Virus record (IMG/VR): IMGVR_UViG_3300020156_000023
Coordinates: 36,411-100,410 of that record
Length of the DNA stretch: 64,000 nt
Strand: one strand, 5' to 3'
Source of the DNA: a virus
In this document: piece by piece, positions 1 to 64,000 of the stretch
Numbering within the stretch: the first letter of the stretch is position 1
Layout: each line of letters begins with the position of its first letter
The notes under the pieces: model-generated
What the model saw: the letters and a program-made list of their open reading frames with translations, nothing else
What the model was told of the DNA's origin: nothing
Databases searched by the model: none
Translations under genes and position numbers: made by a program

Positions 1-2531
1 TCATCAAATCCAAACTTCTCTATTCTTGAGTGTATGAAATCTTTAAATTCAGCTATCCTGTTTATATCTTTTTCAATACTAGCTATAGTATCATTAGCAA
101 GGTCTATAGCTCTCTGAGGAATATCTCCTATACTCCTTCTTGAGAACTGACTATCCTCACTTGATACTAAAGGCATTTCTACATTATCTGTAGAACCTAC
201 TGCTCCTAATCCTTTAAGAGCTTCATTAAGTTCTTCATCTGTTGCAGCTCTTTCCTTAGAATTAGGTATAGGTTGTTCATTAAGACCAACCTCAGGAGCT
301 ATCTCTTGTATCTTATCATTTATATCTAATTGCTCAACTTTCCTTTGAGCAAGTTCCTGCATTTTATTATCAGCAACACCCGCAGCTGCAGCTTTAGTTA
401 ATTCTTTTTGTACAGCTTCCTTGGTTTTTGCATTCTCAATTGCTTTCTCTTGTCCTTTCTTAATATTTTCATTTATCTTCTTAAGGTCTTTTAAATCTTT
501 AAGGTCAGCAATATTTTGCTGAATAGATTGATTAATAGATACTTTAGAAACTTCTGCATTAATATAAGGTTGTCTTGATATAGAAGGGACAATAGTCTTA
601 TCCTTAGTACTATAAGGAGCAGCTTCAGAGAATTCTGCTTTAAGTTCAGATAATCTTTCTGCATCTACCTGAGATAGTTCTCTTGTAGTTGTATCTCTTG
701 ATACCTGTTCTAAAGCAATAATCTCATTCTCCATTCTAAACCTGTCTTTACCCTCTGGAGATAACATGTTGAATTGAGTATCCTTATTATAAGCAGTTTG
801 TAAATCAATATCATATTGATTTAATCTTTCTAAATTCTTAATATTAGAAAATTCTTTCTTAACAATATTAAAAGCAGATTCAAAATGCTGTGTAACATTA
901 TTTAAATTGTTCTCAAGTAAATCTTTTATTCTTTGAGAATCTTGTATGTTTTCCTGGAATGTAGTTTTAATAGTTTCAAATGAACCTTGATATTTCTCTT
1001 TACCTTGTTCATCCACTAATCCAAATTTCTTTAGAGTATCTACATCAGCTGAGTTAACAGCATCCAGTATAGTTTGCAATTGATTAACATGTGCATCAAA
1101 TCCTTTAGTATCTCCATTAAGGTAATCATACTGAAGTGCATTGATAGCATTAGTTAAGTGAGAGTTATATCTTGCACCCTCAACTTCTTCTTTAGCTTTT
1201 TGTAATTTAATTGTATTCTCAGGAGTTCTGTTAGTTACAAAATCCTTCTGAGCTTGTATATAATTTTGAGCAATCCTATCCTGTTCAGCAAAGCTATTTG
1301 CTGTTCTTGTGAAAGAATCCTTTATAAAGTCTTGTTGTATCTGAACCTTATCTATTAGACCTCTATCCTGGAATACTTTATTTAAAGCATTACCACCACC
1401 TGCAAATAGGGCACCACCAAAGATACCTGCTATAACAGAGTCTGTAGTTTCAGGACTCCATACATCAAACTCCTGAATAGTTTCAAGATTCTCTACATCA
1501 GTTTTATGTTGTGCATATCTTCCTATAGTAGTTTGTACACCTTCTTCAAGACCCTCAGATACAGCATTACTAACAAGGTTAGCACCTGTCTGTACAGTCC
1601 TGTTAGAACCTGTAGGTATCTTTGATAATAGTGATTCACCTAATGAAGAGAAACCAGTCTTTACTTCTGGGTTACCTTTGAAAGCACCACCCTTACCAAA
1701 TATAGATGCGAACTGTAATCCATTAACAATCATTAGTGGAGCTACCTCAGTCCTATAGGCAAATGTAGCTGCCTCTGCAGCTATTCTTTTAGCATCAGCA
1801 TCAGAATAACCTTTAGCTTTATATTCCTGGTATACTTGTTCCATAGTTTCCATACCATTCATATATCCTTCCTGAACTCCTTTCCACATACCAAAGCCAC
1901 CTTGTCCTAATAATCTTGTTTTATTAGCAAGTCCAGCAGCTCCAGCACCTGGAGCAATACTATTAATTAAAGCTTGTTCAGCAAGTATCTCAGTAATGAT
2001 ACCACCAGTATAACCAAGGCTTTGAGTCATCTTACCCCAATAGTTAGCACTCATCATAGAGTCTCCATATTGGTATATCTCAAGGCCAGTCATATCTTTA
2101 CCCCACTTAGATGCAGCTGATTCATTTAACCAGTTACCAAACTCTTCTTCAGAGTTTCCTGCAGCCATATTATACATACCTTGTAAATCCCATGAAGCAG
2201 CAGCATCAGTAAAACCTGCAACAGCTTGTTTACCAAACCCTGCTATAGCTCTACCAAATATCTCTCCACCAGATTGATATGCACCTAATAAAGGAGTGTT
2301 ATCTTCACCTGCTTGAAATGGTACACCAAGCCTGTTTAATTCAGTGGCACCTGGTGTTGTATGTACAGTATCCCACCCTCCTAACATTCCCCAGAAAGGA
2401 TTATCTGTAGAGTATACAGGAGCTCCTGGAAGCTCTTGTCCTGTACCATAATTAACAGGTACATCAATCCTACCTAATTCTCCATGAAAAGGGTTCTGTG
2501 CTAAAAAGGCTTTGATTTCTTCTTCATTCAT
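1..2531 (-). CDS. Large virion cargo/ejected protein, N-terminal part (runs off the window)
   Basis: Reading frame starts at ATG 2531 (MNEEEIKAFLAQNPFHGELG...); Gly/Ala-rich hydrophobic segments; lies after the cargo genes, as in crAss-like phages. No RNAP catalytic motif is visible in this part. Confidence 0.65.
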   Translation of the reverse strand, partial: MNEEEIKAFLAQNPFHGELGRIDVPVNYGTGQELPGAPVYSTDNPFWGMLGGWDTVHTTPGATELNRLGVPFQAGEDNTPLLGAYQSGGEIFGRAIAGFGKQAVAGFTDAAASWDLQGMYNMAAGNSEEEFGNWLNESAASKWGKDMTGLEIYQYGDSMMSANYWGKMTQSLGYTGGIITEILAEQALINSIAPGAGAAGLANKTRLLGQGGFGMWKGVQEGYMNGMETMEQVYQEYKAKGYSDADAKRIAAEAATFAYRTEVAPLMIVNGLQFASIFGKGGAFKGNPEVKTGFSSLGESLLSKIPTGSNRTVQTGANLVSNAVSEGLEEGVQTTIGRYAQHKTDVENLETIQEFDVWSPETTDSVIAGIFGGALFAGGGNALNKVFQDRGLIDKVQIQQDFIKDSFTRTANSFAEQDRIAQNYIQAQKDFVTNRTPENTIKLQKAKEEVEGARYNSHLTNAINALQYDYLNGDTKGFDAHVNQLQTILDAVNSADVDTLKKFGLVDEQGKEKYQGSFETIKTTFQENIQDSQRIKDLLENNLNNVTQHFESAFNIVKKEFSNIKNLERLNQYDIDLQTAYNKDTQFNMLSPEGKDRFRMENEIIALEQVSRDTTTRELSQVDAERLSELKAEFSEAAPYSTKDKTIVPSISRQPYINAEVSKVSINQSIQQNIADLKDLKDLKKINENIKKGQEKAIENAKTKEAVQKELTKAAAAGVADNKMQELAQRKVEQLDINDKIQEIAPEVGLNEQPIPNSKERAATDEELNEALKGLGAVGSTDNVEMPLVSSEDSQFSRRSIGDIPQRAIDLANDTIASIEKDINRIAEFKDFIHSRIEKFGFD

Positions 2532-2536
2532 ATTTA

Positions 2537-4840
2537 TTAGCTTTTACCTAATTGTTTTACTCTTTCTTTTATTATTTCTTTCCTTGAGCTATCATCCAAT
2601 CCTTCAAGATTGTACATTAGGAATTTTATCTCTTGTTGTGTAAATCCAGATTTAAAATTATTAATACTATAAGTATTGTTACCATTACTGGTAACTGTAA
2701 TATTAGGGTATAGTTTAGTAGAGGTATTGAAAGTAGGTATCTCAGATAAAGCTCTGTCTACCCTATTCATAGTTGCCTTAACACTTCTATTCTGCTTAGC
2801 TAACCATTCAGTACCTTGTGGAGAACTAAAGAAAGTGTTACTTCTTACAGCATTATTGTAGGATTCATTATTAACCCTATCAGTTACAAAAGCTACTTTC
2901 TTACCTCTGAACCCTTCAAGGTCCTCATTAGTTAATCCACCAAATAAACTATCATCTTCCCTATTCTCAGGTATCCTTAAAGTACCTCTTACAATCATTT
3001 TATCATTATCCCAATCAACAACCATATTATCAATATAATCTGTTGGGCTTCCTCCTAATTGGGAAACCAGATATTGTATAGGAGATGCTCCTGCTGTATC
3101 TCCTGCCCAACCATCAAACATCTTAGTATCTATAGTAAGGTTCTCTAATTTCTTAGGGTCTATCTTACCATGCTTATCAGTAAGTACTACATCTCCATTA
3201 TATACTTTAACATTAGAACCCATAAGGGCAGCATCAGCTAAAGCATAAGTCTGTTTACCTATTTCAGTTTGCCTTGATGGTTTGTAACCTACATAAGTAT
3301 TAGTAGATAGGTTCAGTATATTAGTGTTCCAATCTTTAATACCTTTGTTTGTTTTATTGTACTTAGCTAAAGCAGCAAGGGCTTCTTTCCTCTCAGGTGT
3401 ATCTTTATATGTCCTACCTGTAGTTGGAGCAGCACCACCTAATCCTATCATTAACTCATCCCCACCAGATACTTTACCAAAGTTAGGGTCATTCTGAATA
3501 GCATGTATCAACATTACTTCTCTTGGAGTCATGTTCAAATCTTTAGCTACTTCAGCATACCTTGTCTTAAGAGTATCAAACTCTTCTCTTTGCTCAGGAG
3601 TTAGTTCCTCTCCTTTAGCTTCCTTCATTAAGTACTTAGAGAATTTATCTCCATCTTCCTGTAATTCCTCAGGAGTAAATGGTATAAGGTTCTCACTTGT
3701 TAATATATCACTCTGAGCTTGTTGAGGAGTAATTTCCCCTGTAAGCATCAGTTTATTTATTTCATTTGTATAATTATTGTTATCCCTAGCTATATCAAGC
3801 TGATGATTTAACCTTGCCATATTAGTATCATGCTGTCTATCTAAAGCTTTAGAATAGATTACATCTTCCTGTACTTTAAGGTCTGCTTCAGTTCTTGAAG
3901 CATAAGACATAGGGCTTGCTAATGAGAATACTTTACCTAATGGATTATTAGTATACAGAGTACTCTTTCTTACAGAAGCTTTCTCTGCAGATGTCATCTT
4001 ATTATATTCTTCCTGAGTAACCTCATCTCCTACAGAATTAACTAAACCACTCCTGTAAGGAGCTATAAGGTTTCCAGTCTCATCAAAGTATTGAGCTAAT
4101 CCAAATCTTTGTTGTTGATTTAAATAACTCATCATATTAGGATTAGAGAAAGCTGCACCATTAATAAGTTGTAATAACCTTTCTTCTGATACATTCTCAG
4201 TCTTATCTCCCATAGTTATTATATAACCATTCTCACTCTTTCTGAATGAGTTAGCATCTTTAAATGCTGGTACCTGTTTAATCAATTCTAAAGTATCCTT
4301 AGCATTAAAGATATCAGGTTGGTTGATAATATCCTCAGCTTTCCAAACTCCATTATTAATAGAGTCTCCACCCCAGTTCTTATCAAAAGTCCTTGAAGCT
4401 GCATTAACTACAGCAGCATTATATTGTGCAGGATTCTTTTCTTTTAGTTCCTGCATTTGTTTCTGCCAATTACTGTAGGCATTGTAAGTACCTTCAAGTT
4501 TTGCAATCCTTCCTGAAGTCCTGTCTTGTTGTATCTCCCTCTGAAGGTTTCTTATTCTATTAAGATTCTTTCTCCAGTTAGCAGGGTCTCTCTGTATAGT
4601 ACCTGTTATCTCATCTATCTGAGAACCATAGTAATTTTTTATTTCATTAGCAGCAGCTGTATCAGCTTCTGAATTCCTATGTAATATATTTAGCATTCCA
4701 TTAAGGGCATCAGTTTGGGTTAGAGCTGTATCATAACCTTGTTGCTGCATAGCCATAGCTTGTTGTATCAACTCATAAGGTGGTTGATAAATCATATCAT
4801 TTACAAACTGTGGTTGTGATGTTCTATAACCTCTTGCCAT
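2537..4840 (-). CDS. Putative virion cargo (ejected) protein
   Basis: 767 aa, helical N-terminus (YQPPYELIQQAM...); synteny downstream of the muzzle gene. Confidence 0.55.
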   Translation of the reverse strand: MARGYRTSQPQFVNDMIYQPPYELIQQAMAMQQQGYDTALTQTDALNGMLNILHRNSEADTAAANEIKNYYGSQIDEITGTIQRDPANWRKNLNRIRNLQREIQQDRTSGRIAKLEGTYNAYSNWQKQMQELKEKNPAQYNAAVVNAASRTFDKNWGGDSINNGVWKAEDIINQPDIFNAKDTLELIKQVPAFKDANSFRKSENGYIITMGDKTENVSEERLLQLINGAAFSNPNMMSYLNQQQRFGLAQYFDETGNLIAPYRSGLVNSVGDEVTQEEYNKMTSAEKASVRKSTLYTNNPLGKVFSLASPMSYASRTEADLKVQEDVIYSKALDRQHDTNMARLNHQLDIARDNNNYTNEINKLMLTGEITPQQAQSDILTSENLIPFTPEELQEDGDKFSKYLMKEAKGEELTPEQREEFDTLKTRYAEVAKDLNMTPREVMLIHAIQNDPNFGKVSGGDELMIGLGGAAPTTGRTYKDTPERKEALAALAKYNKTNKGIKDWNTNILNLSTNTYVGYKPSRQTEIGKQTYALADAALMGSNVKVYNGDVVLTDKHGKIDPKKLENLTIDTKMFDGWAGDTAGASPIQYLVSQLGGSPTDYIDNMVVDWDNDKMIVRGTLRIPENREDDSLFGGLTNEDLEGFRGKKVAFVTDRVNNESYNNAVRSNTFFSSPQGTEWLAKQNRSVKATMNRVDRALSEIPTFNTSTKLYPNITVTSNGNNTYSINNFKSGFTQQEIKFLMYNLEGLDDSSRKEIIKERVKQLGKS

Positions 4841-4841
4841 A

Positions 4842-6542
4842 TTATTTTATAGGTTCTAATGTTGTTATATCTAATTCTTTACCTTCTTTATTATAAAGCT
4901 TACCACCTACCCATTTATAATTCTTTTTGATAATACCATTCAGATATTTATCTTTAAGTTCTGTAGTAGGAAGATTACTATATATTGAAGTACTCTTAAC
5001 CTGTTCTTCAGTAACCTTACCAGTTAACTTACCATTCATCATATCTACTTCAAAGTTAGGATACATTTGATTAAGTACATTACCAGTAACATTCCTTGTT
5101 TTCATTTGATTAAGGTCTCTACCTGTTTTCTGTAATCCAGTTCCCATAGTAGAAATATCTGATGCCAGTGCTGTAAAGTAAGCATCTTTATCTGCCCTAT
5201 CAGCAGCATCTCTTTGAGCTTCACCTGACATAACCATTCTATCCTGGTCATTTTCCATCATAGCTTCCTGACCCAATATACTTGCTATCTGTTGCATGTA
5301 CTGATTGTATATCTGAGACCTTGTATTATTAACTCCCATATCAGTAGCTAAATCAAGTGCTCTCATAGTATTAATACTCCTTGCACCATTCCTACCTCTA
5401 TTTATTGTAGCATTCCTTGCTAATTCTAAATCTTGTAGTTGACTATCTCTTACTCCACTTGCAAACCCTTTAGTCTGGTCCATCTTATCAATACCCTCCT
5501 TTCCATAGTTAAGGAAAGGATTTATATTAGGAGTATCAGAAGCTCTCATATTATTAGTGTTCCTCATAGGCCCAAATGTAGAAACTAAGTTTCCAAATAA
5601 ACCTACTGCATCTCCTGCAGTTATATTTAAAGCACCCATCCATGGACTTGTATTATCTCCTGTTGAAGCAACACCTGTAGGATTAGTTGATGGACTATAA
5701 GTAGTAGCAGGAGTACCTGTAGTACTAACTCCATAATCCATTGCATTATTACCTGTATGGAAATCATCTGTAGTACCAGTCATATTAAGACTAGGGTTCA
5801 TACTTGAGAATAACTTATTCCAATCCATATTCATAGGAGGCCATCCTGCTACACCACCTGTAGCAAACTGCTCTGCCTCAGAAACCATCTTAGCAAGTTG
5901 CATTACAGCCATATCTGACTGTTCTTTCTTTTCATTATTAGATTGTAATCTCTTGAGTGTCCTTAGTAAAGTAGCATCATTAGGATTCTTCTCTAATTGT
6001 TTCTCTATCTTAGATATTTTCTTTTCTCTCTCCAGTTTCCTCTCAGCCATAGTTTTACCATCTGAGCCTTTTATCTTCTTAGAAAATATCTCAGTACCTG
6101 AAGGTACTACCATATCAATACCACCTTCAGCATGAGAAGGACCTTTTAAAGTTCCTACAGCACCATTAGGTGTTTCTATTACTTCTTCCCCCTCAGCATT
6201 AATGGCAGTAGGTATCCCTACCTTACCTCCAGTAGCAAAGGAGCCTTGTGCATTACCATATGCACCTAAGGCTCCTACTCCTGTTTGTAATAGATTACCC
6301 CAATTAAACCCTCCTGAAGAGATACCTTCTCCTGCAGAGGCTCCTTTATTCATCATAGAGCCTCCATACTGCATAGCTAAGTTTCCTAATACTTTAGTAC
6401 CCATAGCCCATGGATTATTACTACCTGCTGCTTTAGCTTGAGCTAAAGCTATATTAGCTTCTGCTAAGTCAACACCTGGATTAGTAACATAAGTACCAAA
6501 TTCAAATTCAGGAAGTTTAATTTTCTTTCTATTCTTTTTCAT
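4842..6542 (-). CDS. Putative virion cargo protein
   Basis: 566 aa; FATGG repeats, AEGEEV and GPSHAEGG motifs, Gly-rich segments; directly after the muzzle gene. Confidence 0.6.
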   Translation of the reverse strand: MKKNRKKIKLPEFEFGTYVTNPGVDLAEANIALAQAKAAGSNNPWAMGTKVLGNLAMQYGGSMMNKGASAGEGISSGGFNWGNLLQTGVGALGAYGNAQGSFATGGKVGIPTAINAEGEEVIETPNGAVGTLKGPSHAEGGIDMVVPSGTEIFSKKIKGSDGKTMAERKLEREKKISKIEKQLEKNPNDATLLRTLKRLQSNNEKKEQSDMAVMQLAKMVSEAEQFATGGVAGWPPMNMDWNKLFSSMNPSLNMTGTTDDFHTGNNAMDYGVSTTGTPATTYSPSTNPTGVASTGDNTSPWMGALNITAGDAVGLFGNLVSTFGPMRNTNNMRASDTPNINPFLNYGKEGIDKMDQTKGFASGVRDSQLQDLELARNATINRGRNGARSINTMRALDLATDMGVNNTRSQIYNQYMQQIASILGQEAMMENDQDRMVMSGEAQRDAADRADKDAYFTALASDISTMGTGLQKTGRDLNQMKTRNVTGNVLNQMYPNFEVDMMNGKLTGKVTEEQVKSTSIYSNLPTTELKDKYLNGIIKKNYKWVGGKLYNKEGKELDITTLEPIK

Positions 6543-6572
6543 TTTAATCTTAATTATTTTTAATATTAAAGT

Positions 6573-9500
6573 TTACCTGAAACTTTGCTGTTCATTCTCA
6601 GCTGAATAATTTGTAATTAACTTCTTATTTGATACTCCTGCAAAGTTATCAAATATCAACCTAACCACCAAATATTTATCTCTAAAACTTTCCAGTTCTG
6701 TCCATTCTTTACTATAGTTAAGAGTAGCTTCATTAAGAACCTTGTCTATATAGTAATCATCTTGTCTACTAATTATATTAGAGTCCCATATAGGAAGATT
6801 ATAATTAATCCTTATATCTCTTAGGTCATTAACTAACCAATCTTTCTCTACTTTATCTATCATGATATCGCCATCATTAAAATCTGTAGTCTGGTTCTTG
6901 AACCAATCCTGTTGATTAAAATCAGTATCTTTAACTTTAAGATTAAGAAGACCAGTACATTGCCTTGAATTATAAGCTATCATCTTATTGAAAGTAACAA
7001 ACCTTTCATCTACATAATCCTTAAACTCTTTATTATAACTCTTAGCTTCTGTAAGTAATCTAATATGGTTCCATAATCTTGTAATTAAAGGATTAGATAA
7101 AGATACATATTCTAATATGTGAGGAAAATACTGTTGATAGTATGTCTGGTAATCTCCTAACACATTGTGTATCCATATATTATCACTACCAGGAGTCCAT
7201 GAATAGAATTTCTCAGGTACATTCATATAGAATGAAGGTAAGTAAGAGTGCCATGATATCCAAGCATCTTGTTTTAATGAATAACTCATAGTCCAAGAGT
7301 TGTGTAATTCCATTGGGTCCTCTACTACTGTACCATCTATATATTTATATTCAGTATCTAAGTATTGCACTTCTACCTCTATCTCTCCTACACTTATTAT
7401 ATCTTCAAGTAATGCATTAATATCTGCAGCAAATTCTGCTGGTGTTATAATAACATCCTGCTCTCCTGCTATTACAGCTAAGTCATTCCTATCAGGTTTA
7501 ATGTACCAGTCATATGTTTCAAGTCCAGGTCCTAGTACACTGTAAGGGTTAGTAGCTAAAAGAGTATCTTTAACATTATTCCACTCAACTGTATCAAATA
7601 CTCCATTCACAGGTATAGCATCAGCCTCTGCTTCAGTGTAGGATGTACCTTTTATAGCTAACAATGACTGTTGTATAAAAGCCTGAGAGTTAGTATAAGG
7701 CCCACCATCTGTTGCTATAGGATAATTAATACCTATGAATGAGTTTAGTGATGGGTATGTTGTACTTGTAAATGTCGCATAGTCTGATATATATGTAGCT
7801 GTAGGTTGTCCATCTATAGGATTAGTAATAAGTGGTTGATGATAAGCAGCATTAGATTCATTACACAACGAGATAACTAATATGTCACCATTATGTGCAG
7901 GGTCTAGTGCAGCTTGTGTAGCAAAGTTAACCCATCTCTCCTGGGAGTTATCAATATGGTGTAACTTAGTCATACCTACATCCTCAGGCCTTAACTCCTC
8001 ATACCAATCAGTAACAGCAGTTTGTAATCCTTCAAGATATCCTGGAGCATTAAATGAACCTGAAGTATCATAGAATACATATACATGCGTATTATTAGGA
8101 AGTACTACTGTACCCTCTCTTATCTCAGTTTTTGTCTTAATAACATCCCTTCTGAATTTCATTCTACAATTCTCAAGACCTATATAGTTCCAACCCTCTG
8201 TAGCCTCATCTTCTATAATTTGATTGAAGTTAGGGAAGATAGTAATCTGTCCATCAAATACACACATCTCATAACCTGGTTGACCTACTACATCCTCAGA
8301 TAAAGTAAAGTCTTTCTTAGTGAATATCACTCTCTCTTTCTTAGTATCATAAGTAGAAATGAAACCAGACCCAAATAGATTAGAAGGATTGTCAGCATAA
8401 ATATATTCCTCTCCTGTTGTATTATAATATTGTTGGTCTACTATTAAACCTATATTTTCTTTAAACCAATTAGATAATCCCTGATTAGAAATAGCTCTTA
8501 GTTTCCTACCATCAAATTGATATATCTTTCTCTGATTTTCACATACAAAGAAGTAACCTAATGGAGTTTTAATAGCACTCCATTTATGTTGTATACCTGC
8601 AGATGAACCTGTATCATCATCTACTACTTTTTGAGGTGGTATCTCAAAATAAGAACCAGTTCCTATGAAGGAAACTATTTGGTCTGTAACCCTTTCCTGA
8701 TAGCTTCTTGGCATTTGCCATAGCCCTTCCAGAGTATGTATAAATAAATCATTACCTATTTTAAATAGGTTTTTAATCTCACCTGTCTCTCCTTCTATAT
8801 CTCTATAGTTATTAGGTAAGAATACTCTATAGTTATCTGTTAGTTCCTCCTGGAAACTTTGCTCTGAGTAATGTATCCTGTGTGGAAAATCTTCCATACA
8901 ATCTGTACAACAATCATATTCTAAAGGTAAGTGATAATAAAGCTTTTGCTTATTATACCTATGGTAATCTGGATTAACTTTATAGTATTCTCCCAAAGCT
9001 GCACCTAAGTATAACCTATTGTCATTCCTCGAAGAATCATACATAGTAAGCTTATTAGCTAAATGTTGTTCTAACCTGCTAACTGGATATCTTGAATCTG
9101 CCCTCTCGTACCATAAATCAAAGAACTCCCATATTACTTTAGGGTCATTATTACCTGACTCATACATACCTGGAGCATCCAGGAAAGTAGGTACATCTGA
9201 AATCATACCATGCCTTAGATGTGTATTAACTGAAGTATCAAACCATATATCAGTTAAACAATCTCCTATCCATTGTATCTCATCATCAGAAGGACCTGAA
9301 CCACCTTCATGTCCTGGCCTACCTTTACCATATTCTGACTGTACCCATGTATCTAATGAGGTTTCTCTAAGACCTTTATTGTATGCTTCATCATAAGCTT
9401 TTACCATAGCATCTCTTTCAAGTCCAGAAGATATAAATAAAGCTCCTGCTCCTATAAGAGATACACCTGCACCTATTACTATAGTAGATGCACCTGCAGT

Positions 9501-12305
9501 AAAGAAAGATAATACAGCTCCTACTACAACTAATAAACCACCTGCAATATAATTCCATACAGAACTCTTACCTGCTCTCTTAGCAGGTCTGTTCTCCCAG
9601 AATACTGTATTAACATATCTCATAGGAGATACATAAGAGTCTCCACCAAATACTATAGCAGTATCACCTGACTGCATATTAACAGAGTTCTTATAGTATG
9701 GTAATAACCTGAAATTAGAATAAGGGTCAGATAAATCTCTACCTAAAACTACATAAGGTAAGTTCTCAGTAACTGTGTTAATAGGTTCATTCTTTAGATG
9801 AACTACACCAACCCTGTTGTCTGAAGAGACATTATAGTAAGTCTTAGCCCCACCATCTATATTCCTGGACTCTGTTGCTTTAAGATAAAAAGTATCTTCT
9901 ACATTAGAAGCATCAATATTAAATGTATTCCTTAAATCAAACTCTGTGTAATTATCCCTAACTATAGTAGCAAGACACCACCCATCATAACCTCTTGAAT
10001 TAGGAGTACCATCAGCTTTGTGTCCATCATCATTACCTCCCTTATGAGCATCTGCATCATAAGATGAACCATCAAGTACATCATTAAACCTTATCTTACT
10101 CTTATCTCTTTTAATTATACTATAATTACCTTCCTGCCTTATGTAATCATATACACTATATTCTTTATTATTAAACTTATGCTCTGGATATATTAATCCA
10201 AACATATTCTTTTGTATCTTATCTTGTGATATCTCAGGTTGTAATAAACCATGTGAAATATATTTATCATTTATTAGTGAAGGAGTAAGTACAGCACCAT
10301 CTAAAATAGTTTTCTCATTCTCTGTTCTTTCATTCCTTACTATATAATAACCTATAATCTTAGCTCCATTGGTATCTTCTAATGAAGGAGTATCTATTCC
10401 AGAGAACTTAATACCAAATATCTCTGTACTGTATATCTTAGACTCTGTAGTAAATTCAGCATCTACTATTTCAGTTGCATATTGTAAACCTTTTGGAGAA
10501 GTTTCTCCTGGTGGTACTTCAGTATATGTAATACCATCATCAGATTCTTCTATCTTAGTTACTACTATGTTACTTGAAGTATATAAGTTAGAGTATAAAT
10601 TCTCATTAACTGGATTAGATAGTTGTGCTGGGTCTAATACAATAGATAAATCTTCCTCAATACCATCTACTGTATAGGTAAGCTTAACTACAAAAGGTGG
10701 AGCACAAAGTGTAGGTTCTCCTGTATCAGGGTCTATAGGACAATCCTCTGGTAATACTATAGTACCATCTGCAGTAATCCTTATTCTCCAATATGTAAAT
10801 TGATTCTGTGTAGCATCTCCTTCCTGTTGTACTAAAGGTTTATTAAGCTCTGTCCTAAATGGAAACCTATGATGCCTCACTGGAGCATTTTGTAAAGGTT
10901 CACCCTCTGAGTCTAATCCCCAATAGTTATTACTTACACAAGAATCATTGTCAATGTATATATTGTTCTTTGATGCATTCCTTGTATTATTCATTGGATA
11001 CACATTGGTACCTGGAGAATAAACAGTAGTAGGGTCTACATTGGGGTTCTTACCTGGTATATGAAATACAGGACTAAGGCTTCCATCATCAAAAACATAC
11101 ACTATACCAAATGAATATAATTCTCCTGGCATATATCCTAAACCTCCTGTAATCATATCCCCAAACTGCATAGCTGGGTTCTTAGGATTAGCTGGGTCAT
11201 GTTGTGAGTTAAGTATTACTTTCTTAGTAATACAATCTGCTTTTATCCTTGAAGCATATCTTTGTAGTAAGCACCAGTTAACTTGTTTACCTTGTGTATT
11301 ACCCAATAGTAATCTGTTCTCTATTTGTTCTATACTCTGAGCCCTGTATATAATCTCATTGAAGAAAGCTATTTCTTCTTCTGTACCTGTGGAAGCTGCA
11401 TTAGCCCCAGTGTAGATAAAGAAGTTCTTATCTACAGGTATTACTTCTGAGTATTCAACTCCAGTAACAAATCCTGTTCCTCCAGTAGAGCCTATAAATG
11501 CTAATCTATAGAATGTAAAACTTGTATCTAAATCATCTAATACAACTCTTATAGCTTTAGAAGTTGCTGGGAAATCCTCATAATCCACATCTGAATTAAT
11601 AGAACCTCTTATATTTAAGTAATCTTCAGTAGATAAATCATTGTACACATTAACTACAGGACTTGTAGTAATCCATTCTGTTGGATTAAGTCCTTCATCT
11701 AAGTACTGTACAGCTATATTATATGAACCAGGTTCTAATACACCACCTGAGTCCATTACTTCTACTTCTTCAAAACTTGGTATAGAGTTATAATCTTTAA
11801 AAAGATTGAACTTTCTTGCAGACCATGTATCATCCTCATTCTTATAATCCTCAGGTTTATCAAAATTGAAGTACCTCGGTTTGTTATAATCATCTGTAAA
11901 GTAGATAGTTCTCTCACAACCTCTTCTTAATCTGTAAGTAGCTTGTATCTGATGAGCTACTTTGAAATTCAACTTATCTTCAACAGGGCTATCTATATCA
12001 TTTACATGAGTTACATAGTTACAATTGTTATCCAATATACCTATCTCTGAGGCTGTCTCATCACTTCTCACAAGGAATACAATAGTTTCATTGTTCCCTA
12101 TATACACCTTTCCTAATGGGATATAATCTGTAGGAATACTATCACATATGTCATTACTTTCCTCATTACCTATAAATGCAAAATCTCCTAACTCAGTTTC
12201 ATTAACTGCGTTAAGAGCAAATCTATAAGTATCCTTAGGTTGGTCCCCTGGAGAACTGTCTAAGTGTAAACCTTTTGCAGGTCTTTGTACATTATCTTGT
12301 TGCAT
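6573..12305 (-). CDS. Tail muzzle/stabilization protein (P22 gp10-like) with inserted domains
   Basis: 1910 aa; N-terminal KGLHLDSSP..QPKDTYRFALN, YFTDDYNKPRYFN, WTMSYS..WISWHSY and C-terminal FRDKYLVVRL are typical of crAss-like muzzle proteins. Confidence 0.8.
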   Translation of the reverse strand: MQQDNVQRPAKGLHLDSSPGDQPKDTYRFALNAVNETELGDFAFIGNEESNDICDSIPTDYIPLGKVYIGNNETIVFLVRSDETASEIGILDNNCNYVTHVNDIDSPVEDKLNFKVAHQIQATYRLRRGCERTIYFTDDYNKPRYFNFDKPEDYKNEDDTWSARKFNLFKDYNSIPSFEEVEVMDSGGVLEPGSYNIAVQYLDEGLNPTEWITTSPVVNVYNDLSTEDYLNIRGSINSDVDYEDFPATSKAIRVVLDDLDTSFTFYRLAFIGSTGGTGFVTGVEYSEVIPVDKNFFIYTGANAASTGTEEEIAFFNEIIYRAQSIEQIENRLLLGNTQGKQVNWCLLQRYASRIKADCITKKVILNSQHDPANPKNPAMQFGDMITGGLGYMPGELYSFGIVYVFDDGSLSPVFHIPGKNPNVDPTTVYSPGTNVYPMNNTRNASKNNIYIDNDSCVSNNYWGLDSEGEPLQNAPVRHHRFPFRTELNKPLVQQEGDATQNQFTYWRIRITADGTIVLPEDCPIDPDTGEPTLCAPPFVVKLTYTVDGIEEDLSIVLDPAQLSNPVNENLYSNLYTSSNIVVTKIEESDDGITYTEVPPGETSPKGLQYATEIVDAEFTTESKIYSTEIFGIKFSGIDTPSLEDTNGAKIIGYYIVRNERTENEKTILDGAVLTPSLINDKYISHGLLQPEISQDKIQKNMFGLIYPEHKFNNKEYSVYDYIRQEGNYSIIKRDKSKIRFNDVLDGSSYDADAHKGGNDDGHKADGTPNSRGYDGWCLATIVRDNYTEFDLRNTFNIDASNVEDTFYLKATESRNIDGGAKTYYNVSSDNRVGVVHLKNEPINTVTENLPYVVLGRDLSDPYSNFRLLPYYKNSVNMQSGDTAIVFGGDSYVSPMRYVNTVFWENRPAKRAGKSSVWNYIAGGLLVVVGAVLSFFTAGASTIVIGAGVSLIGAGALFISSGLERDAMVKAYDEAYNKGLRETSLDTWVQSEYGKGRPGHEGGSGPSDDEIQWIGDCLTDIWFDTSVNTHLRHGMISDVPTFLDAPGMYESGNNDPKVIWEFFDLWYERADSRYPVSRLEQHLANKLTMYDSSRNDNRLYLGAALGEYYKVNPDYHRYNKQKLYYHLPLEYDCCTDCMEDFPHRIHYSEQSFQEELTDNYRVFLPNNYRDIEGETGEIKNLFKIGNDLFIHTLEGLWQMPRSYQERVTDQIVSFIGTGSYFEIPPQKVVDDDTGSSAGIQHKWSAIKTPLGYFFVCENQRKIYQFDGRKLRAISNQGLSNWFKENIGLIVDQQYYNTTGEEYIYADNPSNLFGSGFISTYDTKKERVIFTKKDFTLSEDVVGQPGYEMCVFDGQITIFPNFNQIIEDEATEGWNYIGLENCRMKFRRDVIKTKTEIREGTVVLPNNTHVYVFYDTSGSFNAPGYLEGLQTAVTDWYEELRPEDVGMTKLHHIDNSQERWVNFATQAALDPAHNGDILVISLCNESNAAYHQPLITNPIDGQPTATYISDYATFTSTTYPSLNSFIGINYPIATDGGPYTNSQAFIQQSLLAIKGTSYTEAEADAIPVNGVFDTVEWNNVKDTLLATNPYSVLGPGLETYDWYIKPDRNDLAVIAGEQDVIITPAEFAADINALLEDIISVGEIEVEVQYLDTEYKYIDGTVVEDPMELHNSWTMSYSLKQDAWISWHSYLPSFYMNVPEKFYSWTPGSDNIWIHNVLGDYQTYYQQYFPHILEYVSLSNPLITRLWNHIRLLTEAKSYNKEFKDYVDERFVTFNKMIAYNSRQCTGLLNLKVKDTDFNQQDWFKNQTTDFNDGDIMIDKVEKDWLVNDLRDIRINYNLPIWDSNIISRQDDYYIDKVLNEATLNYSKEWTELESFRDKYLVVRLIFDNFAGVSNKKLITNYSAENEQQSFR

Positions 12306-12314
12306 AATTATATA

Positions 12315-13325
12315 TTATATACCTCTTAATGAAAAACCACTTCTTGACATCTTACCAAAATAACCATAGTATCTATTCCTTTGTGGTATTAATTGGTGAG
12401 TCATATCTTTTAAATTCTCATATTCATCTTCTCCATAAGGAAGTAAAGATTTATTACCTGCTTGTTTACAATACCATTGCCAATCTGATTCAGCTTTTTG
12501 GAACTTATCAGCATAACCTTCTCTTCCTAAGTACCACATCCTACCCATATACTTCATAGTAATATACATTGTAATAGCTGTAATCATACTATACTCATCA
12601 GGTATTAAAGGATATCCAGTTTCTGTATCTATAGCTTGCCTGTAATAAGCTACTGCTATTGAGCCTTCCTTAAATGAAGTCCTTATTTTATCTCTTACTA
12701 TTGTATATTCATCTACACAGGTAGAGTATAATCCTTGAGTATTCTCAGGAAGTACTAATGTATTAAAGAAGGAGTGATTAGCTAACCTTACAGGAGTATA
12801 TGCATTCCTATATATATTAGAATTTCTCCAACCTTCATATTCATATTTCAAGTCAAAGTAAGGCCTATAATAAGCTATTTCATAATCTCCTATCAGATGT
12901 CCATTACAATCCATAAATACATATTCCTGTCCATTATGGAAATAATAATCTCCTGTAGCAGATTGTTGTAATCCTGTCTTTGGAGTACTACATCCACAAG
13001 ATGTAGGATTCTTTACTAATTCTTCTGTAGTACAATCTAACTGTATATTAGCTGGACATAAACAATCTTCTTTATTTTCCTTAACCCATTTATTATTTCT
13101 TGCTACTTGTATTATAGAGTGCAATCCATTGGGTAAGTCTCCCTGATGATTCTCTATTTCAATAAAAGCTACTGCTTCTTCATACAGAGTAACAGCACCT
13201 ATACCTTCTAAAGCCTCACCTACCCATTCAACAAGGTCTGTCTCACTAATTTCTTCAAGTCCTAAATCTCTATATACTTTAGATATAATCCTGTCTAAAG
13301 ATATATATTGCATTTTTCTTCCCAT
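12315..13325 (-). CDS. Tail tubular/ring protein
   Basis: 336 aa; EWVGEAL, GYPLIPD and WQWYCKQA motifs; adjacent to the muzzle gene. Confidence 0.7.
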   Translation of the reverse strand: MGRKMQYISLDRIISKVYRDLGLEEISETDLVEWVGEALEGIGAVTLYEEAVAFIEIENHQGDLPNGLHSIIQVARNNKWVKENKEDCLCPANIQLDCTTEELVKNPTSCGCSTPKTGLQQSATGDYYFHNGQEYVFMDCNGHLIGDYEIAYYRPYFDLKYEYEGWRNSNIYRNAYTPVRLANHSFFNTLVLPENTQGLYSTCVDEYTIVRDKIRTSFKEGSIAVAYYRQAIDTETGYPLIPDEYSMITAITMYITMKYMGRMWYLGREGYADKFQKAESDWQWYCKQAGNKSLLPYGEDEYENLKDMTHQLIPQRNRYYGYFGKMSRSGFSLRGI

Positions 13326-13327
13326 AA

Positions 13328-13900
13328 TTATAAATATTTTAATGAAGTTTTATTTTTCCTTAAACCAGACATATAACCTCTAAGTGTTCCATAATTCAAA
13401 TTTAAATCCTTAGCTGCGTAAGATAATGACTCATATATAACACCAGTATTTTCATCTATAACTTTCTTTGCTCTTGATTCAAATAATTTTTTCTTCATAT
13501 ATTCTGACATAGTTCTTTTTCTATTACTATCAGCTATTTTATTTTTGGTTTCTTGGCTAAGTTTTTTACCTGTATTTATTGTTCTTAATTTTTCTTTAGT
13601 GTAATTAGATACAACTTTACCAGTAGAACCTTCTCCACCATTAGTAAGGTTTACTAAATAACCAGTATTTAAATTTCTCCTCCCATATAAAGAAATCAAG
13701 AATTCTTCTAGTTCACAAGCACTGTCCCAATCTAAATTTGTTTGTATAATCTCTACACTATAACCATATTTATTAACAACCTTATTCCACAAATTGTTTC
13801 TACCTTCTTTTATATAGGGTCTTTTTTCACCTCCAATTCCTATATAAAATACCTTATTAGTAACTAATGTTCTGTGTCTATATACTACTATATTTTCCAT
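13328..13900 (-). CDS. GIY-YIG-type homing endonuclease with NUMOD3/NUMOD1 DNA-binding modules
   Basis: VYRH...FYIG, NLTNGGEG, GKKLSQETKNKI, YESLSYAAKDL. Confidence 0.8.
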   Translation of the reverse strand: MENIVVYRHRTLVTNKVFYIGIGGEKRPYIKEGRNNLWNKVVNKYGYSVEIIQTNLDWDSACELEEFLISLYGRRNLNTGYLVNLTNGGEGSTGKVVSNYTKEKLRTINTGKKLSQETKNKIADSNRKRTMSEYMKKKLFESRAKKVIDENTGVIYESLSYAAKDLNLNYGTLRGYMSGLRKNKTSLKYL

Positions 13901-14359
13901 CTACTTAATTAAATATTCTTTTCCACTCCTTATCCTATCCTTTAAAGCCCTCTTATTAGTTCTTGTCATTCTAAGATTAAATAGAGTCTTATTAGGTAAC
14001 AAGACTCTCCTTTTAGACCAGAAGAACTTATATCTTATACCATTAGTCTCTTCATTAAAATGATATACTAACTGCTTCTTTTCTTTAGCTTCTGTATCAG
14101 AGTCCCATAACTCTTTAGTCTTAGCCCAATCAGGGGCTAATCCTTTAATACTATCTCCATCTAAAACTATCTTAGACTTCTTACCCTGTATATGTAAACT
14201 ACCTAATCTCTCAGGTATTATAATCTCTCCCCTTTCAAATAACTTATTTATAAGGAATTTCATAAATCCTTTAACTATAGAAAGGTATTGTTTTACATCT
14301 ATAGGATTCTCAGAGTTAGCTTGATATATCTTATATGTATCTCTTAAGTTATAGTGCAT
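13901..14359 (-). CDS. IHF/HU-like protein of the crAss tail module
   Basis: IIIPERLGSLHI, PDWAKTK, YHFNEETNG; synteny. Confidence 0.65.
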   Translation of the reverse strand: MHYNLRDTYKIYQANSENPIDVKQYLSIVKGFMKFLINKLFERGEIIIPERLGSLHIQGKKSKIVLDGDSIKGLAPDWAKTKELWDSDTEAKEKKQLVYHFNEETNGIRYKFFWSKRRVLLPNKTLFNLRMTRTNKRALKDRIRSGKEYLIK

Positions 14360-14360
14360 A

Positions 14361-15059
14361 TTATTTGCTTTGTTCTCTTAAACTATCTCTTGTATTATTA
14401 GTCTGGTCTTCCTGGCTCTGAGAGAATAGTATGACTAGCTCATTTATAGTAAGCTCAATCATTGCATCTATAAGGTCATTATCTATTGGAAAATCCTGCT
14501 CTAAATAATCTATACAGTTGTTACAATCCTCACAGTCACATAAACCTTTAAATTGAGATGCTTCTATAGGGTCTTCAAATAGAGCTACTATAGATATAGC
14601 CTTAAGATTTTGTGTTGAAGTTACATATAAATATCCATTGTGTAGGAAGTAATTCATCTTCTTTGATGTATACTTATTACCTTTCTGAGCATTCACAGCA
14701 TTTAAGGTAACCTCATCTATCTTAATTCCTCTATCCATTGTAGATACTGTCTGTATAAGTGAACCATTTAATCCTGTTAGAGGCTCAGGTAACTTATATT
14801 TAGTTCTCAGAATCTTACAACCTAATGGTGGTACGCAAGGACAATCATGTGGTGGTACTAATTCTAACTCTACACAAGGTAGTACCTGATAGTTCCACTG
14901 TGATATCTTTTGCTTTTTCTTAGCTTCTTGTGAAATAAGCCTTGACCTTACAGTTAAAAGCTTGTTATATATATGTCTGTTAGTAAGCCTGGAATCATCA
15001 GATTTAACACCCTTACTATAGAGACTTTGTACTCTCTGTAAAATATCTTTTAATTTCAT
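14361..15059 (-). CDS. Structural ring/tail protein
   Basis: 232 aa; DDSRL, CVELE, ILRTK..LP, ALFEDP, FPID motifs. Confidence 0.65.
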   Translation of the reverse strand: MKLKDILQRVQSLYSKGVKSDDSRLTNRHIYNKLLTVRSRLISQEAKKKQKISQWNYQVLPCVELELVPPHDCPCVPPLGCKILRTKYKLPEPLTGLNGSLIQTVSTMDRGIKIDEVTLNAVNAQKGNKYTSKKMNYFLHNGYLYVTSTQNLKAISIVALFEDPIEASQFKGLCDCEDCNNCIDYLEQDFPIDNDLIDAMIELTINELVILFSQSQEDQTNNTRDSLREQSK

Positions 15060-15328
15060 ATCATATTAAAATTTTTCATTAGATATAATAGTTCCTCCTC
15101 ATTTCTACAAGAACCTTTATAACATACTTCCCATTCAAAAGAATTTCTTTCATAAGCTTCCATAGTAATATATCTATCAAAATCTACGAAATTCAATCTA
15201 TAATCAAGAGGTCTATTAGAATACTCATCTACATAAATCTCATTCTTAACAGGCCACTCATACCAGAAAGCTCCTATATGTGTCCATCCTAAAGATATTA
15301 TTTTATTTCTTGCTTCTACTACATTCAT
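15056..15328 (-). CDS. Hypothetical protein
   Basis: 90 aa ORF, translationally coupled to the next gene. Confidence 0.6.
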   Translation of the reverse strand: MNVVEARNKIISLGWTHIGAFWYEWPVKNEIYVDEYSNRPLDYRLNFVDFDRYITMEAYERNSFEWEVCYKGSCRNEEELLYLMKNFNMI

Positions 15329-15330
15329 AC

Positions 15331-16056
15331 TTATCCTCTTTTAGCAGTTAGTTCTTGTAAAAGTAATCCAGTTAAATCTTCAGTTTTGAATACCTCATAA
15401 GTACCATTAGGTTTAAGCCATATAATCTTTCTTGACTCAACTTCAAATCCACATTGTTCAAATAAGATTTGATATAGTGAAAGCTGTAGCTGATATTTAT
15501 TATAAGGACAATCTATAAGGAAATCAAATGGAGGTAACATTTTCTTACCTTTATAATTCTTGAACAAGTCAATATTTGTCTTGTAATCAGCTATAATAAA
15601 CTTACCAGTTTTTGTATTATATAATACAATATCTGTTGTTCCTGCTAATCCAAAAGCTTCAGAATACATCTGTAGTTCAAACAAAAAAGGTTCTATGTAG
15701 TCTGGGATATTATCCCAAAAACTAACTATAGAAGCCTCATGTCCATTTGTAGCTATTTGCCCTGTAGTGTAATTCTCTCCAAATGCATGTACAGAAGTAC
15801 CTCTGTCACAAGCTGCATTTTTCTTATCTTCCCACTCTTGTAATATCATTTCTTTGGTATATAATATACCTTCTTCTTTTGTTCTTTTAATTGCTACAAA
15901 CCCTGCTATTTTATCAGCATCAAAAGGTTCTACATATTTCTTTATAAGGCTGGAAACAGAGCTAAGGCTCTTGTTCCCAACTTTATAAGAATGACTTTCA
16001 GGATTAAATTGTAATCCCTGAAAGTAGTTTTTTATTTTATTCTTTAATTCATCCAT
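15331..16056 (-). CDS. PD-(D/E)XK nuclease (RecB/lambda-exonuclease-like)
   Basis: RGTSVH, AGTTD, IADYKT, YQLQLSLY motifs. Confidence 0.85.
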   Translation of the reverse strand: MDELKNKIKNYFQGLQFNPESHSYKVGNKSLSSVSSLIKKYVEPFDADKIAGFVAIKRTKEEGILYTKEMILQEWEDKKNAACDRGTSVHAFGENYTTGQIATNGHEASIVSFWDNIPDYIEPFLFELQMYSEAFGLAGTTDIVLYNTKTGKFIIADYKTNIDLFKNYKGKKMLPPFDFLIDCPYNKYQLQLSLYQILFEQCGFEVESRKIIWLKPNGTYEVFKTEDLTGLLLQELTAKRG

Positions 16057-17066
16057 TACATTTTTAAGTATTGTGAATTAGTTATCTTAAACAAATGTCC
16101 ATCCTCCTTACATCTCATAATTCTATGAATAGTTCCAGAAGGAGCTACTGTTGTCTTAAATAATTCTGTATTATTACCACCACATATTGGACAGGTTGTT
16201 CTTTCTAATCCCATAGTTACTCCTGCATGTATTGGATGTTTTAGGTATTTCCTCATCCTTAAATAAACATCCTCAGTAACTACTATATCCTGTACATTGT
16301 AGTCTATCATTAATTCCATTGCCTCTCTAGCTTCTTTCTTAGTTCCATATTGGATAGCTTCCCACATTGCTAAACCAGAGTGCTGTAATTTAGTTTCAAG
16401 TCCTAAGTACCTTGCAATATAGTTCATTGAGTATGAAGGCAACCTGAACAACCTCTTAGCTTCCTTCATAAGGTCAAGAGACTTAACATGTGTGTTTACT
16501 TCTAAGTTGTGTTTAAGAGCCCTTGAATTAATGTACCTGTTGTCAAATTTGTCATTATTAAATCCTATAACATAATCTGCTTCATTGTAAACTTCTAAAA
16601 ACCTCTTAAGTAATTTCTTATCAGATTGCTTCTTATTCCACTTTAAGTGATGAACTTTATCTTCACCTAACCACTTATAAGCTACTGTAATGATTCTAGG
16701 CTCTGAGGTTATGGAGTTACCATTTAAGTATTGTTGTCCACTCCACCATACATTAGCTTCCATTCTTGCAGTTTCTATATCATAGATAAGAATCTTAGGT
16801 TGAGGTCTTGAAACACTGAGAGTAAGAATGGTTTCAGGTTCTGTATCAGATTGTACTTGTGAAAGATTTATATTTGTTTCTTCAGAAAGCCTTTGATATT
16901 TTCTCCAAATATCATTAGCTGCTGTTCTTCTTTGTTTAGTACTACCTGAAGGTTTTATTCCAAAAGCATATGCTAATGTAATCCAGTTTTGATTTCTTCC
17001 ATTCTGTAGGATATATTGAACCATATCCCATTCATTACTTTCAAATTTGTCTTGTAATTGTATCAT
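16056..17066 (-). CDS. RNase H-fold (DEDD) 3'-5' exonuclease with C-terminal Zn ribbon
   Basis: IYDIET, GFNNDKFD, YNVQD, CPICG. Confidence 0.8.
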   Translation of the reverse strand: MIQLQDKFESNEWDMVQYILQNGRNQNWITLAYAFGIKPSGSTKQRRTAANDIWRKYQRLSEETNINLSQVQSDTEPETILTLSVSRPQPKILIYDIETARMEANVWWSGQQYLNGNSITSEPRIITVAYKWLGEDKVHHLKWNKKQSDKKLLKRFLEVYNEADYVIGFNNDKFDNRYINSRALKHNLEVNTHVKSLDLMKEAKRLFRLPSYSMNYIARYLGLETKLQHSGLAMWEAIQYGTKKEAREAMELMIDYNVQDIVVTEDVYLRMRKYLKHPIHAGVTMGLERTTCPICGGNNTELFKTTVAPSGTIHRIMRCKEDGHLFKITNSQYLKM

Positions 17067-17088
17067 ATAAAAATAGTTTTAACTCCTG

Positions 17089-17096
17089 CAAAGTTA
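17089..17096 (-). promoter_or_regulatory. Bacteroidetes-type -7 promoter element (TAACTTTG)
   Basis: TAnnTTTG on the minus strand just upstream of the exonuclease gene. Confidence 0.55.
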
Positions 17097-17135
17097 AAAC
17101 TATTTTCTGACATTTTAGCTATATAGCTAAATTAT

Positions 17136-17348
17136 TTATACTATTTCTTCCCAACTTACTACTCCATCAGTAGATACTAGTTGGAAATTACCTGTTTCAG
17201 GAGGTTCTGGTAGTCTGCTATCTGGAACAGCCCCAATAGCTTCTGGAGTAATATCTTCAATCTGAAGATTGTACTTAGCTCCAAATAAAAGAAGTTTAAT
17301 TATTTTTTCAACTTCATTAGGATTTTTTAGCTTAGCTTGTAAGTTCAT
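17136..17348 (-). CDS. Hypothetical protein
   Basis: 70 aa ORF in operon orientation. Confidence 0.55.
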   Translation of the reverse strand: MNLQAKLKNPNEVEKIIKLLLFGAKYNLQIEDITPEAIGAVPDSRLPEPPETGNFQLVSTDGVVSWEEIV

Positions 17349-17374
17349 GTGTTTGGTTTTGGTTTGTTAAATAT

Positions 17375-17740
17375 TTATTTTTTCTCATTCATGGCCTTAT
17401 ACTCTATAAATTCTGTTTTAAGAGCATAATAGTCAGTTTTTAATTTGTCATACTCAACCAGGAGTACTGCATACTTAGTTCTTTCTGTAGATAATTCCTG
17501 GGTTACCTGAGTCAATCTTACTTTAACTTCATTGAGTTCTTCCTTGATATCATTGTATCTTGAAAGAGAATCCTCAGTGAACCTATCATAAGCTTCTTGC
17601 ATTGATTTGAGAGCATCTGTAGATAATTGCTTTTCTTCAATCTTTCTCTTCCTCCTCTCATTAATATAAGCAAAGAGAGAACCTCCCCCAAATAAACCAG
17701 TTATTATACTAAATAGATTTTCTAATAACCATTCTTTCAT
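17375..17740 (-). CDS. Membrane-anchored coiled-coil protein (holin/lysis-associated candidate)
   Basis: N-terminal TM segment, basic RRKRK, then coiled coil. Confidence 0.5.
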   Translation of the reverse strand: MKEWLLENLFSIITGLFGGGSLFAYINERRKRKIEEKQLSTDALKSMQEAYDRFTEDSLSRYNDIKEELNEVKVRLTQVTQELSTERTKYAVLLVEYDKLKTDYYALKTEFIEYKAMNEKK

Positions 17741-17764
17741 TTTTATGTTTCCTTTCTTATATCA

Positions 17765-17989
17765 TTAACAATCATCACACTCTAAGGGACAATGCTCTAC
17801 TTCTTCAAATTCTACAGCAGACTCAGGAAATATATTGTTATATGCAGTTATAGGTAATATACTTGTAATCCAATTATAATTACAGTCTGGTACACAATTT
17901 ATGTGAGTTGAAGTACCATATTCAGGTACATAAACTCTTACATCTTGTATCTGGTCTTTTACTTGTTGTGTTACTAATGCTACTATCAT
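17765..17989 (-). CDS. Hypothetical protein (fibre-associated)
   Basis: 74 aa, coupled to the upstream gene. Confidence 0.55.
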   Translation of the reverse strand: MIVALVTQQVKDQIQDVRVYVPEYGTSTHINCVPDCNYNWITSILPITAYNNIFPESAVEFEEVEHCPLECDDC

Positions 17990-18795
17990 TATGCTACTGG
18001 TGTTAATCCTACTCTTTGTAAGAAGTTATTATAAGATGTTCTGAATACTTGAGATTGTGCATAACTAATAGCACCACCTAAGAAATAACAGGATATTGTA
18101 CTGGTTCCATAACCTGCTGCACCTGACCTGAGTATTAGCTGCTGTTCTGATGCTACGCTGGTTGAGGCTGCAATTCTATCCATTTGAATATTCTTATTAA
18201 TAAGCATCACATTAGTGTTATCACTTCTGCTTATCATCTTAAACCCATTTTGCGACATGTCAGCTTGTAAATTAAGATTGTCACTATTAATCCTATGAGT
18301 AACTCCATTACTTAAAAATAGTCTGTTTAATGCAGCAACTTGTCCGTCAAATGAATTATCGGTATTGTCGTATATATATACGACCCCACCCCTGCAAGCA
18401 TCGTTTAACGTATAGTTATTAGTTCCAACAGTAGGATTAAATGTAGTATTTACGAAAGCATCTGAGTTATTTCCAGATATTCCTGAAGGCCAATAATTAA
18501 GTCCTCCATGATTAATAGCTAATGGTCCAGTTGGGTTCTTCCAATTAATTAAACTTATATCCCATAGATTCAATCCATCATGTTCTCCATAAGCAAAATT
18601 AAAAAATAAATCTAACTTATTCCATATACCATTATCTATCATCCTTCTAATAAGAACATCACAAGCCACTTGTGCTGTATAACTTGGAAGGTCAAATAGT
18701 TCAGCCTCTGCCCTGGTTTTAATAGCAATCCACTCAGGAGTAAATTCATACTCTGGTATTGAAGTTACTATACTATGCGTTATTGGTTTTATCAT
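17989..18795 (-). CDS. Putative tail-associated beta-rich protein
   Basis: Likely start MIKPITH overlaps the fibre stop (ATGA); GIWNKLD motif; Asn/Ser-rich. Confidence 0.5.
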   Translation of the reverse strand: MIKPITHSIVTSIPEYEFTPEWIAIKTRAEAELFDLPSYTAQVACDVLIRRMIDNGIWNKLDLFFNFAYGEHDGLNLWDISLINWKNPTGPLAINHGGLNYWPSGISGNNSDAFVNTTFNPTVGTNNYTLNDACRGGVVYIYDNTDNSFDGQVAALNRLFLSNGVTHRINSDNLNLQADMSQNGFKMISRSDNTNVMLINKNIQMDRIAASTSVASEQQLILRSGAAGYGTSTISCYFLGGAISYAQSQVFRTSYNNFLQRVGLTPVA

Positions 18796-21700
18796 GGTTT
18801 GAAATTTCCTGTTAGTACCCATTCATCTTCAGCTCTTTTGTAGAGAGCTACTACATCCCATTGGTTACTTATCCTGTAGAAACCACTTGCTTGCTTTAAT
18901 GAAACTCCTCCTTCACCAACTATCTCTATTTCTCCTTCTCCTACTCTTGTAACAAGTAATTGTGTTCCAACAGGGAAGTTTACACTAGCATCTTCTGGTA
19001 CAGTTACTATTGTATCAAGAGCAGACTCTATCTCTAATACTCTCCCTTCATCTCCTGCAATGAAAGTATAACTATCAGTTTTAAGGTGAGGATTAAGATT
19101 AGAAGAATTTACAGCATTATCTACATATTCCTTATCTACTAAGGACCTGTCTGTATAAGAGGCTGAATAATCTTCAACATATCTAATACCACCTGTTTTT
19201 ATCTCATTAAAATCCTGCACAGTTATACCGCCTGGTACAGTTCCCATTGCTATTTGTATATCACCAGAAGTAATTGCAATATCTCCGCTTCCACCATTAA
19301 TAGATATTCCTTGCACTCCACCATCTATTGTTACTCCTTTAGAATAACCTGCAATAGTAATTCCTACCCCTGCATCTCCCCATATTGCTCCATTACTTCC
19401 ATTAGTTATATTAAAACCAAAACCCGCAGTATCTATATTAAAAGGAGATGTAATAGTAGCTTCACTACCATTATCTAATACATCTTGTAAATCTTGACTT
19501 GAAGAAGAAATTGTATTGTCTACATATTCTTTATCAACAAGAGACCTATTAGTAAAATTAGCAGAATAATTATCCTGATAACCTGCAATAGTATGGAATG
19601 TTACAGACTGTTCAGTTGTTTCTCCATACAGGTTCATTCCTGCACTGATGTACATATCAGTCTCCCCTGTTATTGTAATACCTGTTGTACCCCCATTAAT
19701 ACTAATACCCCCTGCCTCTCCTGCTAAAGAAACACCAGTAGATGACAGTGATATTGAACCTTTTACATCTGTGTTATTTGCTGATGCAATAACTACAGAT
19801 GTAACTACTCCTGTAGCTATACTACCATTTGTTAGTACACCTTGTAAATCCTGTCCTGCAGAGCTTATAGCATTACTAACCCATTCTTTTGTTGTAACAG
19901 CTTTACCATCTGCACCATCTATTAATGTATTAGTTACACTTGGAAGCCTTAATAGACCATTCTTTAATAATGTAAAAGCATCACTCTTATTAGTACTGTC
20001 TGTTCCATTACCATAATTTACAAGTCTATCTGTTCCTACTACTTCCGTAGTACTTGCTGCTGTATATATAGTCCCCCAAGCTCCACCTGCATGTTCAGCG
20101 TAAGACATTGCTTCATTACCTTGCCCTTGTGCATGAGAAGCTACTCCATGTGCTTCTGTATTTGCACCCTCAGTATGAGAATACATACCAATTGCATCTG
20201 TGTGTTCTCCTTCTGCATGTGACCAATCTCCTGTAGCTGTATTCTGTTGTCCTTCAACGTGAGCACAATTTCCTGAAGCTATGTTATTAGTTCCTTCAGC
20301 ATGTGAAGATACTCCTGATGCTATTGTATTAAATCCTTCTGCATGTGATTGCATCCCTTCTGCTCTCGTAGTATTTCCTTCTGAGTGTGAGTAGTTTCCA
20401 ATAGCTTTAGTTAAATATCCTTCTGCATGAGTAGCTATTCCTGTAGATTCAGTACTAAACCCTTCAGCATGAGATTGTGCTCCAGAAGCTAATGTGAATT
20501 GACCTTGTGCATGTGACTCTTTACCTGTTGCTCTTGTATTTGTACCTTCTGCATAAGAAGATTCCCCCATAGCACCCATAGCTAAGATTCCTTCAGCTAC
20601 AGTGCTATTACTTAAATCTGTAGCATTTAATCCTATATTACCATATTTAGTTGCATCTCTACCTTTGAATCTCCAACCTATACCATTACCTTCATTAATA
20701 GCTATTAGTCCTGATATAGCACTATATACTCCTCCTGAAGTAACAAGGTTTGTACTTCCTTCTATTGGAAGTGAATCAATAGGATAATCCCAAGACATAC
20801 CTGTAACTCCAGCTTTTTGGTGTAAACCAACAAACCAGAAATTACCATTAAGATGTGCTAAAGCTTTATTTGATACCCTGAAACTACCTGACCTAGACAA
20901 GGAGAAATCCATCTCATCAGATGCAGTCATTACTTGATTCCCACTTGAATCAAGGAACTTAATAAATACTTGGGTGGCTGTTTGTGAAACAACTACAGGT
21001 GTTAATGTGCTTCCATTTCTAGGTTTAACATCAATAAAATCATTTCCACTTTGAAAAGGATAAGCACTCGCTGTTATTCTTAGTTCTCCCGTAGTGGTAT
21101 TGAATAAGAAAGCAAAGTCATCAGGCCTAACTACATCACCCGCTACAACAGACCATGCACCTGCATTTCTCTCTACAGCAATAGCCATTCCTGTTTTACC
21201 TACTCTGAAAGTAGCCTGAGTTTGATTTATTGAAGCTCCTATTGCGCTTAGTCCATATAAGGCATAATCCTCATCTGGAGTAAAGTTCATAGAACCTACA
21301 GCATCTACCATATCATAATTAACTCTTCCTTCATAAGAAGCAGGTGTTGTTATACTTACTACATTAATAGGTTGATGTATTACAGCTCCACTGCTATTCT
21401 CTACAATTACCCACTCATAAACTCCAGGTGTAGTTTCCTGACATCTTACAGTTCCTGCTATTGGGAATATATTAGTTTGTGCAAAAGGTAAATCTGCTAT
21501 AGTTTCACTTACATATTCTTCTGTAGCAAAAGGACTTGTACCATCTCCATCATTATTTAATAGAGATGTATTTATATTTCCTCCTTGTGTAATTACTTCT
21601 TCGAAATTGGGTATAAGTATTACAGGATTAGTAGGGTCAGTATTATCTACTAAATCCCCAGTTACAGATAAAACTGCTCCTATAGACAGGTTATCCAGGT

Positions 21701-21854
21701 TTTCTATTTGTTGTAAGGTTAAGTGATAGAACTCATTAAGCTCTTCACTACCACCCTGCTTTTCAGAGGTACTGTTATGTTTAAGTGCACTAGGTTCTGC
21801 CATAAGGCATTTAACCTGTTTCATTAACCATTGTACTTGTTGATATAATTCCAT
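18792..21854 (-). CDS. Tail fibre/adhesin with YadA-head-like 14-aa repeats
   Basis: About 11-12 tandem SHAEG..T.A.G repeats; duplicated QDLQ.VL.NGS and RSLVDKEYVDN modules. Confidence 0.75.
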   Translation of the reverse strand: MELYQQVQWLMKQVKCLMAEPSALKHNSTSEKQGGSEELNEFYHLTLQQIENLDNLSIGAVLSVTGDLVDNTDPTNPVILIPNFEEVITQGGNINTSLLNNDGDGTSPFATEEYVSETIADLPFAQTNIFPIAGTVRCQETTPGVYEWVIVENSSGAVIHQPINVVSITTPASYEGRVNYDMVDAVGSMNFTPDEDYALYGLSAIGASINQTQATFRVGKTGMAIAVERNAGAWSVVAGDVVRPDDFAFLFNTTTGELRITASAYPFQSGNDFIDVKPRNGSTLTPVVVSQTATQVFIKFLDSSGNQVMTASDEMDFSLSRSGSFRVSNKALAHLNGNFWFVGLHQKAGVTGMSWDYPIDSLPIEGSTNLVTSGGVYSAISGLIAINEGNGIGWRFKGRDATKYGNIGLNATDLSNSTVAEGILAMGAMGESSYAEGTNTRATGKESHAQGQFTLASGAQSHAEGFSTESTGIATHAEGYLTKAIGNYSHSEGNTTRAEGMQSHAEGFNTIASGVSSHAEGTNNIASGNCAHVEGQQNTATGDWSHAEGEHTDAIGMYSHTEGANTEAHGVASHAQGQGNEAMSYAEHAGGAWGTIYTAASTTEVVGTDRLVNYGNGTDSTNKSDAFTLLKNGLLRLPSVTNTLIDGADGKAVTTKEWVSNAISSAGQDLQGVLTNGSIATGVVTSVVIASANNTDVKGSISLSSTGVSLAGEAGGISINGGTTGITITGETDMYISAGMNLYGETTEQSVTFHTIAGYQDNYSANFTNRSLVDKEYVDNTISSSSQDLQDVLDNGSEATITSPFNIDTAGFGFNITNGSNGAIWGDAGVGITIAGYSKGVTIDGGVQGISINGGSGDIAITSGDIQIAMGTVPGGITVQDFNEIKTGGIRYVEDYSASYTDRSLVDKEYVDNAVNSSNLNPHLKTDSYTFIAGDEGRVLEIESALDTIVTVPEDASVNFPVGTQLLVTRVGEGEIEIVGEGGVSLKQASGFYRISNQWDVVALYKRAEDEWVLTGNFKP

Positions 21855-21882
21855 TTATTATGTATATAAAGTTATTGTTTAT

Positions 21883-22635
21883 TTAACAAGCTTCCTCTTG
21901 TATTGTTTGGTATAATTCTTTCAATTCCTCGAAGTCTATTCCAAACTTTCTCATACATCTTTTAATCTCACAGATATCATATAAGTCATCTATATACTGC
22001 TCTTCAGATTCATCTGAAGCAGAAAAGAACTGTTCAAAATAAAAACCTAAGTAGTATATACTTACAAATTTACTAAACAATTCTAAACTTCCTGTAAACC
22101 TTCCGAAGAAATCTGTGCTATTAACTTGTATACAAAGCTCTTTTTGTATATCACAACTATATAAGTTGGCAGCTCTGTAAATAAAATTAGCTCTCTTACA
22201 GTTCTGACATTGCTCATCTGGGCCTTCATATCCCTTAAGTAAATGATACGTTATCACTTCATTAAAGATATTCTGATATTGTGATAAGTTTTCTACTCTA
22301 GCCTGGGTTACTGAATTACCACATTCTACACAGTTATCTCCACATAAGAATGCTTTGACATCACTTACAATCCTAGTTTCTAATTTAGGGAAATAGTTAA
22401 TAGTAAAAGTATCTGTAGGAGTACCTGTACCAGGTACATTAACTACATATATCCCATCTATAGTAAGAGCTAATAGTTTTTCTTCACTTGCAAGTAAAGT
22501 ATCTACTACAGGGCTTGGACTATTAGTTTCACAAGTACAACAGTTACCTGCTAATTGTATAGAATATGTAGAACTTGTAACACCAGTGTTTTCTAGGTAA
22601 TATTCATTTTTATATTTTCTTAATAAGAATGCCAT
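21883..22635 (-). CDS. Cys-rich structural protein (tail hub-like)
   Basis: 250 aa, Cys clusters; lies between the capsid-accessory and fibre genes. Confidence 0.45.
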   Translation of the reverse strand: MAFLLRKYKNEYYLENTGVTSSTYSIQLAGNCCTCETNSPSPVVDTLLASEEKLLALTIDGIYVVNVPGTGTPTDTFTINYFPKLETRIVSDVKAFLCGDNCVECGNSVTQARVENLSQYQNIFNEVITYHLLKGYEGPDEQCQNCKRANFIYRAANLYSCDIQKELCIQVNSTDFFGRFTGSLELFSKFVSIYYLGFYFEQFFSASDESEEQYIDDLYDICEIKRCMRKFGIDFEELKELYQTIQEEAC

Positions 22636-22654
22636 TTCTTAATTTATATTAAAT

Positions 22655-22680
22655 AAAAAGGGGAGCTTGTTGCTCCCCTT
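22655..22680 (-). terminator. Intrinsic terminator
   Basis: AAGGGGAGC-ttgtt-GCTCCCCTT with a U-tract on the minus strand. Confidence 0.75.
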
Positions 22681-22690
22681 CCTATGGTTA

Positions 22691-23920
22691 TTAAGCTATA
22701 CCATCTGTAGCAACAGTCTTGTCCTCTGTTGGTTCTGATACAGTAGGGTCCACATTTGCAGCAGCAGCATCATCTGTCAGTGCATCAAACCCTAAAGGTG
22801 TTGCAATAGCATCTAAGATACCTATTACTGCAGCCCTTGTTACCGTGTCAGTAGCAGGGATAGCTATTATACTAGCCTCGTTGTTTTCATATTCAAGCCA
22901 TGCTCCTATAGACTTTTGGTCATATGCAAGAGCAATTTGGTCATACTTAACTGTAGGGATAGCATTAAAGTGTCTGTCATAAGCTACACCATTTAGTGTA
23001 GATAGCCTATAAGGACTGTCTTTCCATCCTAAAGCAAAGTATTCTTTTTGCTTAATATCATTTCCATTACCTTCTTCATAGGCAACCTCCTGAACTGTTA
23101 TAACTTCTCCATTACACTTGAAGCCTGCAATCTTAGTTGCAATAACTACAGTTTCTCTTGGATAGAAGTAATTCAGGTTTACTGAACCAGTGAAAGCTCT
23201 AAGCTTCTGTGGTTGAGTTTCAAGTTGTAAGTCAGTGTAAAGATAATCAGCTGTGTCAGTCTGAGTTGCGTTATAAGCCATTATAGCATCTAAGTCAGCA
23301 TCAGATACTGTATCTCCTGTATCTAAGTCACCAGATAATCCTGTTACTGTAGCAGCCAGGATAGGCTGTCTTGCTATAGCTCTTGCTACAACTAATCCAT
23401 CAGAGTCATTGTTAATCTCTAATTTAAGAAGTTTAGTTATCTCATTAGCATCACCTGATGGGCATGTAGGTGTACATCCCTCACAGCATGAAGTTTTAAT
23501 AGCGTAAGTCTTCCAGAATTGATTATAACCTTGAGTCCTGTAGATTTCCTGGTTCCTAAGTTCAAGTTTAACTCCATATACAGTTTCACAATCTGCAGTA
23601 TAATTTGCAATGTTAACTATCATATTTTGTCCTGGAGTATGTGGTCTGTAGGTATAGTAAGCTATACCTTTCTTTTGGATATGGCTACCTGCTGATTTTT
23701 GTATTTCATCAGTAATAGTATCTCCATCAGCATCCACTCCAACAGCTACATAGAAGTTTCTCTTAGTACCAGCAGTAGCAGCTACGAAAGAAAGGTTAGT
23801 TTCATAGTCAAAGAAACCTATCTGACCTGGAGCTAAAGCTGTAACTTTACCACCTGCTGGAAGCACTGCCTGATTCCCACTTGTTACCAATACTTGAAAC
23901 ACGTCATTGTTTCTACTCAT
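22691..23920 (-). CDS. Auxiliary capsid/structural protein
   Basis: 409 aa; EG.G.DI...E..A.G motif; conserved position downstream of the capsid genes. Confidence 0.6.
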   Translation of the reverse strand: MSRNNDVFQVLVTSGNQAVLPAGGKVTALAPGQIGFFDYETNLSFVAATAGTKRNFYVAVGVDADGDTITDEIQKSAGSHIQKKGIAYYTYRPHTPGQNMIVNIANYTADCETVYGVKLELRNQEIYRTQGYNQFWKTYAIKTSCCEGCTPTCPSGDANEITKLLKLEINNDSDGLVVARAIARQPILAATVTGLSGDLDTGDTVSDADLDAIMAYNATQTDTADYLYTDLQLETQPQKLRAFTGSVNLNYFYPRETVVIATKIAGFKCNGEVITVQEVAYEEGNGNDIKQKEYFALGWKDSPYRLSTLNGVAYDRHFNAIPTVKYDQIALAYDQKSIGAWLEYENNEASIIAIPATDTVTRAAVIGILDAIATPLGFDALTDDAAAANVDPTVSEPTEDKTVATDGIA

Positions 23921-23931
23921 AATTTTTAATT

Positions 23932-24651
23932 TTAATTAAATTGATTTAAATTCAGTTTTGCTTGTTTAATCTGGTAATCTGGAATTTGCAAATCACCAGT
24001 AGTTATAAGAACAGCTATATCTACAATTTCTCTATGCGTGTGTTCTGGAAGTTCGCAATCCTGACTACCTGTTAATACTACACCATCTGGTAAAGTATAT
24101 GAACCTGTAGGAAGAAAGTCTTGAGCATTGTGCATATAAGCATGTTTCCTAATATAATTTAAAGTTAGCTCAGTTACAGCAAATGTACCATCAGTAAAAA
24201 TCTTGATTCCTTTATCATAGAACCTGATATTAACCTCTCTCCATTCAAAAGAAGACTTTGTAAAAGAGTCTTCCTCATGTTCATCATCATGTTGATAAGT
24301 ATAGCATCTTGCTATTCTATCTCCACAACCTTCTTTAGACATCTTAACTTTTGCTGATAGATAGAACATATAGTTCTCTGGTAAGCTTATGTAATACTCC
24401 GTGTCATTAATTTGAGCTGGAGTAAGTACAACATCATCTACTACTATAGTTCTTAAATCATCTATACTTCTTTGATTTATCTCGAAACCTAAATGATTAT
24501 TAACTCTGGGCTCTGCTATAGACTTAACAAAAATCTCATAAGCCTCATTGATTTTCCAATCTATTTCAGGAACTCTTAGATTCCTGTATTGTTGAGAATC
24601 AATCTTGTTGAGTTTCTGCTTTAGGTCATAGTGCATTCCCCTTATATTCAT
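23932..24651 (-). CDS. Ring/head-tail connector protein
   Basis: PEIDW.IN.A, QRSIDDLR, CELPEHTHREIVDIAV motifs. Confidence 0.7.
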   Translation of the reverse strand: MNIRGMHYDLKQKLNKIDSQQYRNLRVPEIDWKINEAYEIFVKSIAEPRVNNHLGFEINQRSIDDLRTIVVDDVVLTPAQINDTEYYISLPENYMFYLSAKVKMSKEGCGDRIARCYTYQHDDEHEEDSFTKSSFEWREVNIRFYDKGIKIFTDGTFAVTELTLNYIRKHAYMHNAQDFLPTGSYTLPDGVVLTGSQDCELPEHTHREIVDIAVLITTGDLQIPDYQIKQAKLNLNQFN

Positions 24652-24657
24652 AATCTA

Positions 24658-25449
24658 TTAGTTTATTTTTTCTAATATTTGAGCCTTCATACTCTGATTC
24701 TTAGGGTCTGAGAAATAATCTACAGCACTTTCTATATCATAACCTAACTGGTCATCCATGTAGTATATTGCAGTTCCATCTTTTCTTAGTACACCTTTAT
24801 GTATTCCTTCAAGTACCATTGCATGTACAGCAGTTCTACCTTTATCTCTATTCATTAAGTTAAGTACTTTCTCAGCACCATGCTTATCAATAGCTTCATC
24901 TAACTTAAGGTCTACATAGTCCTCAGATTGATTTCTTACAGAAATACCTTCAAGAATCTGAACAAGTTCAGCTTTTCTTGCTTTTGTAAGTTTGGTAGAT
25001 TCTATAACTACCTTCCTCTTCATAGCTGCTTTTGAAGCTTTGATTTCTACCTCTTCCTGTTCATCAAATATTACGAACAGAGCTTCAGGATACTTTCCTT
25101 CTTCATACTCTTTCATAGAGTTAGCTACAAGGTCATTAGCTTTAAGCATTTTAACCTTAATTTCATTAACTGGTATTGAAGTGTCAAAGATATTATTACC
25201 ATGATTCAACTTCACTCTTCCTTCACCTAAGTGATAGAATGGATGTGGTTTTCCTTTTGTATAATCAGGACTTAGGTCATATCCATGAGCCTCTAATCTT
25301 ACCCTGTCTTCATCAGACAATCCAGTTGCTAATTTACCTGTTCTTAAACTTACAGGTGCTTCAATTGTAACAGGTCTCGCAAATGCTTCTTTACCTGTTT
25401 TCTTGTGCCATCTTACTTTTTCAATGGGTCTTACTTCTACTATTGCCAT
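24658..25449 (-). CDS. Conserved crAss-like protein downstream of the major capsid gene
   Basis: 263 aa; synteny. Confidence 0.55.
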   Translation of the reverse strand: MAIVEVRPIEKVRWHKKTGKEAFARPVTIEAPVSLRTGKLATGLSDEDRVRLEAHGYDLSPDYTKGKPHPFYHLGEGRVKLNHGNNIFDTSIPVNEIKVKMLKANDLVANSMKEYEEGKYPEALFVIFDEQEEVEIKASKAAMKRKVVIESTKLTKARKAELVQILEGISVRNQSEDYVDLKLDEAIDKHGAEKVLNLMNRDKGRTAVHAMVLEGIHKGVLRKDGTAIYYMDDQLGYDIESAVDYFSDPKNQSMKAQILEKIN

Positions 25450-25488
25450 CTTCTTTTTGTTTTAGTTAAACATTATATTTCAATGTGG

Positions 25489-25496
25489 CAAAGATA
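25489..25496 (-). promoter_or_regulatory. Bacteroidetes-type -7 element (TATCTTTG)
   Basis: Intergenic TAnnTTTG upstream of 25449. Confidence 0.5.
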
Positions 25497-25554
25497 TAAA
25501 AAATTTTTAAATCTCCACCACATCTACTCTATAAGTTATAGAAAAATATTAGTC

Positions 25555-27021
25555 TTACAGACCAACATTTCTTTTTAATATAAGTTCACCACATTTAGTG
25601 ATATCCTCAATATGTACCCCAGTAATCTTAGATACGTGCATTGAGTAGTATTCACCTGCGTGAGACATTAAACCACCTTTAGATGGTCCATAAGGATTGA
25701 TAAGTCCAGCTACATAACCAAACTTGTATCCATTTCTCTTAGTAACTAACTGTACGTTAGAATTACCATTCTCTCCTGAGAAGTCAAGGAAGGTAAACCT
25801 CATTGATTCTACAGGATATCCTGTTATAGGGTCAATCTCAAAGTTAATGCTTCTGTCATCATATAATGGATTGTGAACTACTTCAAGTTCTGCACCATTA
25901 TGCATGATATACTTGGTAAATTGATAACCAATTGCATAAGCATTAGAGTTGTAAGGAGATTTGTCAGGTTTAATTGGAGAGAAGTTAGAGTTAGCAATGA
26001 ACCAACCTCTTTTCTCCATAAGGTCCTGCATAGCTCTGTTGAACAGAAGCATACCATATTCTCCAGTGAACACTTTAATTTTTCTACCTGCACCTGGCTT
26101 AACTCTTGAATAGAATATATCTAATAAGAACTCTTCAATAAGAGTTGCTGTAAGCTCAGAGTAGTAGTGTAAGTGAGAATCCTCAAGTTTCTCTTGTATA
26201 CCTGAGAAGGTATCTACTGGTCTTGCAGTTGCATTTTCAATAGACCTTGCTCTTCTGTTATACCAATAAGCTCTTTCAAGCTCTCTGTACCATTGTCTCC
26301 AGTATTCTACTTCAGCATAAGGTATCCATGTATCATGACTTGCACCTTTTGAATCTTGTAGTTTAACAGCTAATACCTCTTCAGCAGCATAATCAGTTAC
26401 CTGATATTTCTTTCTGAATTTACCCATTGAATCTTCAAGGGTTAAAGGAGCTGCGTACTGAGTTGAACCATCTTGGTTATCTGCCTCACCATAAGTAGAG
26501 TAAAGCTTAGCCCATTGTTGACCTGGTTGTAAGTAAGCAGGTGGTACGAATGCTTGGAAATCATCTGATACAAGCCTTACTGTGTACACCCAACCATTAC
26601 CATGTCTTTGAACCTCATCCATAACCCTACACTGATACTTCTGTCCAGAAGTACCTGGAGTAATTACATCCCCTGGTACATACCAATTCTCATCAAGTTT
26701 AACCTTGAAAGTAGTTCTTCCTTGTCCTGGAGTAGTATTAGTACTTGGCTCAACATTCTCAATAACTACAAGAGGCCTTGTGTCTGCACCTTTCATAGAC
26801 CATTCCCATGCCATAGTACCTATTGTTCTCTCAGCACCTGTAGCCCAAGATATAGATGATAGCGGGTTGTCTGAGTAATAGTTCTGAGCAGAGAATAGTT
26901 GATTCATCTTGTCCTCAAACACTGTAGGCTTAGCATTAAGCATAGCTCCCAAGTGATTAAGTTCAGTCATGTTAGCATGCCAAGGCATTTGTTTTGTTTT
27001 TAACTTTCCTAATGTTGCCAT
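25555..27021 (-). CDS. Major capsid protein
   Basis: 488 aa; FTGEYG..LF, GYQF..Y, VHNPLYDD, P.TGYP.ES.R motifs; follows portal and scaffold. Confidence 0.85.
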   Translation of the reverse strand: MATLGKLKTKQMPWHANMTELNHLGAMLNAKPTVFEDKMNQLFSAQNYYSDNPLSSISWATGAERTIGTMAWEWSMKGADTRPLVVIENVEPSTNTTPGQGRTTFKVKLDENWYVPGDVITPGTSGQKYQCRVMDEVQRHGNGWVYTVRLVSDDFQAFVPPAYLQPGQQWAKLYSTYGEADNQDGSTQYAAPLTLEDSMGKFRKKYQVTDYAAEEVLAVKLQDSKGASHDTWIPYAEVEYWRQWYRELERAYWYNRRARSIENATARPVDTFSGIQEKLEDSHLHYYSELTATLIEEFLLDIFYSRVKPGAGRKIKVFTGEYGMLLFNRAMQDLMEKRGWFIANSNFSPIKPDKSPYNSNAYAIGYQFTKYIMHNGAELEVVHNPLYDDRSINFEIDPITGYPVESMRFTFLDFSGENGNSNVQLVTKRNGYKFGYVAGLINPYGPSKGGLMSHAGEYYSMHVSKITGVHIEDITKCGELILKRNVGL

Positions 27022-27046
27022 AATTTTTTAAAAAATGTTTGTTTTA

Positions 27047-28180
27047 TTAATTGAACAAATCAGCTACACTTACACCTTGTGATGAACTTCCAGAACCACT
27101 TGGTCTTAAGTTTTTTCGCTGTTCTAAATTTGTTTTTACTTGTCTTGTTTGTTTTGTTTTAGTTACTTTTTCTAATCCTGTGAAGTCAAAATCACTTTCA
27201 ATAAGCTTAGCTAATAGTATCATTCTCTCTGAGTCCTGGAATGTTTCAGCAAGTTTCTTCTGGAAACCTGTTATAACTTTATCTTCACCTATCTTCTGGT
27301 CTTTCTTAGTTAGGAAGTTAAATAACTTAGTTTTATCCTGGTCTGTTATCTTAAATCCTTTTACTTCATCAATCTCATCAAGAGTCTCTTTTACAGTTTC
27401 TTTGAACTCATTCTCTTGTTCCTTAGCTGCTCTTTTAGCTGCCTCTTGTTGTTTTAGAATGGCTTCTTTTTGTTTATTAACCTGCTCTTTTACTTTAGTA
27501 TCGTACTTTTCAGCAAATTTCTTTTTCTTACCTGATTCAGTAAGATATTCTATCCTGTCTTCAATTTCATCTTTATCCCAACCTTCCTGAGCTAATTGAT
27601 ACCTGATAAGGCTATCCTGATAATTCTCATCATCTATACTACCCTGAGGTAAGTCAGTAGTTTTAGAATAAGTCTTAAAGAACTCTTCAGTACTACCACC
27701 ATCTCTTTTAAACTTAATGAATGCTTTAGCATCATCATCAAGGTCTTTTGTAGCCCATGCTTTAAGTCTTTCAGTTACTTCAGCCTCGTACTCTTCCTGT
27801 TGTAGTTCAAGTAATCTATCAACATCAATTTCCTCATCTCCTTCAACCTCTACATGTTTGAATAAACCTGTTTCTTTAAGGTCTTTAAACAAGTCAGTAT
27901 AAACACTTGTTTCACCTTTAGGTGTTCCAGGGTCTTCACCTGGGTCTTCTCCCTTACCTTTTCCAGGTGTAATTACCTGGTCAAAGAAATCATCTTCTTC
28001 CTCATCCTCTTCATCTTCTTCACCAGTCTTACCTTTAGGTTTTTCAGGTTCTTCTTCTGAAGGTTCTGGTTTCACAGGTTTAGTCTCTCCTACTGCTGGT
28101 ATTCCGAAGAAATCAGTATCTGAACTTTCCCAATCAAAGTTCAATAAATCATTTTGTTGTTCTTGTGTTTCTTGTGCCAT
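27047..28180 (-). CDS. Capsid scaffolding protein (putative)
   Basis: Acidic low-complexity N-terminus and coiled coil, between portal and capsid; ATG at 28180 preferred over the upstream TTG. Confidence 0.65.
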   Translation of the reverse strand: MAQETQEQQNDLLNFDWESSDTDFFGIPAVGETKPVKPEPSEEEPEKPKGKTGEEDEEDEEEDDFFDQVITPGKGKGEDPGEDPGTPKGETSVYTDLFKDLKETGLFKHVEVEGDEEIDVDRLLELQQEEYEAEVTERLKAWATKDLDDDAKAFIKFKRDGGSTEEFFKTYSKTTDLPQGSIDDENYQDSLIRYQLAQEGWDKDEIEDRIEYLTESGKKKKFAEKYDTKVKEQVNKQKEAILKQQEAAKRAAKEQENEFKETVKETLDEIDEVKGFKITDQDKTKLFNFLTKKDQKIGEDKVITGFQKKLAETFQDSERMILLAKLIESDFDFTGLEKVTKTKQTRQVKTNLEQRKNLRPSGSGSSSQGVSVADLFN

Positions 28181-28192
28181 GATATTTTCTTG

Positions 28193-28200
28193 CAAATTTA
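28193..28200 (-). promoter_or_regulatory. Bacteroidetes-type -7 element (TAAATTTG)
   Basis: TAnnTTTG just upstream of the scaffold ATG, next to an inverted repeat at about 28222-28249. Confidence 0.5.
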
Positions 28201-28264
28201 AGATTAAATATTTAATATTTTAAAGTTTAAAACTTAACTTTTAAACTTTGAAGCTAATAGCTTT

Positions 28265-30736
28265 TTATGAGCTGCTTTTCTTTTTAGCTTGTGCAGCTTT
28301 TGTTTTAGCTATACTATTTTTCTCTTTATCTAATTTATTTCTTTCTCTATTTTGTTTTTTATCTTCTTCGAACTTCTCCTCATCTAATTCCTGTTTCCTT
28401 GCCTTAAGGTCTGCTTCCACTCCAAACTTAGCAACTTCAAGTACATCTGGTGTACCATCACTATCCATATCTTTATCTTCATTAAATCCAAGAGACAGAA
28501 CAGTTTGTTTCTGGATATCAAGCTCACCTTTAAGTTGTATCTCAGCCATTTGGTTAGAATGTTCAATAGCAAGTCTTTCTCTTTCCCACTGTCTTGCAGC
28601 TTCAGCCTGAGCTTCTTGTGATTGAAGTTGTTCTCTCTCCATACCTTGCTGTCTTTCTATTCTCTGAGCTTCTGCAGCTTTAAGCATTTCTTCAGCTTCT
28701 GCTGTAGACTCAGCATTCATGATAGTAAGCACATCACTTAATTCTATCATTTGATTCTGCATAGCAGCATGAGATAATTGCTGTACCATCTGTAATGCCT
28801 CTGCACTCTTCATAGAGTTAGATACAAATATACCATATGTAGAATTTTCCAGTAGGTCATAATCTACATCAATAAGCTTCCTGGACATATCATCCAGTAC
28901 ATAAGATAGTTTAGCAGGTTGGAATTCAGCATAAGTTACTTTAGCACACTCTATAAGAGCTTGTAATACATTTCTTTTAATATTATTATGTACCTCAAAA
29001 TAAGGTTCTATAATATTAGCTGATTGTACTAAGGCCTGTTGAGTATTCCTTACAGCTTCATCTTGTCCTATCTGTCCTTCTATCTGTTTAGTAATACCTA
29101 CAGATTCTCCACACCTTCTTTCAATATACTCTGCTAACGTCACATATTTCTGTATGTCTGAGATAAGCGACATATCTATCTCTTTAACAGCTTGAGTCAC
29201 ATCTGGATTACCTCTGTTACCTTCTTCTGAAGGGTCCATGATACCAAACTTATTAGCCTTGATATAGTACATCCATTTCTCTACTGTCATACCTGCAGAC
29301 CTTGGTATCATATTACCATTAAAGAATAATATTTTACCTTCATCAGATGCAATAAGAAGTTCTATCCTGTACATAAGTACATTATATAAATACTGATAGT
29401 ACTTCATCCTATCTACTAATGAGGTTATCTGAGAGTTCATGTTATCATAGGTAGCTCCTATATAAGATAATTTGCAGTTATAAAGATTATCTAAATCTTT
29501 ATGTTGTCCTGGAACTTCTCTTAAGAATGCATATATATCCTTACCAATCAGATAACCTTCATATTTTGTAGGTATCCATTCAGTAGTAAGGCTAATATCC
29601 CCTATCTCAGTATCAAGTACATAGCTTTCATCAACTATATCCTCATATTCTTGTCCTGTAGTAGGGTCTATTCCATATAAAAATACAAGTGGTTTCAATG
29701 ATTTCCATTCACAATGCAGTACTCTTACTCCAACCATGGAAGAGCTACCATCATTCCTGAATGCAAAATCTTCATCATGATAAGCTTCACCATGAGCATA
29801 ATCTTCATAGATTTTATCAATCTCTTTTAATGTAAGCTCAGAACCAAAATGTTTAATTACATCAGAAGGAGTCATGAACATCTCATATGCAGCCCATTCT
29901 CCATCTTCTATGTAATCTAAATCAGGTGATTTATCATAATCAAATCTTAATGGATTTACTACTTTAAGTGTAGGTTCTCCATTTACAGCACCTACCCAGA
30001 ATATCTCTCTACCTGATATAAGTCCATGTTTCCACCCCTTATTAAACTTCATTTTGATATCTTCCTTTTGGATTAGATATTCTAATAGTTGATGAGATAA
30101 TATTTCTGCAGGGTCTTGATGCTCTCTCTCCATATATCTTCTAACTTCTGGAGGAGTCATTGTTTGTAGTTCCTGCTCAATTTGAGCAGCTATTTGTTCT
30201 TGTTCTTCTGGAGTTAACTCTCTCCCTTGAGTTTCCTGAGCATACTTTTGCTCTAACTCAACTCTTATAGGAGCTACAATTGTATTAGTCACAAACTCTT
30301 TTAACCTGTTTGTTTCTTCCTGTTCCCTCCTCGTTGTAGCTTCTTCATTGGTAGCTACTACCTTCCATGAGAATGGCCTTTTCATCTCCATTCCTAATAG
30401 AGCCTTAATCTTACCTGATACAATATCCTTGTTAGTAAAGTCTGCAGGAAGTTCTCCTACCTCCTTACCAAAAGGATAACATACTCTTTCGAAATCTGAT
30501 TTATTTATAACATTGTTAAACAAGTCATAATTAACCTTCATTCTCCTGTAATCTGAAATAGCAGGCTCTCCTGAATTCAATATACCACCATCACTGTTGG
30601 TATACCCAAAGAACAAGGAATTACCAAATGAAACTCTATCAAGTCCTTTCATTTGGTCTTTGTACCACTGCTTGTCATTTGCATCCTTCTGTCTTCTTGT
30701 TAATCTCTGTTCTGGATTAAATAGTGTTTCTGACAT
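28265..30736 (-). CDS. Portal protein
   Basis: 823 aa after the terminase; KI..L.G.E.KRPF, SLVDRMK.YQY.YN, GITKQ.EG; C-terminal D.D.DG.PD.LE. Confidence 0.85.
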   Translation of the reverse strand: MSETLFNPEQRLTRRQKDANDKQWYKDQMKGLDRVSFGNSLFFGYTNSDGGILNSGEPAISDYRRMKVNYDLFNNVINKSDFERVCYPFGKEVGELPADFTNKDIVSGKIKALLGMEMKRPFSWKVVATNEEATTRREQEETNRLKEFVTNTIVAPIRVELEQKYAQETQGRELTPEEQEQIAAQIEQELQTMTPPEVRRYMEREHQDPAEILSHQLLEYLIQKEDIKMKFNKGWKHGLISGREIFWVGAVNGEPTLKVVNPLRFDYDKSPDLDYIEDGEWAAYEMFMTPSDVIKHFGSELTLKEIDKIYEDYAHGEAYHDEDFAFRNDGSSSMVGVRVLHCEWKSLKPLVFLYGIDPTTGQEYEDIVDESYVLDTEIGDISLTTEWIPTKYEGYLIGKDIYAFLREVPGQHKDLDNLYNCKLSYIGATYDNMNSQITSLVDRMKYYQYLYNVLMYRIELLIASDEGKILFFNGNMIPRSAGMTVEKWMYYIKANKFGIMDPSEEGNRGNPDVTQAVKEIDMSLISDIQKYVTLAEYIERRCGESVGITKQIEGQIGQDEAVRNTQQALVQSANIIEPYFEVHNNIKRNVLQALIECAKVTYAEFQPAKLSYVLDDMSRKLIDVDYDLLENSTYGIFVSNSMKSAEALQMVQQLSHAAMQNQMIELSDVLTIMNAESTAEAEEMLKAAEAQRIERQQGMEREQLQSQEAQAEAARQWERERLAIEHSNQMAEIQLKGELDIQKQTVLSLGFNEDKDMDSDGTPDVLEVAKFGVEADLKARKQELDEEKFEEDKKQNRERNKLDKEKNSIAKTKAAQAKKKSSS

Positions 30737-30742
30737 AATTCA

Positions 30743-32980
30743 TTATTTGTTCTTGTTAAAAAATTTATCCATTGCATCTACTATATCTTTGACCTTGCTA
30801 GTACCTTTCTTAGTGTATACTTTACCAAGTTCATCTTCCTGGCATTGGAACATACACATCATAAAAGCCATAACCCTATCGAAGTTACCTTTTCTATTAT
30901 ATTGTATAAGCTCTTCAAGTAAACCTATTGAGTTAATAGTCTCAAGATTTAGTATAGCATTGCCATGCTCATCATAATCCCTTACTGTTAATAACCAATC
31001 TTTAATGTACTTCTCTCCTGCATCCTTAAGTACATCTACCATATGTATACCATATATCCTTGCTACTGTAGAATTCTTAACATTCTTAGAAATCACAGCA
31101 TCTGGTTGTACAGCTAATTGGTCTAATCTTTTTATTCTTCTGAAATAGTTCTTAACATGTGTAACCTCATTTTCATGCATTATTTCAGCATTATAAAGTT
31201 CAGCTAACATAGATGCAATTCTATTAACATCATCAGCTTCTGAGGGCCTACCTACATACTCAGCTACTATTACATTATTCCTATGACTCCCTTCATGAAC
31301 TGACTTATACACATATATAGCAGCTAGTGATACACCTGCTGATAAGTCCTGCCTATAAGGGTCATATCCTATTTTATATAAACCTTTTGGTGCATTATCT
31401 ACAGGATATTCATATATAATAGGAGCTCCTGAGAGGTCATTCACTTTAGGTTTATAATTATAGATAGGTTGAAGTTCATTCTTCAAATCAGGCCTTGCCT
31501 GTACCCTACCATCTTTTCTTTCTAAATAAACTGGAGTACCTTTCTTAGTCTGTAGATTCTCGTGAGTAACCCTATTCAACTGATTCCTCAATTCAACAAC
31601 TGGAAAGTTGTTTGTAGAAACAGTTAAGAAAGCTTCTGCAGGACAGAAAGGATATTCCTGTACGTGCTGTTGTAATGTAGTTGAAGAACTTGATGCAGCT
31701 AGCTTCTGAGCTCTCCTTTCCATTTCAAACTTAGTAGCTCCTTCTATATCTGAGTTACCCTGGTCATCATAATAACCTTCCATATTCCATGTTACTGGAT
31801 GGAAGAATCCACAAACTGTATTCTCAGCACCTTCATCCCATATATTCATGAATGGCATTAACCTGTAAGCCTCAGGACTATAAAACATATCTGCATAATC
31901 TACTGTACCTGATTCCATATCACCACCTGTACCAAATATAATAATCTGTCCTGTTATATATGAACCCCCTGTTAATGCTGGATATATAGCATTATAAGCA
32001 TCTTTTAAATTAGGGAAAGCACCTGCTTCTTCAAGCAAAACTATCTTACCATCTTTTCCCCTAGCAGCATCAGGATTATCTTTAAATGAAAGGGCAAGAA
32101 TCTCAGATTTATAACCTCTCTCAATTGTAATCCCATTCTGAGTAGACTTATAAGAAGCTCTTCTATGCTCCTGTTTGTCTACATACTCTCTGGATTTAGC
32201 CCATCCTGTATGCTCATTAAGGAAGTTTAAATAGTCAGATGCCATACCCATTGTACCTTTAGGATACAAGAATTTCTTCTCAAAGGCACCAATAATAATT
32301 TGTGCATTTCTTTCTGTGTTATATATATTAGCACAGATAGCACCATCTTTATAGGAGTATCCCTTCCTTCTTGACTTTCCCACTATCATGTGGTAACCAC
32401 CATTCACATAGTCAAGATGTGGTTTAATTCTCAGACCTAATCTTTCAAGTACCTTAAGAGATATTTCATCTCTCGCAGCTTTCATTTCTAAATACCTTGG
32501 GTCTGACTTTAAATTCTGAGCTCCTACTTCATCTTTTAGGAGTCTTATCTGTTTCTGATATTTTCTATATTCTTCTTTCTCTTCAGGTAATGAAGGTACT
32601 TGGCTATTCTTAGTGAATAACCCATTCCTTGCTATTTCAAGGGCCCAGAAATAATCATAATCTCCATCCCAGAAATCAGGACATCTTGTTTCCTTGTTAG
32701 CAACTACAGATTCCTCATCTTCCTCATCTTCTACTACAATCTGTATCTGAGTAAAGTTAAGGTACATATAATGGTGACCAGTAATTTTATGTATATTACC
32801 TTCATCATCAATTACACTGTACCCTTCTTTACACCTTCTTAACTGTTCTTCCCAGTACATTATCCAGTCAGGAGTTCCAGTAGGAGCACTACAATAGCTA
32901 CCTGTTCTCTGGAACCTCATTCCTTCTTCCCTGAATACTGTACTGTTAATCCATTTACCTTCTTTAGTTCTTATCTTCAT
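30743..32980 (-). CDS. terL: Terminase large subunit
   Basis: ITGHHY.YLNF, KSRRKGYSY (Walker A), LLEEAG (Walker B), GTGG, GYDPY, GNFDRV. Confidence 0.92.
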   Translation of the reverse strand: MKIRTKEGKWINSTVFREEGMRFQRTGSYCSAPTGTPDWIMYWEEQLRRCKEGYSVIDDEGNIHKITGHHYMYLNFTQIQIVVEDEEDEESVVANKETRCPDFWDGDYDYFWALEIARNGLFTKNSQVPSLPEEKEEYRKYQKQIRLLKDEVGAQNLKSDPRYLEMKAARDEISLKVLERLGLRIKPHLDYVNGGYHMIVGKSRRKGYSYKDGAICANIYNTERNAQIIIGAFEKKFLYPKGTMGMASDYLNFLNEHTGWAKSREYVDKQEHRRASYKSTQNGITIERGYKSEILALSFKDNPDAARGKDGKIVLLEEAGAFPNLKDAYNAIYPALTGGSYITGQIIIFGTGGDMESGTVDYADMFYSPEAYRLMPFMNIWDEGAENTVCGFFHPVTWNMEGYYDDQGNSDIEGATKFEMERRAQKLAASSSSTTLQQHVQEYPFCPAEAFLTVSTNNFPVVELRNQLNRVTHENLQTKKGTPVYLERKDGRVQARPDLKNELQPIYNYKPKVNDLSGAPIIYEYPVDNAPKGLYKIGYDPYRQDLSAGVSLAAIYVYKSVHEGSHRNNVIVAEYVGRPSEADDVNRIASMLAELYNAEIMHENEVTHVKNYFRRIKRLDQLAVQPDAVISKNVKNSTVARIYGIHMVDVLKDAGEKYIKDWLLTVRDYDEHGNAILNLETINSIGLLEELIQYNRKGNFDRVMAFMMCMFQCQEDELGKVYTKKGTSKVKDIVDAMDKFFNKNK

Positions 32981-33242
32981 CTTTAAGTATCCAATACATA
33001 CTACTATTTAAATCCCTAAAATAAAGATATTTTTTATCTTCAAACTCTACTTCTTCTGCAAAATTAGGCCTAAACTTTATTCTCTGTAAAGAGTACTGTT
33101 TTAATTCAGGGGCTGTAAATATTATAGTACCTGTGTTAGGTTTTTGTGGTTTAATATCTTCACTTGTAATTATTAAACTCTTCTTTTCTGTTGGTGCTTC
33201 ATCTTGTAACACCATTACTGCATTAGGTGGTAATACTATCAT
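32964..33242 (-). CDS. GroES-like co-chaperonin (divergent)
   Basis: 92 aa; P..V.V..., mobile-loop-like KKSLIIT, KPNTGTI, EVEFEDKKYL. Confidence 0.5.
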   Translation of the reverse strand: MIVLPPNAVMVLQDEAPTEKKSLIITSEDIKPQKPNTGTIIFTAPELKQYSLQRIKFRPNFAEEVEFEDKKYLYFRDLNSSMYWILKDEDKN

Positions 33243-33793
33243 TACTTCTCAAAATAATTTATATTTTTATTTCCTCTTGTTTTCTCAGATTCAAATAACT
33301 CTTGCTCTACTCTTTTCTTCATAGAGTTCATATTCTGTAATATCTTATCAGTATCACTCATAGCTCTTGTAATCTCTCCAGGCTTATATATAGGAAGTCC
33401 TGTCTTTTCATTTCTTTCAGTCATATCAAATGTCCTGAAGAATTGTTTCATCTTCTGAGCTCCTTCCATTACTGCAGTATAATAACTGTATGTAGCTGAA
33501 GCTTCAGTTTGGAACTGTACCATTTTAGCTAACCCTTGTTCTACAAGATTGTCAGGTTCACTGTCTGGATAATATATTCCTTTAAGCGTATCATACCTTA
33601 CATTATCATCATACCCTGCATAAGGATTTGTATCTTTCTTAGAAGTCATAAACTCTATAAAACTGAAATCTCTTATTGCCTCAGTTTTATACTCTGAGGT
33701 ATCTCTTTCCCATATCTCCTTAAAGGGAGATATTAGTAAGGCCTCAGTGGTAGGTTTAGCTACTCCATTTTCAACTATAAATAGAAATGCCAT
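33242..33793 (-). CDS. Conserved protein upstream of the terminase (small terminase candidate)
   Basis: 183 aa; PFKEIWERD...K..A; C-terminal KTRG; synteny. Confidence 0.45.
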   Translation of the reverse strand: MAFLFIVENGVAKPTTEALLISPFKEIWERDTSEYKTEAIRDFSFIEFMTSKKDTNPYAGYDDNVRYDTLKGIYYPDSEPDNLVEQGLAKMVQFQTEASATYSYYTAVMEGAQKMKQFFRTFDMTERNEKTGLPIYKPGEITRAMSDTDKILQNMNSMKKRVEQELFESEKTRGNKNINYFEK

Positions 33794-33795
33794 TT

Positions 33796-34137
33796 TTATA
33801 TTAATTTGAAATGTACGTTATAATAATCATTTGAATGACTTATTTTAGAAGATTTATAAGGTCCATGTAATCCTGATGTATAACCTATGATAAGAGTTTT
33901 TACTTCTGACAAGTCAAAATCTTTTAGCATTTCGTACCAACCTAATAACTCTGTAGCGTTTAACCAACATTCATTATTAATAATAGAAACATTTTCTTCA
34001 TGAGTTCCAAATACTTTAAATTCTCCCTTAGTTTCTCCCAATTCAGCTTTATCCTTTCCTTTAACCACTTCTTTTAAAAAGTGTAAAAATTTATCAGGAT
34101 GATATAAGATATGATTATCTTCTTTTGGTTCTATCAT
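33796..34137 (-). CDS. Hypothetical protein
   Basis: 113 aa coupled ORF. Confidence 0.55.
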   Translation of the reverse strand: MIEPKEDNHILYHPDKFLHFLKEVVKGKDKAELGETKGEFKVFGTHEENVSIINNECWLNATELLGWYEMLKDFDLSEVKTLIIGYTSGLHGPYKSSKISHSNDYYNVHFKLI

Positions 34138-34709
34138 TATTGTACTTGTTTAAATATTTGTTTATATTCTCTTAATTTCCTTTTCCTATCAGCTAAACCA
34201 TTGGTACCACCATTTATACCTACTGTTATCCTATAAATATCATCCTGGTCTGCCCATGTATTCATAGGTAAAGTACTCCAGTACCATAAAGCTGATAACA
34301 TAGCATCAGGCTCATTAAAAAGTAAATCAGGATTATTTAAATAGTCTATTCCTGTAGCTTTAGACAATCTCCTGTAATTATTCTTACCTGTTATCTGTAT
34401 AAATCCTCTTCCTCTGTATTTCCAACCATCTCCTGAAGCCTCATCTCCATTGCCCATTCTATTAGCATACACTCTATTAGCTATCTTTTCAGGTTTCCTT
34501 GCATAAAGAGCTGCCTGTTCAGGTGTAAAATACTTTTTAAAAGTTTCTAACAACCCTTGAGCTGAATATCTCAAATTCTCTGAGATAGGTTTAAGTCCTG
34601 ATTCATGAGCTATCTGTGCAAAGAAATGAGCTAACCTCAGAGGAGTGTTAACCTCATATCTTTCTAACAGAGTTCTATACTTCTTACTAAGTTCTAATGC
34701 TGTTGCCAT
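34137..34709 (-). CDS. Endolysin, glycoside hydrolase family 19
   Basis: LAHFFAQIAHESG, YRGRGFIQITGKNNY, INGGTNGLADR. Confidence 0.92.
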   Translation of the reverse strand: MATALELSKKYRTLLERYEVNTPLRLAHFFAQIAHESGLKPISENLRYSAQGLLETFKKYFTPEQAALYARKPEKIANRVYANRMGNGDEASGDGWKYRGRGFIQITGKNNYRRLSKATGIDYLNNPDLLFNEPDAMLSALWYWSTLPMNTWADQDDIYRITVGINGGTNGLADRKRKLREYKQIFKQVQ

Positions 34710-34711
34710 AA

Positions 34712-35008
34712 TTAATAAATTTTAACTGTAAAACTTAAAACCTCTTTACTACCATCCTTATAAGTCACTGTTATAATTTTCTTTACAGTCTGATGTGTAA
34801 GTACTCTTCTTAAATGTGCAGGTATAGACTCAGCCTTATAAACTGCAGTTAACACACCATCTTCATATCCTTTTATAATTGTACAAGCTGTACAACCTGG
34901 TGATATCTTAACAATATCTAAAGGCCTGGTAGATTTAAAAGTTACAGTAAGCTTTCCTCCTTGCTTTACTGCACCTGCATCAATACTTTCCTGCTCCCAA
35001 TTCTTCAT
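34712..35008 (-). CDS. Small Ig-like (DUF1573-like) protein
   Basis: PGCTACT motif, beta-strand pattern. Confidence 0.5.
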   Translation of the reverse strand: MKNWEQESIDAGAVKQGGKLTVTFKSTRPLDIVKISPGCTACTIIKGYEDGVLTAVYKAESIPAHLRRVLTHQTVKKIITVTYKDGSKEVLSFTVKIY

Positions 35009-35372
35009 TTACTTTTTCCTTTGCGTTATAAAAGTGCATCCTATCAGTGTTCACTCTCCATGGTATATTATTCTCAATATGTAGAACTCCCTTTTTTAAT
35101 CTATTCCATCTTTTCTTAGAGACTAATGAGGGATAGCAAGGTTTATCACAAGCTTTATTAGCCATCTGTAATGCAGTTGTCTGACAACCACACATCTTAC
35201 AATACCCTTGTGCATAACATTGAACATCCATAGAATTTATTCTATATTGTATCTGTTCTCTTATATGTACGGGTATAAGAAATGCAAAGTTACTATAAAA
35301 TAACTTATATCTTATGTTCCCTTGTAGATAACTTATAATGTTTGTTAGATTAACCTTTGCTTTCATATCCAT
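34980..35372 (-). CDS. Cys-rich putative Zn-binding protein
   Basis: C...G.CKMCGC...C...CYP. Confidence 0.6.
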   Translation of the reverse strand: MDMKAKVNLTNIISYLQGNIRYKLFYSNFAFLIPVHIREQIQYRINSMDVQCYAQGYCKMCGCQTTALQMANKACDKPCYPSLVSKKRWNRLKKGVLHIENNIPWRVNTDRMHFYNAKEKVNEELGAGKY

Positions 35373-35649
35373 TAAATACTTTTAATCTCTCATTATATCT
35401 CTTCTCAGAAATAGTCTTCTTCTTATAATTCTCTTCTAACTTATTCCTAAAATACTTAACCCTGGATTCTACTACTTCAAACACTCCAAAATATTGCAAT
35501 CTTATATCTCTGAGTATCCCTCTATTTAATACTTCCTTAATAAACTTGAAAGGAGAATTACATATTAGTTTAAACTCCTCGAAGGGAATGTCATGATATT
35601 GAGGATTCTCAGAATAGTATTGCTCTATATAGCTTGTTGTTGAATCCAT
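35350..35649 (-). CDS. HU/IHF-like DNA-binding protein
   Basis: SPFKFI...IRLQYFGVF. Confidence 0.55.
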   Translation of the reverse strand: MDSTTSYIEQYYSENPQYHDIPFEEFKLICNSPFKFIKEVLNRGILRDIRLQYFGVFEVVESRVKYFRNKLEENYKKKTISEKRYNERLKVFNGYESKG

Positions 35650-35654
35650 TGTTA

Positions 35655-36047
35655 TTAAGTAATTAGTCCATTGTTAGATTTATTCTCTTTAATCTTAGCT
35701 GCAGCAAAATCCATAAGATTAATATCTGTTGGAGTGCCCAATCTTTCTTCTATTTTTTTCTCAGCTTCTTTCCTGTAGATTTCTTTTCTCTTCTCTTCTA
35801 TCTGTTCTACTTCAGTAATAAAATGTTTTAAAAGTCCTTCTAAATGTAGTATTGTACATTCAAACAATACAGCTTCCCAATTAAGGTCAACAGCTATATT
35901 CCCCTCAGGGTCTTCGAACTTATAAAACATATTCTTTCTTTGTTCAGGGCTAGCTTTCTCATAAAGCTTCTCTGCTCCTAACTCTCTCATATACTCAAGC
36001 ATAAACAGCCTGGTAAGTAAATCTGATGGGTGTTGTAACTTAAACAT
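35655..36047 (-). CDS. Hypothetical protein
   Basis: 130 aa ORF in operon. Confidence 0.6.
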   Translation of the reverse strand: MFKLQHPSDLLTRLFMLEYMRELGAEKLYEKASPEQRKNMFYKFEDPEGNIAVDLNWEAVLFECTILHLEGLLKHFITEVEQIEEKRKEIYRKEAEKKIEERLGTPTDINLMDFAAAKIKENKSNNGLIT

Positions 36048-36567
36048 CTTCTTCTTGACTTAATTGGTCTAACATTAATAAATAATCTTCTTCTCTCATT
36101 ACTGCAATTTCAGTATGATTCTCCTGCATCCCTGTAGGAGTATTTGTATCTAATTCTTCTAAAACTGTTTCTAAACTATCTATATAAAAAGGTCTATATG
36201 ATGTAGGGTCTACATAGGTTATAGGGTCTATACCAAACACATATCTTCCTGCATTAGTAGGTTCTTGTGTTGTACACTTAAATAATCCATTTGGTATTAC
36301 CTTATACTTAAGTTTCTCAGAGTCTGGTAATATTGTATTACTTCTATAAATTATATTTCCTTCTTCATCTGTTTCAATCCATGTCTCTGTCACTCCCTCA
36401 TCTTCATCAAAGAATAGAACTGTTGAAGTATCAACTGGTAATGCTCTATCAAGACTATCTAATCTTACTCTTTCTTCATCTGTAAAGTCCCCAGGGTGTA
36501 CTCTGGAAGTTCTAATTAATGCATCCCTGAATTGAAATTGTACTAAATCCTGCATATTATTCTCCAT
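36040..36567 (-). CDS. Hypothetical protein
   Basis: 175 aa acidic ORF in operon. Confidence 0.6.
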   Translation of the reverse strand: MENNMQDLVQFQFRDALIRTSRVHPGDFTDEERVRLDSLDRALPVDTSTVLFFDEDEGVTETWIETDEEGNIIYRSNTILPDSEKLKYKVIPNGLFKCTTQEPTNAGRYVFGIDPITYVDPTSYRPFYIDSLETVLEELDTNTPTGMQENHTEIAVMREEDYLLMLDQLSQEEDV

Positions 36568-36910
36568 CTATCTCTAGTTTAAATTGATAACCTTGTGAAT
36601 CTCCTTTAGGAATCAATATAGGAATTATTTTTAATTCCCTGTCTGTTTCTGTAATGAAACCTTTCTCTTTTAACTGGTCCAGATAATTACCCAAACCCCC
36701 CGCAGATATTCCTAACTTCTGTCTTACAATCTTTCTACCTGAAGTACCAAAGGGGTCTTGAGCTATATCTCCCTGGAGAGACATAAAAGCAGCTAATACT
36801 TCTGCTTCCTTAGGTGTCATTTGTTTAGGTAGAATGTGGTTGATAATTAAGAGGTGCTTCTTATAGTACTCCTCTCTTGTTAATCTCAATGCTTTTCTGA
36901 TTATTTCCAT
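36557..36910 (-). CDS. Winged-helix DNA-binding protein
   Basis: MTPKEAEVLA...VRQKLGISAGGLGNYLDQLKEKGFI. Confidence 0.65.
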   Translation of the reverse strand: MEIIRKALRLTREEYYKKHLLIINHILPKQMTPKEAEVLAAFMSLQGDIAQDPFGTSGRKIVRQKLGISAGGLGNYLDQLKEKGFITETDRELKIIPILIPKGDSQGYQFKLEIDGE

Positions 36911-36911
36911 T

Positions 36912-37226
36912 TCATTCTATAAAATTTTGAATTGTTTGTGTGAATATTTCCATACTAGTTTGGAACTCTTTGTGTGTCATAAAAAATTTAAAGTCCCTCA
37001 TAGTTCCCCAATCTGTATATCTTGTGTTAATCATACAATGTATAATTTCCATTACCTCGTGTGCTATTACTCCAAATACACTACTAGGGTCTTTCTCCAG
37101 ATGTTCTGTTCCTATAATTATTTCTCTATTTTCATATGAGAAACTTCCTCCTGCTTCCTTCTTATCATACTTAACTGTAAATAGGTGGTGACCTATTTGT
37201 ACCTTCTTTGGGAATTTTAATTTCAT
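36912..37226 (-). CDS. Small zincin-like protein (degenerate HE motif)
   Basis: P..V.IG...F.V and AHEVMEIIH; the HExxH spacing is not canonical. Confidence 0.45.
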   Translation of the reverse strand: MKLKFPKKVQIGHHLFTVKYDKKEAGGSFSYENREIIIGTEHLEKDPSSVFGVIAHEVMEIIHCMINTRYTDWGTMRDFKFFMTHKEFQTSMEIFTQTIQNFIE

Positions 37227-37247
37227 ATACTATTATTTTGATTTATG

Positions 37248-37255
37248 CAAAGCTA
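37248..37255 (-). promoter_or_regulatory. Bacteroidetes-type -7 element (TAGCTTTG) heading the minus-strand module
   Basis: TAnnTTTG upstream of 37226. Confidence 0.55.
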
Positions 37256-37345
37256 TGAACTAATTTTTAATTACGCAATATTAATCTGAAAAATTTTAAA
37301 TAAAAATATTAATTACAACTAATAGCAAAAAAAGTTATTCTAAAA

Positions 37346-37377
37346 CTTGATTATGTCATTTTAAATCGGTACCTTTG
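37346..37377 (+). promoter_or_regulatory. Bacteroidetes-type promoter (-33 CTTG, 20 nt, -7 TACCTTTG)
   Basis: Both elements present with canonical spacing. Confidence 0.65.
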
Positions 37378-37380
37378 TCC

Positions 37381-37521
37381 CAGGTTCAAAGAACTTGAAA
37401 CCTGTAAGGTTTTCGAGGATGGTGTGTTTATAAGAGAGGAAGGAACCTTTTGTGCCTCTCGCTGGAATGAGCTTAGTTATAAGAATAGTTATCAGGGATG
37501 TAGAAATACATCCCTTTTTTT
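37381..37521 (+). ncRNA. Candidate small RNA between promoter and terminator
   Basis: Several hairpins; ends in AGGGATGTA-gaaa-TACATCCCT plus T-tract. Confidence 0.45.
37494..37521 (+). terminator. Intrinsic terminator
   Basis: 9-bp stem, GAAA loop, T-tract. Confidence 0.8.
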
Positions 37522-37723
37522 ATTCCTATACTTCTGCTATTTCTCAGAAACCCTAATAGTATTACAGTATCCACCCACTTATTCACCCACCCAAAATTTT
37601 TTATAAAATAAAATTTTTTAGAGAGTTTACTTATATGTGAACCTCCCTAGAACAAGGTACCCCTACTTATTTTTGAGAGGAACTCCCCCGTCACTTCTAA
37701 TACTAACTTAAATTTTCTCGCGC

Positions 37724-37891
37724 ATGAAAACATTCTTAGCTATCATAGGTACACTATGTGTCATAGCTCTATCTTTAATCTCTTGGTACACTCAGAGTGT
37801 ACTATGTTACATCATGCTATGCATACTATCTATGGTACTGTTAGCATGGTGGTTTAAGGTACACATCTTAGATGTACTTAATGAAGACTAA
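37724..37891 (+). CDS. Small membrane protein (55 aa)
   Basis: MKTFLAIIGTLCVIALSLISW...; two hydrophobic segments; below the ORF-track size cutoff. Confidence 0.55.
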   Translation: MKTFLAIIGTLCVIALSLISWYTQSVLCYIMLCILSMVLLAWWFKVHILDVLNED

Positions 37892-37930
37892 ATACCCACA
37901 CTTATTATTGAACCAATTAAATCTTATCTT

Positions 37931-38029
37931 ATGGCCCGTACAATCTACACTAATGAAGACCTTGAAACTACAGTCCGTGAGGATGTAGTACTATTTGATA
38001 ATGGACATGTTATACATGTTATACAATAA
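37931..38029 (+). CDS. Small hypothetical peptide (32 aa)
   Basis: MARTIYTNEDLE...; follows the 19-bp motif. Confidence 0.4.
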   Translation: MARTIYTNEDLETTVREDVVLFDNGHVIHVIQ

Positions 38030-38046
38030 CTCTAAACAATACTACT

Positions 38047-38325
38047 ATGGCAATTAATCTTACTATCACTGATGATAAACTACAAGATGCATTTAACTCA
38101 CATCTTGACAAACTACTTGAAACAGATAATTATAACAATCCTGTTAAGAAGTGTATGGAGGAGTTATTGGGTTATTCAGGTTCTATGCGTGGAGAATTGG
38201 GTACTAAGATAAAAGAGTTCTTAGCTATCCAAATGGATACACCTGAATTCCAAGCACAATTAGGTACAGCTATAGCTAATGAAATGGCTAAAAGAGCTGT
38301 TGATGCTTTGAATAAAAGCAAATAA
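38047..38325 (+). CDS. Hypothetical protein
   Basis: 92 aa ORF. Confidence 0.65.
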   Translation: MAINLTITDDKLQDAFNSHLDKLLETDNYNNPVKKCMEELLGYSGSMRGELGTKIKEFLAIQMDTPEFQAQLGTAIANEMAKRAVDALNKSK

Positions 38326-38458
38326 AAAAGGTAATGTAATACTATTATAGTCTCTGAGGAATCTATGGTTTCTCAGAGACATTATAGCATTATAGAGTCC
38401 ACACTAATTACCCTCACTTATTTTTGACTTATTATTTAATCACATAATCTTATCAATC

Positions 38459-38824
38459 ATGGAAAGAGTTGAATTCAATGCAGTTGTTACAGGTGCTCCA
38501 TCACAGACTTTTAACAAGTCTAATGGAGGTAGTTATGTTCTACAGAACTGTAAAATCACCAATGCAGGGCCTTTAAAAGGTACAGTAGTTTCTGGTACAA
38601 GGACTACTAAAAATGCTAATGGGGATGAGAAAGAAGTGGTACCTGTTGGTACTGAAGTTAAACTGTTCCTTACAAGGGTGCCATCTGATACCCATGCTGG
38701 AGGTTACATGAACTTCTTTGAGATTAGTACTGGCCTAAGTGCTTCTCAGGATGAGCTTAATGCATTGCTTAATGCACATGTTGGTTCTCAGGTTGAGGGT
38801 CAGCTTGCTTCACAGCAACTATAA
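38459..38824 (+). CDS. Hypothetical beta-rich (possible OB-fold) protein
   Basis: 121 aa; has its own upstream motif and downstream terminator. Confidence 0.55.
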   Translation: MERVEFNAVVTGAPSQTFNKSNGGSYVLQNCKITNAGPLKGTVVSGTRTTKNANGDEKEVVPVGTEVKLFLTRVPSDTHAGGYMNFFEISTGLSASQDELNALLNAHVGSQVEGQLASQQL

Positions 38825-38847
38825 GCTTACTCACAATGAATGATATT

Positions 38848-38880
38848 ACAGGTAGTCTACGGACTACCTGTTTTATTTTT
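38848..38880 (+). terminator. Intrinsic terminator
   Basis: ACAGGTAGTC-tacg-GACTACCTGT plus T-tract. Confidence 0.8.
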
Positions 38881-39152
38881 GTAGAGGTTGTGATGCTACG
38901 CATCACTGGTGTACTCAGATGAGTTAAATCTCCACGTATAACTACGTTGTACAAGTTCATTCTGTATTGTTGTCACTGTGTGTATACATAGTTGTACTAC
39001 TTCACATATAACTACGTAGTTTATGTTCATTTTATATGATTTGTGTGATTTATTTTGTTTGTGTTTATGTGTAAAGGAGTACACATACTATCAAATAACA
39101 CCTAAATTCATTCTAATCAAAAACAACACTACATATATAATATAGCCAAATC

Positions 39153-39401
39153 ATGAATACAACCAAATACAGACAATCACAATCATTTACTGCTAAAGAA
39201 CAGCAAATATATGATTGGTATAGGGAATATGGTGCTAAAAATGGTCACATTTTATTAAAAGACTATATAAATAGTAGATATGTACCATTAGAACACAAGA
39301 AAGTGGCTGAAATAGCATTAAGAGATTATGAATCAGTGTTATTTGATACTTATCAATTAAATACTAAATTACATAAGAACCATGCTATAATTGATAATTA
39401 A
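39153..39401 (+). CDS. Hypothetical protein
   Basis: 82 aa ORF. Confidence 0.55.
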   Translation: MNTTKYRQSQSFTAKEQQIYDWYREYGAKNGHILLKDYINSRYVPLEHKKVAEIALRDYESVLFDTYQLNTKLHKNHAIIDN

Positions 39402-39481
39402 GCTTAAAATAGAGTGGTATAATTGGTAAAACTGCAGATAAGTCCCAATGGCCTGCTCTATTTTAAAATATAATTAAAGCA

Positions 39482-39823
39482 ATGAATATAGAATCATTAT
39501 ATCTTAGCATTTTAAATAATTTCAATAATTATATTGAAATGCTATATACTCAAGCTATGAGTAAACTCTTATCAGAGGATGTGAAAGATAGTAATAAGCT
39601 TATTAATGAAGAGCTTATTGAAAACTATTTAAAGAGAAGAGGATATGTAGCTAACTACATATTGGGTAAGAGAATCATGATAAAGGATTTCACTTGTGTA
39701 TATGTACACAATAAATATATAGAGATATGGCATGATATTCCTAATAAGTATACATCAGTGTTCATAACTCAGAGTTATCTAACCAATTTACCAATTACTC
39801 TTAACTATATGGAGAGAGTATAA
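39482..39823 (+). CDS. Hypothetical protein
   Basis: 113 aa ORF. Confidence 0.5.
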   Translation: MNIESLYLSILNNFNNYIEMLYTQAMSKLLSEDVKDSNKLINEELIENYLKRRGYVANYILGKRIMIKDFTCVYVHNKYIEIWHDIPNKYTSVFITQSYLTNLPITLNYMERV

Positions 39824-39836
39824 TAAATAAGTAATT

Positions 39837-40013
39837 ATGAATAAAAATATAAAAGCAGGACTATTAACTTTATTGTGTATATTAATATTCTTAGGTATAA
39901 TATGGTTAATGGTTAACTTTACAAAAACAATAATACTAGTTTTTGCTTTGTTGATGATATGTGTATTTATATACCTTGTATTTAATATAATAAAAAAAGA
40001 TTATTTAGATTAA
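39837..40013 (+). CDS. Small two-TM membrane protein (58 aa)
   Basis: MNKNIKAGLLTLLCILIFLG... Confidence 0.5.
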   Translation: MNKNIKAGLLTLLCILIFLGIIWLMVNFTKTIILVFALLMICVFIYLVFNIIKKDYLD

Positions 40014-40674
40014 ACTCTTGTTCAATTGCAGGTAAACTAAATCTTAGAAAGCATCACATATTAATAATGGAGTTGTTATTGGCTCAAGGTGCAACCTTGC
40101 AAGAGTTTATTAATATATTAATCCTCTAACTGAAGATAGACAGTAATACGGACTAATCTCTGGGTTATGTTGGTGCACATAAAAGTGCACATTACACTAC
40201 TGCCAAGAGTAGGTTGTTTATTGTAAGCTATTGATTAGGGCAGACAATTATTTGTGCAGTCATTCAGCTATAGATGAAGGCTTCCCTAACAAAAGTCCAC
40301 TTGGAAATGGATTGGAGGATTTTTAATAATATAGCTAAGAATTAGGTAAAAGTTCCTATAAAGAGAAGCGGACTCTTCTTAGCTTATAATATAACTCTCA
40401 TAACAGGTGTCACATCACAGCCCTGAAAGAACAGAGATACTATTATTGAACCAGTATAAACATTAAGATGTAGCTACTGAGGGGTGAGGGTAATCCATTA
40501 GGCTAAGGTAGTATCAACCCTTTATTCTAAGACTAACAGTAGTAGAGCTTATGAGAGTTTTTAATATAGAATGTAAGATGAGGAGGTAAGTAGGGGAGTA
40601 AAAAGTAAGATTGACTATCATACTATATGAGCTGAAAGGAATAAGGGGTTTAGTCAACTGTGTAGTCTTACATT
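40011..40674 (+). ncRNA. Tandem array of five candidate structured ncRNAs
   Basis: Five units, each closed by a 9-11 bp terminal stem and separated by 8-11 nt TAATAT-containing spacers; no ORF of 60 aa or more. Confidence 0.6.
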
Positions 40675-40804
40675 TTTAAATATAATTTATTAATCTTAAA
40701 AACTAAATAAAAGTGAAACAAAACAATCAAACACAGTCAGATATTGCATTACAAATACAACAAGGTATTGATAATGTTAATAATGAAATATACAATTTCT
40801 GAGT

Positions 40805-41065
40805 ATGGAAATAGTATCTATAATAATAGTAGTTCTATTTATGATAGGACTCTATACAGTATGTTTTGCTATGCCCTATACAATATATAGGTTTGAGAAA
40901 CTTCATACAATACGCATGAAGGTAATAAAACGCTCTCGTCACTTACTTCCATATATACCAGACAGAAGTAAGATTAGTTTATTTAATTTCTGGTATCCTG
41001 ATGAGGATAAGATAATGCGTATGGCAAGGCAGAAGTATAGATATCACAAACATTTAAATTCTTAA
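40805..41065 (+). CDS. Membrane-anchored hypothetical protein
   Basis: N-terminal TM segment. Confidence 0.55.
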   Translation: MEIVSIIIVVLFMIGLYTVCFAMPYTIYRFEKLHTIRMKVIKRSRHLLPYIPDRSKISLFNFWYPDEDKIMRMARQKYRYHKHLNS

Positions 41066-41068
41066 GTT

Positions 41069-41509
41069 ATGGAATATGTTAATAGAATAATAGCTGCTGA
41101 TATAGGTCGTAAAGTATCTTGTATGATACAAGGTAGAGAAGTTATGGGAGAGATTGCTTATAAGAATGGAATTTTCTATATTTTACAAGATTTTAAAGAT
41201 GGAATGAAAATCTCACCACATCTTAGAAAGGGTTATAAATATTCTTGGTGTATTGCTGATGGCTCACCAAGTAGTCTTAGAAGTAATGATGTTACGAAAC
41301 TAATCTTTCGAGATGACCATAGTGGATATCACAAAATGCCTATACCAATAGGTATGGATAGTCATTCAAGAGGATATTATATCAATAAGTGGAGAGATAT
41401 AGATATGGATAGAGCTCATATAGACAAGGATATACCTGAGAAAAATGAGCCTCAGTCCATACAATTAATGAGTAATTATGAACCTTTAATAATAAATCAA
41501 AATGAGTAG
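41069..41509 (+). CDS. Hypothetical protein
   Basis: 146 aa; GYKYSW motif. Confidence 0.6.
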   Translation: MEYVNRIIAADIGRKVSCMIQGREVMGEIAYKNGIFYILQDFKDGMKISPHLRKGYKYSWCIADGSPSSLRSNDVTKLIFRDDHSGYHKMPIPIGMDSHSRGYYINKWRDIDMDRAHIDKDIPEKNEPQSIQLMSNYEPLIINQNE

Positions 41510-41801
41510 TAGATTTTCATTTTCAGCACTATATCGTGCTACAGAAGAGGCTATGCAAGCTATAAAAGAGCCTTTTGTTTTAAACAAGAACAAAAGAGCT
41601 GTTGATTCAGCAATTGATTCAGCTGAAACCCAGAAAATAGATGCAGAAGAAAAGCTTGAAAAAGAGCTTGCTATTGTAGCTAAGGGAGAAGTTATCAATG
41701 TGAACAAAGTGCTTCAACTAAGACAGACTATCAAAAATGCTGAGCTTACAGTTGTAGAGCTTAAGGCATTCAAAGATGAGTTCTTTGCTAAGGAAGACTA
41801 A
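41502..41801 (+). CDS. Hypothetical coiled-coil protein
   Basis: 99 aa. Confidence 0.65.
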   Translation: MSSRFSFSALYRATEEAMQAIKEPFVLNKNKRAVDSAIDSAETQKIDAEEKLEKELAIVAKGEVINVNKVLQLRQTIKNAELTVVELKAFKDEFFAKED

Positions 41802-42028
41802 TGAAGAAACTCATGCTTCTAATAGTTATACTACTTATATGTAGTAGTAGCTATGCAGATAGACCTACAGATGGACCACCAGGACAAGAAGACACAAACT
41901 TTTGTGATGAACACCCTAATCATCCATTATGTGGGGGTGATGAAGCTCCAATAGATGACTATGTACTCTCAGCATTTGCTGTAATGGTATTATTTATGTC
42001 AATTTATTATCGCAGAAAGAGGGACTGA
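41801..42028 (+). CDS. Small exported protein with C-terminal PID-TM-basic anchor
   Basis: Signal peptide, then APIDDY + TM + RRKR (Bacteroidetes PID-CTERM-like). Confidence 0.55.
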   Translation: MKKLMLLIVILLICSSSYADRPTDGPPGQEDTNFCDEHPNHPLCGGDEAPIDDYVLSAFAVMVLFMSIYYRRKRD

Positions 42029-42050
42029 TTATATATTCATAAACAATAAA

Positions 42051-42224
42051 CTTAATAACTTCACAAGATATTGAGTGCACCAGTTTTCCTATTATTTACT
42101 TGGAAAAGGCTCATGATTACACACTAAAGACTCTTGTAGGTACAGTGACCAGTATGATTAAGACCAGGAAATACCTCGCGGGTTAAAAGGAATAAATAAT
42201 AGGTTTTAGGTGTAAAATACAAAC
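42051..42224 (+). ncRNA. Candidate twister-like structured RNA
   Basis: TCACAAG / TATT-GAGTG-CACC ... GGTG-TAA-AATA around an 11-bp perfect stem. Confidence 0.35.
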
Positions 42225-42398
42225 TAATTAAAGATGAATAGTATACGAGGTTCTGCTATATTATATTAAAATAATATGATATAGATATAATAGAAAATAT
42301 AAGTATAAGAGAATTTGAGGGAGTATGTATGAGTAACATCTTGTACTCCCTTTTAATACATTTCATCATCAATAATAACAATCTAAATAATTATAACA

Positions 42399-42803
42399 AT
42401 GAAAAAATTCCTATCAATTGCTATTTTATCCTTAACATTAGGATTGAATAGCTGTAGTACAGATGATTCTGCAGCTACAACAAATAATATTGTTGTTCCA
42501 GACCCTAATGAGCCTAACGAATTGAATTATACACTTCGTATTGAGGTTGACAGGGTAATGGACTACATTCGTGTAGATATTAAGAATGATGAAGGAGAAA
42601 TCCTTGAAACAGATTATGTTGAAGACCAGTGGCAATCTAATGTCATTATAAATATAGGTACCAATCTAACAATTACTATGTACTCTGAGGGTAACTATTT
42701 CTCAGGATACTATAAACTGTTAGAGGGTTCAGGGCCTATAGAAATAGAGAGCCAGGAGGTACAAGAAACCTTTCAGTTATTTACTGCAAACTTGAATTAT
42801 TAA
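42399..42803 (+). CDS. Lipoprotein
   Basis: Lipobox LNSC followed by acidic STDD. Confidence 0.7.
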   Translation: MKKFLSIAILSLTLGLNSCSTDDSAATTNNIVVPDPNEPNELNYTLRIEVDRVMDYIRVDIKNDEGEILETDYVEDQWQSNVIINIGTNLTITMYSEGNYFSGYYKLLEGSGPIEIESQEVQETFQLFTANLNY

Positions 42804-42819
42804 CTCTAAATATATAATC

Positions 42820-43224
42820 ATGGAAAAGATTCCAGTTAATGTTACCCATGGAACAGGTAACACGTATCTTGCTTTAGGCTTGCCTGACACCCCTGAGTTC
42901 AAAGAAGAACTATCTGCAAAATGTGTTGCAATCACTGATAAGTTCATTGAAGCTGCTGAGGCTGAAGATAAACAAGCTTACACCAGGTCTCACTTTGCTG
43001 AAGATATTATTAATACATTTTCTGCAGCTGAAATCCTGGTTTTTGCTATGGGCTACTTTGAAAGTACTGCTGAGCAGATAGCAAAGAAAAGAGCTATGGT
43101 ATCAGGCCTTGAAGGTGTTATGAAAACACTTGAAGAGACGTTGAAGAGCAGAGGTGTTGATGTAGAGGCCATGAAAGCCAACATTGAAAAAGAGTTGGAA
43201 GCTTCTAAAGCACAGAGTAATTAA
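42820..43224 (+). CDS. Hypothetical protein
   Basis: 134 aa. Confidence 0.65.
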   Translation: MEKIPVNVTHGTGNTYLALGLPDTPEFKEELSAKCVAITDKFIEAAEAEDKQAYTRSHFAEDIINTFSAAEILVFAMGYFESTAEQIAKKRAMVSGLEGVMKTLEETLKSRGVDVEAMKANIEKELEASKAQSN

Positions 43225-43230
43225 TTACAC

Positions 43231-43257
43231 AAAAGGGGTTAGAAATAACCCCTTTTT
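43231..43257 (+). terminator. Intrinsic (bidirectional) terminator
   Basis: AAAAGGGGTTA-gaaa-TAACCCCTTTT. Confidence 0.8.
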
Positions 43258-43271
43258 AACTACAAAAACAA

Positions 43272-43448
43272 ATGTTTAAATTTCATTTCTCATATAAAGA
43301 CCCTAATGTTATAGACAGGTTTTTCCTAAGGGGTCATAATGTATATCTATCTAAAGATGATATCATTAAAGCTATTGAGCAATTTAGGGAAGATAAGCCT
43401 GATTGTGAAATAGAGGGAATATTAAAAACAAAAATAGAAGAAAAATAA
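43272..43448 (+). CDS. Hypothetical protein (58 aa)
   Basis: MFKFHFSYKDPN...; fills the gap before the AAA gene. Confidence 0.5.
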   Translation: MFKFHFSYKDPNVIDRFFLRGHNVYLSKDDIIKAIEQFREDKPDCEIEGILKTKIEEK

Positions 43449-43450
43449 CA

Positions 43451-44707
43451 ATGGAAGAAGTCACTATGACATCAGAAGTAGCAAGAGCACGTGAGGAAGG
43501 AAAGTACTCAGGAGCTCCTGAATTTGATGTGGACAGAGTTGCTAAAGAATTAGACGGAGTATTTCAGTCAGTATTAACTGGTAAAATAAGTACTTTAGAT
43601 AATGAAGCAAAGGTCCGTGTCTCAAAGTTTGAAGAAGAACTTGATGTAGCATTAAAAGTTTATGGAAAGGAAATTCAAACTATATTTCCTGAGATTAAGC
43701 AAAGATTGCTGGATGAGGTTATTAAAGGTAGAGCAGTTATAGTATTACCAGATAGTGCTGAAGTTGCTATATCACATATGGACCATCCAGAAATGGAAAA
43801 TGTTGTGAAATCATTGCATCTTCACAATAAGGCAATGCTTGTAGGCCCTGCAGGAACAGGTAAGACTACAATGATTGGTCATATTGCAGAAAGGAAAGGT
43901 TTACCCTTCTATAAATACTCTTGTTCAAGAGATTCTTCAGTACATGACCTATTAGGTTATAAGCAACCTGCTTCAGAGACATACTTAGAGACTTCATTTC
44001 TCAGATGTTATGAAGAAGGAGGTATATTCCTCGTAGATGAGTATGATGCTATGTCAGGAGATATGGCATTGTTCTTTAATGGCATTGCTGATAACTCTAA
44101 GTTCATATCTATACCACATAGAGATGATAAGCCTACTGCTCAAAAGCATAAGGATTTCTATCTTGTGATGTGTGGTAACACATGGGGTAAAGGTTCTACT
44201 GATTATTCAGGTAGGGACTTCCAGGATATGGCACTTATGGATAGGTTCAGGTTCTGCAGACACCATATTGGATACCATCATGCTCTTGAAAGAGAGTTAA
44301 TGCAGCACAATTATCCATTTGCTGTAGCATTAAGGGGAGCTCTTGAAAAAGTAGGAAGTTATTTATCTACACGTAATGTGGAAGATATATCCAGGCTTAT
44401 TCAATGTGATGTAGACCCTAAGTCTATAGTAGCTATGGTTACTCAGGATTTATCTGAACTAGATAAACCTGTTATATTAGAGGCTGTTAAGGACATAACT
44501 ATAAGGAAAGAGAAAATAACAGTTAAGTGTGAAAAGGGTGTAGAATATGTTCTTGATAAACTTATAGCTACTTATCCTTTGAATAATCCTGCCAAATTAG
44601 CAGAGCTTAAAGCAGGTAAACCAGTTCTATACTCTAACTATCTCGAAGCTATGTCTAAGATTAATGGACTATCTCCTTCAAGAGAAGGTATCCCAACTAA
44701 ACGTTAA
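43451..44707 (+). CDS. MoxR/CobS-like AAA+ ATPase
   Basis: GPAGTGKT, FLVDEYD, CGNT.G, QDMALMDRF, STR. Confidence 0.88.
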   Translation: MEEVTMTSEVARAREEGKYSGAPEFDVDRVAKELDGVFQSVLTGKISTLDNEAKVRVSKFEEELDVALKVYGKEIQTIFPEIKQRLLDEVIKGRAVIVLPDSAEVAISHMDHPEMENVVKSLHLHNKAMLVGPAGTGKTTMIGHIAERKGLPFYKYSCSRDSSVHDLLGYKQPASETYLETSFLRCYEEGGIFLVDEYDAMSGDMALFFNGIADNSKFISIPHRDDKPTAQKHKDFYLVMCGNTWGKGSTDYSGRDFQDMALMDRFRFCRHHIGYHHALERELMQHNYPFAVALRGALEKVGSYLSTRNVEDISRLIQCDVDPKSIVAMVTQDLSELDKPVILEAVKDITIRKEKITVKCEKGVEYVLDKLIATYPLNNPAKLAELKAGKPVLYSNYLEAMSKINGLSPSREGIPTKR

Positions 44708-44709
44708 CA

Positions 44710-45543
44710 ATGGAAAAGCCAGAATTTACATATAAGCTTCTTCCTTCTGGTACACATTTGGTAAGATTTGATGAGCTTCGTGAGATATATAAGTATGATG
44801 ACCCTGATTTTAATCCTACTGGTATATCTATTAGAGAGAAAACCAAAGAGGAGTATTTAGAACGTAATAGTCAGTATCTCAAGGAAAGACATATCCTAAC
44901 TCCTAAGAAACTCAAAATCATTGATGATGCACGTAAGGATATGGAACTTGATAAAGAGTTCTTAGATTTGGTATACAAAGCTAAGTCTCATAAAAGAGCA
45001 TTTGCTATGAATAAGTTTGGAGGAAATCTCTCCATGCCACACTATTCAACAGGTGCTGAGAAGGTCTTTAAAAGAGGACAGCCTGGTGCCAAGAAGATGA
45101 CCCTTAATTTAGCTTTTCAGGTAGGTACATTTACAGGAGGTAATTATACTCAATCATTTGTGCGTATCTTAAAGACAGTACTTATGTGTCAGGCAATGAA
45201 TATACAATTAAATATTGATGTGTTTGACTCTGACGAAACAGGTATTGACAATCATGATTCTTATGTAATATGTAATGTTGCAAAGTCTCATGAAAAGTTA
45301 AATATGCGTAATATACTAGCCTCATCACATCAAGAATTCTTTAGTACTACTTTATTTAATGGATATTCTGCAGCAGGAATGCCAGGGTTTATCAGTGGTT
45401 ATCTTGACCAACATCAAATAGTACAGGATTTGGGAGAGTATTATGATGTCATAGGTGGTAATATGCTTGTCAATAAGTTTAATGATGAGCAACAAGAGTT
45501 AGTAAGTAAAATCCTTAAAATTGGCCTCTATGGAAATGGGTAA
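44710..45543 (+). CDS. Putative degenerate VWA/CobT-like partner of the AAA ATPase
   Basis: Position after the MoxR-type ATPase; alpha/beta pattern; no intact DxSxS. Confidence 0.4.
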   Translation: MEKPEFTYKLLPSGTHLVRFDELREIYKYDDPDFNPTGISIREKTKEEYLERNSQYLKERHILTPKKLKIIDDARKDMELDKEFLDLVYKAKSHKRAFAMNKFGGNLSMPHYSTGAEKVFKRGQPGAKKMTLNLAFQVGTFTGGNYTQSFVRILKTVLMCQAMNIQLNIDVFDSDETGIDNHDSYVICNVAKSHEKLNMRNILASSHQEFFSTTLFNGYSAAGMPGFISGYLDQHQIVQDLGEYYDVIGGNMLVNKFNDEQQELVSKILKIGLYGNG

Positions 45544-45820
45544 ATTGGTTATTGATAAGAGTTACTTCAAACTCTCTGGACCACAAGATGATTCTGAATC
45601 TTCAGGAAGTGGAAGCTCTGGGATACCTCAGGAATATAATCTACATGTTCTTAAGGAATTACAGAAAGCTCTTACAGAAGCCAAAGGATATGAATATTAT
45701 GATTATCCTGAAGAAGAGGGAACTGTTGTTGAGAAACATGAAATAACACATGAGGTAAAACATAGTAACTCAGAGTCTTTTAAAGTAAGACAAAAGAATA
45801 GGTGGAGAAACCTGTTTTAA
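45521..45820 (+). CDS. Hypothetical protein
   Basis: 99 aa. Confidence 0.5.
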   Translation: MASMEMGKLVIDKSYFKLSGPQDDSESSGSGSSGIPQEYNLHVLKELQKALTEAKGYEYYDYPEEEGTVVEKHEITHEVKHSNSESFKVRQKNRWRNLF

Positions 45821-45824
45821 CAAA

Positions 45825-46169
45825 ATGCAAAGAAAAAATAGCAAAGCATTCCGAGTGAACAATAGTAGCTCAAATGCACAGAAAGTACACAAAAAAGAAA
45901 ATCCTATGATAAAAGCCCTGCAGAAGGTTGCTATTATGGGAGGAACCATAACATATCTCTTTACCAGTACAACTAAAGTATGGAATGAGGATAAGAAAGA
46001 GTGGGAGCCTGTAACTACTGTAAAGTGGAGGCAACACTCTAATATTAATCCTTTAGTTTTCTATAAACTCGTGGATAACAGGAGTGTAAGAAGAACTTAC
46101 GAAGAAGTATTAGAGGTATTCCAGGATATCTCAGAGGACATGGGAGCATGTTATTTTGAGATAGGTTAA
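45825..46169 (+). CDS. Hypothetical protein
   Basis: 114 aa. Confidence 0.6.
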   Translation: MQRKNSKAFRVNNSSSNAQKVHKKENPMIKALQKVAIMGGTITYLFTSTTKVWNEDKKEWEPVTTVKWRQHSNINPLVFYKLVDNRSVRRTYEEVLEVFQDISEDMGACYFEIG

Positions 46170-46173
46170 TATT

Positions 46174-46809
46174 ATGTTTGCAGTCAAAGAAAGAAAGTAC
46201 AAGGAGTCCATAGTGGACTCCTTTTACACTGCAAATATAGATATGCCTGTAATAGCTACTATACTTGCTGGACCAAGATTTGATGAGTTAGCTACACTTG
46301 CTTACAATAGACTCAAACCCATAGAGATTAATTCTTATGAGATTGATGAGGCTGTATTTGAAAGACAGTGTTTCCAACTACAAAACCTGGTATCTCCTGA
46401 GGTTGCTGAAATATCAACACTATATTTACAGGATGTTAATAAATGCTTCGTATCCAATTTTATGGATATTGACTTAATGGGAACAATATTAACCCAGGGT
46501 AACACAATAAGACAGCTATTAGAACAGCAATCTGAATTATTGGGTACAAAAGTATTTATTGGTACATTCTCTGTAAGAAACTCTGGTGGATTAGAGTCAA
46601 CACTTAATTATATACAAAATGTAATTGGTTTAACTCTTAAATCCAGGGTATATATAGATAAAACTCAGAGAGAGAAGGAGCATTTAGGTAGGGCAGAGTA
46701 TAAACACAAGTTTAAAACTTCCACAAGAGGAAGGATTAAGGATTTTATTGTGTATTCTTACTCTGATAAGGAAGGGCCTATGGTAACATTTCGTATTGTG
46801 TATACATAA
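46174..46809 (+). CDS. Possible SAM-dependent methyltransferase-fold protein
   Basis: TILAGP, SYEID, QDV and MDIDLMG spacing suggests a Rossmann methyltransferase; weak. Confidence 0.35.
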   Translation: MFAVKERKYKESIVDSFYTANIDMPVIATILAGPRFDELATLAYNRLKPIEINSYEIDEAVFERQCFQLQNLVSPEVAEISTLYLQDVNKCFVSNFMDIDLMGTILTQGNTIRQLLEQQSELLGTKVFIGTFSVRNSGGLESTLNYIQNVIGLTLKSRVYIDKTQREKEHLGRAEYKHKFKTSTRGRIKDFIVYSYSDKEGPMVTFRIVYT

Positions 46810-46842
46810 TACAAATTGTCAAATTAAAATTGAACTGAAAAG

Positions 46843-48534
46843 ATGTCAAAATCAAATTCAACATTAGCTGGTAAATTAGGTTCTATACAACCTAAAGAAG
46901 GTTTAGTAGCTGCTAATAATGTACCTACCCCAGACACTAAGAACATACAAGGGTATGATGCATATAAGCAAGATAAGTGGTTAAGATTGTTAACAATGCT
47001 TAATGTACTTAAACTACAACCACAATATTACAGAAGTGAGAGGACAGCACTACAAGAGTTACAAACTCTTATCAAAGAATGTGCTACTGAAGATGCATAC
47101 TTCACATGTCAGTGTATAGTATGGTCAAGATGTTTAGGGGAAGGTATGAGAACTATTTCTCATGCTGCTTCTGTATTTGTAGCACCATACATTTCAGGAC
47201 AAGAGTTCTCTAAGAGGTTCTATGGACCATGGAACAAGAAAGAGAAAAAAGGTGGTGTGATTTATAGGCCAGATGATATGAATGAGATATTACAAGGTTT
47301 TGTAGCTCTAAATGGAGAATACAAAACTACAACTGTAACAAATCATACTACTGGTGTTTCAGACACTCAGGTAGATATCTCAGGTACAAAGTTAACTAAT
47401 GCTATGAAGAAAGGATTTAAAGCAGCCATTGAGAGTCTTGACTCTTATTCATTGCTTAAGTATAAGTCCTCTCTGATAGATGTTATAAACCTTGTACATC
47501 CTAAATCATCAGACTCTCAGGCTACAGTAGAGGTGGATGGAGAAACTGTCTATACTATTGATGCTATAATGAGAGGAATGAATGTTTCTGCTAATACTTG
47601 GGAAGTAAACCAAGGAGAGGCAGGTCAAATTGTTTCTAAAGCTGTCAAGGAAGGTAAAATCACTGAAGAGGAAGCTAAAGAGGTATTAACTCAAGCTAAA
47701 GCAGATAATTGGGAAGAGATGCTTAATGAAGGTAAATTACCTATATTAGCAACTCTTAGGAACTTAAGGAACATCCTTAAAACTAATCCTAAAAGTGAAA
47801 CAATTAAGAAATTGTGTGAACTTGTATCTAATCCTACCTTGTTAAGACAAGGTAAGATAATGCCATATCAGATTGATATGGCTAATGAGATTATGCTTAC
47901 TGAGTTTAGTGGCTCTACTGCAAGGACTGTATCTAAAGCTTTAGCTGAAGGTTATGAACTTGCTGTGCCTAATTTAGCAGAGTTATTACCAGGTAATAAT
48001 GTAGTGTTCTTAGATATGTCAAACTCTATGACTTGGCATAAAGTTAGGGTTAATGGTAAAGAAGGCTCTACTACTCCTGCAGATAAAGCATGTCTTATTG
48101 CTGCAACTATAGCTAAGGCTACTGGAGCTGATATTATGATATTTGGTACAAGTGCTAAGTATGTACAATATAACCCTAATACGGATGTATTTACATTAGC
48201 TAAGCAATTGAATAATGCCAATATGGGTGGTACTGATTTATCTACAGCGTGGAAATTAGCTAAATCATCAGGTAGGAAATATGATAGAGTATTTATCTTA
48301 TCTGATAATGAGGTTAACACAGGAAATACCTATAATGCTTATAGGGACTATATGAGTAATATGGGTAATCCGTATGTATATTCAGTAGACTTAGCAGGAT
48401 ATGGTACTAATGCTATTGCTGGGGATAAAGTAAGGTATTATTATGGGTATGGATTTGCTATGTTTGATGATATAGCAACTTCAGAGTTCAATCCAACTCA
48501 TCACATTGACAAAGTAAAACAAGTAATAATTTAA
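46843..48534 (+). CDS. rsr: Ro60/Rsr-like TROVE + VWA RNA-binding protein
   Basis: N-terminal N..G..AY..D...RL....N.L....YY, LLKY, DVI.L.HPK, ATLRNLRN, I.PYQ; C-terminal MIDAS DMSNS, GGTD, ILSDNE. Confidence 0.88.
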   Translation: MSKSNSTLAGKLGSIQPKEGLVAANNVPTPDTKNIQGYDAYKQDKWLRLLTMLNVLKLQPQYYRSERTALQELQTLIKECATEDAYFTCQCIVWSRCLGEGMRTISHAASVFVAPYISGQEFSKRFYGPWNKKEKKGGVIYRPDDMNEILQGFVALNGEYKTTTVTNHTTGVSDTQVDISGTKLTNAMKKGFKAAIESLDSYSLLKYKSSLIDVINLVHPKSSDSQATVEVDGETVYTIDAIMRGMNVSANTWEVNQGEAGQIVSKAVKEGKITEEEAKEVLTQAKADNWEEMLNEGKLPILATLRNLRNILKTNPKSETIKKLCELVSNPTLLRQGKIMPYQIDMANEIMLTEFSGSTARTVSKALAEGYELAVPNLAELLPGNNVVFLDMSNSMTWHKVRVNGKEGSTTPADKACLIAATIAKATGADIMIFGTSAKYVQYNPNTDVFTLAKQLNNANMGGTDLSTAWKLAKSSGRKYDRVFILSDNEVNTGNTYNAYRDYMSNMGNPYVYSVDLAGYGTNAIAGDKVRYYYGYGFAMFDDIATSEFNPTHHIDKVKQVII

Positions 48535-48546
48535 AAAAGTAGTCTT

Positions 48547-48960
48547 ATGTTTGTAGAATATAATGGCAAGACATATGCATTTAGATTTATGCATATCACA
48601 AAGGATGAGGCAGAATTCTCTCCTGAAGGTTTAATGATAATACCGAGGCAAACAGTTTGTTTGGTACAAGTTAAGGAGGGAGAGGATTGGAAAGACCTCA
48701 CAGTACAGACTCAGGAGGGTGATGTAATATCAGAACATGTTGTTGTTGGTATTGCAAGAGTACATCCTAATGACAAAAACTTTGTCAAAGAAATAGGTAG
48801 GCAAATCTCTTTAGGTAATGCTCTTAAGAAGTTTGTACCTAAGGAAGATAGAATTATGTTCTGGGAGACTTATAGGAACTGGAAAACATCCAAACCAAGG
48901 ATGTTATTATCTACCAATATGTCAGCAATAGAGACTTTACTTAAAGAATCTAAATCATGA
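48547..48960 (+). CDS. Conserved phage hypothetical protein
   Basis: G.AR.HP.D.NF.K..GR..SL..A motif. Confidence 0.6.
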   Translation: MFVEYNGKTYAFRFMHITKDEAEFSPEGLMIIPRQTVCLVQVKEGEDWKDLTVQTQEGDVISEHVVVGIARVHPNDKNFVKEIGRQISLGNALKKFVPKEDRIMFWETYRNWKTSKPRMLLSTNMSAIETLLKESKS

Positions 48961-49286
48961 GAATATTAGGAACTATATTTTGTATACTGCTGTTCATTGC
49001 AGCAGTATACTATAGTCTCGTAGGTACAGCAGGTAATGTTGAAACCTTAAAAGAGAGAGCACCTAAAGAGATGCCTGCCAGAGGTTGGGAAATTCTTAGA
49101 TATGAGGGTTTCCAGTATGGTAGTTATAATACACATGGTGGTTCTGTATGGTATCATGTTAGGGAAATAGAAAACCCTAATGTTCAATATAGGGTAAAAA
49201 TATCCTTATGGAATGATGAGCTGCAATATTACTATGGACAACCTGAGAAACTTATCAGGCATGAGGTAGAATATAAGAGTAAATAA
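48957..49286 (+). CDS. Membrane-anchored hypothetical protein
   Basis: N-terminal TM segment. Confidence 0.6.
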   Translation: MRILGTIFCILLFIAAVYYSLVGTAGNVETLKERAPKEMPARGWEILRYEGFQYGSYNTHGGSVWYHVREIENPNVQYRVKISLWNDELQYYYGQPEKLIRHEVEYKSK

Positions 49287-49312
49287 AAAACTTTAAAATA
49301 TTTAACCTGGCT

Positions 49313-49344
49313 CTTGCTGGGTTAAATATTTTTCTTTAACTTTG
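49313..49344 (+). promoter_or_regulatory. Bacteroidetes-type promoter heading the tmRNA/tRNA region
   Basis: CTTG, 20 nt, TAACTTTG; the -33 element sits at the centre of an inverted repeat (about 49295-49332). Confidence 0.65.
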
Positions 49345-49359
49345 CACAGGTTCTTTGAC

Positions 49360-49665
49360 ATGAAAACAATTATAATAGATACATCTTACTTTGTAAAGGT
49401 AAGACCATATGACCCCGTGTATCAATTAGCCTTATTTAAGTTAGTACAACGTAATAATAATGGGTTATGGCCAAGTGAGTTAATATGGACTACTGCCTAT
49501 GGAGCTAAGTACAGACTTAAGGAAATGAGTGATAGTCATGTAATTAATGCTCGTAGAAGATTGGAAGACCCTGTACAAGAGTTTCCAAAATATTGGGGTG
49601 GTGTAAGTAAAGAAAACTGGTTAATAGCTTTTACAGCAGAACTTATAAAAAGAAAACTAATATAA
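49360..49665 (+). CDS. Hypothetical protein
   Basis: ATG at 49360; W.T..G......EMSDSH..N motif. Confidence 0.6.
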   Translation: MKTIIIDTSYFVKVRPYDPVYQLALFKLVQRNNNGLWPSELIWTTAYGAKYRLKEMSDSHVINARRRLEDPVQEFPKYWGGVSKENWLIAFTAELIKRKLI

Positions 49666-50041
49666 GGGGGTGACTGGTTTTGACAGCTAAGAGTAGGTAA
49701 TAATATTCAGCAGTCAGTGATGACTTAAAACATTGAAGGTGAAATAATTAAATGGCAACATTGATAATACACAAGTAGAAGCTAACATGACTGTAGTACA
49801 CAACATATTAAATGGTGGTTCGTATGAAGGTCAACTCAAAGGAGAAGATGATTTAGTTACATCTAAAGGAACTTTTGTTAAAACAAATATGTTAGTAGCT
49901 GCCTAAGCTATAAATAGAAGAACACAACACATAGGGATTATGGATTACTAATGTTCCTCTCAATACATTAGAACAATAAGCTGTATACAATATTATTAGT
50001 TGAAAATAGTTTGGACAGGAGTTCGACTCTCCTCACCTCCA
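49666..50041 (+). ncRNA. ssrA: tmRNA
   Basis: 5' GGGGGTGACTGGTTTTGAC; 3' GACAGGAGTTCGACTCTCCTCACCTCCA; G3-U70; tag frame ending LVAA-stop (49754-49906). Confidence 0.92.
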
Positions 50042-50046
50042 CAAAT

Positions 50047-50121
50047 AGTACCTCAGCATATTTGGTGTATGACGCTACCCTGTCACGGTAGAGATTGCGG
50101 GTTCGAATCCCGTAGGTACTG
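50047..50121 (+). tRNA. tRNA-Asp(GTC)
   Basis: AGTACCT/AGGTACT acceptor; CTACC-ctGTCac-GGTAG. Confidence 0.85.
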
Positions 50122-50122
50122 C

Positions 50123-50209
50123 TAAAGAGTAGTAACACATAAGATACTTCGAAATCAAATTTTTACTTTGGCAATTCAAAAAACAATCTTATGTAATTTT
50201 CTCTCTTTA
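50123..50209 (+). ncRNA. Y-RNA-like element 1 (minimal)
   Basis: TAAAGAG/CTCTTTA, TAGTAAC loop, ACATAAGAT/ATCTTATGT, ACTTCG. Confidence 0.65.
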
Positions 50210-50217
50210 TTTTTAAT

Positions 50218-50289
50218 GCTGGATTAACTCAACGGTAGAGTACTTCACTTGTAATGAAGAGGTTATAAGTTCGAATCTTATATTCAGCT
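50218..50289 (+). tRNA. tRNA-Thr(TGT)
   Basis: Cloverleaf; CTTCA-ctTGTaa-TGAAG. Confidence 0.9.
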
Positions 50290-50310
50290 CAAACTTTTAA
50301 ATATATAATT

Positions 50311-50403
50311 ATGGAAGGTTTTATTGTAATACTTGCTGTTTTACTTTTTATAGGATTTGCTTTAACATTTAATGATGATGATTCAGGACCTCATATGACT
50401 TAA
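50311..50403 (+). CDS. Small membrane peptide (30 aa)
   Basis: MEGFIVILAVLLFIGFALTFNDDDSGPHMT. Confidence 0.45.
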   Translation: MEGFIVILAVLLFIGFALTFNDDDSGPHMT

Positions 50404-50411
50404 AATTAAAA

Positions 50412-50484
50412 GCCCTTGTAGCTTAAATGGAAAAGCCACACCCTTCTAAGGTGTTGAGTACAAGTTCGAATCTTGTCAGGGGTT
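50412..50484 (+). tRNA. tRNA-Arg(TCT)
   Basis: ACACC-ctTCTaa-GGTGT; T-arm. Confidence 0.88.
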
Positions 50485-50489
50485 CACAT

Positions 50490-50697
50490 AGAGTGGTTAG
50501 GAATAGGTTACTTCGTAAACAATATAAAGGCAGAGTCTTAGGACTCAGAGACTATATAAGTTTCAATTAACTACGTGTAGTAACACGTTGCGAAATGAGG
50601 TTAACTTATGGGTTACTTCAACTATAAGGGAAGTTATACTCCCTAAGAGTATAATGGTATGGCATTATCTATACAACCCTATTCCTTCATTCCCTCT
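50490..50697 (+). ncRNA. Y-RNA-like element 2 (multi-hairpin payload)
   Basis: AGAG/CTCT, TGGTT loop, AGGAATAGG/CCTATTCCT, TTACTTCG. Confidence 0.65.
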
Positions 50698-50703
50698 TAA
50701 AAT

Positions 50704-50779
50704 TGGTGTGTAGCATAGCCTGGCCTAATGCAGTAGACTGTTAATCTACCTATCGTAAGTTCGAATCTTACCACACCAG
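50704..50779 (+). tRNA. tRNA-Asn(GTT)
   Basis: GTAGA-ctGTTaa-TCTAC. Confidence 0.9.
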
Positions 50780-50785
50780 CAATTA

Positions 50786-50857
50786 GTCCTATTAGCTCAG
50801 GGGTAGAGCAGGAAGCTCATAACTTTCAGGCCATTGGTTCAAATCCAGTATAGGACA
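50786..50857 (+). tRNA. tRNA with CAT anticodon (elongator Met or Ile2)
   Basis: GGAAG-ctCATaa-CTTTC; identity cannot be resolved by eye. Confidence 0.8.
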
Positions 50858-50863
50858 CAATTT

Positions 50864-50937
50864 GCGTGCAGTAGCTCAATTGGTAGAGTAGTAGTCTCCA
50901 AAACTATTGGTTGTAGGTTCGAGTCCTACCTCACGTG
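50864..50937 (+). tRNA. tRNA-Trp(CCA)
   Basis: GTAGT-ctCCAaa-ACTAT; bulged C in the acceptor stem. Confidence 0.8.
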
Positions 50938-51048
50938 CTAATATCTGTTATTTTACCGATAATTCAATTTATCGTATAAATGACCGATAAACTAGTAGAT
51001 TAAGTTATTCTGTGGCTCTACAAGATGTGCACATCTACACGGAAGCAT

Positions 51049-51123
51049 GCATCCTTAACTCAGTCTGGCCAGAGTGTTTCCCTTACATGGAAAAAGTCCT
51101 AGGTTCGAATCCTAGAGGATGTA
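51049..51123 (+). tRNA. tRNA-Val(TAC)
   Basis: TTTCC-ctTACat-GGAAA. Confidence 0.88.
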
Positions 51124-51203
51124 CTAAATTTTATCGGTATGGAACTATTAATAGGCACAATGGTTTTAATTATACTTGCATTCATAGCGGGTATGTCAAG
51201 TAG

Positions 51204-51276
51204 GGACAGATAGCAAAGCAGGTCTATGCATTGGTCTGAAACACCAGGGATGAAGGTTCGAGTCCTTCTCTGTCCA
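51204..51276 (+). tRNA. tRNA-Phe(GAA)
   Basis: TTGGT-ctGAAac-ACCAG. Confidence 0.88.
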
Positions 51277-51277
51277 C

Positions 51278-51420
51278 AATACTAATAGTAAGACATTAAG
51301 TTACTTCGCAACACTTTTAATGTTAAGGTCATAGGTTCGAATCCTATACTATGTTTATACATGGTTAGCTCAGTTGGTAGAGCATAGAAAAATACACTTA
51401 AAGTCAAGTTCTTTAGTATT
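51278..51420 (+). ncRNA. Y-RNA-like element 3 with a circularly permuted tRNA-Lys(UUU)-like domain
   Basis: Shared scaffold; inside it the order is anticodon arm, T arm, closed acceptor stem, D arm. Confidence 0.8.
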
Positions 51421-51424
51421 AATT

Positions 51425-51507
51425 GGGATGTGAAAGCCATTTGGATATGGCAGCCTGACTGTAAATCAGGTCTTTTCGGGGGAGTGGTTCGAGTCCATCA
51501 CATCCCA
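51425..51507 (+). tRNA. tRNA-Tyr(GTA)
   Basis: CCTGA-ctGTAaa-TCAGG, variable arm. Confidence 0.85.
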
Positions 51508-51517
51508 CAATTATTCT

Positions 51518-51601
51518 AGCGTGGTAGTCAGTAGTTGGAAGCTTGTAAGGCTCATAACCTTATGTCGTAAGACCCCGTGAGTTCGAGTCTCACCCACGCT
51601 A
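51518..51601 (+). tRNA. tRNA-Met(CAT), initiator-like, with extra variable hairpin
   Basis: TAAGG-ctCATaa-CCTTA; GTC-gtaa-GAC in the variable region. Confidence 0.75.
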
Positions 51602-51613
51602 CAATAATCTTTT

Positions 51614-51689
51614 AGAGTAATGGACTAAATGGGTAAGTCACTTGCTTTGGGAGCAAGGTATCATGCAGGTTCGAATCCTGCTTACTCTA
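51614..51689 (+). tRNA. tRNA-Pro(TGG)
   Basis: CTTGC-ttTGGga-GCAAG. Confidence 0.88.
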
Positions 51690-51705
51690 CTAAATTTTTA
51701 TTATT

Positions 51706-51900
51706 ATGAATTATATTGAACAAGAAATTCAAGAAGCATTAGAAACTCAGCTTACTCTAATTAGAGCTGTTATTGCTAATGATGAATTAAGAAAATTAAA
51801 TGCTGAGGCTATAAAACTATCTTATGACAGTTTTATAGAGCAAGGATTTAGTAATGATGATGCTATTAGGTTAGTTTGTGCATCTATCAAAAAAGTCTAA
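51706..51900 (+). CDS. Hypothetical protein
   Basis: 64 aa; Y..F...GF....A..L motif. Confidence 0.65.
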   Translation: MNYIEQEIQEALETQLTLIRAVIANDELRKLNAEAIKLSYDSFIEQGFSNDDAIRLVCASIKKV

Positions 51901-51910
51901 TCAGACAGAT

Positions 51911-51984
51911 TCCTCTATGGCCAAATTGGTTAAGGCACCTCACTTTTAATGAGGGGATTTCAAGTTCGAGTCTTGATGGAGGAA
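51911..51984 (+). tRNA. tRNA-Lys(TTT)
   Basis: CCTCA-ctTTTaa-TGAGG. Confidence 0.9.
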
Positions 51985-51991
51985 CAACAAT

Positions 51992-52065
51992 GCCCTTGTA
52001 GCCCAACTGGTAGAGGCAATAGATTTAGGCTCTATGTAGTGAGAGTTCGAATCTCTCTGAGGGTA
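51992..52065 (+). tRNA. tRNA-Leu(TAG), short variable loop
   Basis: ATAGA-ttTAGgc-TCTAT. Confidence 0.8.
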
Positions 52066-52067
52066 CT

Positions 52068-52155
52068 AAAATTTATATCGTGGGTAGTAATAAACTCACT
52101 GAGTCTTGCAGGACTCGGAAGATTTCACTGCAATGAAATGATAGATATAAATTTT
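52068..52155 (+). ncRNA. Candidate four-way-junction RNA
   Basis: 12-bp closing stem around three hairpins. Confidence 0.45.
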
Positions 52156-52168
52156 TAATTTAAAATAT

Positions 52169-52242
52169 GCCCCTGTAATCCAATTGGCAGAGATAAAGGT
52201 CTTAAACACCTTCCAGTTTTGGTTCGAATCCAAATAGGGGTA
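52169..52242 (+). tRNA. tRNA-Leu(TAA), short variable loop
   Basis: AAGGT-ctTAAac-ACCTT. Confidence 0.82.
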
Positions 52243-52250
52243 CAAATTAT

Positions 52251-52334
52251 AGTAGGTATCTGGCAGGATGAAGAGCTTGTCTTGAAAACAAGTATTGGGT
52301 AATACCAATGGGAGTTCGAGTCTCCCACCTACTA
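52251..52334 (+). tRNA. tRNA-Ser(TGA)
   Basis: CTTGT-ctTGAaa-ACAAG, long variable arm; weak D arm. Confidence 0.78.
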
Positions 52335-52338
52335 CAAA

Positions 52339-52461
52339 TATCCTGAACCTCTGAATCTACGAAATAGTGTTGCTTTGTAGTAACATGTTTAGTTAAGTAG
52401 AGTATACTCAGATAAGCTCAGCAGGATAGTACAAGATATAAAGAGGTTGAAAGTCTTGTAC
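52339..52461 (+). ncRNA. Candidate pseudoknotted RNA
   Basis: TATCCTG/CAGGATA, GTACAAGA/TCTTGTAC and crossing AACCTCT/AGAGGTT. Confidence 0.55.
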
Positions 52462-52467
52462 ATTTAT

Positions 52468-52554
52468 AGAGGATAGGTAGATATTGGTTTGCTACACTTA
52501 CCTGCTAAGTAAGACTTGGTTAAACAAGTGAGGGTTCAATTCCCTTGTCCTCTG
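52468..52554 (+). tRNA. tRNA-Ser(GCT)
   Basis: CTTAC-ctGCTaa-GTAAG, variable arm, G73. Confidence 0.85.
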
Positions 52555-52560
52555 CAATAT

Positions 52561-52633
52561 ACAGATATAGCTCAATTGGTGGAGCATCTCACTGATACTG
52601 AGAAGGCTATAGGTTCAAGTCCTATTATCTGTA
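52561..52633 (+). tRNA. tRNA-Ile(GAT)
   Basis: TCTCA-ctGATac-TGAGA. Confidence 0.88.
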
Positions 52634-52685
52634 CTAAGATTCCAAATTATTTTGTAGTTTGGAATCTCTTCTTTATCTTTACATC

Positions 52686-53102
52686 ATGGAAACAAAAATA
52701 TGTAGCAAATGTAAAGAAGATTTACCAGTTGAACAATTTTCAACTAAAAAAGGTAAACTACAGAGTTATTGTAAGTCTTGTCACAAAGAGTATAGACAAC
52801 AACATTATATTGACAATAAACAAAAATATATTGATAAAGCTGCTCAATATAGGAAAGAGTTTTATAAATGGTTTGAAGAACTTAAGAAAACTTTAAAATG
52901 TCAATCTTGCGGAGAAGATAGATATTGGGTTCTTGATTTTCACCATATTGATTCACAAACTAAAGATAATGAAGTTTCTAATTTAGTTAATACTTGTAGT
53001 AAAACTAAGGTATTAGAAGAGATTGATAAGTGTAAGGTATTATGTAGTAATTGTCATAGAGATTTACATTATCAAGAAAAACAAATGCAGTATATAGCTT
53101 AA
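52686..53102 (+). CDS. HNH endonuclease with N-terminal Zn finger
   Basis: CSKC, CKSC, CQSC, LDFHH, CSNCH; ATG at 52686 follows a promoter-like TATCTTTA. Confidence 0.85.
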   Translation: METKICSKCKEDLPVEQFSTKKGKLQSYCKSCHKEYRQQHYIDNKQKYIDKAAQYRKEFYKWFEELKKTLKCQSCGEDRYWVLDFHHIDSQTKDNEVSNLVNTCSKTKVLEEIDKCKVLCSNCHRDLHYQEKQMQYIA

Positions 53103-53158
53103 CTGGTAAAGCACTGGTCTTCCAAATCAGGGATGCAGTTCGAATCTGATATGCTGCT
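53087..53158 (+). tRNA. tRNA-Gly(TCC), atypical acceptor/T stems
   Basis: CTGGT-ctTCCaa-ATCAG; U73. Confidence 0.7.
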
Positions 53159-53172
53159 CAAAAATTAATATT

Positions 53173-53322
53173 ATGGTTAAAACAGTTATTAATGGGAATG
53201 AATGTTACATCTATATGAATGGTTCTTTGATTCATAAAACAAGATGTGATAATTCACAATCAGGTGTTACATTTGATGTAATGGCTTACAGAAAGAATGA
53301 TAGTCTCAGTACTATAAAGTAA
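53173..53322 (+). CDS. Hypothetical protein (49 aa)
   Basis: MVKTVINGNECYIYMNGSLIHK... Confidence 0.5.
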   Translation: MVKTVINGNECYIYMNGSLIHKTRCDNSQSGVTFDVMAYRKNDSLSTIK

Positions 53323-53326
53323 AAAT

Positions 53327-53402
53327 GCTGCTTTCGTCTAAATTGGAATAGGACACCACCCTTTCAAGGTGGGTAATGCGAGTTCGAGTCTCGTAGGCAG
53401 TA
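53327..53402 (+). tRNA. tRNA-Glu(TTC)
   Basis: CCACC-ctTTCaa-GGTGG. Confidence 0.9.
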
Positions 53403-53408
53403 CAAAAT

Positions 53409-53501
53409 GCCAGGGTAACTCAGGAAGATTAGAGTGCCTAACATATATTAGGAGTAAAATCTTAAGTTAGGAAGTCGGAGGTTCAAGTCCTTCTCCTGGT
53501 A
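53409..53501 (+). ncRNA. tRNA-like RNA with extended arm and no anticodon loop
   Basis: Intact acceptor, D and T arms; CCTAAC/GTTAGG encloses 23 nt. Confidence 0.7.
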
Positions 53502-53515
53502 CAAATACATATTAT

Positions 53516-53776
53516 ATGGAAACATTATTAGACAGTAATGAGATACAACGCGTGGTATTTCATTACAACAAGAAACACAATGAAGATGTAACAATCCCTT
53601 GTTGGGTGGTAAAACACAAAGGTGCAACTTATTATGTTAATCATCTAGACTCTGAGGTAGGATTTACTACTAAAGAAACTCCAGATAATGAGCATACTAA
53701 AGGAGCCCTACAATTCAGGGGAAAATTAATGATAGTAAAAGAAAATGGAATTACAACAGCTATCATTAGGAACTAA
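53516..53776 (+). CDS. Hypothetical protein
   Basis: 86 aa; FHYNK, TKETPDNEHTKG. Confidence 0.65.
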   Translation: METLLDSNEIQRVVFHYNKKHNEDVTIPCWVVKHKGATYYVNHLDSEVGFTTKETPDNEHTKGALQFRGKLMIVKENGITTAIIRN

Positions 53777-53783
53777 AATTAAA

Positions 53784-53987
53784 ATGAAACTTGAGCAACC
53801 CACATTTATATGCTCAGGTAGAGATGTAAAAGAGTGTTACTATAGAGGTACTATAGTAGGTAAAAATGAGAATGATATAATTGAGATATCCTTCAAATAT
53901 AAAGGTAATTTTATAGTAGGCCACTATAATATTATATTAGAGCATTTTATGGAGGAATATCTAAGAGATATTAAAATTATATCATAA
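53784..53987 (+). CDS. Hypothetical protein
   Basis: Non-overlapping ATG at 53784. Confidence 0.5.
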   Translation: MKLEQPTFICSGRDVKECYYRGTIVGKNENDIIEISFKYKGNFIVGHYNIILEHFMEEYLRDIKIIS

Positions 53988-54001
53988 GTTAATTAGAAGA
54001 A

Positions 54002-54159
54002 GCGCGAGTGGCTGGTTGGAATAAGCGAGTAGGTTGCAAGCCTACTGGATATCTGAAAAGAGTTTATAATGATAATATTAAACAGAAAAAGAGTAAAATC
54101 TTGGGTTAATAGTATAGTTATAAATCGTGTCCATGGAGGTTCGAATCCTTCCTTGCGCT
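54002..54159 (+). tRNA. tRNA-Cys(GCA)-like with 89-nt variable-region insertion
   Basis: GCGCGAG/CTTGCGC, U73, GTAGG-ttGCAag-CCTAC, T arm GGAGG-ttcgaat-CCTTC. Confidence 0.75.
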
Positions 54160-54180
54160 CAACACAGAAGAAATGTTATA

Positions 54181-54335
54181 AACAGTAGTGATAGTTAAGT
54201 TACTTCGAAATCCATCACAAGGAAGAGATTGTCAGTTCGAGTCTGGCCCCCTGCACTAAATATAACGTCATGCAGGGGTAGGGTAATTGGTTAGCCCGCT
54301 TAAAAGAAAACAACACTTAACTTATATTCTCTGTT
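54181..54335 (+). ncRNA. Y-RNA-like element 4 with a circularly permuted tRNA-like domain
   Basis: AACAG/CTGTT, AGTTAAGT/ACTTAACT, TACTTCG; T arm, CCCCTGCA/TGCAGGGG, D arm. Confidence 0.8.
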
Positions 54336-54340
54336 AATTT

Positions 54341-54413
54341 GGGCTTGGAGCATGACTGGTTATGCACTACACTTGCACTGTAGGGTATGTGAGTTCGAAT
54401 CTCATCAGGTCCA
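54341..54413 (+). tRNA. tRNA-Ala(TGC)
   Basis: G3-U70; CTACA-ctTGCac-TGTAG. Confidence 0.9.
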
Positions 54414-54534
54414 CAACATGTTAAGTTTTCTTTGTTTTCACAAAACAAAGTGGTGGAATGGCCTTATTGATTTATGGCCCCAAAAGGTAGTTTCTCTTTC
54501 TCCCTTCATTAATTTGTAAATTGAAAGAGTACAA

Positions 54535-54606
54535 TGCTCCTTAGTATAATTGGTAGTACACTTGACTTTGGCTCAGGTAGTATTGGTTCGAACCCAGTAG
54601 GAGTAA
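54535..54606 (+). tRNA. tRNA-Gln(TTG)
   Basis: CTTGA-ctTTGgc-TCAGG. Confidence 0.88.
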
Positions 54607-54626
54607 CTAATTTAAAATTAAAAAAG

Positions 54627-54881
54627 ATGCGTAAATATGTTTTATTGGTATTGTTAGTTTTAACAACTCTTTGTTCATCTTGTACAGATAATCAAAGAGC
54701 AAGACAATGGGGTGGAACTGAGGAAATAATTCTTCCTAAGAATCATGTCCTTATAACAGCCACATGGAAAAATGATGAAATGTGGATACTTACAAAAGAT
54801 ACTGTAACAGATATCAATTATTTTAAAGAGAAATCTAATTGGGGTGTTTTAGAGGGAACTGTAATTTTCAAAAATAAATAA
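54627..54881 (+). CDS. Lipoprotein
   Basis: MRKYVLL...SSCTDNQRAR.WGG; the track start overlaps tRNA-Gln and was moved. Confidence 0.7.
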   Translation: MRKYVLLVLLVLTTLCSSCTDNQRARQWGGTEEIILPKNHVLITATWKNDEMWILTKDTVTDINYFKEKSNWGVLEGTVIFKNK

Positions 54882-54884
54882 ATT

Positions 54885-55067
54885 ATGCGTAAATTCTATC
54901 CATGGATACCAATAATTGGTATCTTTTTAGTGGCAGGATTATCTTGTAAAGAAGATAGTTCTAAGTTTTATGAGACAAGGCTTAATGAGCCTATGGTCTT
55001 CTGTCTAAGTGCTATAGTACAAGCTGTAGTAGTAGTGGGTTTAGGAATCCTTATAACTTTTAGTTAA
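54885..55067 (+). CDS. Small membrane protein
   Basis: Two hydrophobic segments. Confidence 0.55.
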   Translation: MRKFYPWIPIIGIFLVAGLSCKEDSSKFYETRLNEPMVFCLSAIVQAVVVVGLGILITFS

Positions 55068-55075
55068 AAACACAT

Positions 55076-55148
55076 GGTGGCTATAGTGTTAATGGTAACA
55101 TGCTTGATTGTGGTTCAAGAGTTTTGAGTTCGAATCTCAATAGTCACC
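55076..55148 (+). tRNA. tRNA-His(GTG)
   Basis: G-1:C73; CTTGA-ttGTGgt-TCAAG. Confidence 0.9.
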
Positions 55149-55167
55149 CTATTAAAACCAATTTATT

Positions 55168-55578
55168 ATGAAAAAAGTTTTTTGCACAATTGTGCTTGCA
55201 GTAAGTCTTCTTACTTCATGTCAACCAGAGTCTCCTATCTCTGAGAATCCTTCAAACACTGAATCAGTATACACTTCTTATCAAAGAGAAGAAACTCCTT
55301 TAGTTGTAGTTGAGGAGACTGCTACAGATGTAACTGCTCCAGGATATGTTATTATATATCCACCATTAGAACCTAATGGTAATGAGTATCATATAATCAT
55401 TGATTGTATGGATAAAGGTACAATTGATGGAGATACTCTTGTAAGATATGGTTATGGTACAGGACAGGATGGGAAAAAGTTTATGATAAAAGCTACTACT
55501 TATTACATGCCTAGATTTGGAAAATTCTTTACTAAGTACGAGAGTGTGGCAATACCACCATCTGAGTATGGTTGTTAA
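55168..55578 (+). CDS. Lipoprotein
   Basis: Lipobox LTSC. Confidence 0.65.
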   Translation: MKKVFCTIVLAVSLLTSCQPESPISENPSNTESVYTSYQREETPLVVVEETATDVTAPGYVIIYPPLEPNGNEYHIIIDCMDKGTIDGDTLVRYGYGTGQDGKKFMIKATTYYMPRFGKFFTKYESVAIPPSEYGC

Positions 55579-55602
55579 TTAAAGATATTCTTTGTATCTT
55601 TG
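55572..55602 (+). promoter_or_regulatory. Bacteroidetes-type promoter
   Basis: TTG, 20 nt, TATCTTTG. Confidence 0.55.
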
Positions 55603-55675
55603 TAATATAAAAGCTTTGCCAAGTTAGTATCCATATAAAGAAAAACTTGAGGAACTAACCAAAGCTTTTTAAAAT

Positions 55676-55746
55676 GACTCTGTAGTATAACGGTAGTGCT
55701 TAGGTCTGCAACACCTAAAGTTCTGGTTCGAATCCAGATGGAGTCT
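55676..55746 (+). tRNA. tRNA-Cys(GCA)
   Basis: TAGGT-ctGCAac-ACCTA; U73. Confidence 0.85.
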
Positions 55747-55783
55747 CGACTTTATGTCAGGTATAGAAATTGGTAGGGAGTTT

Positions 55784-55816
55784 AGGGGTTGTCTAAAACA
55801 ACCCCTTTACTTTTTT
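55784..55816 (+). terminator. Intrinsic terminator ending the tRNA region
   Basis: AGGGGTTGT...ACAACCCCT plus T-rich tail. Confidence 0.65.
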
Positions 55817-55835
55817 ATTAACTAAAAACTAAAGT

Positions 55836-56177
55836 ATGAGAAAAATATTAAGTATTATAATGATATTATCAACAATGTCATTTAGTAGTTTAGATATTAC
55901 AAAAGCCAGTTGGTATGGTCACCCATATCATGGCAGGAAAACAGCTTCAGGAGAAATTTTTAATAAAGACTCTTTAACAGGAGCACATAGGACACTTAAG
56001 TTTGGAACTAAGATTAAAGTGGTAAACTTAGCTAATGGAAAGGAAGTTACAGTACGAATAAATGATAGAGGACCCTTTTCTAAATCAAGAGATTTGGATT
56101 TATCAGAAGCAGCTTTTAAAGAAATAGCTAATCTTCAAAGAGGTGTTATTAAGGTTGATTACGAAATTACAGAATAA
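55836..56177 (+). CDS. rlpA: RlpA-family (DPBB) lytic transglycosylase
   Basis: ASWYG..YHGRKTASGE, AHRTL.FGT, VRINDRGPF, DLSEAAF. Confidence 0.9.
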   Translation: MRKILSIIMILSTMSFSSLDITKASWYGHPYHGRKTASGEIFNKDSLTGAHRTLKFGTKIKVVNLANGKEVTVRINDRGPFSKSRDLDLSEAAFKEIANLQRGVIKVDYEITE

Positions 56178-56179
56178 AG

Positions 56180-56343
56180 AAATGAGCAACTCAATTCCTG
56201 TGACAGGTAGCCCAGGGAAGTCACAATCAAATAGTTTAAATTATAAAACTCATTTTGAAACACCTTCAGGGGTATGCATCAACTGAATATTGGTTTGGTA
56301 GGCTCAAATGGACTAATGAATATAAGGTAGTAGTTGCTCATTT
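56180..56343 (+). ncRNA. Candidate structured ncRNA
   Basis: Perfect 12-bp closing stem AAATGAGCAACT/AGTTGCTCATTT spanning the intergenic region. Confidence 0.5.
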
Positions 56344-56355
56344 AATATATTAATT

Positions 56356-56964
56356 ATGGAAAAGAAATGTAAAGTAGTATTATTACCTACTGATGAACCA
56401 AGTTATTTATTTATTATAAATAAAAAAAAACTTTCATTTACAACAATAGGTGGTAGGGTACACAAAACTAATATATATCAACCTCAACATCTTTATATTT
56501 TATCTGATGATGTAATAAAAGAAGGAGATTGGTACTATGAAGAATTTGATGGAAGAGAAATAGGTTTGGCTGGTAAAGATGAAGTTAAGGAAGCACACTT
56601 ATATAAAAAAATAATAGCTACAACTAATCTTGATTTAATAAAAGAAGGGGTACTACCTATTAATAATAAATGGTTAAAAGAATATTGTAATAATCCTGTT
56701 GATGAAGTGTTAGTAGAATACTATAATCCTTATGAAAAACTTATAGGTAATAAAATAGGAAGTAATATTGGTAATTTTACATTAAAAGAATCTTCATTTA
56801 AACTTAAAATAAGTTCTGACGGCACTATTGTAATCAAATATACAGAAACTTGGGATACAATAGAAGATAAAATGTTTGAAGTTTCAGCAAAAGCACGAAA
56901 TAATAGTTATCAATATATGTTATATTGGTTAAAAGAAAATTACGAAGTACCTAAAAAGAAATAA
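56356..56964 (+). CDS. Conserved Bacteroidetes-phage-type hypothetical protein
   Basis: QHLYILSD..IKEGDW and KKIIATT motifs. Confidence 0.65.
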   Translation: MEKKCKVVLLPTDEPSYLFIINKKKLSFTTIGGRVHKTNIYQPQHLYILSDDVIKEGDWYYEEFDGREIGLAGKDEVKEAHLYKKIIATTNLDLIKEGVLPINNKWLKEYCNNPVDEVLVEYYNPYEKLIGNKIGSNIGNFTLKESSFKLKISSDGTIVIKYTETWDTIEDKMFEVSAKARNNSYQYMLYWLKENYEVPKKK

Positions 56965-56966
56965 GT

Positions 56967-57155
56967 ATGAAGAAGATTTTAGCATTTATCCCTACATGGG
57001 TATTATACTATACAGGGGATTTTATATCAAGATACTTGTTTATGGGTTACTTCATGTGGAGTTTCTACTTGTATAACTGGTGTATGATTAAATCAATGGA
57101 AATACAGGATTGGGCTGGACTAAAAGAGCCTTGGCAATATTCTGAAGAGGAGTAA
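56967..57155 (+). CDS. Hypothetical protein
   Basis: 62 aa, aromatic-rich. Confidence 0.55.
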   Translation: MKKILAFIPTWVLYYTGDFISRYLFMGYFMWSFYLYNWCMIKSMEIQDWAGLKEPWQYSEEE

Positions 57156-57313
57156 TAACAATAATATAAATAATATGAGTAGAGTAATTTTAGCTGCAGT
57201 AGTCTATATAGGCTTTTTTGGGAGTATAATAGCAGGATGTGTAGTTACACAGTCTGCATGGCCACTATGGGCACTATTACTAATGCCATCATTTAAAACC
57301 ACAAGAGAAAAAG

Positions 57314-57514
57314 ATGAATAAGCAGAAATCAATAAACAGGCAGATTAAAAGAGGACATATTATTGTAACTCCTGAAATCAAGACACACAGTGTCATTACA
57401 AGATGGGATACAGACCCTATAATGGGTGGTGTTAACCCAGTATGGGAAGATAAGACTGAAATAATTCCTATCTTCCATAGAAGAACCAAAAGAGGCAAGC
57501 TTCTCAGAGCGTAG
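57314..57514 (+). CDS. Hypothetical basic protein
   Basis: 66 aa. Confidence 0.5.
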   Translation: MNKQKSINRQIKRGHIIVTPEIKTHSVITRWDTDPIMGGVNPVWEDKTEIIPIFHRRTKRGKLLRA

Positions 57515-57751
57515 TAATACGTGTTTTTATAGAATATCACTTCCCACAGATATTATATTGCATAGTTTCTATTAGAAACTGATTGTTTTAGCAATCACAT
57601 AACGAGTTTAAGTTTCTAATAGTATTCTTTGGAAACCCTTTTATTGATATGTACACTATTCCTTGCGAGCATTATGCTTCATTCAGGGTAGGTATGTATT
57701 AATTTTAGGGTTTCCTATTTTTATTGTGTTACCCATTAAGAATTATATTCT

Positions 57752-59653
57752 ATGCAGTACACAGTTTTTGATATAGAGACAAATGGGTTGTTAGATACTG
57801 TAAGTATTATACATTGTTTGTCCTATAGAACTTTTATCAATGGGGAAGAGATAGATAAAGGTACGTTAACTAATTATGAAGAGATAAGGAACTTTGTACT
57901 ATCCCAGAAAGTTTTAGTAGGTCATAATATAGTAAGGTATGATATACCAGTGTTAGAGAAGTTATTAGGAATTAAGGTTACTGCGACTTTAATTGATACT
58001 TTAGCATTATCATGGTATGTATATCCTATGAGGATTAGACATGGATTAGAACAATGGGGTAATGATTTAGGGGTTGAGAAGCCTCATATAGGAGATTGGA
58101 ATAATCTTGCTATTGAAGACTATATAAATAGGTGTGAGACTGACGTAGTAATAAATACTTTACTATATGATAAAATCATGGCTTATTTGATAGTATTATA
58201 CGAAGGAGATGAAAAGAAAATATTCAATCTCATTGACTATTTAGTATTTAAATTAGATTGTGCAAGGGAACAAGAAGAGGTTAAGTGTAAAATTGACAAG
58301 AATTTAGTAACTCAAAGTCTGCAAGAATTAAGAGCTTTAAGAGAGGAGAAGATTTCTGCATTAGTAGAAGCTATGCCAAAGAGTATAAAGTTCAAAGAAG
58401 TTACTAAACCAAGTAAGGTTTACAAGAAGGATGGCTTATTAACAGTAGCAGGTTTAAAGTGGTTTGAATTATTAGCAACACATCAACTTCCTGAGGATTA
58501 TGAAGAAACAATACAAGTTATTGTTTCTGAGGAACCAGGTAATCCTGCATCAAGTACTCAACTAAAAGATTGGTTATTTGCTTTAGGGTGGGAACCAAGG
58601 AATTTTGAATTCAGGAAGAGTACTTCAGGAGAGATAAATCAGGTTCCACAGATTTATGTGAATGATGAAGTGTGTGAGTCTATAAAGCTCTTATATAATA
58701 TAGAGCCTGCATTAGAGAATCTTGATATGCTTAGTTTGATAAACCACAGGATTGGAATATTAGAGAGCTTCCTTACTGCAATGGATGATGAAGATTATGT
58801 TAAGGCAGAAGTAGGAGGATTTACTAATACTCTGAGATTTAAACATGTTAAGCCCATAGTAAATCTACCCAAAGTATTCAAGTTCTATGGAGAGAATATA
58901 AGAGGAAGTATCATAGCTCCCTCAGAAGAACACTTATTGTGTGGTAGTGATATGAGTTCATTAGAGGACTCTACTAAACAACACTATATGTATTTCTTTG
59001 ACCCAGAGTACGTGATGCAAATGAGAACTCCAGGATTTGACCCGCATTTGGATATTGCAGTGTTGGCAAGAATGTTAACACATGAGCAATCAGAGTTACA
59101 TAAGTTATATTCTAAAACTAAAGGAAAGGAAGGAGAAGACTTTTCCCAGGTTAGGAATAAGAGTAAGACAGTCAACTTTGCAGCAGTATATGGAGCTGGG
59201 CCACCTAAAATTGCACAGTCTACTGGGATGCCTATAGAGCAAGCCCAAAAACTACACAGGACATATTGGGAGAGGAATAAGGCAGTTAAGTTAGTAGCTA
59301 ATAGTGTGAAAACTAAGACTGTAAACTTCTTTGGAGAAACTCAAATGTGGTTACTAAATCCTGTATCAGGATTTTGGTACTCTCTGAGATTTGAAAAGGA
59401 TAAGTTTTCTACATTAAATCAAGGTACAGGAGTATTTTGTTTTGATTTATGGGTGAGAGAAGTTAGGAAAAGAGGAATTAAGATAATGTTGCAATATCAT
59501 GATGAAATAGCGTTCCCATTACTGGAACATCAAAAAGATTGGGTTGAGAATCAACTCAGAGAAGCTATAAAATCAGTAAATGATGTTGTTAAACTAAATG
59601 TTCCACTCGGAATATCTGTAGATTTCGGAGTGAACTATGCTAAAATTCACTAA
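57752..59653 (+). CDS. polA: DNA polymerase, family A (T7-like) with 3'-5' exonuclease
   Basis: FDIETNG, GHNI..YD, DMSSLE (motif A), R...KTVNF...YG (motif B), HDE (motif C). Confidence 0.93.
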   Translation: MQYTVFDIETNGLLDTVSIIHCLSYRTFINGEEIDKGTLTNYEEIRNFVLSQKVLVGHNIVRYDIPVLEKLLGIKVTATLIDTLALSWYVYPMRIRHGLEQWGNDLGVEKPHIGDWNNLAIEDYINRCETDVVINTLLYDKIMAYLIVLYEGDEKKIFNLIDYLVFKLDCAREQEEVKCKIDKNLVTQSLQELRALREEKISALVEAMPKSIKFKEVTKPSKVYKKDGLLTVAGLKWFELLATHQLPEDYEETIQVIVSEEPGNPASSTQLKDWLFALGWEPRNFEFRKSTSGEINQVPQIYVNDEVCESIKLLYNIEPALENLDMLSLINHRIGILESFLTAMDDEDYVKAEVGGFTNTLRFKHVKPIVNLPKVFKFYGENIRGSIIAPSEEHLLCGSDMSSLEDSTKQHYMYFFDPEYVMQMRTPGFDPHLDIAVLARMLTHEQSELHKLYSKTKGKEGEDFSQVRNKSKTVNFAAVYGAGPPKIAQSTGMPIEQAQKLHRTYWERNKAVKLVANSVKTKTVNFFGETQMWLLNPVSGFWYSLRFEKDKFSTLNQGTGVFCFDLWVREVRKRGIKIMLQYHDEIAFPLLEHQKDWVENQLREAIKSVNDVVKLNVPLGISVDFGVNYAKIH

Positions 59654-59655
59654 TC

Positions 59656-60762
59656 ATGACGGATAAATCACAAATCCAGAAACAAATTGTAGACTCTCTT
59701 CCAAGCCCCTGTCACGGACTATTAAACCTTGCCCCAAGAGTAGGGAAAACTAAGATTGGTATTGATATTATTAAGAAAGAAAGACCTAAAAGGATACTGT
59801 GGATAACTCCTAATACAAAATTAAGAGATATTGATATCCCTAATGAGTTTGTAGAATGGAGAGCTACAGGTTACTTTAAGAAAACAACTATTATATGTTA
59901 TGCTTCTATGGCAGACCATGAAGGTGAGTATGATTTAGTCATACTTGATGAGTATCAAGATTTAACTCCAGTTAATGCAGAGCCATTATTCAATGGAAAG
60001 ATTAAATATAAGCAGATAATTGGACTATCTGGTACTCATCCAAGACATAAAGAGAAGTTAGAACTATATAGTAAGTTAGGACTTAAGAAGCTCGTAGAAA
60101 TGTCTATAGATGAGGCTGTAGACCAAGGTCTTATAGCACCATACAAGATAACTGTAGTAGAATGTAGGTTAGACAATAAGAATAAATATATCAAAGCAGG
60201 TAATAAGACTAAGCAATTTATGCAGACTGAAGAAGCTCAGTATAGTTACCTGACAAGGATGATTAATGCCAAACTATTCTCAGGGCAGCAAGTTCCCAAA
60301 TTTTTTTATCTAAATAGGATGAGGTTCCTATATAACCTTAAGTCAAAGCATGAGTTCGCCAAGAAATTTCTTAAGAAGCTTCAAGGTAGAACTCTTGTCT
60401 TTGCAGGTAGTATTGCACAGATTGAAGATTTGTGTGAACATACTTTTCATAGTAAGACTGATGATAAGAAATTAGAAGCATTTAAAAGAGGTGAAATTGA
60501 TGTGCTTGGATTAGTAAATTCAGGTGGGATAGGACATACTTTTAGAAATGTTGATAACCTTCTTATTATACAAGTTAACTCTGATAGTAAAGGGGATGCT
60601 ACCCAAAAAATTGCAAGGTCTTTGGTTCTTCAAAAAGGATACGAAGCCAACATCTATATCTTATGTGTTGTCAATACTGTTGATGAAAGCTGGAAGAATG
60701 AAGTTCTTAAGAACTTTAACAAAGAGAAGATAGAACACGTAAGCTATAAAAATTATGAGTAG
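59656..60762 (+). CDS. Superfamily 2 helicase
   Basis: APRVGKT, ILDE, GLSGT, Q...R. Confidence 0.82.
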   Translation: MTDKSQIQKQIVDSLPSPCHGLLNLAPRVGKTKIGIDIIKKERPKRILWITPNTKLRDIDIPNEFVEWRATGYFKKTTIICYASMADHEGEYDLVILDEYQDLTPVNAEPLFNGKIKYKQIIGLSGTHPRHKEKLELYSKLGLKKLVEMSIDEAVDQGLIAPYKITVVECRLDNKNKYIKAGNKTKQFMQTEEAQYSYLTRMINAKLFSGQQVPKFFYLNRMRFLYNLKSKHEFAKKFLKKLQGRTLVFAGSIAQIEDLCEHTFHSKTDDKKLEAFKRGEIDVLGLVNSGGIGHTFRNVDNLLIIQVNSDSKGDATQKIARSLVLQKGYEANIYILCVVNTVDESWKNEVLKNFNKEKIEHVSYKNYE

Positions 60763-61294
60763 AAGAATTATAACTTTAGACTTTAACTCAGAGATTAGAG
60801 AAATATTTAGGAGATATTCTATTCCACTGCATGATGGATTGTCTTATTTATTGTGTTTATATTATGGTACAGACCCAAGTTTCATTCCAGAATCATTAGA
60901 GAGCAAGGTACTTGCTACAAGGATAGTTACAAAAGACTATGAAACAGGAGAAGTGAAATGGAATGTCAGTTTGTTTGAAGAAACAGAATCTGGGTTTGAA
61001 TGGATAGGAGAATGGATGGATTTATTTAAAAAAGTGAATCCTGAAAGGAGAGGTACAAAAGCTGATGTACTTAGAAGGATGAAAAAGTTCTTTGTGAACA
61101 ATCCATCTGTAAGAAGTGAAGATGTCTTTGAAGCCACTAAAATGTACCTAAAGACAATAAAAGACCCTGTCTATTGTAAGAAGTCTCATAAGTTCATATA
61201 TGAACAAGATGGTAGCTCTATGTTGTTAGATTATGTAGAGAGAATTCCTGATAATAGGAAAGTAACCAAAATGCAAAATGATGATTTTATATGA
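60755..61294 (+). CDS. Conserved replication-module protein
   Basis: 179 aa between the two helicases. Confidence 0.55.
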   Translation: MSRRIITLDFNSEIREIFRRYSIPLHDGLSYLLCLYYGTDPSFIPESLESKVLATRIVTKDYETGEVKWNVSLFEETESGFEWIGEWMDLFKKVNPERRGTKADVLRRMKKFFVNNPSVRSEDVFEATKMYLKTIKDPVYCKKSHKFIYEQDGSSMLLDYVERIPDNRKVTKMQNDDFI

Positions 61295-62448
61295 GATTTG
61301 AAGATATATATCAAGAAGTAGTAAGGAATAAGGATAACCACAATGAGGGTTATTACAACTGTATACCTTTCATGGGTATGGAAAGATTGGAGAAATTTCT
61401 ACCTGGAATAGAACAAGATACTTATTATCTATTAACTGCAAGTTCAGGAGTAGGTAAGAGTAAGCTTGCCAGATATTTATTTATACATAATCCATACCAG
61501 TTTATAAAGCAACATCCTGAGAGTGGTATAAAACTTACAATAAAGTATTTTTCTTTAGAGGAATCTAAGAAGAAGATTATACTCTCAGAGATATCTAAGT
61601 ATCTATTCACCAAGTACAACATAGTAGTTTCTATAAAACAATTACAATCAAGAGGTAGGTATAACACTATATCTCCTGATATTATTGAGAAGATAAAAGA
61701 GGCTGAGGATTATGTAAATGAGTTCTTAGAAACTGTACATATAATAGACTCCATAAGAAATCCTACAGGTATATATAAATGTATAAGAGATTATGCATTA
61801 ACTGTAGGAACATACTATGATAAGAATGACCAACCTCTTACTGAAAAGGAGATTGAGAATGTAAGGAATGGTGTAGGAGATGATTATAAGAAGGTATCTT
61901 ATTATAAGAAACATGACCCTAAACATTATGTTATTGTATTGGTAGACCACTTAAGTTTATTACAACCTGAGGAAGGTAAAACCCAATGGCAAACTATGTC
62001 AAAATACTCTAATGAGTATTGTCTCCATATGAGGGATAAATTTGGTTTTATTCCTGTAAGTGTACAACAACAAGCATCTGATAAGGAAGCTGTTGAATAC
62101 AATTATAAGGGAAATACTATTGAGGAGAAGTTAGAACCATCATTAGATGGTTTGGGGGATAATAAGACTACTCAGAGAGATGCTAATGTGGTTCTTGGAC
62201 TATTTAATCCAGATAGGTATGGTATCACTAACCATGGAGGATATGATATAACATTCTTCAGGGATAAGTATAGAAGTATGAGTATATTAAAAGATAGAGA
62301 TGGAGTTTCTAATAAGAAATTACCACTCTTCTTTAATGGTGCTGTAGACTTCTTTAAAGAGATGCCTAAAATAGATGATGCAGAAGGTATGAGAAAGGTA
62401 TACGAGTATGTAAACCAATTAAATGAAGTAAATAATCAAACAAGTTAG
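61291..62448 (+). CDS. dnaB: DnaB-like replicative helicase
   Basis: ASSGVGKS, FSLEES, VDHLSLL, QQ, RDANVVLGL, K.RDG. Confidence 0.85.
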   Translation: MRFEDIYQEVVRNKDNHNEGYYNCIPFMGMERLEKFLPGIEQDTYYLLTASSGVGKSKLARYLFIHNPYQFIKQHPESGIKLTIKYFSLEESKKKIILSEISKYLFTKYNIVVSIKQLQSRGRYNTISPDIIEKIKEAEDYVNEFLETVHIIDSIRNPTGIYKCIRDYALTVGTYYDKNDQPLTEKEIENVRNGVGDDYKKVSYYKKHDPKHYVIVLVDHLSLLQPEEGKTQWQTMSKYSNEYCLHMRDKFGFIPVSVQQQASDKEAVEYNYKGNTIEEKLEPSLDGLGDNKTTQRDANVVLGLFNPDRYGITNHGGYDITFFRDKYRSMSILKDRDGVSNKKLPLFFNGAVDFFKEMPKIDDAEGMRKVYEYVNQLNEVNNQTS

Positions 62449-62451
62449 AGA

Positions 62452-63165
62452 ATGGCAAATGCAATTGCAATTGTGGGGGATAGTGGTTCAGGTAAGACTA
62501 CATCAATAAGTCAAATACCTGAATTAAACATTGTAGGGTTAGACCCTAAAGAAACATTTATTATAAATGTTAAGGGTAAACCCTTACCAATGAGAGGTTG
62601 GAAAGGTAAGTATACCCATATTGATGTAACTAAGGCCCCCACTGAAGGGAATTACTTAGCTACAACTGATACAGCTCTGATATTAAAGACTTTAGCATTC
62701 ATTAACCTCAACAGGAAAGACATTAAAAATGTAGTTCTTGATGATGCACAATATGTTATGTCTGAGGAATTCATGCAAAATGCATTGAAATCAGGGTATG
62801 ATAAGTTTAATAAGATGGCTAAGAATATGTATGATATCATTAACACTGGTATCAACATGAGGGAATCCATTAATTTTATCATGTTAACACATGATGATGA
62901 AGAGGATGGTAAATCTAAGATTAAAACCTTAGGTAAAATGTTGGATGATAAGGTTAATCTTGCTGGTTTGTTTACTGTAGTATTATATACTGCAACTAAA
63001 ACAAGTCTCTCAGGAACAACATATCATTTCATAACTAACAAACATATTGATGACAGGGGAATCCATATTATGGCTAAATCTCCAGTTGGTATGTTTGAAG
63101 AGAGGATAATCCCTAATGATATGGGATTTGTATTAAACAAAATTGAAGAATATAATAAAGGATAA
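62452..63165 (+). CDS. AAA_24/Sak4-like ATPase
   Basis: GDSGSGKT, VLDD.QY, KTLGKMLD, AKSP.GMF. Confidence 0.82.
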   Translation: MANAIAIVGDSGSGKTTSISQIPELNIVGLDPKETFIINVKGKPLPMRGWKGKYTHIDVTKAPTEGNYLATTDTALILKTLAFINLNRKDIKNVVLDDAQYVMSEEFMQNALKSGYDKFNKMAKNMYDIINTGINMRESINFIMLTHDDEEDGKSKIKTLGKMLDDKVNLAGLFTVVLYTATKTSLSGTTYHFITNKHIDDRGIHIMAKSPVGMFEERIIPNDMGFVLNKIEEYNKG

Positions 63166-63166
63166 C

Positions 63167-63472
63167 ATGGCAGTACAAATAGTATTATCAGACCTTAAAC
63201 AGAAGGTAGAAGAAGGGTGGAAGAAGAATCAGTTAGCTGAGCACTATGGTATTCCTGTAACTCAGATGACTAGAGCTTTACAACAAGCTGGTTTAACTAT
63301 CAGAAAGTTACACCATCCTAAATTCCATCTAGTAGATGATATGGACCAACAAGACATGGGAGATGTAAATGATTCAGTATCTGAGGTAAATCATGAAGCT
63401 GAAGAAGAAATTCTTCAGGAAATGGAAAATCCTATTGCAACTGAAGAAAACACTACACAAGGACAGTGGTAA
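63167..63472 (+). CDS. Small HTH-like hypothetical protein
   Basis: Likely start MAVQ at 63167; LAEHYGIP..QM..AL; acidic tail. Confidence 0.5.
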   Translation: MAVQIVLSDLKQKVEEGWKKNQLAEHYGIPVTQMTRALQQAGLTIRKLHHPKFHLVDDMDQQDMGDVNDSVSEVNHEAEEEILQEMENPIATEENTTQGQW

Positions 63473-63506
63473 AAACAAAATAAATAAGTAATTTAAATTT
63501 TTAAAT

Positions 63507-64000
63507 ATGTACGGATATCAAGATTCAAGTGATTTAGGACCAGGTAAACAAGGTGGTAAGTTTGGACTTAACACAGGAGCATTTATTACCAAGTTTGAGT
63601 ATAATCCAAACTCAGGTAAAGATGGTGCAGAACAGGATGGTTTAGACCTAACTGTTCAAGTAGGTGAAAGAGAGTACAGGCATAGGTTCTTCCCAGTAGG
63701 GAAAGTTTATGCTTCAAGGAAAGATGGTGGTGCAGAACTTACTGACACCAATTCTGAAGCTTATAAAGAAGCTTACAAAAAAGAGGTAGAATTACTATCT
63801 GGTACTTTAACTGATATAGTTAAAGCTTTTGTACCTGAAGAACAAATCAAACAAGCTCTTGCAACTCCTATTAACTCTTTCAAAGATTATGCACAAATCT
63901 TAGAAAGACTTGTTAAATCTGTTCCTAATTGGAATAAGGTTCCAGTTGATGTATTCTTAGAATATCAATGGTCTCCATCAGGAGATAATGATAGGACTTT
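63507..64000 (+). CDS. Putative ssDNA-binding protein, partial
   Basis: Open frame MYGYQDSSDLG... to the window end; follows the Sak4-like ATPase. Confidence 0.45.
   Translation, partial: MYGYQDSSDLGPGKQGGKFGLNTGAFITKFEYNPNSGKDGAEQDGLDLTVQVGEREYRHRFFPVGKVYASRKDGGAELTDTNSEAYKEAYKKEVELLSGTLTDIVKAFVPEEQIKQALATPINSFKDYAQILERLVKSVPNWNKVPVDVFLEYQWSPSGDNDRT

What the first reader, a model, noticed from the sequence alone, without database searches (positions are those of the whole stretch)
46843..54335. Candidate phage Ro60 (TROVE) system with four modular Y-like RNAs hidden in the tRNA array
Seen: a TROVE+VWA gene (46843-48534) lies upstream of a tmRNA/tRNA cluster. Four inter-tRNA segments (50123-50209, 50490-50697, 51278-51420, 54181-54335) share one architecture: a 4-8 bp end-to-end stem, a 5' internal-loop strand TAGTAAC/TGGTT/TAGTAA/TAGTGAT opposite a 3' strand ending TTCT/TTCC, an 8-10 bp stem, an invariant TACTTCG, a variable payload, and an A-rich AC linker. 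The stem sequences differ between copies but the pairing is kept, so the copies covary. Known: Ro60/Rsr binds the bulged terminal stem of Y RNAs, whose other end is an effector module, and bacterial YrlA RNAs mimic tRNA. Inference: one phage Ro60 is loaded with four RNAs carrying different effector modules. TACTTCG differs from the GNCGAA motif of described YrlA, so this may be a separate family. No RtcB or RtcA is present in the window.
Basis: partly seen in the sequence, partly recalled or inferred. Interest (0 to 1): 0.95.

Follow-up and report, generated by a model that had tools for sequence, protein, structure and literature searches.

The report
Phage Ro60 with four partner RNAs
A crAss-like phage encodes its own Ro60 ring protein and, between its tRNA genes, four small RNAs built on one conserved "handle". 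The same handle lies beside Ro60 genes in dozens of phages and in Bacteroidota bacteria, so it looks like an uncatalogued branch of the known Y RNA family.

Summary
The gene at 46843-48534 is a full-length Ro60 homologue (TROVE + vWA). Four RNAs (50123-50209, 50490-50697, 51278-51420, 54181-54335) share one handle: outer stem, bulged U, two conserved pairs (RG:CY), asymmetric internal loop, inner stem, invariant UUACUUC(G). Their interiors differ.

A covariance model built from five short copies found 88 more in 49 related phage Ro60 loci, all on the Ro60 strand. Pairing is 91% against 62% in shuffles, with 330 compensatory cells.

An RNA-seeded scan of IMG/VR gave the converse. All 9 newly found, model-confirmed contigs that are at least 50% complete carry a Ro60 gene. 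The 13 without one are fragments of 18% or less.

The handle also lies just upstream of chromosomal Ro60 genes in Saprospiraceae and Chitinophagales. It was found in none of 79 sampled genomes that lack Ro60. It also follows the TROVE gene of the cultured phage crAss001.

Two window RNAs carry a closed, permuted tRNA-like domain as in YrlA. One is minimal, like YrlB. One carries about 160 nt with no known relative.

My reading is a lineage-specific, multi-copy variant of the Ro60/Y-RNA particle. It is absent from Rfam and from the papers I could search. Binding is inferred, not shown. Other agents of this scan noted the same handle in other genomes.

The parts
46843..48534 (+). Ro60 homologue: TROVE HEAT-repeat ring plus vWA domain with a conserved DxSxS (MIDAS-type) motif
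   Evidence: Pfam TROVE and vWA_Ro60 match. phrog_850 'RNA-binding protein' matches at E 2e-34. A profile of four homologues hits the solved Thermus phage Ro60 (9KOP) at E 5e-19 over nearly its full length, and also Xenopus Ro60 (1YVP) and Deinococcus Rsr (2NVO). D391, S393 and S395 are invariant in alignment A3.
50123..50209 (+). Y-like RNA 1: the handle with a 33-nt A/U-rich loop (minimal, YrlB-like). It fills the spacer between tRNA-Asp and tRNA-Thr.
   Evidence: Descriptor hit. Scores 80.6 bits with R1 and 71.6 bits with R2. Fold z-score -2.8.
50490..50697 (+). Y-like RNA 2: the TGGT/TTCC variant of the handle with a ~160-nt multi-hairpin interior that has no known relative. It fills the spacer between tRNA-Arg and tRNA-Asn.
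   Evidence: Descriptor hit. R2 scores 46.3 bits over 50486-50703. Fold z-score -4.8. A copy at the same position in L001 (13774-13990) keeps the handle, but its interior does not align.
51278..51420 (+). Y-like RNA 3: the handle plus a closed, permuted tRNA-like domain. The order is a hairpin with the loop CUUUUAA (that of the phage tRNA-Lys), T arm, closed acceptor hairpin, D arm. It fills the spacer between tRNA-Phe and tRNA-Tyr.
   Evidence: Descriptor hit. R2 scores 57.8 bits. Rfam YrlA scores 34.9 bits (E 2e-6 locally) over the T arm, acceptor hairpin and D arm only.
54181..54335 (+). Y-like RNA 4: the handle plus a second closed, permuted tRNA-like domain built on a different body (T arm, 8-bp closed hairpin with a 15-nt loop, D arm). 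It ends 5 nt before tRNA-Ala.
   Evidence: Descriptor hit. R2 scores 75.7 bits. The fold shows the three hairpins. There is no Rfam YrlA hit.
49666..55747 (+). Context: a tmRNA and a 24-tRNA array on the same strand, in which the four RNAs occupy whole inter-tRNA spacers. The flanking tRNAs probably set their ends.
   Evidence: ARAGORN and Rfam calls. Spacer boundaries were read from the sequence.

Best explanation
The four RNAs are Y-RNA-type partners of the phage's own Ro60 protein.

They are transcribed with the tmRNA and tRNA array. tRNA-processing enzymes acting on the flanking tRNAs probably cut them out. This leaves molecules whose 5' and 3' ends pair.

The shared handle is the Ro60-docking module. 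It consists of an outer stem, a bulged U, the RG:CY pairs, an asymmetric internal loop, an inner stem and UUACUUC(G). The variable interior is the effector module. Two interiors are closed tRNA mimics as in YrlA, one is almost empty as in YrlB, and one is a ~160-nt domain of unknown partner.

By analogy with Deinococcus Rsr-Yrn1-PNPase and Thermus phage phiLo Ro60-Yrl-PNPase, the particles would tether Ro60 to host RNA-handling enzymes, or gate its cavity, early in infection.

What is shown: the RNA family is real, covaries, and is tied to Ro60 genes. What is inferred: binding, processing and the downstream effect.
For: 1. The protein is a full-length Ro60 homologue.

2. The handle is a structured RNA under selection. 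In 62 copies, 91% of cells pair against 62% in shuffles, 330 cells are compensatory against 94, and slid controls give 48-58%. The bulged U, the G of RG, UUACUUC and the 3' UUC are invariant or nearly so.

3. It is linked to Ro60. In 49 phage loci with Ro60 26-73% identical to this one, all 88 R1 hits at E <= 0.1 are on the Ro60 strand. My descriptor gives 134 hits on that strand against 22 on the other, with a median distance of 708 nt, in 43 of 49 loci.

4. The converse holds. The RNA-seeded scan gave 53 contigs. Seven are chance pattern matches with no model hit. Of the 46 confirmed, 33 carry Ro60, including all 9 newly found contigs that are at least 50% complete. The other 13 are fragments of 18% or less.

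5. Ro60 is the only protein shared by these loci.

6. Bacterial chromosomes show the same pairing. Tandem copies lie directly upstream of Ro60 without any tRNA array (L113, L153). In two whole genomes the only hits are those beside Ro60. Seventy-nine sampled Ro60-less genomes gave no hit.

7. Segments 3 and 4 have the T arm, closed acceptor hairpin and D arm in the order solved for YrlA (10.1101/312249).

8. In the cultured phage crAss001, three copies fill the unannotated gap just after its TROVE gene gp96. The TROVE gene is among that phage's early genes (PMC8375218).
Against: - No experiment shows that these RNAs accumulate or bind the protein.
- The published Ro60 motif GNCGAAN0-1G is not present as such. 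The invariant UUACUUC lies at the inner end of the handle, not at the outer stem where YrlA has its motif.
- Segment 4 lies 5.6 kb from the gene.
- In some relatives the handle encloses what look like complete normal-order tRNAs, one with an encoded CCA (L003 3285-3421, csAssE-Sib). The interior may therefore sometimes be cargo rather than an effector module.
- The alignment used for the pair counts was fitted to the model, which inflates pairing somewhat.
Confidence: 0.8

Rival explanations
1. The handle is a leader-trailer duplex that marks tRNA or tRNA-like cargo for Ro60-assisted folding, quality control or maturation. On this view the interior is a substrate that is released, not an effector module, and the minimal copies are empty or regulatory forms.
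For: In L003 the handle encloses a normal-order tRNA body. ARAGORN calls it a tRNA (3314-3389) and CCA follows its acceptor 3' strand. In csAssE-Sib two handles enclose the annotated tRNA-Tyr and tRNA-Lys. ARAGORN also calls tRNAs inside handles in L001 and L002. Of 98 interiors with a T arm, 42 carry an anticodon-like arm, with many different triplets.
Against: The two tRNA-like interiors in this window have closed acceptor hairpins and cannot be charged as they stand. About a third of all copies have no cargo. The window already encodes a full tRNA set outside the handles. Known Ro60 biology has Y RNAs as stable partners.
Confidence: 0.1
2. The elements are processing punctuation or spacer structures of tRNA operons. 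They would be recognised by RNases or by another factor, and would lie near Ro60 genes only because Ro60 genes tend to sit next to tRNA arrays.
For: All four exactly fill inter-tRNA spacers. Ro60 genes of unrelated actinophages also sit in tRNA arrays.
Against: The handle occurs beside Ro60 without any tRNA array: L002, crAss001 and the bacterial loci L113 and L153. It is missing from the tRNA arrays beside the actinophage Ro60 genes, apart from one marginal 19.9-bit hit. In whole bacterial genomes with dozens of tRNA genes, it hits only next to Ro60.
Confidence: 0.04
3. The elements are decayed or rearranged tRNA genes (pseudogenes), and their shared features are relics.
For: Segment 3 scores 30.2 bits with the Rfam tRNA model, just over its cut-off of 29. 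T and D arms are present.
Against: The handle is not a tRNA feature, and it shows strong compensatory change with invariant single-stranded bases across Ro60 proteins down to 26% identity. Minimal copies have no tRNA part at all.
Confidence: 0.02

Closest known systems
Bacterial and mycobacteriophage YrlA Y RNAs with Rsr/Ro60 (Rfam RF02553; Chen et al. 2014, PMC4201824; YrlA structure, bioRxiv 10.1101/312249)
   Same: Both are encoded beside a Ro60 gene on the same strand. The 5' and 3' ends pair into a stem, asymmetric internal loop and second stem. The distal domain is a circularly permuted tRNA mimic with T arm, closed acceptor hairpin and D arm (segments 3 and 4). Rfam YrlA hits segment 3 at 34.9 bits, much like its sub-threshold hits beside actinophage Ro60 genes (31.5 and 31.7 bits).
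   Different: The handle sequence differs: bulged U, RG:CY and UUACUUC(G) instead of GNCGAAN0-1G at the outer stem. The YrlA model does not align to the handle at all. There is an extra anticodon-like hairpin before the T arm. Genomes carry four to about seven copies rather than one or two. The copies are embedded in a tRNA array. Interiors can also be normal-order tRNA bodies, a ~160-nt domain, or nothing.
YrlB of Salmonella and Mycobacterium (a small second Y RNA without a tRNA-like domain; PMC4201824)
   Same: Segment 1, and about a third of all copies, are the Ro60-type stem with only a short loop. They are encoded next to a tRNA-mimic sibling. The tandem 'minimal plus tRNA-like' arrangement upstream of bacterial Ro60 in L113 and L153 mirrors yrlB-yrlA.
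   Different: There is no sequence relation that I could test. YrlB orthologues were reported only in Salmonella serovars.
Thermus phage phiLo Ro60 with Yrl1 and Yrl2 (PMC12135203; PDB 9KOP, 9L5Y)
   Same: A phage-encoded Ro60 with more than one phage-encoded Y-like RNA, a stem-bulge-stem layout and a CGAA core motif. It is the closest solved relative of this protein (E 5e-19). That system forms a complex with host PNPase, which suggests a mechanism here.
   Different: phiLo has two RNAs upstream of the gene, not inside a tRNA array. No tRNA-mimic interiors are described. The handle consensus found here is not reported there.
Metazoan Y RNAs and Deinococcus Yrn1
   Same: A modular design: a Ro60-binding bulged terminal helix plus a distal effector loop or domain.
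   Different: No sequence similarity was detected. The Rfam Y_RNA model gives no hit at E <= 10.

Membership tests
Y RNA (functional class: non-coding RNA bound by Ro60) | Physically bound by the Ro60 protein | not testable with these tools
   Needs immunoprecipitation or a gel-shift assay. Only genomic linkage is shown here.
Y RNA (functional class: non-coding RNA bound by Ro60) | Encoded next to the Ro60 gene on the same strand (bacterial and phage members) | tested here: met
   The four copies lie 1.6-5.6 kb downstream on the same strand. All 88 R1 hits in 49 phage loci, and all 68 in 66 bacterial loci, are on the Ro60 strand.
Y RNA (functional class: non-coding RNA bound by Ro60) | The 5' and 3' ends pair into a bulged or internally looped stem, with a distinct distal module | tested here: met
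   Shown by the folds and by covariation over 62 copies.
YrlA (Rfam RF02553) | Score at or above the curated gathering score of 69 bits | tested here: not met
   Segment 3 scores 34.9 bits. Segments 1, 2 and 4 have no YrlA hit at E <= 10. None of 11 bacterial loci reaches the gathering score.
YrlA (Chen et al. 2014) | GNCGAAN0-1G motif near the 5' end | tested here: not met
   The sequence is UUACUUCG(N)AA. The first G of the motif is U and the trailing G is absent. The CGAA core is present in segments 1 and 4, and CGNAA in segments 2 and 3. It lies after the inner stem, not in the outer stem.
YrlA (Chen et al. 2014; bioRxiv 10.1101/312249) | tRNA-like domain in the order T arm, closed acceptor hairpin, D arm | tested here: met
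   Met for segments 3 and 4. Not met for segments 1 and 2, which have no such domain.
YrlA (Chen et al. 2014) | Within 4 kb of the Ro60 orthologue on the same strand | tested here: met
   Segments 1-3 start 1.6, 2.0 and 2.7 kb after the gene. Segment 4 is at 5.6 kb, outside that criterion.
tRNA | Cloverleaf in normal order with an open acceptor stem | tested here: not met
   ARAGORN calls none of the four. The Rfam tRNA hit on 51295-51355 scores 30.2 bits with the D arm deleted. The acceptor-like helices of segments 3 and 4 are closed hairpins.

The most novel reading that the evidence does not exclude
The handle is a general Ro60 'display tag'. With it, phages and Bacteroidota present interchangeable tRNA look-alikes, including anticodon-arm copies such as the Lys-UUU loop of segment 3. 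Ro60 particles carrying them would act as decoys or sensors for host tRNA-cleaving defences. Alternatively, they would chaperone handle-flanked tRNAs into service. Either way, phage Ro60 would be a counter-defence or tRNA-supply device rather than a general RNA-decay adaptor.
Probability: 0.15. Interest if true: 0.85.

Novelty: new variant of a known kind. Interest (0 to 1): 0.62.

Why it matters
Ro60 and its Y RNAs are conserved from bacteria to humans, yet their function is poorly understood, and in phages it is almost unknown.

This family gives a precise, searchable Ro60-linked RNA handle. It has invariant bases that can be mutated and natural variants with nothing, a tRNA mimic or a large domain attached. 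It is present in a cultured, transcriptomically studied gut phage (crAss001) and in cultured Neolewinella species.

That makes three questions directly testable: what Ro60 recognises, what the variable modules recruit, and why phages place them in tRNA operons.

It also corrects annotation. Some annotated phage 'tRNA genes' sit inside these handles, and gaps beside TROVE genes hold unannotated RNA genes.

Tried and rejected
- Rfam at E <= 10 on the region and on each tRNA-like segment. Only tRNA and tmRNA hits and the one sub-threshold YrlA hit appeared. There was no ribozyme, riboswitch or Y_RNA match.
- Covariance search with filters off lost the long copies, probably through a limit on hit length, so I used the default filters.
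- A loose regular-expression search on TAC[TA]TC[GT] plus one helix was swamped by chance hits. I replaced it with a full descriptor.
- Aligning the large interiors of segment-2-type copies from seven loci gave no conserved structure. They are heterogeneous even between syntenic copies.
- An alternative hairpin between AGUAA and UUACU (exact complements). By my count from the column tallies, up to 19 of the 62 copies carry a change that would break it, and UUACU never varies, so there is no support. I dropped it.
- Other proteins as the conserved partner. The neighbouring ORFs recur only in the one to three closest relatives.
- RtcB and RtcA are absent from the whole genome.
- The supplement of Chen et al. 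2014 and two Wolin-laboratory reviews are not held. I therefore could not check whether any Bacteroidota copy was already listed there.
- The order-level genome scan scores only 42 candidates per genome under stricter filters. Its zero hits in 79 Ro60-less genomes are supportive, not exhaustive.


Full report
WHAT IS THERE

The window is the right-hand 64 kb of a 100,410-bp IMG/VR virus record judged 100% complete. Its major head protein is 58.5% identical to that of the crAss-like Flavobacterium phages of the FpV4 group. Its portal and terminase match phage families. It is therefore a crAss-like phage, probably of a Bacteroidota host.

The ORF at 46843-48534 (+) matches Pfam TROVE and vWA_Ro60 and phrog_850 'RNA-binding protein'. 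A profile of this protein and three homologues matches the solved Thermus phage phiLo Ro60 (9KOP) at E 5e-19 over almost the whole length. It also matches Xenopus Ro60 and Deinococcus Rsr. The vWA DxSxS motif is invariant among the four homologues.

Three small ORFs follow the gene, then a tmRNA (49666-50044) and 24 tRNA genes up to 55747, all on the + strand.

THE FOUR RNAS

TACTTCG occurs four times on the + strand, once in each named segment. About one match is expected by chance in the whole window on both strands.

The elements are recovered three ways:
- Minimum-free-energy folds reproduce the outer stem, internal loop and inner stem in each.
- The second covariance model (R2) scores them 71.6, 46.3, 57.8 and 75.7 bits and finds nothing else in the window at E <= 1.

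Each element fills a whole spacer between two tRNA genes. This suggests that the enzymes which cut the neighbouring tRNAs set its ends. That step is inferred.

THE HANDLE

Related loci make the consensus clear. From 5' to 3' it runs:
- an outer stem of 4-8 bp;
- a bulged U;
- two conserved pairs, in which AG or GG pairs with CU or CC. This is why TAGT goes with TTCT and TGGT with TTCC;
- an asymmetric internal loop, about 4 nt on the 5' side and 6-7 A/U-rich nt on the 3' side;
- an inner stem of 7-11 bp;
- the single-stranded UUACUUC(G), usually followed by (N)AA;
- the variable interior;
- an A-rich linker leading back into the 3' strands.

Compensatory cells number 330 against 94. Structures slid by 1-3 columns pair at only 48-58%. 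Sixteen of the 18 pairs show changes on both sides. That alignment was fitted to the model, which inflates the numbers somewhat. An independent MAFFT/RNAalifold alignment of five copies already had 12 of 18 pairs compensatory.

LINK TO RO60, BOTH DIRECTIONS

Starting from the protein, I fetched 49 IMG/VR loci whose Ro60 is 26-73% identical to this one. Model R1 found 88 hits at E <= 0.1, every one on the Ro60 strand. My descriptor found 134 hits on that strand against 22 on the other. The median distance from the gene is 708 nt, and 43 of 49 loci have at least one hit.

Starting from the RNA, an exact-pattern scan of IMG/VR gave 53 contigs. Seven have no hit with either model and are chance pattern matches. 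Of the 46 confirmed contigs, 33 carry a Ro60 homologue. These include all nine newly found contigs that are at least 50% complete. The 13 without a homologue are fragments of 18% completeness or less.

Ro60 is the only protein shared across these loci.

NOT PHAGE-ONLY

Sixty-six loci in bacterial genomes encode Ro60 about 30% identical to this one. Most are Saprospiraceae, and they include cultured Neolewinella isolates. They gave 68 R1 hits at E <= 1, all on the Ro60 strand and mostly within a few hundred bases upstream, often in tandem.

- L113 lies on a 303-kb Chitinophagales contig with no tRNA array. It has a minimal copy followed by a copy with a classical permuted tRNA domain, directly upstream of the gene.
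- L153 has two minimal copies and one tRNA-like copy.
- In two whole genomes (2.8 and 6.0 Mb), the only hits at E <= 0.01 are those beside Ro60.
- In a sample of 80 further genomes of the same order, 79 lack Ro60 and none gave a hit. The one other genome with Ro60 has a weak hit beside the gene.

The boundaries of the family are as follows. The handle model finds nothing beside the Ro60 genes of a Gordonia phage and a Vibrio phage, and only a marginal 19.9-bit hit in an Arthrobacter phage. It hits strongly (44.8 bits) beside the Ro60 gene of a 634-kb uncultured phage.

CULTURED SYSTEMS

In Bacteroides phage crAss001, three hits fill the unannotated gap immediately after the TROVE gene gp96. 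The TROVE gene is reported among that phage's early genes, expressed within 10 minutes of infection (PMC8375218). The paper mentions no partner RNA.

In phage csAssE-Sib, three hits lie directly upstream of the annotated 'Ro sixty-related protein'. Two of them enclose the annotated tRNA-Tyr and tRNA-Lys.

THE INTERIORS

- Segments 3 and 4 carry a T arm, a closed acceptor-like hairpin and a D arm in that order. This is the arrangement solved for Salmonella YrlA (10.1101/312249). Segment 3 also has a hairpin before the T arm whose 7-nt loop, CUUUUAA, equals the anticodon loop of the phage's own tRNA-Lys.
- Segment 1 is minimal (33 nt), like YrlB.
- Segment 2 holds about 160 nt of hairpins with no Rfam relative. 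It does not align with the interior of the syntenic copy in the closest relative, although the handles align well.

Syntenic spacers in L001 carry the same handle with interiors of different size:
- Asp-Thr spacer: 33 nt here, 69 nt there.
- Spacer before tRNA-Ala: 108 nt here, 24 nt there.

The interior therefore turns over while the handle is kept.

Across all copies, about a third are minimal and most of the rest carry a T arm. Of the 98 with a T arm, 42 also have an anticodon-like arm, with many different triplets. These classes come from crude pattern matching and are approximate.

COMPARISON WITH WHAT IS KNOWN

Chen et al. 2014 (PMC4201824) described YrlA RNAs near Ro60 in 254 bacteria and 22 phages. 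They are defined by a GNCGAAN0-1G motif near the 5' end and a tRNA-like domain. That study discarded hits overlapping tandem tRNA genes and reported only hits within 4 kb of the gene. The 2025 phiLo study (PMC12135203) showed that a phage Ro60 binds two phage Y-like RNAs with a 'CGAA motif' and forms a complex with host PNPase.

The present RNAs share the layout of those RNAs, and two of the four share the tRNA mimic. The handle sequence differs, however. The Rfam YrlA model aligns only to the tRNA-like part of segment 3 (34.9 bits against a gathering score of 69). It gives no hit on the other three. It gave no hit at the gathering score in 11 bacterial loci that carry the handle.

The sub-threshold result needs a caveat. 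Rfam YrlA also stays below threshold (31.5 and 31.7 bits) beside the actinophage Ro60 genes. A sub-threshold score is therefore weak evidence of separateness. The stronger points are the distinct handle consensus and the mutual blindness of the two models.

I found no paper in the held library that describes this handle. I could not read the supplement of Chen et al. or the Wolin-laboratory reviews.

VERDICT

The RNA family is real, strongly supported and widespread. It is a lineage-specific, multi-copy, modular variant of the Ro60/Y-RNA system. It is new as a catalogued family but not new in kind. That the protein binds the handle is an inference from linkage and analogy, to which I give about 0.8.

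The main open question is what the interiors do. The handle-enclosed normal-order tRNAs in relatives keep alive the idea that some interiors are cargo or decoys rather than tethers.

EARLIER NOTES OF THIS SCAN

After reaching these results I looked at earlier notes. Other agents reported the same handle beside Ro60 genes in several other phage genomes and in Bacteroidota, and reached the same reading. Those notes are not independent evidence. My own tests agree with them.

Noticed in passing
window 52067-52168: The spacer between tRNA-Leu(UAG) and tRNA-Leu(UAA) folds into a clover-shaped RNA (12-bp closing stem, three hairpins; z-score -4.7). Its first hairpin loop holds UAGUAAU and its second is GAGUC-loop-GACUC. 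Both modules also occur inside the interior of segment 2. It has no UUACUUC and is not hit by the handle models.
   Followed up: partly
window 52336-52467; L001 15699-15861: The spacer between the two tRNA-Ser genes is a structured RNA closed by AUCCUG/CAGGAU and followed by a 9-bp hairpin. The syntenic Ser-Ser spacer of the closest relative starts and closes with the same sequences. There is no Rfam match.
   Followed up: partly
window 53409-53502: A tRNA-shaped RNA (Rfam tRNA 40.5 bits; ARAGORN 'tRNA-???') with normal acceptor, D and T arms. Its anticodon arm is extended and has no standard 7-nt anticodon loop.
   Followed up: partly
window 54000-54162: A tRNA-Cys-like gene (GCA loop, good acceptor and T arms) with an ~88-nt structured insert in the variable-arm position, just upstream of segment 4. 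Neither ARAGORN nor Rfam calls it. A normal tRNA-Cys lies at 55676.
   Followed up: partly
window 52659-53102: An HNH endonuclease ORF (phrog_2255, E 3e-39) sits inside the tRNA array. crAss001 also has an HNH gene next to a tRNA near its TROVE gene.
   Followed up: no
window 43451-45543: A MoxR-like AAA+ ATPase (AAA_5) and a 277-aa ORF lie 2 kb upstream of the Ro60 gene. They recur only in the two closest relatives, so they are probably not part of the system.
   Followed up: partly
L173 (MH675552.1 crAss001) 5810-6716; L174 (OR575929.1) 7459-7882: The unannotated 0.9-kb gap after crAss001 gp96 holds three handle RNAs and a 144-nt tRNA-like hit (Rfam tRNA 46.6 bits, L173 6084-6227). In csAssE-Sib, the annotated tRNA-Tyr and tRNA-Lys lie inside handle RNAs.
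   Followed up: partly
L131, L144, L149, L150 (Saprospiraceae and Saprospirales MAG contigs): Arrays of roughly 13-25 tRNA hits lie directly upstream of the Ro60 gene on contigs binned as bacterial. These may be large phages or mobile elements binned into the MAGs rather than chromosomes.
   Followed up: no
L175 (Gordonia phage Rabbitrun), L177 (Arthrobacter phage Atuin): Ro60 genes of unrelated actinophages also sit in or beside tRNA arrays and have only sub-threshold Rfam YrlA hits next to them (31.5 and 31.7 bits). The Ro60-tRNA-array association is broader than the family described here.
   Followed up: partly

What the first reader, a model, noticed from the sequence alone, without database searches (positions are those of the whole stretch)
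54181..54335. Second permuted tRNA mimic built on a different tRNA body
Seen: TCC-ATCACAA-GGA (7-nt loop, CAC at the anticodon position), T arm GTCAG-TTCGAGT-CTGGC, acceptor CCCCTGCA (54248-55) pairing with TGCAGGGG (54271-78) across a 15-nt loop, then TA and D arm GGGT..GCCC. The loop begins CTA, the same trailer that follows the discriminator base in several real tRNAs here. The tRNA body differs from element 3. Inference: the scaffold captured a second tRNA junction (3' part, spacer, 5' part) from a tandem tRNA array, which suggests how such mimics arise.
Basis: partly seen in the sequence, partly recalled or inferred. Interest (0 to 1): 0.75.

Follow-up and report, generated by a model that had tools for sequence, protein, structure and literature searches.

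The report
Phage Y RNA carrying permuted tRNA-Val
This stretch encodes a small RNA that joins a conserved protein-binding "handle" to a complete but back-to-front tRNA; it is one of four partner RNAs of a Ro60-like protein that this phage hides among its tRNA genes, so it is a new variant of the known Ro60/Y-RNA system, not a new kind of thing.

Summary
Positions 54181-54335 fold into a two-helix handle that carries, in order, an anticodon-like hairpin, variable loop, T arm, a 7-bp acceptor hairpin (8 bp with the 73:-1 pair) and a D arm. Rejoined in silico, it reads as a perfect tRNA-Val(CAC).

A covariance model built only from relatives in other phages finds it at 74 bits (E about 2e-13). 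The best real tRNA-tRNA junction in the window scores 36 bits.

The acceptor, T and D helices covary across 31 relatives, and the 15:48 tertiary pair switches between G-C and A-U.

The handle (GUAGU, a covarying helix, UACUUCG, then a pyrimidine tail) occurs four times in this window. I found at least 104 high-confidence copies in 59 fetched loci. It travels with a TROVE/Ro60 gene, which here lies at 46843-48534.

So this is a YrlA-type Y RNA. It fails Rfam's YrlA model and, unlike the solved Salmonella YrlA, keeps an anticodon loop.

The acceptor loop begins like this phage's tRNA trailers and ends in U-1. [quoted passage not shown]

The tandem-tRNA origin idea is compatible with the data, unproven and already published. 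This scan has noted the same kind of system on other phage DNA.

The parts
46843..48534 (+). Ro60/Rsr-like protein gene (563 aa), the presumed protein partner
   Evidence: Pfam vWA_Ro60 8.4e-10 and TROVE 1.1e-6, both above their cut-offs. PDB matches: phage phiLo Ro60 9KOP at 7e-9 and Xenopus Ro60 1YVP at 3e-5.
54181..54185 (+). Basal stem, 5' strand; pairs with 54331-54335
   Evidence: Read directly from the sequence. Across the family a perfect 5-bp basal stem occurs in 104 of 153 elements, against 20 of 153 for a shifted control. This stem was not used to find the elements.
54186..54192 (+). Conserved 5' internal-loop motif (UAGU-R-A type); faces the pyrimidine-rich strand 54323-54330
   Evidence: Conserved in all four window copies and in related phages.
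54193..54200 (+). Handle helix, 5' strand; 8 bp with 54315-54322
   Evidence: 65 distinct helix sequences among 104 high-confidence elements.
54201..54207 (+). Invariant heptamer UACUUCG followed by AAA. It contains a CGAA core like the proposed Ro60-recognition motif of bacterial and phage Y RNAs.
   Evidence: The 13-mer around it is identical at 51296 and 54195. Motif as described in Chen 2014 and the phiLo paper.
54211..54223 (+). Anticodon-like hairpin: 3 bp and a 7-nt loop with U33, CAC, A37
   Evidence: In relatives the stem alternates UCC/GGA, UGC/GCA and AGC/GCU (the last read by eye). Among the 11 parsed copies, U33 is kept in 10 and R37 in 11.
54224..54225 (+). Positions 42-43; they pair with 54299-54300 (positions 27-28) to complete a 5-bp anticodon stem across the break
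   Evidence: Both outer pairs form in 10 of 11 class-1 relatives, with covariation CG/CG, CU/AG, UA/UA. Not required by my search script.
54226..54230 (+). 5-nt variable loop; U48 partners A15
   Evidence: The 15:48 pair is A-U in 15, G-C in 15 and A.A in 1 of 31 relatives.
54231..54247 (+). T arm
   Evidence: T stem paired in 100% of cells; 4 of 5 pairs covary.
54248..54278 (+). Acceptor hairpin: 3' strand 54248-54254, A73 at 54255, loop 54256-54271 (starts CUA, ends U-1), 5' strand 54272-54278
   Evidence: The 7 pairs are 95-100% kept, with both sides changed in about half of the relatives.
54279..54298 (+). U8 A9, D arm (54281-54297), G26
   Evidence: U8 in 30 of 31, A14 in 31 of 31, D stem 95% paired.
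54301..54314 (+). A-rich 3' linker back to the handle
   Evidence: An A-rich strand ending near ACA/AAC precedes the 3' helix strand in the family.
54315..54335 (+). Handle helix 3' strand (54315-54322), pyrimidine-rich tail (54323-54330), basal stem 3' strand (54331-54335). tRNA-Ala starts at 54341.
50125..50207 (+). Sister handle RNA with a short 35-nt payload and no tRNA module
50489..50698 (+). Sister handle RNA with a payload of about 160 nt that is not tRNA-like
51281..51417 (+). Sister handle RNA with a permuted tRNA-Lys(UUU) body and a closed 4-nt acceptor loop
   Evidence: Rfam YrlA 34.9 bits, below the gathering score of 69. R1 74.4 bits. Unpermuted, it is called tRNA-Lys.

Best explanation
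Positions 54181-54335 encode a YrlA-type Y RNA, a partner RNA of the phage's own Ro60-like protein.

Step 1 (inferred). It is transcribed with the tRNA array on the + strand. Its outer ends are set by the enzymes that release the neighbouring tRNAs; tRNA-Ala begins 5 nt after it.

Step 2 (shown by comparison). It folds into a handle plus a complete tRNA-Val(CAC) fold. The handle is a basal stem, a conserved internal loop, a covarying helix and the UACUUCG/A-rich loop. The strand of the tRNA fold is interrupted between positions 28 and 29 of the anticodon stem, which is where the handle is attached.

Step 3 (inferred from co-occurrence and from the CGAA-type motif). Ro60 binds the handle.

Step 4 (inferred). 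The tRNA-shaped module is the effector end. It brings a tRNA-recognising host factor to Ro60, or offers that factor a bait, while the RNA gates Ro60's ring. This matches what is proposed for bacterial YrlA.

Step 5 (inferred, about even odds). This copy has a 7-bp acceptor stem, A73, a tRNA-like trailer and U-1 before G+1. RNase P therefore probably opens the acceptor loop, and host enzymes probably trim the 3' end and add CCA. That would give a two-piece RNA held together by the handle and the acceptor helix, as demonstrated for M. smegmatis YrlA.
For: Family membership. Model R1, built from 29 relatives in other phages, hits B at 74.0 bits and its sister at 74.4 bits. The next hit is a real tRNA-Lys/tRNA-Leu junction at 35.7 bits.

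Fold.
- T, acceptor and D helices are 95-100% paired, with 204 both-sides-changed cells against 65 expected (0 of 500 shuffles).
- The Levitt pair 15:48 covaries 15 A-U to 15 G-C. U8, A14 and G18 are near invariant.
- Unpermuted B is called tRNA-Val(cac) by ARAGORN with all stems perfect.

Handle.
- Exact 13-mer shared with the sister element.
- Covarying long-range helix and basal stem.

Ro60 link.
- A TROVE + vWA_Ro60 gene lies 5.6 kb upstream on the same strand.
- TROVE is present in 17 of 28 contigs with complete handle RNAs, and in 6 of 6 that are at least 90% complete.
- It is present in 5 of 5 newly checked contigs carrying B-class copies (7 of 7 counting two contigs already scored).
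- It is present in 2 of 28 control contigs.

Processing.
- 29 of 34 long acceptor loops begin N73-C-(C/A/U)-A.
- 22 of 34 end in U-1, and 22 of 34 have G+1.
- Precedent in Chen et al. 2014, PMC4201824: a YrlA with a 7-bp acceptor stem is cut by RNase P and receives CCA in vivo.
Against: - There are no expression, binding or cleavage data. The phage is uncultured; the closest deposited phage Ro60 is 29% identical.
- Rfam's YrlA model does not report B even at E up to 10.
- Folding energy alone is unremarkable, z = -1.5.
- My set of relatives was collected with scripts that required the T, acceptor and D helices. The helix counts are therefore inflated. The unselected evidence is the 15:48 pair, the 27-28/42-43 pairs, the basal stem and the leave-out model.
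- The U-1:A73 pair makes an 8-bp stem, which could shift or weaken RNase P cleavage.
- The phage encodes no CCA-adding enzyme or RtcB, so any maturation would depend on the host.
- The two conserved 5' motifs are complementary to each other, and RNAalifold prefers that local hairpin on a sequence-only alignment. That pairing shows no compensatory changes.
Confidence: 0.8

Rival explanations
1. A genuine circularly permuted tRNA-Val(CAC) gene. The handle would be excised, the two ends ligated at positions 28/29, and the acceptor loop opened, yielding a decoding tRNA as in red-algal permuted tRNA genes.
For: Unpermuted, it is a flawless tRNA-Val(CAC). From my own recollection of E. coli ValRS identity elements, it has A35, C36 and A73. 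The phage otherwise has only tRNA-Val(UAC). The loop looks like a trailer plus leader.
Against: Wang et al. [quoted passage not shown] I saw no bulge-helix-bulge motif at the junction. The handle is a conserved, covarying, Ro60-linked structure that also carries non-tRNA payloads and closed-loop mimics, which argues for a stable RNA and not an intron. The phage has no RtcB ligase.
Confidence: 0.03
2. The handle RNAs are real but work with a protein other than Ro60, or with none. For example, they could be processing or stability cassettes of the tRNA operon, or free decoys for host nucleases that attack tRNAs. The Ro60 link would then be only genomic hitch-hiking.
For: 11 of 28 contigs with elements show no TROVE gene, including one that is 62% complete. 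B lies 5.6 kb from the gene, whereas Chen 2014 found nearly all best matches within 4 kb. Binding is untested. The sister mimic copies tRNA-Lys(UUU); from my own recollection, that tRNA is a known target of anticodon nucleases.
Against: All 6 complete genomes with elements have TROVE, against 1 of 6 controls. All 5 short fragments (10-33 kb and one complete genome) carrying B-class copies have it close by. The heptamer has the CGAA core used to spot Ro60 partners. The architecture of long stem plus internal loops is that of Y RNAs.
Confidence: 0.12
3. A decaying relic of a tandem tRNA duplication, with no function of its own.
For: It sits in a tRNA array. Real tRNA-tRNA junctions give partial hits to the same model at 14-36 bits. 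Neither syntenic relative has this payload at this position.
Against: All stems are perfect or G-U only. Tertiary-pair bases are intact and covary in relatives. Distinct acceptor sequences are kept paired in dozens of phages. It scores 74 bits against 36 for real junctions.
Confidence: 0.03

Closest known systems
YrlA-type bacterial and phage Y RNAs (Rfam RF02553; Chen et al. 2014, PMC4201824; Wang et al. 2018, bioRxiv 10.1101/312249; PDB 6CU1)
   Same: The module order is T arm, closed acceptor stem-loop, UA, D arm. The tRNA tertiary-pair bases are conserved and the 15:48 pair covaries. A long terminal stem carries a CGAA-type motif. The gene lies on the same strand near a Ro60/TROVE gene. 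Several Y RNAs occur per genome. Phage examples are known (22 phages in 2014).
   Different: B is not reported by RF02553, and its sister reaches only half the gathering score. The handle sequence (GUAGU, helix, UACUUCG, pyrimidine tail) is not that of the Rfam consensus. B keeps an anticodon stem-loop with U33 and R37, and the break lies at positions 28/29. In the solved Salmonella YrlA the anticodon loop is absent and the stem runs on into the Ro60 module. B is embedded in a phage tRNA array 5.6 kb from the gene.
Mycobacterium smegmatis YrlA (Chen et al. 2014)
   Same: A 7-bp acceptor stem with a sizeable loop. That RNA is cut by RNase P in vitro, and in vivo is cleaved, trimmed and given CCA. 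B has the same determinants (7 bp, A73, U-1, G+1).
   Different: Processing of B is only predicted. B adds an anticodon hairpin and a different handle.
Thermus phage phiLo Ro60 with Yrl1/Yrl2 (NAR 2025, PMC12135203; PDB 9KOP, 9L5Y)
   Same: A phage-encoded Ro60 with several phage-encoded partner RNAs recognised through stem-bulge structure and a CGAA motif. It is the best PDB match of the window's protein.
   Different: As far as the passages I read show, Yrl1/Yrl2 were identified by stem-bulge structure and the CGAA motif, not as tRNA mimics, and they lie upstream of the gene. Protein identity to the window's Ro60 is low.
Circularly permuted tRNA genes of Cyanidioschyzon merolae and some archaea (cited in Wang et al. 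2018)
   Same: The 3' half comes before the 5' half, and the acceptor stem is closed by a loop that carries trailer and leader.
   Different: Those genes mature into decoding tRNAs through a circular intermediate made by the splicing endonuclease and ligase. Here the junction carries a conserved protein-binding handle, and no such pathway has been reported in bacteria.
Two-piece (permuted) tmRNA
   Same: A permuted gene whose tRNA-like domain is opened by processing into two base-paired pieces with a CCA end. A relative's tRNA array even carries a permuted tmRNA.
   Different: B has no tag reading frame or pseudoknots and shows no Rfam tmRNA signal. This phage has a separate standard tmRNA at 49666-50044.

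Membership tests
YrlA (Rfam RF02553) | Scores at or above the family's gathering score (69 bits) with the curated covariance model | tested here: not met
   B has no YrlA hit even at E up to 10 on a 196-nt search. The sister element scores 34.9 bits. Relatives in other loci score 31-41 bits.
YrlA (Chen et al. 2014 definition) | A tRNA-like domain in the order T arm, acceptor-like stem-loop, D arm, with conserved tRNA tertiary bases including a covarying 15:48 pair | tested here: met
   B has A15:U48, U8, A14, G18 G19 and a UUCGAGU T loop.
YrlA (Chen et al. 2014 definition) | Encoded near a Ro60/TROVE gene on the same strand | tested here: met
   The gene is at 46843-48534 (+). B starts 5.6 kb downstream on the same strand, further than the 4 kb within which nearly all best matches of the paper lay. 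Family-wide TROVE co-occurrence is 17 of 28 against 2 of 28.
YrlA (Chen et al. 2014 definition) | GNCGAA(N)G motif near the 5' end, in or next to the terminal stem | tested here: inconclusive
   B has UUCGAAAU inside the invariant heptamer region. The CGAA core is present, but the flanking G bases are not.
Y RNA in general | Bound by Ro60 in vivo or in vitro | not testable with these tools
   Genomic association only.
Solved Salmonella YrlA fold (PDB 6CU1) | No anticodon loop; the anticodon-stem analogue continues directly into the Ro60-binding stem | tested here: not met
   B has a 7-nt anticodon-type loop on a stem completed in trans. Compare the text of Wang et al. 2018.
Handle-RNA family defined here (model R1 plus handle) | A significant hit by a covariance model built without the window's own copies | tested here: met
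   74.0 bits, E about 2e-13, full length 1-99.
Ordinary tRNA gene | Detected by ARAGORN or Rfam tRNA in its genomic order | tested here: not met
   ARAGORN makes no call there. Rfam tRNA scores 15 bits against a gathering score of 29. It is called tRNA-Val only after computational unpermutation.
Permuted tRNA genes that mature to decoding tRNAs | A bulge-helix-bulge splice motif at the junction and a splicing endonuclease/ligase pathway | not tested
   I saw no such motif by eye. RtcB is absent from the phage. Host enzymes are unknown.

The most novel reading that the evidence does not exclude
B and its many relatives have acceptor loops that read N73-C(C/A/U)A ... U-1. These RNAs may be matured by RNase P, 3' trimming and CCA addition into two-piece, complete tRNAs. 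Each would have a free CCA end and an intact anticodon loop (here Val-CAC) and would stay clamped to phage Ro60 through a handle inserted in the anticodon stem. Such a Ro60-tethered whole tRNA could be aminoacylated. Alternatively it could serve as bait or sensor for host nucleases that attack specific tRNAs, linking Ro60 surveillance to the phage-host conflict over tRNAs. On this reading, phages graft different tRNA bodies onto one handle to match different threats.
Probability: 0.2. Interest if true: 0.75.

Novelty: new variant of a known kind. Interest (0 to 1): 0.45.

Why it matters
Ro60 and its Y RNAs are conserved from bacteria to humans, yet what the tRNA-like end of bacterial Y RNAs does is still unknown. 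This phage family offers a natural experiment: one handle carries many interchangeable payloads. These include no payload at all, elbow-only mimics, whole tRNAs permuted at three different points, and unpermuted tRNA bodies.

Many copies carry built-in hallmarks of tRNA end-processing, namely N73-CCA-like starts and U-1 ends. Some genomes hold both closed-loop and open-loop types.

Three questions become directly testable in an ordinary expression system:
- Is the acceptor end exposed?
- Does the anticodon matter?
- Which host factor is recruited?

The family also supplies sequences for a better covariance model than RF02553, which misses all of these.

Tried and rejected
- Rfam at gathering and at permissive thresholds: no family covers B. 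Only a sub-threshold YrlA hit appears, on the sister element.
- Nucleotide search of deposited phages with the region: only generic tRNA matches.
- Search for a donor tRNA by BLAST of each half of B against the window and all fetched loci. The best non-self match is an 18-nt D-arm match to another handle RNA in L002, so recent capture could not be shown.
- A true orthologue of B's payload in the two syntenic relatives. L002 has the orthologous handle with a 26-nt loop, and L045 has no handle at that position. Gain and loss cannot be told apart.
- RNAalifold on a sequence-only alignment of short-payload handles. It did not recover the long-range helix, because payload lengths shift the register. 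Instead it paired the two conserved 5' motifs. I rejected that hairpin as the main fold: variants in either motif are not compensated, while the long-range helix and basal stem covary.
- Scan of bacterial genomes with the handle-plus-T-loop pattern. Most of the 120 hits are expected by chance at that database size. About ten are complete handle RNAs, and those I checked with Rfam sit in dense tRNA arrays that look like prophages.
- Phage CCA-adding enzyme and RtcB: absent.
- Promoter and terminator scan around B: nothing above background.
- Two papers (PMC10870794, PMC6047535) were not held. The dimeric-tRNA origin model is therefore cited only through Wang et al. 2018.

Full report
**1. The observation**

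- a 3-bp hairpin with a 7-nt loop carrying CAC (54211-54223);
- a 5-nt variable loop;
- a T arm (54231-54247);
- the acceptor 3' strand plus A73 (54248-54255);
- a 15-nt loop;
- base -1 plus the acceptor 5' strand (54271-54278);
- UA;
- a D arm (54281-54297).

Two further helices close the whole: 54193-54200 with 54315-54322, and 54181-54185 with 54331-54335.

ARAGORN and Rfam see nothing there in genomic order; the tRNA model gives only 15 bits. The minimum-energy fold reproduces all these helices, but its energy is not unusual (z = -1.5). The case therefore rests on comparison, not thermodynamics.

**2. Context**

The window is the right-hand 64 kb of a 100-kb uncultured phage. A 563-aa ORF at 46843-48534 is a Ro60/Rsr homologue. 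It matches TROVE and vWA_Ro60 above cut-off, and in the PDB it matches phage phiLo Ro60 and Xenopus and human Ro60.

A tmRNA and 24 tRNA genes follow on the same strand. Four inter-tRNA segments share one "handle":
- a 4-5-bp basal stem;
- a 5' strand of the GUAGU-R-A type, facing a pyrimidine-rich 3' strand;
- a 6-9-bp helix whose sequence differs in every copy but always pairs;
- the invariant heptamer UACUUCG, facing an A-rich 3' strand.

The four payloads are a 35-nt loop (50125-50207), about 160 nt of non-tRNA RNA (50489-50698), a permuted tRNA-Lys(UUU) with a closed 4-nt acceptor loop (51281-51417), and the element under study. The Lys element is the only one that Rfam connects to anything: YrlA at 34.9 bits, half the gathering score.

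**3. Relatives**

Three phages found through the Ro60 protein (73%, 57% and 34% identity) carry the same handle 3-6 times each, in or beside their tRNA arrays.

After filtering for a 3' partner, a pyrimidine tail and a perfect basal stem, 104 elements remain in 59 loci. They have 65 different helix sequences and 64 different basal stems.

The basal stem was not used for detection. It is perfect in 104 of 153 elements, against 20 of 153 in a shifted control. On a plain MAFFT alignment of 19 short-payload copies, the proposed long-range pairs beat all 500 shuffles despite register noise.

**4. Link to Ro60**

TROVE is found in 17 of 28 contigs that hold complete handle RNAs. It is found in all 6 of those that are at least 90% complete, and in all 5 newly checked contigs holding copies of B's own class, four of them fragments of 10-33 kb. 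By contrast it is found in 2 of 28 control contigs that merely matched the 5' pattern, and in 1 of 6 complete ones.

The heptamer contains the CGAA core that Chen et al. 2014 and the phiLo study used as the mark of Ro60 partners. Binding itself is inferred.

**5. The tRNA module**

I aligned 31 handle RNAs with a T arm, acceptor hairpin and D arm, using sequence only, and counted the pairs:
- T stem 100% paired;
- the seven acceptor pairs 95-100% paired, with both sides changed in about half the rows;
- D stem 95% paired;
- the eighth pair (73:-1) paired in only 14 of 24.

My collecting script required these helices, so these counts are inflated. Four checks are free of that bias:
- The tertiary 15:48 pair is A-U in 15, G-C in 15 and mismatched in 1. 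U8 is present in 30 of 31 and A14 in 31 of 31.
- T arms preceded by the handle are followed by an acceptor hairpin plus D arm in 51 of 83 cases, against 70 of 1108 for other T arms in the same loci.
- Model R1, built from the 29 non-window sequences, finds B at 74.0 bits and the Lys element at 74.4 bits. The third hit, at 35.7 bits, is the real tRNA-Lys/tRNA-Leu junction with broken acceptor pairs.
- The whole 100-kb genome has no further strong hit.

**6. A whole tRNA, not just an elbow**

Two bases after the hairpin (54224-54225) pair with the two bases after G26 (54299-54300). Joining the chain there gives a 5-bp anticodon stem, and ARAGORN calls the result tRNA-Val(cac) with every stem intact.

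The same holds for relatives. Both outer pairs form in 10 of 11 class-1 copies and covary. The loops keep U33 (10 of 11) and a purine at 37 (11 of 11), with eight different "anticodons".

The break is therefore inside the 5' strand of the anticodon stem. The solved Salmonella YrlA has no anticodon loop at all.

Other family members are permuted in the variable loop (T, acceptor, D, then a full anticodon arm; 17 copies). Others lack the anticodon arm entirely. Others carry an unpermuted D-anticodon-T body in which part of the heptamer pairs like an acceptor strand.

**7. The acceptor loop**

In 34 copies with loops of 7 nt or more, the first bases after the 7-bp stem are N73 followed by CCA (16), CAA (7) or CUA (6). 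The last loop base is U in 22, and the first stem base is G in 22.

B reads A73-CUA ... U-1/G+1. All 24 tRNA genes of this phage carry C74. 22 of them continue C-U/A-A and none encodes CCA.

The tRNA genes of related phages also mostly lack CCA, yet their Y-RNA modules often encode a true CCA. This points to selection on the loop itself and not mere inheritance from a junction.

With the precedent of M. smegmatis YrlA (7-bp stem, RNase P cleavage, CCA addition in vivo), I consider cleavage of B's loop about as likely as not. The sister element's 4-nt loop must stay closed. The phage has no CCA-adding enzyme or RtcB.

**8. Origin**

No tRNA in the window or the fetched loci resembles B's halves beyond generic loops. 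The best match is the D arm of another handle RNA in L002.

The handle just upstream of tRNA-Ala in L002 has the same basal stem as B but only a 26-nt payload. The syntenic L045 has no handle at that position. Payloads are thus gained or lost within a stable handle, but the direction is unknown.

B starts and ends on the same anticodon-stem position (a duplicated U29). That is what a one-unit window cut from a tandem repeat would give. This fits the dimeric-tRNA origin model, which is already published.

**9. Comparison and verdict**

B works like, and by architecture belongs with, YrlA-type Y RNAs. It fails the curated Rfam model, and it differs from the characterised members in its handle sequence, its retained anticodon loop and its setting inside a phage tRNA array.

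Phage Ro60 genes with Y-like RNAs are known from mycobacteriophages (Chen 2014), phiLo (2025) and jumbo phages (PMC7824862). Earlier notes of this scan describe the same kind of system, with other handle sequences, on other phage DNA. I used them only as leads.

I rate B a new variant of a known kind and of moderate interest.

Noticed in passing
window 54001-54170: A tRNA-like gene with an intact 7-bp acceptor stem, a 3-bp D stem, a GCA anticodon loop and a T arm, but an insert of about 89 nt in the variable-arm position. ARAGORN and Rfam do not call it. A normal tRNA-Cys lies at 55676. It has no handle motif.
   Followed up: no
window 50047-55747 (all 24 tRNA genes): Every tRNA gene has C at position 74. 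22 of 24 continue C-U/A-A (8 CUA, 14 CAA); none encodes CCA. The tRNA genes of related phages show the same habit. This may mark a particular 3'-end processing route.
   Followed up: partly
window 54185-54207 and the same motif in all family members: The two conserved 5' motifs (AGUAA-like and UUACU) are complementary and could form a local hairpin that excludes the long-range handle helix. RNAalifold picks this hairpin. No compensatory changes support it. It could be an alternative conformer, or a DNA-level inverted repeat.
   Followed up: partly
L002:17039-17195 and L045:7838-7977: A further T-acceptor-D mimic, conserved between the two syntenic relatives, with covarying acceptor stems and an N73-CUA loop start. 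It sits on a different scaffold with no UACUUCG heptamer and is absent from the window. R1 scores it 53-54 bits.
   Followed up: partly
L043:5554-5661, L096:3706-3812, L045:3371-3480, L004:3292-3400, L003:3597-3700: Handle RNAs that carry an unpermuted tRNA body (D arm, anticodon arm, T arm). Part of the heptamer pairs with bases after the T arm like an acceptor strand, and the pairing covaries (CUUCG/CGAAG against CUUCU/AGAAG). ARAGORN calls one of them tRNA-SeC(tca).
   Followed up: no
L004:5029-5187: A relative's tRNA array holds a permuted (two-piece type) tmRNA: RF04321, 64 bits, above the gathering score. The window has a standard one-piece tmRNA.
   Followed up: no
L183:196-369 (- strand): A handle is followed by an anticodon-like hairpin, a T arm and an acceptor 3' strand. 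That strand pairs with the 5' end of what ARAGORN calls a full downstream tRNA-Leu(UAG). This could be an intermediate between a tandem tRNA pair and a sealed mimic. I could not find the 3' partner of its handle.
   Followed up: partly
L302:3858-4729 (Nibricoccus MAG, 5.2-Mb contig); L296:4660-4777 (Neolewinella agarilytica DSM 24740): Complete handle RNAs also occur in bacterial assemblies. In L302 there are four in a row inside a dense tRNA array that looks like a prophage. Rfam YrlA scores two of the four (31 and 40 bits, below the gathering score).
   Followed up: partly
window 53409-53502: ARAGORN reports a 94-nt tRNA of undetermined type with a two-base 'anticodon'. Rfam tRNA scores it 40.5 bits.
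   Followed up: no
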